A DNA stretch of 32,068 nucleotides from an uncultured Syntrophaceae bacterium. Its GTDB lineage: Bacteria; Desulfobacterota; Desulfomonilia; Desulfomonilales; Desulfomonilaceae. The first letter of the stretch is position 1. The number at the start of each line of letters is the position of its first letter. A program made the position numbers and the translations under genes. The DNA lies in NCBI GenBank assembly GCA_964477215.1, contig CAYZET010000003.1, positions 1 to 32,068 of the forward strand. The letters run 5' to 3'. Of this stretch, positions 1-32,068 are shown piece after piece. The notes beneath the pieces were generated by a model, which was not told the DNA's origin, did no database searches, and saw only the letters and a list, made by a program, of their open reading frames with translations.

Positions 1-84
1 TTCTGTCTGCAGTTGGTCCTTTCGGATAGCTCCCGGAATGGGCGTGGGCTGCTGTCTGATCCTACAATGGAAAAGGAGGCTTCC

Positions 85-1362
85 ATGGAAGGCAAAATAG
101 CTTCGGTACGTGCATTGGAAATCCTCGACTCTCGTGGAAATCCCACGGTGCGCGTTTTTGTTGAGCTGGACAACGGGGTGACCGCTTCATCTTCGGTGCC
201 GTCCGGAGCTTCTACGGGCGAGAACGAGGCTCTGGAGCTTCGTGATGGGGACAACAGCCGGTACGGCGGTAAAGGGGTGCTCAAGGCCGTGCACAATGTC
301 AACCAGGAAATAGCGCCCAAAGTGCTCGGTGTGCCCTCAACACGACAGGCCGAAATTGATCGACTAATGATTGAGCTGGACGGAACCCCCACGAAAAGCA
401 AACTCGGGGCTAACGCCATTCTCGGGGTCTCCATGGCGGCTGCTCGGGCGGCGGCCATTACGACCGGTTTCCCCTTGTACAATTATCTGGGGGGGGCAGG
501 TGCAGTGCGAATTCCCGTGCCGATGATGAACATAGTCAACGGGGGACAGCATGCGGACAATAGCGTAGACTTTCAAGAGTTTATGGTCATGCCGATAGGC
601 GCTCCCACCTTTCGGGAAGCTCTGCGTTACGGTGTCGAGACGTTCCAGGCCTTGAAAAAGATCTTGAAGTCAAAAGGATACGCGACCAGCGTGGGGGACG
701 AAGGCGGTTTTGCGCCAAACTTGAAGAGCAACGACGAGGCATGTGAGCTTATCATTGAAGCGATTGAAGCTGCGGGCTACGAGCCCGGCAAAGATGTGGC
801 CATTGCTCTCGACCCGGCGGCAAGCTCCTTTTTTGAGGACGGGAAATATCACCTGAGCAAATCAGGACAAGGGATTAAGACAAGTGCCGAAATGACCGCT
901 CTTTACAAATCATGGATCGAAAAATACCCGATTGTCTCCCTGGAAGACGGTCTCGCAGAGAATGATTGGGAAGGCTTCCGAGAGCATACGGCCGCTCTCG
1001 GGAAGTCAACACAGATTGTGGGCGACGACATTTATGTCACGAACACGCGTTTCATTGCCCGGGGCATCGAAGAGGGCACGACGAACGCAGTCCTCATAAA
1101 ACTGAACCAGATCGGCACGGTTACGGAGACGATCGATGCTGTTGGACTTTGCCGCAAAGCCGGATGGGGCTACGTGATTTCCCACCGTTCGGGAGAGACG
1201 GAGGATACGTTCCTTGCCGATTTTGCGGTGGCTATGGGTGGAGGACAGATCAAGACAGGCTCAGCCAGCCGCAGCGAGCGAATCGCGAAATACAATCGAC
1301 TCCTGGAGATAGAGGCGGAGCTCGGAAGAAGTGCTGTCTTCAAGAATCCACTCAAACCGTGA
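85..1362 (+). CDS. eno: enolase (phosphopyruvate hydratase)
   Basis: The translation carries enolase hallmarks: [10 protein letters not shown] near the N-terminus and [18 protein letters not shown] near the C-terminus. ATG 85 is preferred over TTG 13 or ATG 67 because AAGGAGG (72-78) lies 6 nt upstream. It gives 425 aa, typical for enolase. Confidence 0.95.
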
Positions 1363-1390
1363 AGCATGCGCGCAGGAGCTTGGTCCGAGC

Positions 1391-1831
1391 ATGATGGAGG
1401 CTGATGCTCTCATGAGTAATAATCACATTCGGGGTATTTCCGTTACGCTTTCCCTATTGGACAAAGCCCTTTGCGAATTCGACCACTGGGCGCGTGGCAA
1501 CGAGATCCGGTCAGTGTTATACGAGGTCCGTAACACGCTCTCACCGGCCCAGCGCCGATTGATCGCGTCAGAAGTAGGTGGCATGAAAGCTACGGTCGAC
1601 GAGATTCGAGCCGAGTTAGGCCTTGAAGCCTCTGTGCACTCTGTCGAAAAAATGATAGTAGGGTCTTGCTCTGTGCTTTGGACGTCTCTCGTCGAGCTTG
1701 AAGGCACCCGGCTCCGTAGATACGGGGAGGTGCCCCCTGGGGTGGCGGAATACCTGGACCCGAAGATTGCCTTACTTAACGACGGCCTCCGGCGCATAGC
1801 CGCAATTGCGGCGGGACCCCAGCCCCCGTAG
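1391..1831 (+). CDS. hypothetical protein (146 aa, predicted helical, no recognisable family)
   Basis: Open frame directly downstream of eno. Its amino-acid composition is balanced, unlike the Ser/Arg-rich antisense ORF 1423-1899. The start is placed at the ATGATG at 1391. I recognise no motif. Confidence 0.45.
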   Translation: MMEADALMSNNHIRGISVTLSLLDKALCEFDHWARGNEIRSVLYEVRNTLSPAQRRLIASEVGGMKATVDEIRAELGLEASVHSVEKMIVGSCSVLWTSLVELEGTRLRRYGEVPPGVAEYLDPKIALLNDGLRRIAAIAAGPQPP

Positions 1832-1963
1832 GACATAAGTCCCCCCCGAGCCGGACCGAAGAGCTGAATCTTTTCCGAGGATTCCGAAAACACTAACAAT
1901 GTTGTCTTGATGCAACTCTCTCGCGCATCTCATGGTAAGAGCTTATGAGATCGCACTGCAGGG

Positions 1964-3184
1964 GTGTCTACCGTGAACGACTGGCTGCTAACGAGCCTTT
2001 GGATAGGCCTGGCCCTTTTGTCTTCTCTCATTTCTATTCGAGTAGGGATATCCGTGGCGCTGATCGAAATAGTCGTCGGCGCCTGTGCAGGAAATCTGAT
2101 CGACCTTACCTTGACCCCGTGGGTCAATTACCTTGCCGGCTTCGGGGCCATATTGCTAACGTTTCTTGCGGGGGCAGAAATCGATCCGACCGTCATCCGT
2201 AGACATTTCTGGTCGAGCGTCGGCATAGGAGTAGCGGGCTTTTTCGCACCGTTCTTCGGGGTTCTGTTCTATGCACACTACGTTTCCGGATGGCCCTGGC
2301 CTCAGGCCCAGATTGCAGGGATTGCCCTTTCAACCACCTCGGTGGCGGTGGTGTACGCGGTGATGGTTGAAACCGGTCTCAATGAAGCAGAGATCGGAAA
2401 GATCATCCTTGCTGCGTGTTTCATCAATGATCTCGGCACGGTTCTCGCTCTCGGAATCCTCTTTGCCAATTATAACGTATGGCTGGCTCTGTTTGGGGCG
2501 GTCACTGCCGTATCCATGTGGCTCTTGCCGAAATTTGTTCCATGGTTCTTCCGGAGAGTGGGTAGCAGGGTGAGTGAGCCTGAGATCAAGTTCATTTTTC
2601 TCGTACTCTTTGCGCTCGGCGGCCTGGCCGGCATGGCGAAGAGTGAGGCCGTGTTGCCCGCGTATCTCATAGGGATGGTCCTCGCGCCTTTCTTTCTTCA
2701 GGACAGGGTGCTGGCCCAGAGAATGCGTGTAATGGCGTTCACCTTGCTCACCCCATTCTATTTTCTAAAGGCGGGTTCGCTCGTGAAAGCCGAGACGCTC
2801 ATAACCGGCATAGGGATCATCGCCATTTTCTTGGCGGTCAAGATGGCAACCAAATTCGCTGGCATCTGGCCTCTCACAAAGGCTTTCCGATTCGAACCGC
2901 GTGAGGGCATGTACACGACGCTCATGATGTGTACGGGGCTGACGTTCGGCAGTATTTCAGCATTGTTTGGACTGACCAATGGGATCATAAACCAGGATCA
3001 GTACACAATCCTGGTTGCTGCAGTGATAGGGAGTGCTGTAGTTCCGACGCTTATCGCCCAGAGGTGGTTTGAGCCCAGCGTGCCGGCTAGACGGGCCGAA
3101 TTGCCGTCCAGAGAACAACCTCTCGTCGGCACGGTTCGGGATTCGGAAGATGGGCTGGGATCCCGGGCGAAGCAGGCGGGCTAG
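1964..3184 (+). CDS. cation:proton antiporter (Na+/H+ exchanger family membrane protein)
   Basis: 406-aa polytopic hydrophobic protein. Its N-terminus (LALLSSLISIRVGISVALIEIVVGACAGN) and repeated glycine-rich TM segments are typical of the sodium/hydrogen exchanger family. There is no C-terminal KTN domain. The start is GTG 1964, or possibly GTG 1973. Confidence 0.75.
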   Translation: MSTVNDWLLTSLWIGLALLSSLISIRVGISVALIEIVVGACAGNLIDLTLTPWVNYLAGFGAILLTFLAGAEIDPTVIRRHFWSSVGIGVAGFFAPFFGVLFYAHYVSGWPWPQAQIAGIALSTTSVAVVYAVMVETGLNEAEIGKIILAACFINDLGTVLALGILFANYNVWLALFGAVTAVSMWLLPKFVPWFFRRVGSRVSEPEIKFIFLVLFALGGLAGMAKSEAVLPAYLIGMVLAPFFLQDRVLAQRMRVMAFTLLTPFYFLKAGSLVKAETLITGIGIIAIFLAVKMATKFAGIWPLTKAFRFEPREGMYTTLMMCTGLTFGSISALFGLTNGIINQDQYTILVAAVIGSAVVPTLIAQRWFEPSVPARRAELPSREQPLVGTVRDSEDGLGSRAKQAG

Positions 3185-3316
3185 GTATGCGTCCATGGGC
3201 ACGCTTCTGATGCAAGGGGGCCCTTTTTGTCGCGATTTAAAGGTAAGAAATCTCTCAACCCTGGAGGGGGAGTCATAACACTCGTCCCCCGACATGGGAA
3301 GTGGAAAGGAAAGGAA

Positions 3317-3736
3317 ATGCTCAAGAAGATTTTGGTCGGTCTGGACGGATCACCGCACTCCTTCAAGGCTCTGGAGGAGGGTGTTTTGCTCGCAAGGCTT
3401 GCTGGTACGGAGATTCACACGATTTCAGTGGAGGAACTGCCGCGATTTCCGGGAACCGTTGGCGAAGTCATAGAAGAAAAAGCAACCGCAAATACCACTT
3501 TTGGAGCGGCCGTGGATCAGGCTCGCCAAATGGCAGACGCAAAAGGAGTGAAACTCCGACCTCATGTGCTGGTCGGCCACGAGGTTCGAACAATTGTGGA
3601 GTTTGTGAAGGAGAACGAATACGACCTTCTTATCGTGGGATTCATGGGGCATTCCGCAATTTACGATCGGATAATGGGGGGAACGTGTCAGAATCTCGTG
3701 CGGTTAGCTCCGTGCTCGGTCCTGGTCGTCAAATGA
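3317..3736 (+). CDS. universal stress protein (UspA family)
   Basis: MLKKILVGLDGSPHS at the N-terminus and GGTCQNLVRLAPCSVLVVK at the C-terminus match the Usp fold signature. ATG 3317 is preceded by a GGAAAGGAAAGGAA purine tract. Length is 139 aa. Confidence 0.85.
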   Translation: MLKKILVGLDGSPHSFKALEEGVLLARLAGTEIHTISVEELPRFPGTVGEVIEEKATANTTFGAAVDQARQMADAKGVKLRPHVLVGHEVRTIVEFVKENEYDLLIVGFMGHSAIYDRIMGGTCQNLVRLAPCSVLVVK

Positions 3737-3910
3737 CGGATAGTTTACGGGTCTGGACTCTGTGAGATCCGAGGATGGAGAAAAGACCGTGAAGCACAGA
3801 GCTATTGTACCATCGCCTTCGAACGGACGAGTCGACACCAGTTTCTATGGTTCATCCGTCCGTATCGAGGCTTTCTTGGTCTCGCCGAGTAGAGTCTGGG
3901 AGACAATGTC

Positions 3911-5104
3911 GTGAACAGCGTGCTCCACACGTCGCGCTCATGCGATATCTCGAAGTCAGTGGCGCTCAACTTTGTGGTCTTGATTGGCGTGGTCAGCCTG
4001 TTCTCGGATCTCACGTACGAGGGAGCTCGGAGCGCGACCGGACCGTTCCTGGCAGTTCTGGGCGCCAGCGGCACGGTGGTCGGAGTTGTGGCAGGGCTGG
4101 GAGAGCTAATCGGTTATGCTCTGCGCCTCGTATCCGGCTATTTTGCGGATAAGACCCGGAAATACTGGACCATTGTCTTTCTGGGTTACGGTTTGAATCT
4201 GTTGGCGGTCCCTCTGTTGGCTCTTGCGGGGAATTGGGAGATTGCAGCCATCCTCATGGTTGCGGAGCGCATGGGGAAAGCTATACGGACGCCCGCGCGT
4301 GACGTAATGTTGGCCTGCGCGTCTGATAGCATCGGCCGCGGATGGGGATTTGGGTTGCATGAAGCCTTGGACCAGATTGGTGCTGTCTGCGGTCCCCTGG
4401 TGGTGGCTGCGGTCTTCTATTCCAGAGGCACCTATCAAGCGGGATTTGCAGTGCTCCTCATCCCGGCCATTGTCGCGTTGAGCGTGCTCTTCATGGCATA
4501 CAGACTGTATCCGCGGCCTCATGACCTGGAATCCGCGTCGGTCAAGCTGCAAAGCAAAGGGTTTCCGCGATCCTTTTGGCTGTACCTCACCGCCATCGGG
4601 TGTGTGGCAGCCGGATACGCTGATTTCCCCTTGGTGGCATATCATTTCAAAAAGGTCGCTTCAGTTCCGGAGCATTGGATACCTGTCTTCTACGCCGTGG
4701 CCATGGGGGTTGACGCTATCGCGGCCCTTATTTTTGGCCGCGTCTTTGACAGGGTGGGATTCCCTGTGTTGGTCTTTGCCGTTCTCCTGTCGTCTCTCTT
4801 TGCACCACTCGTATTCATGGGTGGCTTTCACTCGGCGCTCGTTGGGATGGCTCTATGGGGTATCGGAATGGGAGCCCAGGAGTCTATCGTTCGGGCGGCA
4901 ATAGCGGAAATCGTTCCTAGAAGTCGGCTGGGATTTGCTTTCGGCCTGTTTAACACGGTCTTTGGAGTGGCATGGTTTGCAGGGAGCGCCCTGATGGGGG
5001 TGTTGTACGACCTGTCGGTGTGGACCCTCGTTGTCTTCTCTCTGGTTGCACAGATGTTGGCTGTTCCGGTGATCTTGCTTTCGATGAGGCAGCATCAAAT
5101 CTGA
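3911..5104 (+). CDS. MFS transporter
   Basis: 397-aa protein with about 12 hydrophobic segments. It has an MFS motif-A-like loop (SGYFADKTRKYW) after TM2. GTG start. Confidence 0.75.
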   Translation: MNSVLHTSRSCDISKSVALNFVVLIGVVSLFSDLTYEGARSATGPFLAVLGASGTVVGVVAGLGELIGYALRLVSGYFADKTRKYWTIVFLGYGLNLLAVPLLALAGNWEIAAILMVAERMGKAIRTPARDVMLACASDSIGRGWGFGLHEALDQIGAVCGPLVVAAVFYSRGTYQAGFAVLLIPAIVALSVLFMAYRLYPRPHDLESASVKLQSKGFPRSFWLYLTAIGCVAAGYADFPLVAYHFKKVASVPEHWIPVFYAVAMGVDAIAALIFGRVFDRVGFPVLVFAVLLSSLFAPLVFMGGFHSALVGMALWGIGMGAQESIVRAAIAEIVPRSRLGFAFGLFNTVFGVAWFAGSALMGVLYDLSVWTLVVFSLVAQMLAVPVILLSMRQHQI

Positions 5105-5247
5105 TAGGACTGTCCAGAGCAAGGGGGAGGTCACCGGACACAATCCTGCCATGTGCTACTGACATCCAATGATTGGTGCGCTCCCGGATCACATTACCGA
5201 TGCCGCCAGTGCGTGGGCCGACGGGTTCCTAATTGTGCCGCCTCATT

Positions 5248-6360
5248 TCACGCGAAGGCATTTCGGGAATTCGGGTCAATAAGAAAGAGATGCTCTGCCG
5301 GAAGGCTTACGAGAATGGACTGTCCTATTGCAAGGTTCAGTCTGTTCGCAATAGAGCGGCTGACAGCTATCTCCAAGGTCCTTGATCGGCCCTCAATCGT
5401 TGCGATGATCGTGAAACTGGCTCCGGTTTCAAGAATGCTGCGCACGGTGCCGCCTATGGTATTGCTCCCATTCGGCGGCAGCTCTACCGAGGGTAGAACA
5501 TCGATATCTTCACATCTTATACCCAGAATGCACTCGTCATTGTCTGTGACTCGCCACTCCTTTCCATCATTTGATACGTTCAGGTTTGCACCGAGGTCTT
5601 CGCACCGCACGGACAAAGATCCTCCTGCAACCCGATCGATCCTGGCACGAAAAAGATTACCAACGCCCAAGAACTTTGCAACCTCCACGCTCTGCGGGCA
5701 GCCGTAGATTTCTCTCTTGGTCCCCTGCTGATGAACCCTACCGTCAATAATGATGCTTATGGTATCGCCCAGGAAGAAAGCTTCTTCCAAGTCGTGAGTG
5801 ACCATCAGAGTGGCAAGCTCATACCGGCCCTGCAGGTCTTTCATGAGATACCACAACTCTCTCTTTAGACTCTCGTGAAGGGCAGAGAGAGGCTCGTCCA
5901 ACACCAGGTTCTTGCAGCCTGAGACGATGGCCCTCGCCAGAGCGGTTCTCTGGCGTTCCCCGCCACTCAAATTTCTAATTCGTCTGTCCAGAAGATGCTC
6001 GATGCCGAGAGAGTCAATGAGCTCTTTCGCGACCCCGTTATCCGTGTTGAGTCGCATGCCCTTGATTCTTCTCGCATAAAGAATGTTTTCCCTCACGGTC
6101 ATGTGAGGAAACAAAGCCAAGTCTTGAGGCACGTAAGAGAGTCTTCGTTTTTCCATGGGGAGAAGCGTAATTTCATCGCCGTTTACAAGGACTTTCCCCC
6201 GTTCGGGCTTTCTCAGTCCGATGACGGACTCGAGCAGGAGAGTCTTGCCGCTCCCGGTAGGCCCGAGTATGACGTGGCAGGAAGACGGGTGAACCCTGAG
6301 GGAAACGTTCCTGAGGACAAACCCCCCCGCTCTGGCAGAAAGATCGCGAACCTCAAGCAT
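5248..6360 (-). CDS. modC: ABC transporter ATP-binding protein, molybdate/tungstate type, with C-terminal TOBE-like domain
   Basis: Walker A GPTGSGKT, ABC signature LSGGERQR and Walker B LVLDEPLSAL are present. A C-terminal extension of about 130 aa resembles the extension found in ModC/WtpC-type ATPases. The start overlaps the upstream permease stop by 8 nt. Confidence 0.8.
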   Translation of the reverse strand: MLEVRDLSARAGGFVLRNVSLRVHPSSCHVILGPTGSGKTLLLESVIGLRKPERGKVLVNGDEITLLPMEKRRLSYVPQDLALFPHMTVRENILYARRIKGMRLNTDNGVAKELIDSLGIEHLLDRRIRNLSGGERQRTALARAIVSGCKNLVLDEPLSALHESLKRELWYLMKDLQGRYELATLMVTHDLEEAFFLGDTISIIIDGRVHQQGTKREIYGCPQSVEVAKFLGVGNLFRARIDRVAGGSLSVRCEDLGANLNVSNDGKEWRVTDNDECILGIRCEDIDVLPSVELPPNGSNTIGGTVRSILETGASFTIIATIEGRSRTLEIAVSRSIANRLNLAIGQSILVSLPAEHLFLIDPNSRNAFA

Positions 6361-7126
6361 ACGAATCTCCCCTGGAGAGCAGTCGCACGAAGTAGAGAAT
6401 GCTCAGACCGATCGACACGAGTATCAGAATCAAGACCACGGTTCCTTCAATCTCGGCGCTGGCGAGCCTCATGAATATTGCGATGGGCAAGGTTTCCGTC
6501 TTCATCGACATAGACCCTGCTATGGTAATGGTTGCACCGAACTCGCCTAAAGCCTTCGCCCACGAGAGTATGCACGTGGCATAAATGCCTCTCCTGCTCA
6601 GAGGCAACGTGATGGTGAAGAAGGCTTTGGCAGGAGAGGCCCCGAGAGTGCGGGCAACTGCCTCGTACCGGACCGGAATCTCATCCATCGCCGCCTTTAT
6701 CAGCCTTGTCGATACTCCACAGATGGTGACAAACTGAGCCAGGACGATACCGTAGAAAGTGAACACGAACTGTGCACCGTGATCCTGGATCCACAGTCCG
6801 ACAGGGTTATTGAAGAAGATTAACAGCATCGCGCCCAGCGCAGCCGGAGATACAATCATGGGGAGCTCCAAGATTGTGTCTACCGCTCTCTTGCCTGGAA
6901 AGTCGTATCGGGACAGGGCAAAAGCAGATGGCAACGCAATAAGTACGGAAAGAACAGTGCTCACTGTCGCGGCAGTCAAGCTGAGGCGAATGGAGAAGAT
7001 AGTCCTTTGGGAGGCTAAGGTCGTTGCCAAGGGGTCCCATTGAAAGAAATAGAAGAGGGACGCAATGAGGCCCCCGTAGAGGAAGAAGATGAGAAAACAA
7101 GAAATTATCGAGATCTTCTTGAACAA
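6353..7126 (-). CDS. modB: ABC transporter permease, molybdate/tungstate type
   Basis: The EAA-loop region YEAVARTLGASPAKAFFTITLPL closely resembles E. coli ModB (ARTLGA...FFTVTLPL). There are six hydrophobic segments. The TTG start at 7126 lacks an obvious SD, so the start is uncertain. Confidence 0.8.
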   Translation of the reverse strand: MFKKISIISCFLIFFLYGGLIASLFYFFQWDPLATTLASQRTIFSIRLSLTAATVSTVLSVLIALPSAFALSRYDFPGKRAVDTILELPMIVSPAALGAMLLIFFNNPVGLWIQDHGAQFVFTFYGIVLAQFVTICGVSTRLIKAAMDEIPVRYEAVARTLGASPAKAFFTITLPLSRRGIYATCILSWAKALGEFGATITIAGSMSMKTETLPIAIFMRLASAEIEGTVVLILILVSIGLSILYFVRLLSRGDSYA

Positions 7127-7218
7127 AATGTCACACCGTTGCCCGGAGCTTGCCTGAAAAGACCCAAATCCGGCTTACCTTTTTGGCTGATGGACGACCG
7201 GTGCCAGGCTCTTGCAGG

Positions 7219-8469
7219 TCAGTTCCGCGTCCAAAAAGGAGAATCCTCCGTCAAAGGGGTATTTGAATGCAAGAGCTGCGCCTGGACTTTCTCCCCCTGC
7301 GGAAAGCTTTCCTGAACCGGTGGCAGGATCATGAGCCCGTCGGCAAGTACCATCGACCTCAAAGCTCCCGAGCTCTGCGTCCCTGTAGAAAAAGCCTTGA
7401 CCGTGCCATTTTCCCGGACGAGCTTGCACCGTGCCAAATGCAGGCGCCCCGGCACTGATGAAATGCCTTCGCCGAGAACCGCTTCGATTGTAGGCCTGAA
7501 TATCCTCCTATGTCCCATCATTTTCAAGAGAGCGGGTCTGACGAATTGCTCAAAGGAGATCATTGCGGAAGTCGGATTTCCCGGCAGCCCAAAAACCGGC
7601 TTGTTACCTATGGTTCCGAAAACCAAGGGCTTTCCCGGCTTCATGGCCACCCTCCAGAATTTGACCTTCATGCCTATTTCAGACAGAGTCTCTTTGACCA
7701 AATCGTATTTGCCCACCGACACCCCTCCGGACGTAATAATACAATCTGCCCGTAGCCCCTCACAAATCTTGGATCGTTGGTCCTCCTCATCGTCTGACGC
7801 AATGCCGAGAGACAAGGGGATGGCGCCACAATCCAACACCTGGGCAGCGAGACTGTAGGTGTTCGAACAGACCACCTTGCCGCGGGTAAGCGGTTCGTCG
7901 AGATCCACGAGCTCATTGCCGGTAGACAGAATCGCCACGATTGGACGCTGAAAAGCATGGATGTACGCTTTCCCCAGTGTTGCGAGCATCCCTATTTCTG
8001 CCGGGCGTATGACGTGGCCTGGGTGCAATACCACCTCCCCGGATTTCACGTCTTCACCGGCGGGCCTTATGTAGGCCCCCTTTCCCGGATCCGCGAAAAC
8101 CGTCACGAGCTCGCCGGCAATCTCTGTGTCTTCGACCATGATCACGGTGTCCGCGCCGGCAGGAATGACCCCGCCGGTAGTGATTCGCACTACTTCCCCC
8201 GGTCCTACTGTCCCGGAAAAAGGTTTGCCCGCGGGGGCCTCTCCAATAAGTCGGAGCCGAGCCGGTCTCGCCGAGCTCGCGCCGGCCACATCCTCGTGTC
8301 GGCACGCGTAGCCGTCCATAGCCGAATTGTCATGAGTGGGGATATCACGGGTGGCTCTCACCTCATGCGCAAGAACCCTGCCCAAGGCTTCAAGGATGTG
8401 GATCCTTTCAGTCGCCAGTACCGGAACCTCCGCCAGCACTTGACGTTGGGCTTCTCCTATGTCGATCAT
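7219..8469 (-). CDS. moeA: molybdopterin molybdotransferase (MoeA family)
   Basis: 416 aa with a typical MoeA N-terminus and the NSAMDGYA motif. The central MoCF-binding-like segment is ILSTGNEL...SGGVSVGKYD. ATG 8469 is preceded by AAAGGAGAA. Confidence 0.9.
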   Translation of the reverse strand: MIDIGEAQRQVLAEVPVLATERIHILEALGRVLAHEVRATRDIPTHDNSAMDGYACRHEDVAGASSARPARLRLIGEAPAGKPFSGTVGPGEVVRITTGGVIPAGADTVIMVEDTEIAGELVTVFADPGKGAYIRPAGEDVKSGEVVLHPGHVIRPAEIGMLATLGKAYIHAFQRPIVAILSTGNELVDLDEPLTRGKVVCSNTYSLAAQVLDCGAIPLSLGIASDDEEDQRSKICEGLRADCIITSGGVSVGKYDLVKETLSEIGMKVKFWRVAMKPGKPLVFGTIGNKPVFGLPGNPTSAMISFEQFVRPALLKMMGHRRIFRPTIEAVLGEGISSVPGRLHLARCKLVRENGTVKAFSTGTQSSGALRSMVLADGLMILPPVQESFPQGEKVQAQLLHSNTPLTEDSPFWTRN

Positions 8470-8599
8470 GGCTTCTCCTTTGTTCAGATGCTCCCCCAGA
8501 GAAGCAGTCTGTCAATGTCGAACTTGGATGGTGCAACTCGCTGCGATGGGGCGAGGATACTCGCAACCAACACTCCTCAGCTCCAGTGAGCCGCCCTGC

Positions 8600-9469
8600 T
8601 CACTTCTTGACCCAATCCTGGGGTATCACGTACTCCCCGCCCACGGGTTTTTTCTCGCCGACCCAGGCAGTAGCCTCCTCAGCACTCATAAAATAGTGGT
8701 ACTTTCGGAAGATACTCTTGCCGTCATCTGACAAGAGGAAATCGATGAACTGTTGGGCTAGCGACCGATTTGAGGTGAATTTGGCTATCGCGATGGGGAT
8801 GTATCCTATGCGGATCACTTGGGACTTATCGAGCGGAATGGTCTCGATGCGCTCCGGGTCCCAATAGTGAAACACCCGCCAGCCTATAACGGCGTCCGCT
8901 GCCTTTAGCGAGATCGCAGTGGCCGTCTTTTCACAGCTCTCTGTGTAGTTAATGAGATTCTTCTTGAACAACCCTTTCTCTTCAGGAGTCAAGAGCGATT
9001 CGACAATTTCTACTGCGTAGGCCCCGACGCATACTCCCTCCGGGTTGGCTATAGCCACTTTGAGACCGGGACGAGTGAGGTCTTTGAGGGTCTCGATGTT
9101 CCTGGGGTTTCCTTTCTGGACATTGATTGCAGGAACCAGATAGACGACGATCTTCTCGGATTCTGGGAAGACAACGTCCTTCTTCTTTGCCAGCTCCATA
9201 TAATCTGAGGAGCCCGGGAAATAGATGTCCCCCTTCTTGCCAAGCATCATTTGGGACAAGACGTACCCTGACCCGCCGAAGATAACGTCCACCTTGATCC
9301 CCGTCTTATTCTCAAATGCCTTTGCTGCTTCTTCTGTGGGTGGTTTGCTGGCAGCACCCGCGAACACCATGAGACTGTCCGCTGCAACGCATTTCTCCGA
9401 ACTGCTCGATATGAAGAGACACACCAGAAGGATAACCAATGCAAATGAAAACACGACCGTCCTGTTCAC
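8600..9469 (-). CDS. modA: periplasmic molybdate/tungstate-binding protein (ModA-like solute-binding protein)
   Basis: Signal peptide MNRTVVFSFALVILLVCLFISSS is followed by LMVFAGAASKPPTEEAAKAF...DVIFGGSG, resembling ModA (VFAAASL...). The GTG start is preceded by AAGGAGAG. It sits in an operon with the permease, the ATPase and moeA. Confidence 0.75.
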   Translation of the reverse strand: MNRTVVFSFALVILLVCLFISSSSEKCVAADSLMVFAGAASKPPTEEAAKAFENKTGIKVDVIFGGSGYVLSQMMLGKKGDIYFPGSSDYMELAKKKDVVFPESEKIVVYLVPAINVQKGNPRNIETLKDLTRPGLKVAIANPEGVCVGAYAVEIVESLLTPEEKGLFKKNLINYTESCEKTATAISLKAADAVIGWRVFHYWDPERIETIPLDKSQVIRIGYIPIAIAKFTSNRSLAQQFIDFLLSDDGKSIFRKYHYFMSAEEATAWVGEKKPVGGEYVIPQDWVKK

Positions 9470-9881
9470 TCCTAACTCTCCTTATTCTATGGCTTCGATC
9501 TCACAGCCCAATCACATGCGGTAGGGCCATCCGATCAGGAAACGGGGGAGCGGCACTCTCAAGAGCATCCAAGCGGCCGCACACTCATGCTGGCGCATTT
9601 CCCGGAGACCGGTAATAAATTCGAGTTGACTAGTCATGGTGTGACTAGATACCATAGTACCTCCTGGTCCCGCAATACTCAAATTTCGGGCCGCCAAAAA
9701 AAAAGCCTGGACCTGCGACGTGCAGTGTTTCCAAAAGGTTAGCTCGGGATAACCCACGAGCTCGCAAGATTCTTGCATGAATCCACGATCAAGGTTATGC
9801 TAAGCGGTTGGGGCCCATCGGACCGGCCGTTGACTCAACGACCGCTGGCCCGGGCGGATGGTTGTTCACGGAGACCTTCAC

Positions 9882-10388
9882 ATGCTCAAGACCATCGAGA
9901 TCCATACCACGTCCGAAGAAGACACGTTCCGGTTGGGGCGCTCCATCGGAGAGATCTTGAAACCTGAGGATGTGATCTTGCTGTTGGGCAACCTCGGAAC
10001 CGGAAAGACCAGACTGGCAAAAGGTATCGTGTCGGCAGCTACCCGCGTGGATCCAGAGGAGGTTGTCAGCCCTTCCTTCACGCTGGTCAACCGATTTGAA
10101 GGTCCCTTTCCCGTTCATCATGCCGATCTGTACAGAATCGAGGCAGATCAGGTGGAAGACATCGGTCTCGATGAAGCTTTGGCAGAAGAAGGGGCGCTGA
10201 TTATTGAGTGGGCTGAGAAGATGCCGAGCGTGTTCCCGGATTCACTACGCATCGTGATCTCCTACTGTCTGGATCCGGACTCTCGGAGGATTATTCTGCA
10301 GTGGCCGGAACACGGGTCCTGGGACGAGCGGATCGGTACAGTTGCTGAAGCGTGGTCTGTCGAATATTGCGCGGCCAGCGGAATCTGA
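9882..10388 (+). CDS. tsaE: tRNA t6A37 threonylcarbamoyl-transfer ATPase TsaE (YjeE)
   Basis: Walker A GNLGTGKT, SPSFTLVN and HADLYR motifs appear in the characteristic TsaE order. ATG 9882 gives 168 aa. Confidence 0.85.
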   Translation: MLKTIEIHTTSEEDTFRLGRSIGEILKPEDVILLLGNLGTGKTRLAKGIVSAATRVDPEEVVSPSFTLVNRFEGPFPVHHADLYRIEADQVEDIGLDEALAEEGALIIEWAEKMPSVFPDSLRIVISYCLDPDSRRIILQWPEHGSWDERIGTVAEAWSVEYCAASGI

Positions 10389-10448
10389 AGTGGCAACCGG
10401 CCAAACTGATTCGGTTTCTAGTCTTAACTTGAAATCATGGAGTAGTGC

Positions 10449-11672
10449 ATGCCGTTAGTCGTACAAAAATACGGTGGAACATCTGTGGGCGATCTGGACC
10501 GCATCGCAAACGTCGCGAGAAAAGTAGCTGCCTGCAGAGACCAGGGAAATGAAGTAGTTGTCGTTGTGTCGGCCATGGCCGGAGAGACGGATCGCCTGAT
10601 CGACCTTGCAAGAAGAATCGTTGCTACTCCAAACGAAAGAGAGCTCGATGTCCTTCTTGCCACTGGTGAGCAAGTGACCGTAGCGCTCCTTGCCATCACT
10701 TTGGAATCCATGGGATACAAGGCCAAATCCTATCTCGGCTGGCAAATACCACTCCGGACGGACTCCGCGTTCGGCGCGGCGAGGGTCACGGATGTGGGGA
10801 GAGAAGCCATCATGGCTGATCTGGCAGAGGGACGCATCGTTATTGTGGCAGGATTCCAAGGTGTTGACGAAACCGATAGGATCACGACCCTTGGAAGAGG
10901 GGGATCCGATACGTCCGCAGTCGCGGTGGCCGCGGGATTGAAGGCCGACAGGTGCGAGATTTTTACGGACGTGGACGGCGTTTATACCACAGACCCGAAC
11001 ATTACCTCAAGAGCCCGCAAGATCCACAAGATTGCATATGAGGAAATGCTGGAGATGGCTTCGCTGGGAGCGAAGGTTCTGTATATCCGTGCTGTAGAGT
11101 TCGCGATGCGCCATCAGGTCCCTGTGGTAGTGCGATCAAGCTTCAACGACAACGAAGGAACGCTGGTTACGGAGGAGCATCCAGATATGGAAAAAGAGTC
11201 TGTAAGCGCGGTGACGTGCAACACGAAAGAAGCCAAGATCACGCTTTCTGGGGTCGCCGACAGACCGGGTATCGCGTCCCAAATCTTTTCTATGCTTTCG
11301 GACGCGAATGTGGTCGTGGACATGATCATTCAGAACTCCAGCGCTGACGGAAAGACGGACATTTCTTTCACCGTTCCCGAAGCATCTCTGGAAAAGAGCT
11401 TGGCTATTTGCGAAGATATCAAGAACAAGTTGGGAGCGGAAGCAGTGACCGGATCCAATGACATTGCCAAAGTGTCGATCATCGGCCTTGGCATGAGATC
11501 ACACACCGGCGTAGCCGCTAAGATGTTCACCACCCTAGCGGAGGAAGGAATCAACATAGAAATGATCTCCACATCCGAGATCAAGATCTCGTGTGTCATA
11601 CGGAAGAAGTACGCGGAGCTGGCTGTGCGGGCCCTCCATGATGCTTTCGAATTGGATAAGGTGCGAAGATAG
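10449..11672 (+). CDS. lysC: aspartate kinase
   Basis: N-terminal VVQKYGGTSVG kinase motif. GRGGSDTSAVAVA is present. There are two C-terminal ACT-like repeats (KITLSGVADRPGIASQIF..., KVSIIGLGMRSHTGVAAKMF...). Confidence 0.95.
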   Translation: MPLVVQKYGGTSVGDLDRIANVARKVAACRDQGNEVVVVVSAMAGETDRLIDLARRIVATPNERELDVLLATGEQVTVALLAITLESMGYKAKSYLGWQIPLRTDSAFGAARVTDVGREAIMADLAEGRIVIVAGFQGVDETDRITTLGRGGSDTSAVAVAAGLKADRCEIFTDVDGVYTTDPNITSRARKIHKIAYEEMLEMASLGAKVLYIRAVEFAMRHQVPVVVRSSFNDNEGTLVTEEHPDMEKESVSAVTCNTKEAKITLSGVADRPGIASQIFSMLSDANVVVDMIIQNSSADGKTDISFTVPEASLEKSLAICEDIKNKLGAEAVTGSNDIAKVSIIGLGMRSHTGVAAKMFTTLAEEGINIEMISTSEIKISCVIRKKYAELAVRALHDAFELDKVRR

Positions 11673-11711
11673 ATCAGGCAGGGTGGAACGTTTTTCTGGA
11701 GGAATAGGCAG

Positions 11712-13289
11712 TTGAACCTTGTAGAATTATACGACACGACGCTCCGCGACGGAGCCCAAACCTGGGGCATCACCTTTTCACTGGAAGATAAGCTGAGAAT
11801 CGTGCAGAAGCTCGATGAATTGGGAATAGACCTCATTGAAGGAGGATACCCGGGCTCCAATCCCAAAGACAGGCGATTCTTCGAAGCCACGCGCAATCTC
11901 AGGCTCAACCATGCAAAGATTGCAGCCTTTGGCAGCACGTGCAGAGCTGACATGCCTCCGGAAAAAGATCCCCAGATCGCAAGCCTCCTGCAATCGGGAA
12001 CAAATGTCGTCACCATCGTAGGTAAGGGCTGGGATCTGCATGTGCGCAGGGTGCTTGCGGTGTCCTTGGAGCGGAATCTGGAAATGATTCGAGATTCTGT
12101 TGCCTACCTCCGTCCCCACTTTTCCAGAGTGATTTTCGACGCTGAGCATTTTTTTGATGGGTTCAGGAAGAATCAGGAATACGCTATTGCCACACTTCGG
12201 GCAGCCGTGAGTGCCGGCGCGGACATGGTGGTGCTCTGTGACACGAACGGGGGTACATTGCCCTCCCAGTTAGCGAGCGACGTCAAAAACGTTGTGGAGC
12301 AGATCTCGACTCCCGTGGGAATCCACGCGCATAACGACTCAGAAACCGCCGTGGCCAACAGCCTCATGGCAGTCGAAGCCGGCGCGACCCACATTCAGGG
12401 GACCATCAACGGGATAGGGGAACGGTGCGGCAATGCCAATCTCACCTCGATCATTCCCGCTCTCGCCCTGAAGATGGGGCGCATCCAGATTCCCGAAAAT
12501 CGTCTGATGATGCTGAGGCAAGTATCCGAATTTGTCGACGAGATGGCCAACAGGACCCCGCTGAAATGGCAGCCGTACGTGGGCGCTGCTGCGTTCGCCC
12601 ACAAAGGCGGCCTTCACGCCAGCGCAGTGGTCAAGATCTCCGAAGCCTACGAGCACATCTCCCCGGAGCTCGTTGGCAATGCAAGAAGCTTTCCCATTTC
12701 CGAGCAGGCCGGCCGCGCCGCGATAGTGCAGAAAGCGGCCGAGTTCGGCATCGACCTTACGATAAGTGACCCTCGGGTTTCGGAAATTCTGAAAGCATTG
12801 AAGGACCTGGAGGCCAGAGGTGCTCACTACGAAATCGCGGATGGCTCTCTCGAGCTCCTCATGAAACGCATGTTCGGACTCCACAAGCGATTCTTCACCC
12901 TGCACGGGTTTCACGTTACCAACGCCAAGCGTCAAGGAGATACCCGAACGTACTCCGATGCAGTGATCCGCATCGTGGTAGGAGACAAGATGGAGTTCTC
13001 CGCGGCCGAAGGCAACGGACCCGTCAATGCCCTGGACGCGGCCTTCAGAAATGCCCTTGAAAAATTCTATCCCTGCGTGGCCGAAGTGCGACTCACCGAC
13101 TTCAAGGTTCGTGTCCTGGAGGGATCCTCCGGAACCGGAGCGACTGTTCGAGTGCTCATAGAGTCAACGGACAAGGACCACGTGTGGTGGACGGTGGGAT
13201 TCAGCGAAAACGTTATTCAGGCTGCGTGGGACGCGCTCGTGGACAGTATCGACTACAAGCTGCAGAAAGATCTTGTCCCCAAGGGCTGA
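11712..13289 (+). CDS. cimA: citramalate synthase (CimA-type member of the 2-isopropylmalate synthase family)
   Basis: YDTTLRDGAQ, IEGGYPGSNPKD and GIHAHNDSETAVANS motifs. The 525-aa length and the C-terminal regulatory domain fit long-form CimA rather than LeuA. TTG start after GGAGGA. Confidence 0.8.
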   Translation: MNLVELYDTTLRDGAQTWGITFSLEDKLRIVQKLDELGIDLIEGGYPGSNPKDRRFFEATRNLRLNHAKIAAFGSTCRADMPPEKDPQIASLLQSGTNVVTIVGKGWDLHVRRVLAVSLERNLEMIRDSVAYLRPHFSRVIFDAEHFFDGFRKNQEYAIATLRAAVSAGADMVVLCDTNGGTLPSQLASDVKNVVEQISTPVGIHAHNDSETAVANSLMAVEAGATHIQGTINGIGERCGNANLTSIIPALALKMGRIQIPENRLMMLRQVSEFVDEMANRTPLKWQPYVGAAAFAHKGGLHASAVVKISEAYEHISPELVGNARSFPISEQAGRAAIVQKAAEFGIDLTISDPRVSEILKALKDLEARGAHYEIADGSLELLMKRMFGLHKRFFTLHGFHVTNAKRQGDTRTYSDAVIRIVVGDKMEFSAAEGNGPVNALDAAFRNALEKFYPCVAEVRLTDFKVRVLEGSSGTGATVRVLIESTDKDHVWWTVGFSENVIQAAWDALVDSIDYKLQKDLVPKG

Positions 13290-13312
13290 GTCATAGTTGA
13301 AAAGGCCGCCGA

Positions 13313-13912
13313 TCATCTGCGCTCCGAGAGGGAGGATGTGGGCCTGAGAACATCCAGCCCTCGATCGCTCTCCTTGATCCACGTTTGCCCATCGCTGAAG
13401 AGCAGGCCTGAAACAGCGATCACGTCCCGGACGGACAGGGAGATCACCAGCGACACAACCAACCACATCTCAGGGGGGAATCCAGAAGTCTTCCAGCAAT
13501 ATATGGCGCAGATAGGGACGAAGATTCCTATTGGCAGCAAAAGCACGACGAGAAACACGTTCCTCGGCAGCTCCCCGCGAGCGGCAGGATGTATTCCCCC
13601 TGAAGCAGGGTAAGAGCGAATCACTGCAACCCAGGCGATCCAGTATCCGCAAAAGCGTACAAAGAGATAAATTGACACCGTTCCGACGGAGGTGACCATG
13701 AGCTGACTGAGACTAGGCAAGGGGCCTGTGACGGGAAACAGCAGACGCAGCGCTATGAGGATCAACAATCCCACCAGCAGGGCATACAATCCCAATCCTC
13801 GCGAAGGGAGCACAATTTCGTCCTCGAGGAAAAACGGTGGTGGATCGAGCGGGAGCGAAGTCGGGATAGATTTCGCCTTAGGCTGGATCCGCTGCCGTGC
13901 GCGTCCGCCCAT
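13313..13912 (-). CDS. hypothetical integral membrane protein
   Basis: 199-aa ORF with about 5 hydrophobic helices, for example LYALLVGLLILIALRLLF and NVFLVVLLLPIGIFVPICAIYCW. No family recognised, and the start is uncertain. Confidence 0.5.
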   Translation of the reverse strand: MGGRARQRIQPKAKSIPTSLPLDPPPFFLEDEIVLPSRGLGLYALLVGLLILIALRLLFPVTGPLPSLSQLMVTSVGTVSIYLFVRFCGYWIAWVAVIRSYPASGGIHPAARGELPRNVFLVVLLLPIGIFVPICAIYCWKTSGFPPEMWLVVSLVISLSVRDVIAVSGLLFSDGQTWIKESDRGLDVLRPTSSLSERR

Positions 13913-14175
13913 TGGGATTCTCCATCACAGGTGTGAAGCAACAGAGATATTACCAACCGCTCCAAATCTTAGCAACCGATTGCAGCAATTTAAAGGGTCC
14001 CTGATGCTCGCATTTGGAAATTGCTTCTCCCAATGTATGCTCCGTGCAGGCCGTCAGGGTTCGGCATGCGGCTTGAGGCTCCAGATCGATCTCGTCGGGT
14101 GCGCGGAGAGAGGACTCACTCGGGAGGGGCTTTCTACGAGGCTCCCACTCACCGAGTAGGAGGTCGAACCGTCAC

Positions 14176-14727
14176 TCAGGGAGCCCTCCTTGGAGGAGGA
14201 GCCGGTTGCTCGTCCTCACCCTGCTCCGACGTGAGAGGAGAAGCTCCTGCGTCCAATCTCATCGAGCTGAGCAGACCGGATGCTGGCGAGCGTTCGAGCA
14301 CAGGTTTGTCCACTTCCCTCCGGAAGCCCTCCATCCTGCTGATCAGGGTTTCGGTTTCCCTTATCTGTGCTTCGACACGCGATAGCGCGGAATCAACAGT
14401 AGCCTTATCGCCGGCGCTGGTCTGCCCGCAGGGAGAATAGAGACACGAACCCCGGGTCGAAATATCGTCTCTCAGCCTCTCCAGCTTAGCCTGCTGTCGC
14501 TCCAATTCGTTCTCAGCTCGTTCAAGCTGGTCTGCCACTCGGTAGCGCGTCAGTGTCATCGCTGAATTGCCCACTTCCTTCGCATACCGTATCCGCTCCA
14601 ACTGTGTGTGCATGTGCGTCTGCACCTGATGCAGAGCCCAATCGTCATGCTCCTCCGCGGCAAGCACGGGCCAAGGGAGTCCAAACAAGAGCGCAAGAAT
14701 CATCCGACTGATCGTTTGTTTTCGCAT
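14176..14727 (-). CDS. secreted coiled-coil protein, hypothetical
   Basis: ATG 14727 is preceded by GGAGG at 8 nt. Signal peptide is MRKQTISRMILALLFGLPWPVLAA. Heptad-like charged helices (LERAENELERQQAKLERLRDDI; ALSRVEAQIRETETLISRMEGF) are followed by an acidic, Pro-rich tail. Confidence 0.6.
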   Translation of the reverse strand: MRKQTISRMILALLFGLPWPVLAAEEHDDWALHQVQTHMHTQLERIRYAKEVGNSAMTLTRYRVADQLERAENELERQQAKLERLRDDISTRGSCLYSPCGQTSAGDKATVDSALSRVEAQIRETETLISRMEGFRREVDKPVLERSPASGLLSSMRLDAGASPLTSEQGEDEQPAPPPRRAP

Positions 14728-14773
14728 CGGTTCCGCCTCCGATCGAGCGGTTCGAGCATAGCTCCTTTTGGTA

Positions 14774-14802
14774 TTTATATCAAATATATGAACATATTAC
14801 AA
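14774..14802 (-). promoter_or_regulatory. candidate sigma-70-type promoter for the secreted-protein gene
   Basis: On the minus strand the sequence reads TTGTAA-17 nt-TATAAA. It lies in the only strongly AT-rich patch of the window (about 14760-14830), roughly 45 nt upstream of ATG 14727. Confidence 0.25.
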
Positions 14803-14905
14803 GAAATTCTTGAAGTAATTCGGAGGTAAACAAGCCTATGCCTTCATGCTTCTCGTCTCTCTCACGTTTCCCATCGTTCACCAGTATTACAGGTGCGTGG
14901 ATCGG

Positions 14906-15931
14906 TCACTTCTGACTGTTGCTCTCGCTGGTGTCAAATTCTATGGCCGGTCTCCAAACCCAGTCTTCTACAGTGGAGCGAAAGGCTTGCAGTTCTGGAC
15001 GCCTCCCCATGGTGTCCGATATGTATGCGCCGGTGCGGGGAATCGAAGAACCGTATCGTAGTGAGCGGCGTACCGAAATCTGGTATCCGAAGGTCCCCAG
15101 TGCCTTGATGTTCCTCTGAAGGGACATGATGTCAAAGACGTAGCGAAATCTGTCCGAGCACGATTCACCTGTCTCCGTGCAGTAATGGTCGATCAGCTCG
15201 TCCACCAGGGGCTGGGGGAGAGTGACGTATGAATCCTTCAACAGAGATGCCAGGTCGTACTGCGCCGGGCCCATACGAGCGTCCTGAAAATCTATCATGT
15301 AGAGGCGATCTTGGAAGTGGATGAGGTTACGGGAATGGTAGTCCCTGTGGGTGAAGATGCGAGGCTCTGCGGCAAGAATTCTGCTTATTCTCGAGAAAAA
15401 GGACCTCAGATGCAATTCTGCCCCATGTGACGGCGACATTGCGCACAAACCTTTGACAAAGTGGGTCAGGAAGAATTCCAATTCCTCCATGAGCTTTGCC
15501 TCGTCAAAGGCCAGGGAGAAAGCAATGCATTGGGACGACATTCCCTGAGTCTTCCTTCGCATACGGAGCAGCAAGTCTACCGCTTCAAAGTACAGGGAAC
15601 GGACTCCGTGCCTGTCGGAACGATCCACTACGCTCTCGAGGAGGTCGTCACCCAGGTCCTGAAGGACCAGCACACCCTGAGCCGGCGCATGGCAATAGAC
15701 GCGGGGGACCGGGAGATCGAGGTCCTCCAGGAATCGATGCACATCCAGGAAGGGCGCTTCGAGGCCCTTGCCTGCTTCTGGCTGAACCATGATCGCAGCG
15801 GTGGTACCGTCCCCATAGGTCGCTCGGAAATACGTACGAGTGGACGCGTCACCCGCCAGCATCTCCACTCGCACAGGAGGCCGGCCGCATTCGTTCAGGA
15901 ATGCAAGTCGATTTGTCAGTTCAGAATCCAT
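14906..15931 (-). CDS. aminoglycoside-phosphotransferase-fold sugar kinase, AmgK-like (anomeric MurNAc/GlcNAc kinase family)
   Basis: Catalytic loop HRDYHSRNLI, IDFQDARMGP and YDLASLLKDSYV resemble AmgK-type kinases. It pairs with a MurU-like nucleotidyltransferase directly upstream. Start is ATG 15931, with an alternative TTG 15937 six nt after GGAGAAG. The upstream 20 codons of the ORF overlap the preceding gene. Confidence 0.7.
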   Translation of the reverse strand: MDSELTNRLAFLNECGRPPVRVEMLAGDASTRTYFRATYGDGTTAAIMVQPEAGKGLEAPFLDVHRFLEDLDLPVPRVYCHAPAQGVLVLQDLGDDLLESVVDRSDRHGVRSLYFEAVDLLLRMRRKTQGMSSQCIAFSLAFDEAKLMEELEFFLTHFVKGLCAMSPSHGAELHLRSFFSRISRILAAEPRIFTHRDYHSRNLIHFQDRLYMIDFQDARMGPAQYDLASLLKDSYVTLPQPLVDELIDHYCTETGESCSDRFRYVFDIMSLQRNIKALGTFGYQISVRRSLRYGSSIPRTGAYISDTMGRRPELQAFRSTVEDWVWRPAIEFDTSESNSQK

Positions 15932-16895
15932 TGTCAATGGGTGCTTCTCCGCGACGGGTAATAATTCGATTCGTGTATTTCCCAGTAACAATCATGCCGG
16001 ACCCGACGATACAATTGCGAAGAGTCGAACCGGTTTTGACCACAACATTTTCCCAAAGTATCACGTTTTCTACAAGGCATCCTTTCTCGATGCGACATCC
16101 ATCGGACAGCGTCACAAAACGCCCCAGATGACACTCCCTTGCCAAGGACGCATCCGGTGGAACATGAATGGGCGGGGATATCCCGTTTTTCAGGAATAGA
16201 TCTCTGTGACAGGAGAGGTACCGACCAGGATCCCCCAAGTCGTTCCAGTATCCTGTAATAGGAAACCCAAACACGCGAGCTCCCCCATCGAGGGCGGCCG
16301 GATAAACCTGGTCGTTAATCTCGCAGAAGATCCCTTCCGGGATATACCGGAAAATCTCGGGTTCAAGAATATGAACGCCGGTGAACACGTACGTCTCGGG
16401 ACGAGCGGGACCAGAGGAGCCACGGCCTTTGAAACCCACAAGGCGATATGAGTCGTCGATGCGCACGGGAGTGTACCTGTATGGGGGGAGCTGCTCGATC
16501 AGGACCAAAGTGGCTAACGCATGATTGCTGCGGTGGAAGGCAATTGCGTCTGCAAGGGAGAAATCAAAGAGGATGTCGCCGTTCACCATGAGGAAGGTCC
16601 CCATGTCGAAGAATAACTCGTTGTCTTTCAATCCGCCTGCGGTGCCGAGTATGGACTTCTCATGGGAAAAAGTGACAGGAAGCGCGCTCCAGGCGTCTTT
16701 GTCAAAAATTTGCTGTATAGACCGAGGCAGATAATGGAGGTTCAAACGAAGTGATGAGACCCCTTGTGCCATGAGGTGCTCGATCGTCCTTATCAGCAGA
16801 GGCTTCCCGAGCACCGGGACTGCCGGCTTTGCCCGTTCGAGAGTCAGGGGCCTCAGTCTGGTGCCGAATCCCGCAGAGAGCACCATTGCTTTCAT
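15921..16895 (-). CDS. sugar-1-phosphate nucleotidyltransferase (MurU/GlmU-like N-terminal domain plus C-terminal left-handed beta-helix-like segment)
   Basis: N-terminus MKAMVLSAGFGTRLRPLTLERAKPAVPVLGKPLL carries the G-x-G-T-R-L-x-P-L-T nucleotidyltransferase signature and resembles the MurU N-terminus. The C-terminal hexapeptide-like repeats make it longer (324 aa) than canonical MurU. ATGA overlap with the ddl stop. Confidence 0.75.
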   Translation of the reverse strand: MKAMVLSAGFGTRLRPLTLERAKPAVPVLGKPLLIRTIEHLMAQGVSSLRLNLHYLPRSIQQIFDKDAWSALPVTFSHEKSILGTAGGLKDNELFFDMGTFLMVNGDILFDFSLADAIAFHRSNHALATLVLIEQLPPYRYTPVRIDDSYRLVGFKGRGSSGPARPETYVFTGVHILEPEIFRYIPEGIFCEINDQVYPAALDGGARVFGFPITGYWNDLGDPGRYLSCHRDLFLKNGISPPIHVPPDASLARECHLGRFVTLSDGCRIEKGCLVENVILWENVVVKTGSTLRNCIVGSGMIVTGKYTNRIITRRGEAPIDNGF

Positions 16896-17995
16896 GGGAG
16901 CGCTCTGTCCGTAAGAGTGCTTTGCTTCTCCTGGTGCCTCTCAAAAGCCAGATCGATCAGGGCTTCAACAAGATCGGAATAGGGGATGCCGGATTCTTCC
17001 CAGAGCTTTGGGTACATGCTGATGGAGGTGAAGCCTGGAAGCGTATTGATCTCGTTGACAATCACCTGATTCTTCGGGGTGAGGAACATGTCTACGCGAG
17101 ACAATCCCGAGCCGTCGACGGCCCTAAAGGCTGCCAGGGCGACTGATTGGGCTTTGGCGAGCTCAGCGGGGGACAGATCTGCCGGTATGAGGAGCTCAGC
17201 CGTGTCCTGAAGATACTTTTCTTCGTAATCGTAGAAGTCGGAATGGGAGATTATTTCCCCGGCCACGCTTGCCCGAGCGGTATCGTTCCCCAGCACACCC
17301 ACCTCGATCTCTCTTCCCGAAATCCCGTCCTCCACGAGGATCTTTCTGTCGTACGATGCAGCCATCTCGACAGCTCTCGGAAAACCTGACGGATCGTTGA
17401 CCTTGGTGATCCCAACGGAAGACCCCAGATTTGCAGGTTTGACAAAGACGGGAAAACGGCTCGACTTAAGGCGCTCGAGAACGAGAGACCGGTTGTTCTT
17501 CCATTCAGTCCTCAGGAACCAAAAGAACGGGCCTACTGTCAGACCGTTGTCTCGAAAGGCTCCTTTCATCAGGACCTTGTCCATTCCTGCCGCGGAAGCC
17601 AACACTCCACATCCCACGTAGGGGAGATTCGCCATCTCCAACAGGCCTTGAATGGTTCCATCCTCTCCATATGTTCCATGAAGCACAGGAAATACGACGT
17701 CTACGGCAAGAGGCTGGACCTGCATGGCATCACCGATCCTTAGAAAGCCTCCGTGGGCTGGGTCCGGAGAAAAGATGAGCCGCTCGCTTTCGGACAGCTC
17801 TGGTTCAGGACGGAAGGAAGAAGCGTCTGCAGGCCGTTTGTACCAGGCCCCCTCCTTGGTTATGAGAACAGGAACGACTTCGTAGCGTTCCCTCTTCATC
17901 GCCGAAAATACGGACGCTGCAGATCGCAGCGAGACTTCATGCTCAGCGGAACGCCCCCCATAGATGAGGGCAACCGTTATTTTCCCTGATGGCAT
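16892..17995 (-). CDS. ddl: D-alanine--D-alanine ligase
   Basis: VALIYGGRSAEHEVSL, FPVLHGTYGEDGTIQGLLE and EINTLPGFT motifs. ATG 17995 is preceded by GGGAGG at 5 nt and gives 367 aa. The 28 upstream codons of the ORF are not Ddl-like. Confidence 0.92.
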   Translation of the reverse strand: MPSGKITVALIYGGRSAEHEVSLRSAASVFSAMKRERYEVVPVLITKEGAWYKRPADASSFRPEPELSESERLIFSPDPAHGGFLRIGDAMQVQPLAVDVVFPVLHGTYGEDGTIQGLLEMANLPYVGCGVLASAAGMDKVLMKGAFRDNGLTVGPFFWFLRTEWKNNRSLVLERLKSSRFPVFVKPANLGSSVGITKVNDPSGFPRAVEMAASYDRKILVEDGISGREIEVGVLGNDTARASVAGEIISHSDFYDYEEKYLQDTAELLIPADLSPAELAKAQSVALAAFRAVDGSGLSRVDMFLTPKNQVIVNEINTLPGFTSISMYPKLWEESGIPYSDLVEALIDLAFERHQEKQSTLTDRALP

Positions 17996-18206
17996 GATAC
18001 CTCCCACACTTCCTATGGTTGTTCGTGAGAAGGGGTTTGGACGTGCAGCAATGCCCCTTGCCGAACCCAGGGCAGCCAAACTGGCACTTCAACTTCACCC
18101 ATGGAGCCGTGACAACGCTGCGGGGGTCTACTTGCTTGACAGCGGTGGCTCCCACCTCGATGGCCCGAGCGCAGTATTGTTCTAAGTCGTTATCGATATC
18201 GATCAT
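17943..18206 (-). pseudogene. truncated DUF2284-like (predicted metal-binding protein) 5' remnant
   Basis: ATG 18206 follows GAGGAAG. The first ~54 aa (…VVTAPWVKLKCQFGCPGFGKGHCC) resemble the N-terminal third of DUF2284 proteins, where my recollection is that C-P-P follows. After the CC codons (18045-18050) the frame reads through the ddl RBS and start and stops at 17943. A full-length family member would be about twice as long. Confidence 0.45.
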
Positions 18207-18365
18207 TCTTCCTCTACTGAGAGGGCTCAAGGATGATGTGGTCATGGCATGGCGCTCCGACGATCTGCAGATGTCTCAGAAAGGTGGCACCGCGGCCACC
18301 CGGTGTGCACGATGTCACGCTCCCTGCCCAGCCTCGTGAGAGGATGCTCCGAACATCATACCACA

Positions 18366-18399
18366 GGTCTGGTCATCCTTACACGGTCTGGTGATCCTT
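18366..18399. repeat. tandem direct repeat GGTCTGGT(C/G)ATCCTT x2, period 19
   Basis: Copies at 18366-18380 and 18385-18399 differ at one base and are separated by ACAC. They lie in the divergent intergenic region upstream of the first carboxylase-like set. Confidence 0.7.
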
Positions 18400-18455
18400 T
18401 GCTGCCTGGGAGCTCGAAGCAAAGTCCGCGAACGGCTTGTTGGAGGCTGGAGTTG

Positions 18456-18484
18456 TTGACGTCACTGGAGAAGAAGTCTATTAT
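18456..18484 (+). promoter_or_regulatory. candidate sigma-70-type promoter of carboxylase-like set 1
   Basis: TTGACG (18456-18461), a 17-nt spacer, then TATTAT (18479-18484), about 25 nt upstream of ATG 18509. It is only meaningful if the CDS starts at 18509 rather than TTG 18437. Confidence 0.3.
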
Positions 18485-18508
18485 GAGAAAAAACGTGGCT
18501 TCCAACCA

Positions 18509-20647
18509 ATGGCGAGACCTGCCGGATTCAGCGAGACGTTCATCATTGACGTGGATGTGGGAGGGACGTTTACCGATGCGATCGTCTCTTCCCGTTCAAG
18601 AAGTCTCTTTATCAAGGTCGATACTACCCAGCACGAGTTAAGCCTCTGTCTCCAGGAGGTGCTTCAACGAGCTGTAGCGGAGCTCGATCTTCCGGATGTG
18701 AGGTGTCTTCTGACGGCTACCACAGTAGCTCGGCTCTCCACCAGCCTTTCCACGAACTTTCTTGTCGAAGGGATAGGAGCCCAATGTGGTTTGATAGTGC
18801 CGCAAGGATGGAGAGGATCGTATATTTCGCACCTCCGTTCGATCAATTCGCCTTCTCTCAGGCTGGTAGAAGAGATGATTGCCGAAGTCTCATTGAACGG
18901 ACCACAGGGAGCAATAGACCAAGTTCTCGAAGACGAAATCCGTGACTCAGTCCAAAAACTTTTGGAGAGAGGCGTATCTATCATCGTGGTAAGCGTAGCG
19001 ACCGGTGAAGCGTGGGCTCAAGTCGAGCAGATGATCAAGCAGGTAATTCTGAGATACTATCCCTCTCATTTCATCGGATCCTTGCCCGTGCTGCTTAGCA
19101 GTCAGATTAGCTCCAGCCCGGACTTCTTCGAGCGCACGAACACCGCTGTCCTCAACGCATATTGTCACAGGCCGATGGCAAACATTTTCTATCAAATCGA
19201 GGACTTCTTGAGGAAGGAAGGCTATCCGTATCCGTTGTTGGTGGTTCATTGCAATGGGGGAAGTGCCCGAGTCGCGAAGACCAGAGCTATTCTGACTATC
19301 AATTCGGGCGCTGCCGCAGGAGTGTTGGGCGTTGGGAGGCTTGCCGGGGAATACGATCTAGAGAATGTGATTTCCGTAGATGTCGGTGGCACAACAACGG
19401 AGATCGGTCTGCTGCTGGATGGAGAAATCGATTACGGCACGTGGGAAGACGATGGCAATCCCCCGGTTGATCTGCCTCGTCCAGTGGCTCTGTCATTAGG
19501 TCTCGGCGGTGGCTCGCTGGTACGTATGGGGCAATCGGGAGAGCTCCTTGTGGGTCCACAGAGCGCAGGCGCTTTTCCCGGTCCCGCGTGTTACGAGCTT
19601 GGAGGGACGATTCCGACTCTTACCGACGCCTACCTAATTCTCGGGTACCTTGACCAGCACTACTACCTTGGTGGAGCTAAGAAGATAAACCTCGACCGAG
19701 CGGTTCGAGCCGTCACAGAGCATCTAGCAGTGCCTCTAGGCGTATCGTGCGAAGAGGCCGCTCTGCGGGTCAAGAAGCGAGCCCTGGAGATCCTGGGCAA
19801 AACTGTGACTGCAGTCATGGAAAGAACCGGGGTCCAAGAAGAAGAGTTCGCTCTCGCTGCTGTAGGGGGCGCCGGAGGATGCGTCGGTCCGGAGCTCTTT
19901 GCCCGTCTTCGCATGAAGAAGATGCATTTTTTCCGACACGGTGCGGTCTTCGGAGCATACGGAAGCAGCGGCATGGACGTAGTGCACCTTTACGAGCATC
20001 GGTTCCACCTGAGTTGTTTCGGCCGACGGTCAGAAGCTCAGAAGAACGCAAAGATCGTGAATGCCGTGGTGGCCGATATCCAGCGCCTCGCGTGCAAAGA
20101 TATGCGAGGCGAAGGGTTCCGCGGCGAAGACATTCGATTCGACGTTGAGGCCGAATTTATGACGCCAAATGGGAGGATCCCGGTACGTACCAGGATGCCA
20201 AGCCCGTTTCTTTGGCCTTCACGGGATTGGCCCACCATTGCCGAGCGAGTTGCTGTCAAGCTCAAAGACGAGAATCCCGAGACTTGGGAGACCATCACGC
20301 TCTCGAGGCTCTTCGTGAGGGCCAAGGCCCACCTGCCAAGGAATGAGAACGGAGCGGATTCCTTTATAACGCGGAATCCGAAGGGAAAGAATTCCTTCAA
20401 AGGTACTCGTGCCGTGTACGGCGATTCCGGAACGTGGCTGGAATATCCCGTGTACGAGTGGGATCTGTTGCCTGCACCGTTGATCATGAAAGGACCGGCA
20501 ATCCTGGAGGCATCCCATACCACCGTGCTCTTGCCTCCCGGCACGGTGCTCGAATTGGATCAGAACCTCAATGGAACGGTCCGGTTGATCGGAAGTGACA
20601 ATGAAGATCAGAATCACGGAATACCTGGACATAGATGTCCGGACTGA
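18509..20647 (+). CDS. hydantoinase A/oxoprolinase-family subunit (HyuA-like; carboxylase-like set 1, position 1)
   Basis: N-terminal ASKHA phosphate-1 motif DVDVGGTFTD and a second motif VDVGGTTTEIG. Length is 712 aa from ATG 18509. TTG 18437 is possible, but its 24 extra residues have no counterpart in the three paralogues. Confidence 0.85.
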   Translation: MARPAGFSETFIIDVDVGGTFTDAIVSSRSRSLFIKVDTTQHELSLCLQEVLQRAVAELDLPDVRCLLTATTVARLSTSLSTNFLVEGIGAQCGLIVPQGWRGSYISHLRSINSPSLRLVEEMIAEVSLNGPQGAIDQVLEDEIRDSVQKLLERGVSIIVVSVATGEAWAQVEQMIKQVILRYYPSHFIGSLPVLLSSQISSSPDFFERTNTAVLNAYCHRPMANIFYQIEDFLRKEGYPYPLLVVHCNGGSARVAKTRAILTINSGAAAGVLGVGRLAGEYDLENVISVDVGGTTTEIGLLLDGEIDYGTWEDDGNPPVDLPRPVALSLGLGGGSLVRMGQSGELLVGPQSAGAFPGPACYELGGTIPTLTDAYLILGYLDQHYYLGGAKKINLDRAVRAVTEHLAVPLGVSCEEAALRVKKRALEILGKTVTAVMERTGVQEEEFALAAVGGAGGCVGPELFARLRMKKMHFFRHGAVFGAYGSSGMDVVHLYEHRFHLSCFGRRSEAQKNAKIVNAVVADIQRLACKDMRGEGFRGEDIRFDVEAEFMTPNGRIPVRTRMPSPFLWPSRDWPTIAERVAVKLKDENPETWETITLSRLFVRAKAHLPRNENGADSFITRNPKGKNSFKGTRAVYGDSGTWLEYPVYEWDLLPAPLIMKGPAILEASHTTVLLPPGTVLELDQNLNGTVRLIGSDNEDQNHGIPGHRCPD

Positions 20648-20936
20648 ACACTGGTGCTGCAGCCGATGTGGCCATCAGCTCTGGAGCGCACGGGACAATT
20701 ACAAGAAGGGTTGTATCGTCGGAGAACGAGACCCTCGATCGATCTATCCTCCAGTCCTCGATGGTGAATTCACGTTCTCACCCGATCCGGAGTGGATTCG
20801 AATTGTGGAGTTCTACTGTCCCCAATGCGGGACAATGATTGAGAACGAGTTTCTCCCTCCGGGACACCCTCCTACTCACGACATCGAACTGGACATGGAT
20901 GCTTTCAAGGAAAGGCACACAGGCAAAGAAGAATGA
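20601..20936 (+). CDS. acetone/acetophenone carboxylase gamma-subunit-family small Cys4 protein (set 1)
   Basis: 111 aa: MKIRITEYLDIDV..., with CxxC pairs (CSRCG and CPQCG) and EFLPPGHPPTHD. It is clearly paralogous to the ORF at 29375. It overlaps the upstream gene by 47 nt and the downstream gene by an ATGA overlap. Confidence 0.85.
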   Translation: MKIRITEYLDIDVRTEHWCCSRCGHQLWSARDNYKKGCIVGERDPRSIYPPVLDGEFTFSPDPEWIRIVEFYCPQCGTMIENEFLPPGHPPTHDIELDMDAFKERHTGKEE

Positions 20937-23083
20937 ATCCCATGACTCCCAACAGCATAGACATCGACGTGGGAGGCACGTTCACCGATTGCTATGTGCA
21001 CCATCAGGGAAGGGTGGTGAGCGCGAAATCTCCCACCACGGGATTCGATTTGTGGGTGGGATTCTTTCGAGCCCTGACGGAAGCGGCGAAAGCTCTCGAT
21101 GTGCAATTCCATGCCCTCCTCCATCAGACGAACGTCATTCGGTACTCGACGACGTTGGCGATGAACAAGCTGCTCGAACGAAAAGGACCGAAGCTCGGAC
21201 TCATCACTACCAAGGGATTTGAAGATTCGGTGCTAATAGGTAGGGGAGCCCAGTGGGATGACGGGCTATCCAAGCGGGAAAGTAGAAATCTGGCTTCAGT
21301 ACGGAAGCCTGAGCCGCTGATCCCGAGAAGGTGGATAGTCGGCGTCAAAGAGCGGATCGATCATGCAGGGAGGATTCTAAGACCACTGGATGAAGAGGAC
21401 ACGAGAAGGAAGATCGTAGACCTCATGGGCTGGGGCGTGAGAGGCATTGTGGTTTCTTTGCTCTGGGCTCATCGCAATCCGGTCCACGAGCTGCGCATCA
21501 GGGAGCTCATCGAGGAAGAGTACCCGCAGAGTTGCTTGGGAAGCCTCAATGTGGTTCTCGCCCATGAGCTACAGCCGAAGAAGGGGGAGTACCAGCGGAC
21601 TATAACTGCGGTGCTGAACTCCTATCTTCACGAGTCCATGGCTCGCGACCTGTTGAGCATTCGAGCCGAGCTCAGAGAGATGGGGTATGCCGGTCCCCTC
21701 CTCATGGTTCACAACTCTGGTGGAATGGCAGAATTGAGTAAAACTCGCGCAATTGACACGTTCAACGGGGGACCAATAGCGGGTATTGTCGGAAGTCTAG
21801 AGATCGCGAAGTTGTACGGTTTTGAGAATGTCATCACTACGGATATGGGGGGAACCAGTTTCGATGTAGGTGTCGTTACGGAAGGACGCCCCCACTTCTT
21901 TGAGGTTCGCCCAACGATAGATCGGTGGATGGTAAACACAACCATGATCGCTGGGAAGTCCATCGGAGCAGGCGGAGGCTCTATCGCCCGCATCAACGAA
22001 TGTTTAGGAAATCTGCTCGAAGTCGGCCCTCTCAGTGCCGGCGCAATGCCGGGCCCGGCATGTTACAATTTGGGCGGATCAGAACCTACGGTAACGGACG
22101 CTGATGTGGCACTGGGCTACATCAATCCCGCCTATTTCCACGGTGGGAAGATTAAGCTCGACCGAGAGCTTGCTTTGAAAGCCATCGAAGCGAAGGTAGC
22201 CCGTCCGCTCGGCATGACCGCCGAACAGGCGGCGTTTGCAATAAGGACCCTTGTTGACGGCAACATGGGAAACCATCTCTTCAAGGAAACAGTGCTTCGC
22301 GGTCACGACCCGAGGGAATATATTCTGTTCAGCTTCGGAGGAGCCGGACCGACTCATTGCTGCGGTTATGCTTCTGTGGGCCAAATCGATAGATTGATAG
22401 CTTTCCCGTTTTCACCGGTATTCTGCGCGTATTCAGGATCGCTGATGGACATCCGACATGTGTACGAGGTCTCTCGGCGATTGAGCGTTCTCAGACCGGG
22501 TCAGAAAGACCCCGTTCTTGACCTCGATGAGTTCAACAAGACTGTCAGGAAGCTTATAGGCGAGGCATTTGCAAACGCCAAAGCAGAAGGCCTGGATCCT
22601 GGAAAACTCGTCTTCATCCTGGAGCTTGACATGAAGTATGGAGGGCAATTGCATTTCAAGAGAACGACCTCTCCAGGGCTCCTGTTGGTGAACATGCAAG
22701 AAGTCGAAACGCTTCTGACCACATTCGGCGAGGATTATGCTCATTCGTTCAGTCCCGCGGGAGTGTTTCCCGAAGGGGGAGTCAGCATAGAGAATTTTGT
22801 GTTGCACGCCATCTATCCCCTCAAGAAGCTCAGCCTTCCGTCGTATCCCTCCAAATCGTCAAAGGTGAATCGACAAGCGAAAAAGGGGTGGAGAAACGTC
22901 TACTGGGACAACGAGAAGGAATTCGTGAAGACGCAGATCTACGACAGCAGCGAGTTGTGTGCCGGCAACGTCATCGAAGGTCCGGCGGTCATTGAGGCCC
23001 AGCATACAACCCTGGTTCTGCCCGATGGCGCCACCCTCCGCATGGATAAGCATTTGAATGCAGTCATCGATTTGACGAATTAA
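20933..23083 (+). CDS. hydantoinase A/oxoprolinase-family subunit (HyuA-like; set 1, position 3)
   Basis: DIDVGGTFTD at the N-terminus, MVHNSGGMAE, and a second phosphate motif TDMGGTSFDVG. 716 aa. It shares long near-identical blocks with the ORF at 29746. Confidence 0.9.
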   Translation: MNPMTPNSIDIDVGGTFTDCYVHHQGRVVSAKSPTTGFDLWVGFFRALTEAAKALDVQFHALLHQTNVIRYSTTLAMNKLLERKGPKLGLITTKGFEDSVLIGRGAQWDDGLSKRESRNLASVRKPEPLIPRRWIVGVKERIDHAGRILRPLDEEDTRRKIVDLMGWGVRGIVVSLLWAHRNPVHELRIRELIEEEYPQSCLGSLNVVLAHELQPKKGEYQRTITAVLNSYLHESMARDLLSIRAELREMGYAGPLLMVHNSGGMAELSKTRAIDTFNGGPIAGIVGSLEIAKLYGFENVITTDMGGTSFDVGVVTEGRPHFFEVRPTIDRWMVNTTMIAGKSIGAGGGSIARINECLGNLLEVGPLSAGAMPGPACYNLGGSEPTVTDADVALGYINPAYFHGGKIKLDRELALKAIEAKVARPLGMTAEQAAFAIRTLVDGNMGNHLFKETVLRGHDPREYILFSFGGAGPTHCCGYASVGQIDRLIAFPFSPVFCAYSGSLMDIRHVYEVSRRLSVLRPGQKDPVLDLDEFNKTVRKLIGEAFANAKAEGLDPGKLVFILELDMKYGGQLHFKRTTSPGLLLVNMQEVETLLTTFGEDYAHSFSPAGVFPEGGVSIENFVLHAIYPLKKLSLPSYPSKSSKVNRQAKKGWRNVYWDNEKEFVKTQIYDSSELCAGNVIEGPAVIEAQHTTLVLPDGATLRMDKHLNAVIDLTN

Positions 23084-23110
23084 GTGGCAGGCCCCAATGG
23101 AGATGCGGAC

Positions 23111-25231
23111 ATGATCCTGGACATGACTTTCACCGAGAGATTGAAGCCGGAACCGTTTGATCCCGTAGATCTGGAGTACATGCAGCGCCTTGACAGCGTC
23201 GATTTTGAGATTGCAGCGGAAAAGCTCAACATGATTGTTGAGGAAGCCAAAGACATCTTTGTGCGGAGCGGTGTGTCGAGCATGCTGCGATCCGGAGATG
23301 TTGCGGTAGGTATATACACCGCTAAGGGTGACATGGTCACGGCTGCATGCGGTTCATATTTGTACGCCGTATGCGGTCAACCCCAGATCAAGTACATCTG
23401 TGCACGTTGGAAAGACCATCCCACCGTGGGAGTAAGGCCCGGTGACATATTCTACGCAAATGACGCTGTATACGGCGGTGTCCACAATCCCGATCAGTTC
23501 GCGTTTATTCCCATTTTCTATGGCGATCGTCTAATCGCGTGGGCTGCTGCAGCCTGTCATCAGCCCGAAACAGGAGCTTGCGAGCCTGGAGGTATGCCCG
23601 TAAGCGCCAGAACCAGATATGACGAGGGACTTAAATTGAGTCCTATCAGGATCGGTGAAGATTTCGTGCTGCGTGAGGACCTCCTGGAGATGATGGCCAA
23701 CATGGTTTCGCGAGCACCCCACATGCAACTCATCGATTTGAAAGCTCGGGTGCTAAGTTGCGACCGGGTGAGGATTCGCGTGGAACAACTGGCCAAGGAC
23801 AAGGGACCGGAGTTTCTCATGGGGGTTTTCACCAGAGTGATAGCCATGACTTCGGAAGCGGCCCGGGCTAGGATATCGAGCTGGGTCGATGGTACGTTTC
23901 GAAGCGTTGTTTTTACGGACCATATAGGTATCGACGAAGGACTCGTGCGAGGCAAATGCACTCTGATCAAGCGAGGAGAAAGACTCCATTTCGATTTCAC
24001 GGGTACCTCACCGGAGACACCGGGGCCGTACAATGCGTTCAAGCATACAATGGTTGCTCACTGCGCCATGTACCTCTATGGCTTTCCTTTCAATGACCTG
24101 CCTCTGTCTGCCGGTATATGGGAGCCCATCGATTTCACCGTGCCGCGAGGAACCTGCCTCAATGCCAATCCGGAATCGGCAGTCGCGAACTCCGTGCTCG
24201 TCTGCAGCCTTGCCATGTGCCTGACCCACTTGACGATGTCCAAGCTTCTCTTTGCATCAGGGCAGATCGATCAGGCTACCGCTCCATACGGAAACAATGG
24301 TGACGCGTACGTCATGTCCGGAAGTAACCAATGGGGGATCCCGTTTACTGACATGCTGGCTTATCCGCTCACCTGCGAAGGGGGAGGTGCCCGCCATAAT
24401 TCCGACGGAGTCGACGCGTGGGGTTTTCCCTGGGGGCCGTGGGGAAGGGGTCCGGATGTCGAAGAGGAAGAGGATGAACGTCCGCACGTGCATCTCTTCC
24501 AGAAGATTCTTAAGGATTCGTGCGGACACGGCAAGTATCGAGGGGGAGCAGGGATTACGGTGGCCTGGATGGTTCAGGGAGCTCCCGCCGCGGTTTACCA
24601 ATCAATCGTGAAGTCGTCCCGGGTGCAGGCTCTCCAATCGTTTTTCGGAGGATATCCTCCGCCCACCCATCCGGGCATCCAACTGCGAAATACCGGGATA
24701 CCAGACCGAATGAGGCTCGGATCCGCGGACATTCCCGCGGATGTTTATGAGCTTGTGTTAGACGAATCTCTCAGGGGTCTCTGTGAAGTTACCACGAATT
24801 TGCGGAAAGCGATGCCCTTTGCAGAGGGAGACGTCTTCGTCGGATGCTCCCACGGAGGAGTTGGATACGGCGATGTTCTGGAACGGGACCCGGCTCTCGT
24901 CATGGAAGACGTGCAGAACGGGATCATTTCCGACTGGGTGGCCCGGAATGTGTACTGTGTGGCATACGATCCGGTTACCATGACGGTACTCCGAACGGAA
25001 ACGCAAGAACAGAGGAATGCGGCAAGGAAAGCCCGCCTGGCGTCCGGCCGCTCTTACCAGAGCTTCTTTGCCGAATGGGCTGACATTAAGCCCCCCGACA
25101 ATATCCTGAAATACTATGGAACCTGGCCGGATGCGGCCTCGGGAGCGAGAGAGGAGAATGAAGACCAGGGCCATCCCCCCACGGCAACTCTGAATTCTTT
25201 GACCAATAGGCCAGACCATGAGGACACATGA
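23111..25231 (+). CDS. hydantoinase B/oxoprolinase-family subunit (HyuB-like; set 1)
   Basis: HyuB-type features include C-terminal SHGGVGYGDVLERDPALVMEDVQNGIIS. The N-terminus aligns with the partial ORF at 31890 (LKPEPFD / LKPEPPD; FVRSGVSS / FVRSSRSS). ATG 23111 after GGAGA is preferred, and GTG 23084 is possible. Confidence 0.88.
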   Translation: MILDMTFTERLKPEPFDPVDLEYMQRLDSVDFEIAAEKLNMIVEEAKDIFVRSGVSSMLRSGDVAVGIYTAKGDMVTAACGSYLYAVCGQPQIKYICARWKDHPTVGVRPGDIFYANDAVYGGVHNPDQFAFIPIFYGDRLIAWAAAACHQPETGACEPGGMPVSARTRYDEGLKLSPIRIGEDFVLREDLLEMMANMVSRAPHMQLIDLKARVLSCDRVRIRVEQLAKDKGPEFLMGVFTRVIAMTSEAARARISSWVDGTFRSVVFTDHIGIDEGLVRGKCTLIKRGERLHFDFTGTSPETPGPYNAFKHTMVAHCAMYLYGFPFNDLPLSAGIWEPIDFTVPRGTCLNANPESAVANSVLVCSLAMCLTHLTMSKLLFASGQIDQATAPYGNNGDAYVMSGSNQWGIPFTDMLAYPLTCEGGGARHNSDGVDAWGFPWGPWGRGPDVEEEEDERPHVHLFQKILKDSCGHGKYRGGAGITVAWMVQGAPAAVYQSIVKSSRVQALQSFFGGYPPPTHPGIQLRNTGIPDRMRLGSADIPADVYELVLDESLRGLCEVTTNLRKAMPFAEGDVFVGCSHGGVGYGDVLERDPALVMEDVQNGIISDWVARNVYCVAYDPVTMTVLRTETQEQRNAARKARLASGRSYQSFFAEWADIKPPDNILKYYGTWPDAASGAREENEDQGHPPTATLNSLTNRPDHEDT

Positions 25232-26663
25232 CGTGCCACGAACGGATGCTCGGAATCCGAGAACGATCTTGGTGATCGAAAGCGACGGATACTGTCGTTT
25301 CTTCTTTGATGAGGTTCTCCGTCAGGGAGACCTGTCAATTGTCATCGCAGCCGACACCGTGAGCGGGAGCAGGATGCTGGAAGAGCGCGATTTCGACGCG
25401 GTAATCGTAAATCTTCCCACGTTCAGTCAATCCCAACTTGCCTCGGTAAGCATACTGGCACAGGGCAACTGCCGGGTACCTATCATTGCAGTTTCGGAGA
25501 GATTTGAGGTCGACTTCGCGGTCGAAGTGATTCGTAGTGGCGCATTTGACTACTTGACGAAGCCGTTCAACAACATTGCCCGCTTGGAAAGCGCCCTCCG
25601 AGAAGCATTTGCCAAACGCGATCGGGCCAGGGAAGCAGCGCACCTGAGCCAAGCAGAAGTGCAATCCCACGGCCTGATGGGGAGCAGCAAGCCCCTCAGG
25701 GAGCTCCTTGCAGTTATCAACCAGATTGCCGCGCTCAACGTGAGCGTGCTCATAACGGGCGAGAGCGGTACCGGCAAGGAGCTCGTAGCTCGCGCAATCC
25801 ACGTCCGAAGCAACCGCAGCAGCGGGCCGTTCTTTGCCGTCAACTGCGGAGCATTGCCCGAGGGACTTGTGGAAAGCATGCTGTTCGGTCACGAGAAAGG
25901 GGCTTTTACCGGAGCAGTGAGCGCTTCCCCGGGTTTCCTGGAAAAGTCGAGAGGAGGAACCCTTTTCCTGGATGAGGTGGGCGAGCTCAGCCCGAAAGCG
26001 CAGGTCACTCTCTTGAGATTCCTCGAAGAGCGCGAGTTCCTCCGAGTGGGAGGCACCAAGACTCTTCATTCCGACGCTCGCATCATCGCGTCCACGAACA
26101 GGGACCTGGAAAGGGAGGTTGCTGAACACCGATTTCGAGCCGACGTCCATTTTCGCCTGAACGTAGTACATCTGAAGGTGCCGCCTCTGAGGAAGCGCAA
26201 AGACGATATTATCAATCTTGCCCGCTACTTCATGAAGAAATTCAGTCTATCCAATGCCGTGCCAGTACGAACGCTCTCGCCTGAAGCGGCACGAGTGCTC
26301 GAACGATACGATTGGCCGGGAAACGTCCGTGAGCTGGAAAATCTCATCGAGGGATTAATGGCAATCCTTCCAAGTTCCACTCAAACAATCAGTGACAGGG
26401 ACATCCTCGCGTACTCGGATAAGATCCGGCGGTTTGCAGGAGAATCCGAGGGCAACGAATCGATCTCGTCGCTCGCGAATTTGACTCACCGTCAGGCCGT
26501 GGAGCAGTTCGAAACTACGTACCTCAGAGCAGTCCTGGATGCCCACGAAGGGAATGTCACCCGAGCGGCAAAGGCTGCGGACATTCATCCGGTAACGTTT
26601 CATCGGAAGCTCCGAAAGTTAAAAGCAGTACGTTCAGGTCGCGGGGACATTCGTCGCAGTTGA
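25218..26663 (+). CDS. sigma-54-dependent transcriptional activator (NtrC-family EBP) with degenerate receiver domain
   Basis: AAA+ core has Walker A GESGTGKE, GAFTGA, and Walker B FLDEVGEL. The C-terminal Fis-type HTH is GNVTRAAKAADIHPVTFHRKLRKL. The N-terminal CheY-like domain retains S and K (IIAVSE, YLTKPF) but has VIVNLP where LLSDIRMP carries the phospho-acceptor Asp in NtrC. The start overlaps the HyuB stop by 14 nt. Confidence 0.9.
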   Translation: MRTHDVPRTDARNPRTILVIESDGYCRFFFDEVLRQGDLSIVIAADTVSGSRMLEERDFDAVIVNLPTFSQSQLASVSILAQGNCRVPIIAVSERFEVDFAVEVIRSGAFDYLTKPFNNIARLESALREAFAKRDRAREAAHLSQAEVQSHGLMGSSKPLRELLAVINQIAALNVSVLITGESGTGKELVARAIHVRSNRSSGPFFAVNCGALPEGLVESMLFGHEKGAFTGAVSASPGFLEKSRGGTLFLDEVGELSPKAQVTLLRFLEEREFLRVGGTKTLHSDARIIASTNRDLEREVAEHRFRADVHFRLNVVHLKVPPLRKRKDDIINLARYFMKKFSLSNAVPVRTLSPEAARVLERYDWPGNVRELENLIEGLMAILPSSTQTISDRDILAYSDKIRRFAGESEGNESISSLANLTHRQAVEQFETTYLRAVLDAHEGNVTRAAKAADIHPVTFHRKLRKLKAVRSGRGDIRRS

Positions 26664-26770
26664 AAGCTAGTAAGCGTTCGATGGCCTCCTCTTCATAACA
26701 GAGATCGAAGTTTCCCAAACGGCCCTGCAGACATTTCCGACGACTCTACGATAGCACAATCGCATCACTG

Positions 26771-26784
26771 TAGCAATATTGCTA
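26771..26784. repeat. perfect 14-bp palindrome TAGCAATATTGCTA (candidate activator binding site)
   Basis: Read directly. It lies about 190 bp upstream of the -24 element at 26971. Confidence 0.4.
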
Positions 26785-26842
26785 GTGGGCTAACAATGCG
26801 ACATTACAAAGGATGTCATCCATCCTAGCCGGAATGATACTC

Positions 26843-26856
26843 TCATCGGTCGATGA
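26843..26856. repeat. inverted repeat TCATCG-GT-CGATGA
   Basis: Read directly. It has 6-bp arms and lies about 120 bp upstream of the -24 element. Confidence 0.3.
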
Positions 26857-26925
26857 CTCCCGAGCCATCCTCACCACTGACCCCATCGCGGCCATAATCG
26901 ACAGGCCCTAACTTGCTGATTTTCT

Positions 26926-26939
26926 GACAGTTAACTGTC
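26926..26939. repeat. perfect 14-bp palindrome GACAGTTAACTGTC
   Basis: Read directly. It ends 31 bp upstream of the -24 TGGCAC. An IHF-consensus-like AATCAGCAAGTTA (minus strand, 26909-26921) is adjacent. Confidence 0.35.
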
Positions 26940-26970
26940 GCAAGCCAGCTCGCCTCTCTCCTTCGCAGCC

Positions 26971-26985
26971 TGGCACGAATGTTGC
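26971..26985 (+). promoter_or_regulatory. sigma-54 (-24/-12) promoter of carboxylase-like set 2
   Basis: TGGCACGAATGTTGC is an exact match to TGGCAC-N5-TTGC with correct GG-N10-GC spacing. It points toward the set-2 genes and lies downstream of an EBP gene. It is the only canonical match I found in the window. Confidence 0.65.
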
Positions 26986-27237
26986 CTAGTATCCTGAACG
27001 AGGCATGAACGAGATCGTCCGGTCCTTTATCTCTCCCATCATCAGGGAACTTAGTGGACGATTTCACAAACACGCTGCCGTTTTCACTGCAACACGGTTG
27101 ACTCGATTGCGGTGGCACGCGGCAAGAATGGCGGCGAGGGCGGGTTTGAATCCCGCACCTACGGGCACTGCTACGGTACTCCTGGGGCAAAGCCGACGCG
27201 CCCTACCGCGAGGATCTCCGCGCGAACTTCCCATAGC

Positions 27238-27265
27238 GCCGGCGTCTCGCCGGTATTCTTGTTTT
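27238..27265 (+). terminator. terminator/attenuator-like hairpin inside the set-2 leader
   Basis: G-CCGGCG-TCT-CGCCGG-T stem (6 GC-rich bp plus a G-U pair, 3-nt loop) is followed by ATTCTTGTTTTG. The loop is short and the U-tract is interrupted, so the call is weak. Confidence 0.2.
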
Positions 27266-27381
27266 GAACTGGCCTTGAGGGATGGGCGGATTTAGAGCCT
27301 GTCCCAATGCAGGGCAGGTTTGAAGCCTGCGCTTTTTCTCACAGCCTGTTCGAAGAAATGGGTAAAGGAGGGAATTCACGT

Positions 27382-29373
27382 ATGGGATTCACTGCTGACA
27401 TCGACACCGGCGGCACATTCACTGATGGCTTGTTCACGAACGGCCACGAGATCAAACGGGTCAAGGTGGACACCACCCCCCATGATCTCACCGTAGCATG
27501 GATCAATTGCCTCAGACAGGGTGCCGCCCAGTTCGGCTTTTCCACGATCCGCGATTTCTTGGAAAAAGTCGACATCATGCGGTGGTCATCCACCGTTGCG
27601 ACAAATGTCATAGCCGAGCGCAAGGGGCCAAAGCTCGGCCTCTTCGTGAGCGAGGGAAAACAGAAGTCCTTGTATTCGGCCTTGCAGAAGAGCCCGGCCG
27701 TGGGTTTTCTCGTTGAAGAATCGAATATCGAGGCTGTGAGACTGCCCCTCAACACCGAGGATCTTCTCTTGCGAATCCGGCACCTCCTCGAAAAGGGCGT
27801 CCGTCGCATATGCATCAGCCTTGGGAACGGGCTGCGTCATGACGAAGAAGCTACGATCAAAAAGGTTTTCGAAGAGCAATATCCTGACCACTACCTGGGC
27901 AACGTTCCGCTTCTTCTCGGTCGAGATGTCCTCAAACATCAAGACGACATGACCCGCACACATATGGCTCTCATGAACTCGTACGTTCATGGCCCTATGG
28001 CAGTGACGATGTTCAAAGCCGAGGATGAGCTGAGGCAACGAGGATTCCTCAAACCTTTGCTGGTAGGGCACATAGACGGCGGTGTTGCTCGAGTCTCCAA
28101 GACCAAGCCTGTGGACACTATCGAGTCGGGTCCAATCTTCGGTATCCACGCAGGCGCCTACTGGGCCCGGCTCTACGAGCTTCCTCATGTGTTGACGTTG
28201 GACGTGGGTGGCACCACCACAAAGGTGGGGCTCGTAGAGAACTTTAAGCCCGCTGTATCAAGAGATCCTGATATCTTCGGGATCCCTTTGAAGCAGCCCA
28301 TGCTTGATCTGCGCAGCATTCCCCTCGGTGGCGGGAGCGTGGCACGAGGAAATGCAAAGGAGGTTCACCTCGGACCGAAAAGTATGGGAGCCTATCCTGG
28401 CCCCGCCTGTTACGATCTTGGAGGCAGCGAGGCCACTCTGACCGATGCGTACGTATCTAACGGCTTCATCGACCCCGCATACTTTTCCGGAGGAACAAAG
28501 AAACTGAGCTCCTCGAGGTCAGAGAAAATGATCGTGGACAAGGTCGCCACTCCCATTGGTGTGGATCTTCAAGTCGCGTCATACAGGATTGCATCAACTG
28601 CCACAGACATGGTCGCACAGGAGCTTAATCGCGCCATATCGAAGACTAAGAGATCTGCGGCCCAATACGTCCTGTTCGCGTTCGGGGGCAACGGCGGATT
28701 GTTGGGTTTGGAGGCAGCCAAGAAGGCGGGAATAAACAAAGCGTACTTCTTTTCATACGGCTCTGTCCTGAGCGCTTTCGGGTCTTCCGTAGCAGACGTG
28801 TCCCACACCTATGAACATTCGGCGACGATTCCCATCACCCAGACCGCACACGTGGAACAAGCCCTGGAGTGGATGAGAGAGGAGGCTCGGCTAGATATGG
28901 AAGGCGAAGGATTCGATCCCACCAGCGTATCAGCGGAGCTGGAGCTCGTTCTCTTCGATGAGAGAAACAGGGAGAAAGTTTTTTCGGTCACCTCCCCTTG
29001 GGAGATCGGGGAGCCCCGTCACCGGAAAACCATCAAAGACTCTCTCGATGAATCGAGCCTGGGTGACACCCCCGAACAATGGTGTATCGACATAGTGCGG
29101 CTCCGGGTGAGCGCTCCCCTATTGAAGCTCGACCCGTCGAGCTGGGCAGACCAGGGTGAGGATGCGTCTGGTGCTCTCAAGGGAGAACGGGACGTCTGGC
29201 GAGGAACCGAGAAAGTCGCTACCAAGATTTACGATTGGGACAGGCTCAATACGGGAAACATAGTGATCGGTCCCGCAATCATCGAGAGTGTGGACACCAC
29301 GTACGTTGTGAATCGCGGCTGGGAGTTTGTCATGGATCGTTACCGCAATGGCGTTTTGACGAGGAGGGCCTGA
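27382..29373 (+). CDS. hydantoinase A/oxoprolinase-family subunit (HyuA-like; set 2, position 1)
   Basis: ATG 27382 lies 7 nt after AAGGAGGG. DIDTGGTFTD is at the N-terminus and the second motif is LDVGGTTTKVG. 663 aa. The upstream part of ORF 27307 has no paralogue support. Confidence 0.88.
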   Translation: MGFTADIDTGGTFTDGLFTNGHEIKRVKVDTTPHDLTVAWINCLRQGAAQFGFSTIRDFLEKVDIMRWSSTVATNVIAERKGPKLGLFVSEGKQKSLYSALQKSPAVGFLVEESNIEAVRLPLNTEDLLLRIRHLLEKGVRRICISLGNGLRHDEEATIKKVFEEQYPDHYLGNVPLLLGRDVLKHQDDMTRTHMALMNSYVHGPMAVTMFKAEDELRQRGFLKPLLVGHIDGGVARVSKTKPVDTIESGPIFGIHAGAYWARLYELPHVLTLDVGGTTTKVGLVENFKPAVSRDPDIFGIPLKQPMLDLRSIPLGGGSVARGNAKEVHLGPKSMGAYPGPACYDLGGSEATLTDAYVSNGFIDPAYFSGGTKKLSSSRSEKMIVDKVATPIGVDLQVASYRIASTATDMVAQELNRAISKTKRSAAQYVLFAFGGNGGLLGLEAAKKAGINKAYFFSYGSVLSAFGSSVADVSHTYEHSATIPITQTAHVEQALEWMREEARLDMEGEGFDPTSVSAELELVLFDERNREKVFSVTSPWEIGEPRHRKTIKDSLDESSLGDTPEQWCIDIVRLRVSAPLLKLDPSSWADQGEDASGALKGERDVWRGTEKVATKIYDWDRLNTGNIVIGPAIIESVDTTYVVNRGWEFVMDRYRNGVLTRRA

Positions 29374-29374
29374 C

Positions 29375-29749
29375 ATGGGACGACGCGTATCTGTCACCGA
29401 ATACCTGGAGCTCGACGTAGATGAATGCACATGGCACTGTGCTTCGTGCGGTCGTGCGCTGGTAGACGCGGAAGAAAATTACAAGAGAGGATGTCTCGTC
29501 CACAATCGAGATCCTCGTGAAATCCACAACGCTGTGTACGAGGCAGATTTCAACTTCGCTCCCGATCCCTCCTGGGTGAGAATCCTTGAGTTCTATTGCC
29601 CCAGTTGCGGCACACAGATCGAAACCGAGTATCTCCCGCCGGGACATCCTGTTACTCACGACATCAATATTAATGTCACAACGCTGAGAGCCAGGCTCGA
29701 TAGTGGTGAGCTTGCATTGGTCAACAAGAAGCTGGAGGTGAGATCGTGA
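29375..29749 (+). CDS. acetone/acetophenone carboxylase gamma-subunit-family small Cys4 protein (set 2)
   Basis: 124 aa with VTEYLELDV, CxxC pairs (CASCG, CPSCG) and EYLPPGHPVTHD. GAGGAGGG lies 6 nt upstream of the ATG. The stop overlaps the next gene's GTG (GTGA). Confidence 0.88.
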   Translation: MGRRVSVTEYLELDVDECTWHCASCGRALVDAEENYKRGCLVHNRDPREIHNAVYEADFNFAPDPSWVRILEFYCPSCGTQIETEYLPPGHPVTHDININVTTLRARLDSGELALVNKKLEVRS

Positions 29750-31866
29750 ATACCATCGATATTGACGTGGGCGGAACCTTTACCGATCTCGTGATGAATT
29801 ACAACGGAAAGACCATCTTGAAGAAGATGCCTACCACTCCGTACGATCTTTCCGTCTGTTTCTTGAATGTGATCGAAGAAGCGAGCCGTGAGCTGGACCA
29901 GGATTCGGATCAATGCCTGCCCAAGATTGATCTCCTTCGCTACTCCACAACCGTGGCAATGAATAGGCTTATCGAACGTAAGGGACCTGCTTTGGGCCTC
30001 ATTACCACTGAAGGCCATGAGGACTGCATTCTTATCGGCAGAGGTGCGCAATGGGTTGACGGAACTCGCGTCTCTGAGAGGCGGAATCTGGCCATGCAGA
30101 AAAAGCCTGTGCCGCTCATCGCGAGGGAATACATCGTGGGCGTCAGTGAGCGCATCGATTCGTTTGGCAGCGTTATAAGGCCCCTGGACAAGAGCGATGT
30201 CCGCCGAAAGATACATTACCTGGTAGACAAGGGGGTTCGAGGCTTTGTGGTTTCGCTCCTTTGGTCGCAGGTCAATCCAGCTCACGAGAAGATGATCAAG
30301 CAGATCATTCGAGAAGAATACAAGGAATTCTATCTCGGATACTTGCCAGTCGTGCTCGCAAGCGACGTGATTGGACGCTCGGGAGAGTACCAGCGGACCA
30401 TGACAGCGATTCTCGATGCGTATCTGCATCGAGCCATGCAAATCGAGCTGTCCGCCATGTGGGACAAGTTGAGAGAATATAACTATTCCGGACCCTTCAT
30501 GATGGTTCACAACTCCGGCGGCATGGCAGAAGTCTTCAAAACGGATGCTGTCAGGACGTACAGCGCGGGTCCAGTGGCTGGCTTGATCGGATCGTACCGG
30601 CTGGCGCAAGAACTTGGATTCCGCAACGTCATAGCGACGGACGTGGGCGGAACGAGCTTTGACGTTGGCCTCGTGGTCGAGCAGAACGTGAGGAATTACG
30701 AGTTCAGGCCCATACTTGATAGCTGGATGGTGGGGATCACCATGCTCCAGACAATGTCCATTGGTGCTGGAGGAGGGTCCATCGCGTGGATTAACGAGAC
30801 GCTCGGCAATCGCCTGGAAGTGGGACCGCAGAGTGCGGGGTCTTACCCGGGTCCTGTCTGTTACGACCAGGGGGGAGAAGATCCTACCGTGACCGATGCA
30901 GATCTCGTGCTCGGCTACATTGATCCTGACTACTATTTCGGCGGCAGAATGCCTCTTAACAAGAGTAGGGCCGAAGAGGCCATCCAAAGCAAGATAGCGG
31001 ACCCACTCGGGATATCGGCAGCAGAGGCTGCTCTCCTCATCCGCAGGATCGTTGATGCAAACATGTCAGCCGCAATCAGAAAGGAGATCAACCTGCGGGG
31101 GTACGACCCGAGGGATTTCGCCCTCTTTGCCTTCGGAGGAGGAGGCCCCACCCACGTCGCCGGGTACATGGGCGAGCTTCCCGTGTCCGTGATTTTCCCC
31201 TTCTCGCCGGTCTTCTCCGCTCTCGGTTCGTCCGTCATGGACATTAAGCACATCTATGAACGCTCCCGAAGGTACGTCCTCATGGAGCCCCACACCCGAA
31301 AATTCAACACCGATTATGCGGACTTCAACAACGTGGTCGCCGACCTGGTTGAGAAAGCGAAAAGAGAGCTCGTGGGCGAAGGACTGCCGGTGCAAAACGC
31401 TGTTTTTCAGCTCGAGCTCGACATGCTGTACGGCGGCCAGGTTCACCGGAAAAGATCGAGCTCGCCTGTTCTTTTCGTCAAATCTCCCGCTGATATAGAG
31501 GCAATCTACAAAGAGTTCGAGAGGGAGTTCAGCGAGACCTTCAGTCCCCTCGTCGTACATCCCGAGGGTGGGGTGTACGTGGAAAGCTTTGTGGTCACGG
31601 CGTCGATCCCCGCTCGGAAGCCTGAGCTTCCAAGCTACGATTTGCGGAGCCCAGACGCTGGGGCCGCTTTGAAGGGTAAACGACCGTGCTATTGGGGTAA
31701 CGGAGGATATGAGGAGACCGCGGTGTACGACTACGATCTGCTCAGCGCGGGCAATGAAGTTGCGGGACCGGCTATTTTGGAAGCCGAATATACTACCGTG
31801 GTGATCCCGCCCCAATACAAGTGCTCTATAGATCAACACCTGTTCGGACGTATTCAGCGAGCATAA
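29746..31866 (+). CDS. hydantoinase A/oxoprolinase-family subunit (HyuA-like; set 2, position 3)
   Basis: DIDVGGTFTD, RYSTTVAMNRLIERKGPALGLITTEGHEDCILIGRGAQW, MVHNSGGMAE and TDVGGTSFDVG. 706 aa. GTG start after GGAGG. Confidence 0.9.
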   Translation: MNTIDIDVGGTFTDLVMNYNGKTILKKMPTTPYDLSVCFLNVIEEASRELDQDSDQCLPKIDLLRYSTTVAMNRLIERKGPALGLITTEGHEDCILIGRGAQWVDGTRVSERRNLAMQKKPVPLIAREYIVGVSERIDSFGSVIRPLDKSDVRRKIHYLVDKGVRGFVVSLLWSQVNPAHEKMIKQIIREEYKEFYLGYLPVVLASDVIGRSGEYQRTMTAILDAYLHRAMQIELSAMWDKLREYNYSGPFMMVHNSGGMAEVFKTDAVRTYSAGPVAGLIGSYRLAQELGFRNVIATDVGGTSFDVGLVVEQNVRNYEFRPILDSWMVGITMLQTMSIGAGGGSIAWINETLGNRLEVGPQSAGSYPGPVCYDQGGEDPTVTDADLVLGYIDPDYYFGGRMPLNKSRAEEAIQSKIADPLGISAAEAALLIRRIVDANMSAAIRKEINLRGYDPRDFALFAFGGGGPTHVAGYMGELPVSVIFPFSPVFSALGSSVMDIKHIYERSRRYVLMEPHTRKFNTDYADFNNVVADLVEKAKRELVGEGLPVQNAVFQLELDMLYGGQVHRKRSSSPVLFVKSPADIEAIYKEFEREFSETFSPLVVHPEGGVYVESFVVTASIPARKPELPSYDLRSPDAGAALKGKRPCYWGNGGYEETAVYDYDLLSAGNEVAGPAILEAEYTTVVIPPQYKCSIDQHLFGRIQRA

Positions 31867-31889
31867 CCCTAGGCAAGGAGGTTTGCGAA

Positions 31890-32068
31890 ATGGCAATTTT
31901 GACTCCTGAAGAGAAGCTGGCCATGCTCAAGCCAGAGCCGCCCGACGAGGATGAAATACGGTGCGTGGAATGGCTTGCTCCGGGCGACTACGAAGTCGGC
32001 TTTGAACGCATGAACAATATATTGGATGAAGCTATGGAGGTATTCGTCAGATCGTCCCGCAGCTCGAT
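31890..32068 (+). CDS. hydantoinase B/oxoprolinase-family subunit, 5' partial (set 2; truncated by window end)
   Basis: My own translation from ATG 31890 (AAGGAGG 8 nt upstream) reads MAILTPEEKLAMLKPEPPDEDEIRCVEWLAPGDYEVGFERMNNILDEAMEVFVRSSRSS. It aligns with the N-terminus of the HyuB-like ORF at 23111. The frame is open to the end of the window. Confidence 0.8.
   Translation, partial: MAILTPEEKLAMLKPEPPDEDEIRCVEWLAPGDYEVGFERMNNILDEAMEVFVRSSRSS

Follow-up and report, generated by a model that had tools for sequence, protein, structure and literature searches.

Two tandem acetophenone carboxylase-like gene sets, one of them preceded by a predicted sigma-54 promoter, in an uncultured Syntrophaceae bacterium

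We found two paralogous gene sets in a 32,068-nucleotide stretch of DNA from an uncultured Syntrophaceae bacterium (the window, i.e. the whole stretch that was analysed). They probably encode the cores of two ATP-dependent ketone carboxylases of the acetophenone carboxylase (Apc) type, organised in two transcription units: a carboxylase (set 2), its sister (set 1) and an activator, encoded with set 1, that would act on set 2. Both sets extend a known enzyme family rather than representing a new type of system. As judged from sequence, both most likely carboxylate methyl ketones at the expense of ATP, and the resulting beta-keto acids would then be activated with CoA. This explanation is based on gene content, family placement, motif and promoter conservation, and purifying selection, from which we infer the reaction, the kind of substrate and the action of the activator on the promoter at 26971. 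A first-pass annotation had considered the substrate itself not assignable from sequence, and our analysis agrees. The same annotation had placed the DNA in an apparently anaerobic lineage; the closest genomes are MAGs of Desulfomonilaceae and Syntrophaceae, and it is solely for this reason that we regard the host lineage as probably strictly anaerobic. The bacterium is probably of the sulfate-reducer type.

Table 1. Genes and putative regulatory elements of the two Apc-type gene sets
Feature	Position	Strand	Remarks
Sigma-70-like promoter candidate TTGACG-17-TATTAT, 5' of set 1	18456..18484	+	10/12 consensus bases
A1, divergent HyuA-type subunit in alpha' (apcA) position	18509..20647	+	712 aa; Pfam
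B1, Cys4 gamma	20595..20936	+	111-113 aa; Acetone_carb_G E 1e-35; ApcB 173 bits
C1, alpha (apcC-type)	20933..23083	+	716 aa; ApcC 776 bits
D1, beta (apcD, HyuB-type)	23084..25231	+	706 aa from 23111; Hydantoinase_B E 8e-87
Sigma-54-dependent activator, atypical receiver domain	25218..26663	+	Sigma54_activat, AAA_lid_14, HTH_8, weak Response_reg
Perfect palindrome TAGCAATATTGCTA	26771..26784	.	weak candidate for activator binding, about 200 bp 5' of sigma-54 site
Sigma-54 -24/-12 promoter TGGCACGAATGTTGCC for set 2 operon	26971..26986	+	conserved, predicted
A2, alpha' (apcA)	27382..29373	+	663 aa; ApcA 588 bits
B2, Cys4 gamma	29375..29749	+	124 aa; Acetone_carb_G E 9e-36; ApcB 185 bits
C2, alpha (apcC)	29746..31866	+	706 aa; ApcC 1049 bits
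D2, beta (apcD) N-terminus	31890..32068	+	gene cut by window end; ApcD E 4.5e-12 (ORF 31890-32066)

All eight open reading frames were confirmed on the forward strand (Table 1), and in both sets the gene order is HyuA, Cys4 gamma, HyuA, HyuB, which is the order of apcABCD. For Apc-type clusters the order alpha', gamma, alpha, beta (apcA-B-C-D) has been given, and epsilon is not part of every such cluster (Weidenweber et al. 2017, PMC5214803); both sets follow this arrangement. In Pfam, the four HyuA-type frames (searched as 18437/18509-20647, 20933-23083, 27307/27382-29373 and 29746-31866) each matched Hydant_A_N, Hydantoinase_A and Hydant_A_C with E-values of 1e-58 to 1e-72. The HyuB-type and gamma frames also matched the families expected for them, the gammas hitting Acetone_carb_G at about 1e-35. 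Furthermore, the best curated match (NCBIfam) of every subunit in both sets was the corresponding Apc subunit. Pfam and NCBIfam thus agree with the earlier proposal of two tandem sets with an Apc-type inventory of two HyuA, one Cys4 gamma and one HyuB. The subunits of set 1 are 33-51% identical to those of set 2. The subunit lengths of both sets correspond to the Apc chains in 5L9W (beta 684, alpha 732, alpha' 658 aa) and to the gamma model (about 128 aa), with the exception of A1, whose 712 aa exceed a typical alpha' subunit.

To place the sets within the family we used a neighbour-joining tree (100 bootstraps; a distance method only, with partial reference sequences and Acx absent), in which true ApcC and ApcA were nested within the set-2 clades (bootstrap 100). 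A1 was sister to A2 plus ApcA (bootstrap 100), the C1 clade was sister to C2 plus ApcC (99), and CapA and N-methylhydantoinase fell outside the Apc clades. Both sets accordingly lie in the Apc branch as delimited previously (PMC5214803). Set 1 is a rarer sister subfamily of set 2 and Apc, and it comprises about 42 clusters at 90% identity. The first-pass annotation had treated the sets as equally unassignable and had named membership of both in a characterised clade with the same gene order as a finding that would speak against it. Half of this was observed: set 2 groups with the characterised Apc and shares its gene order, whereas set 1 does not group with it.

Set 2 is the closer relative of Apc. 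A2 is 41% identical to 5l9w_b and keeps the alpha' residues E248, D274 and K281 (5l9w_b numbering), and C2 is 60% identical to 5l9w_B (985 bits). The fragment of D2 is identical at 58 of 59 positions to a 687-aa ApcD on L020, a contig of the same species with 95-96% nucleotide identity to the window, and this ApcD is 57% identical to 5l9w_A. L020 was reached through near-identical homologues; an exact-sequence look-up gave no match for C1 and C2, and for gamma it matched contigs of 2-4 kb only. Past the position of the window edge, L020 encodes the rest of ApcD, then an ApcE-like protein with a URO-D fold and a PaaK-like CoA ligase. Using tblastn we found no epsilon-like or CoA-ligase gene in the window, since the window edge cuts set 2. 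The earlier statement that both genes are missing therefore holds for the window, but not for the neighbourhood beyond 32068. Each double cluster has a single copy each of the epsilon-like and ligase genes. Neither the window nor the 10 kb that follow in the sister strain contained genes for a thiolase, an alcohol dehydrogenase or the benzoyl-CoA pathway, which is a point against our explanation.

A comparison with the NCBIfam equivalogs for acetophenone carboxylase (NF042960 and NF042974-NF042977, with a cut-off for each subunit) also counts against it, as the scores of all subunits were far below these cut-offs. For set 2 they were 588 of the 1250 bits required, 185 of 250 and 1049 of 1500, to which the ApcD of a related locus, L005 (1039 of 1500), and the ApcE-like protein (74 of 450) can be added. 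Set 1 scored 403 of 1250, 173 of 250, 776 of 1500 and 650 of 1500. In addition, the acetophenone pocket proposed for Apc alpha (L81, F281, N282, P285, I333, Q344, T345) reads M, Y, S, P, L, Q, T in C2, where the changes are conservative, and M, F, N, P, I, A, G in C1; both again weigh against our explanation. The position of F281 is a tyrosine in all 121 of the 121 set-2-clade proteins examined. It should be noted that the authors of the Apc structure called the pocket and alpha' site assignments tentative (PMC5214803).

These data bear directly on the possibility that set 2 encodes an acetophenone carboxylase in the strict sense, acting in the anaerobic degradation of ethylbenzene, 1-phenylethanol or acetophenone, with set 1 serving propiophenone or a substituted acetophenone analogue. 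We consider this rather unlikely. Set 2 does fall in one clade with the characterised enzyme and has its complete apcABCDE order, and the ligase that accompanies it belongs to the aryl-acetate (PaaK) type. Moreover, an SDR gene lies directly 5' of set 2 in a Desulfobacula MAG, and, as an analogy, 1-phenylethanol dehydrogenase is also an SDR. However, identities reach only 41-60%, the scores stay below the equivalog cut-offs, and the F281 position is uniformly changed to tyrosine in the clade. The module is also common in SAR324, Marinimicrobia and Actinomycetes, in which ethylbenzene catabolism would be unexpected, and genes for ethylbenzene dehydrogenase or the benzoyl-CoA pathway are not found nearby.

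The residues expected for catalysis are largely conserved. All four HyuA-type proteins contain the ATP motifs DxGGTxTD, D(V/M)GGT and GxxPGP, Cys22/25/75/78 are present in B1 and B2, and the beta site D65/H123/D126/H148 is kept in both sets, D1 included. The alpha motif R/KERiDsxG is absent from A1 and A2; it is found as KERIDHAG in C1 and as SERIDSFG in C2, the latter with S rather than R/K as first residue. This corresponds to the signature described for Apc-type enzymes, i.e. gamma Cys4, ASKHA ATP motifs and an R/KERiDsxG motif restricted to alpha (PMC5214803). When compared with the sister strain, all eight genes showed dN/dS values of 0.035-0.18, indicative of purifying selection, and on this basis pseudogenisation of set 1 was rejected. 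With ATP motifs, Cys4 and the metal site of beta intact and dN/dS low, both sets look functional.

Set 1 is 32-49% identical to the Aromatoleum Apc (C1 49% to 5l9w_B, D1 43% to 5l9w_A with an ApcD score of 650 bits), and A1 is its divergent HyuA-type subunit. A1 scored higher against the NCBIfam model of ApcA (403 bits) than against that of ApcC (296 bits); the scores against PDB 5l9w were 300 bits for alpha' and 296 bits for alpha. A1 retains the ATP motifs, but its alpha' polar site, which is E248, D274, K281 in Apc, reads N, D, E. Within the A1 clade, the replacements of E248 by S/N and of K281 by E occur in 41-43 of 43 sequences. Since alpha' E248 and K281 have tentatively been assigned to bicarbonate binding (PMC5214803) and A1 lacks both, carboxylation by set 1 is less secure. 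Set 1 is accompanied by neither an epsilon nor a ligase gene, and the lack of the former is a further point against our explanation.

Set 1 might therefore not be a carboxylase, but a kinase or hydrolase that acts ATP-dependently on another carbonyl compound and has retained the four-subunit Apc architecture. The S/N and E replacements in the A1 clade resemble the N...D state of alpha and the hydantoinases, A1 is equidistant from ApcA and ApcC, and the set comes without epsilon and ligase genes of its own. Nevertheless, we regard this as unlikely, since within the family gamma and the additional HyuA-type subunit have to date been described from carboxylases alone (PMC5214803). Moreover, set 1 retains the metal site of beta and both groups of ATP motifs, and it usually adjoins set 2 with its epsilon and ligase genes. 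Most likely, set 1 would be another carboxylase that differs from set 2 in its specificity for the ketone or the co-substrate.

We then searched for promoters. Upstream of set 1 the sigma-70-like candidate, assigned by consensus match only, is identical in the sister strain. The ATG at 18509 directly follows it, in agreement with the earlier choice of start codon. For a sigma-54-dependent operon we looked for an upstream GG-N10-GC element (TGGCAC-N5-TTGCW) together with a bacterial enhancer-binding protein; set 2 has this combination, and set 1 does not. The site at 26971 was the only one in the whole window, on both strands, that scored at least 10 of 11. Equivalent sites are located 5' of set 2 in six other loci (L020, L004, L005, L013, L023 and L029) and weaker ones in two more (L018 and L024), whereas no sigma-54 site was found upstream of set 1 in seven loci. 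The sigma-54 control that had been proposed for both sets is thus supported for set 2 only.

In an alignment of the set 2 leader from five loci, only the promoter and the ribosome binding site were conserved. The sigma-54 site was invariant, as was the ribosome binding site AAAGGAGGGAAT preceding the ATG at 27382, so that this start codon is also backed. No Rfam match was obtained for the whole window or for the leader. As Rfam remained empty and the leader conserves only these two elements, a terminator-like hairpin at 27238-27254 is not interpreted as an attenuator. The palindrome TAGCAA-N2-TTGCTA is unique in the window and reads TAGCAAGGTTGCTA in the sister strain. Its conservation is limited to the species and unclear in distant loci, and it is a weak candidate for binding of the activator.

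The activator gene lies between the two sets and overlaps the stop of D1 by 14 nt. In its receiver domain the phospho-acceptor Asp is replaced by Asn, and among lineages this position is N, H or D. No histidine kinase gene lies next to it in the window, and Pfam revealed no recognisable ligand-binding domain. Homologues are encoded directly 3' of the set-1 beta gene in L004, L005, L013, L018, L023, L024, L028 and L029. With the window and the sister strain, this junction is present in 10 of 10 loci that cover it, the eight others being Desulfobacterota-type loci. In L028, set 1 and the activator are present and set 2 is not nearby. In Paenibacillus the regulator encoded at this place between the sets is of the PucR type and unrelated to the activator.

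This organisation suggests the following model. Unit 1 would consist of A1-B1-C1-D1 and the activator gene, without a sigma-54 site, and its activator would probably switch on unit 2. Transcription of unit 2 would start at the sigma-54 promoter at 26971 and yield the ApcA/B/C/D-like subunits and, beyond the window, the ApcE-like subunit and the PaaK-like CoA ligase. The enzyme is predicted to work like acetophenone carboxylase, in that its two ASKHA-type subunits would spend two ATP on activating a methyl ketone and bicarbonate. The product would be a beta-keto acid, which the ligase may convert to a CoA ester for thiolysis.

The constant junction could also mean that set 1 is a sensing or inducer-forming enzyme that converts or binds the ketone, releases the non-phosphorylatable activator and so triggers expression of set 2. 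The lineage-specific N/H/D acceptor, the lack of an adjacent kinase gene in the window and of a recognisable ligand-binding domain, and the PucR-type regulator at the equivalent place in Paenibacillus fit this idea as well. We find it very unlikely, however, as the evidence is positional only, regulators are commonly co-transcribed with catabolic operons, selection and catalytic motifs of set 1 are those of an ordinary enzyme, and L028 has set 1 and activator with no set 2 nearby. A broader version, in which set 1 is a rare four-subunit subfamily with a remodelled alpha' site, functionally coupled to the activator and catalysing a new reaction or acting as an enzyme-sensor that gates set 2, seems quite improbable.

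Paired sets were likewise encountered in Desulfomonilaceae, Syntrophaceae, Desulfatiglans, Desulfobacula and Paenibacillus, with a single epsilon-like and a single ligase gene per double cluster. This would be compatible with both sets acting sequentially in one pathway or exchanging subunits, for instance by sharing the ApcE-like protein, with two positions or successive intermediates being carboxylated. Yet set 2 occurs alone in many phyla, set 1, which usually adjoins it, can be found without a set 2 nearby, and 33-51% identity between the sets makes mixed complexes less likely; we therefore hold out little prospect for this arrangement. Two carboxylases of different specificity remain our preferred explanation. 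Against it speak two further arguments from the literature: the authors of the Apc structure considered function in distant members uncertain (PMC5214803), and it has been argued that sulfate reducers cannot afford a ketone carboxylation that is so costly in ATP (PMC7888143).

Among known systems, Apc of Aromatoleum aromaticum EbN1 (ApcABCDE, PDB 5L9W) is the closest. It converts acetophenone, HCO3- and 2 ATP to benzoylacetate, 2 ADP and 2 Pi, and requires ApcE. Both sets share with it the order alpha', gamma, alpha, beta, similar subunit sizes, the Cys4 gamma, both HyuA ATP motifs and the beta metal site. Set 2 is moreover in the same clade (identity 60% for alpha, 57% for beta and 41% for alpha') and resembles the apcABCDE-bal operon in that epsilon is followed by a CoA ligase. 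Unlike Apc, set 1 lacks an epsilon gene and has changes in the alpha' site, and in both sets the proposed pocket residues differ. Regulation would differ too, with a sigma-54 activator here and the AdiRS two-component system described for Aromatoleum.

Acetone carboxylase (AcxABC, PDB 5M45 and 5SVB) belongs to the same superfamily, has a Cys4 gamma and itself carboxylates a methyl ketone at the expense of ATP, as proposed here. It has one HyuA-type subunit instead of two, the order acxABC with gamma last, and longer beta and gamma homologues. Scores of our subunits were 137-337 bits against Acx and 724-985 bits against Apc. In Xanthobacter and Rhodobacter acetone carboxylase is controlled by AcxR, an activator of the sigma-54 type. 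The hydrolases HyuAB, CapAB and 5-oxoprolinase (PDB 6YRA, 7HK5) have HyuA/HyuB folds and ATP-dependent carbonyl activation in common with both sets, but lack gamma and the second HyuA, subunits so far known in this family from carboxylases only (PMC5214803), and lie outside the Apc clades. The CapA and CapB NCBIfam scores were far lower than the Apc scores.

As of the 2017 structure paper, the Apc branch contained one characterised enzyme only (PMC5214803), and we found no later one in the open-access literature searched. For sulfate reducers, Desulfomonile and Desulfatiglans, a literature search for Apc-like enzymes returned metagenome annotations only and no biochemical characterisation. Full Apc-type modules with core, epsilon-like protein and CoA ligase are widespread and occur, in many cases doubled, in Desulfobacterota-type anaerobes. 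The paralogous pair offers a test case for the determinants of substrate and co-substrate specificity in the Apc family, and a set-1-encoded activator driving the sigma-54 promoter of set 2 is a testable regulatory hypothesis. In practice, this should improve the annotation of "hydantoinase/oxoprolinase family" genes in anaerobes and marine metagenomes.

The module was also found in Desulfomonilaceae, Syntrophaceae, Desulfatiglans, Actinomycetes, Thermoleophilia, Marinimicrobia and Paenibacillus. Inference of the substrate from neighbouring genes was dropped, as the neighbours vary by lineage and cannot be transferred to the window. The window itself has housekeeping genes as neighbours. In Desulfatiglans, a radical SAM gene and a CoA transferase gene are located nearby, and the Desulfobacula neighbourhood contains genes for an SDR, an IcmF-like mutase and a thiolase and genes of the leucine-catabolism type. 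In the Paenibacillus module, a thiolase gene follows that of the ligase.

Both sets and a sigma-54 activator gene lie on the plus strand and occupy the window from 18.4 kb onwards. The ORF coordinates and start codons of the first-pass annotation stand and the presence of two sets was confirmed as an observation, while their interpretation held only in part. The ribosome binding site ahead of the A2 start codon (ATG at 27382) is invariant in five related loci.

Genes of set 1, set 2 and the activator in the window
Gene	Position	Strand	Type
A1	18509-20647	+	HyuA-type
B1	20595-20936	+	small Acetone_carb_G gene
C1	20933-23083	+	HyuA-type
D1	23084-25231	+	HyuB-type, complete
sigma-54 activator gene, between sets	25218-26663	+	
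A2	27382-29373	+	HyuA-type
B2	29375-29749	+	small Acetone_carb_G gene
C2	29746-31866	+	HyuA-type
D2	31890-32066	+	initial 59 codons of second HyuB-type gene

For each protein, the best NCBIfam match was the subunit of acetophenone carboxylase (Apc) predicted by gene position (ApcA or alpha′, ApcB or gamma, ApcC or alpha, ApcD or beta), with scores below the equivalog cut-off for every subunit. Compared to the Apc core complex of Aromatoleum (5L9W), set 2 showed identities of 41% (alpha′), 60% (alpha) and 57% (beta, computed with the protein of a sister strain, the same-species contig ERZ1303174 NODE_3), and set 1 of 32, 49 and 43%, respectively. Between set 1 and set 2, identity is 33% for A, 51% for B, 51% for C and 43% for D. 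In a neighbour-joining tree (100 bootstraps), true ApcC and ApcA nest within the set-2 clades (bootstrap 100). Each of these set-2 plus Apc clades has the corresponding set-1 clade as its sister (alpha, bootstrap 99; alpha′, bootstrap 100). Caprolactamase and N-methylhydantoinase fall outside the Apc clades. The alpha/alpha′ duplication is therefore older than the split between set 1 and set 2. Judged as in Weidenweber et al. 2017, by the order of the genes, their branch in the tree, the lengths of the subunits and their motifs, both sets are Apc-type, as had been proposed from their gene inventory. Set 2 is an additional Apc-type member, and set 1 represents a sister subfamily within that type. 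Neither set shows decay: Cys22, Cys25, Cys75 and Cys78 are present in B1 and B2, the three ASKHA ATP motifs are intact in all four HyuA-type proteins, as are D65, H123, D126 and H148 in both beta proteins, and dN/dS against the same-species contig is 0.035-0.18 across all eight genes.

Neither an epsilon nor a ligase gene belongs to set 1. Its signature subunit, the alpha′ protein A1, is the fastest evolving one, with equal bit scores to ApcA (300) and ApcC (296). Its relatives form only about 42 clusters at 90% identity in a collection of 5.8 billion proteins, below which the scores fall to ordinary alpha′ proteins. Residues E248 and K281 of Apc alpha′, tentatively assigned to bicarbonate binding (Weidenweber et al. 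2017, PMC5214803), are replaced by S/N and E, respectively, in 41-43 of the 43 A1-clade members and retained in A2. The sister strain's public annotation gives A1 a length of 800 aa (L022 3304-5706), about 88 codons more than with the 18509-type start; because the window carries stop codons in that stretch, the call probably reaches too far into the intergenic sequence.

Beyond the window edge, set 2 could be followed in the sister strain (L020 and L022), which is 95-96% identical to the window at the nucleotide level over 19987-32068 and whose ApcD matches the D2 fragment at 58 of 59 positions. After C2, it encodes a full ApcD (687 aa), a 319-aa URO-D-fold protein with ApcE (epsilon) as top NCBIfam match (E 1e-20) and a 441-aa PaaK-like CoA ligase. 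The reported lack of epsilon and CoA ligase genes, correct within the window, is therefore an edge effect. The module A2-B2-C2-D2-epsilon-like-ligase was also found in Desulfomonilaceae, Syntrophaceae, Desulfatiglans, Actinomycetes, Thermoleophilia, Marinimicrobia, Pseudomonadota and Paenibacillus; on an Arenicellales contig (L006) it is present up to the epsilon-like gene, where the contig ends. In Paenibacillus a thiolase gene follows the ligase gene, in agreement with the established route from a ketone via beta-keto acid and beta-ketoacyl-CoA to thiolysis. Past the ligase, the opposite strand of L020 (17252-21076) holds genes for a cNMP-binding protein, an ankyrin-repeat protein and another sigma-54 activator. 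This second activator contains receiver and PAS domains and shares 39% identity with the first one across the AAA+ and HTH part.

Directly 3′ of the set-1 beta gene lies the first activator gene, both in the window and in the sister strain, and likewise in each of the eight other Desulfobacterota-type loci spanning this junction (L004, L005, L013, L018, L023, L024, L028 and L029). Its overlap with the D1 stop in the window is 14 nt. Set 2 adjoins set 1 in all of them but L028, a JGI metagenome contig with set 1 and the activator (7705-15646) and, over the 6.5 kb downstream of them, no set 2. The L028 gamma gene has apparently shrunk to a 39-aa call, and histidine kinases and response regulators are encoded upstream. 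Paenibacillus naphthalenovorans also has the order set 1, regulator, set 2, but its regulator is of the unrelated PucR type. In strain PR-N1 (L012 1433-3559), the set-1-like alpha gene is divided over two ORFs (325 and 376 aa), which may reflect a frameshift or sequencing error.

Both strands of the whole window were scanned for TGGCAC-N5-TTGCW (at least 10 of 11 positions, correct GG/GC spacing). The sole sigma-54 site that passed is located at 26971, upstream of set 2, and equivalent sites precede set 2 in the sister strain, L004, L005, L013, L023 and L029, with weaker ones in L018 and L024. No sigma-54 site was found upstream of set 1 in the seven loci scanned. Sigma-54 control, which the first-pass annotation had extended to both sets, is supported for set 2 only. 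Set 1 is preceded by a candidate sigma-70-like promoter (TTGACG-17-TATTAT, 18456-18484) that matches 10 of 12 consensus bases. At the position of NtrC Asp54 (receiver-domain residues about 55-70), the activators of the window, the sister strain and L005 carry Asn, that of Desulfatiglans His and that of one Desulfomonilaceae MAG Asp, and no histidine kinase gene is adjacent to the activator gene in the window. Both observations suggest a phosphorylation-independent receiver domain. We infer that set 1 and the activator would be expressed independently of sigma-54, and that the activator would then turn on the set 2 operon.

The spacer between activator and set 2 (26680-27197) measures 518 bp versus 760 bp in the 96%-identical sister strain, and the two do not align; the sigma-54 site within it is identical in sequence in both. 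The spacer also contains a 115-aa minus-strand ORF (26843-27190) without Pfam match. Within the leader of about 400 nt from the sigma-54 promoter to the A2 start, there is a strong terminator-like hairpin (27238-27254; seven pairs, six of them G-C, then a T-rich tail), for which Rfam gave no match. Conservation of the leader sequence is confined to the species.

We agree with the earlier view that the substrate is not assignable from sequence. The genes neighbouring Apc-like clusters vary by lineage. In C2, the proposed acetophenone pocket shows conservative changes, with Tyr in place of F281 in each of the 121 members of its clade that were checked; in the C1 clade it is changed more strongly and is also more variable. 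In a Desulfobacula sp. MAG (L024 778-6329, L026 15617-20335), an SDR gene precedes set 2 of the double cluster and no CoA ligase gene follows the epsilon-like gene. The flanks encode an IcmF-like fused B12 mutase, thiolase, 3-hydroxyacyl-CoA dehydrogenase, acyl-CoA dehydrogenase, enoyl-CoA hydratase, carboxyltransferase and an HMG-CoA-lyase-like protein, and may represent a ketone or branched-chain catabolic island. This neighbourhood is similar to the sets of proteins that ketones are reported to induce in Desulfosarcina cetonica (PMC7888143) and fits general ketone catabolism, an analogy not transferable to the window.

The Apc family, its four- or five-gene order, diversity and uncertain functions were already described in 2017 (PMC5214803), and we found no characterised Apc-branch enzyme besides that of Aromatoleum in the open-access papers searched. 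Mildly new are the recurrence of a double cluster that encloses a regulator gene, the changes in the alpha′ site of set 1 and the occurrence of ATP-costly Apc-type carboxylases in Desulfobacterota-type anaerobes. The latter runs contrary to the energetic argument against ATP-costly carboxylation made for acetone in sulfate reducers (PMC7888143).

The upstream part of the window encodes unrelated housekeeping functions: enolase, Na+/H+ exchanger, Usp, MFS, TsaE, aspartate kinase, an ABC-type transporter with MoeA, a LeuA/CimA-like protein, a kinase, a nucleotidyltransferase and Ddl. The transporter genes (TOBE-domain ATPase, permease and SBP_bac_11 binding protein; 5248-9469, minus strand) are interleaved with the MoeA gene and look like molybdate or tungstate uptake and cofactor genes. 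Four ORFs of 108-199 aa had no Pfam match with E below 0.001 (13313-13912 and 14176-14727 on the minus strand; 1331-1831 and 9795-10121).
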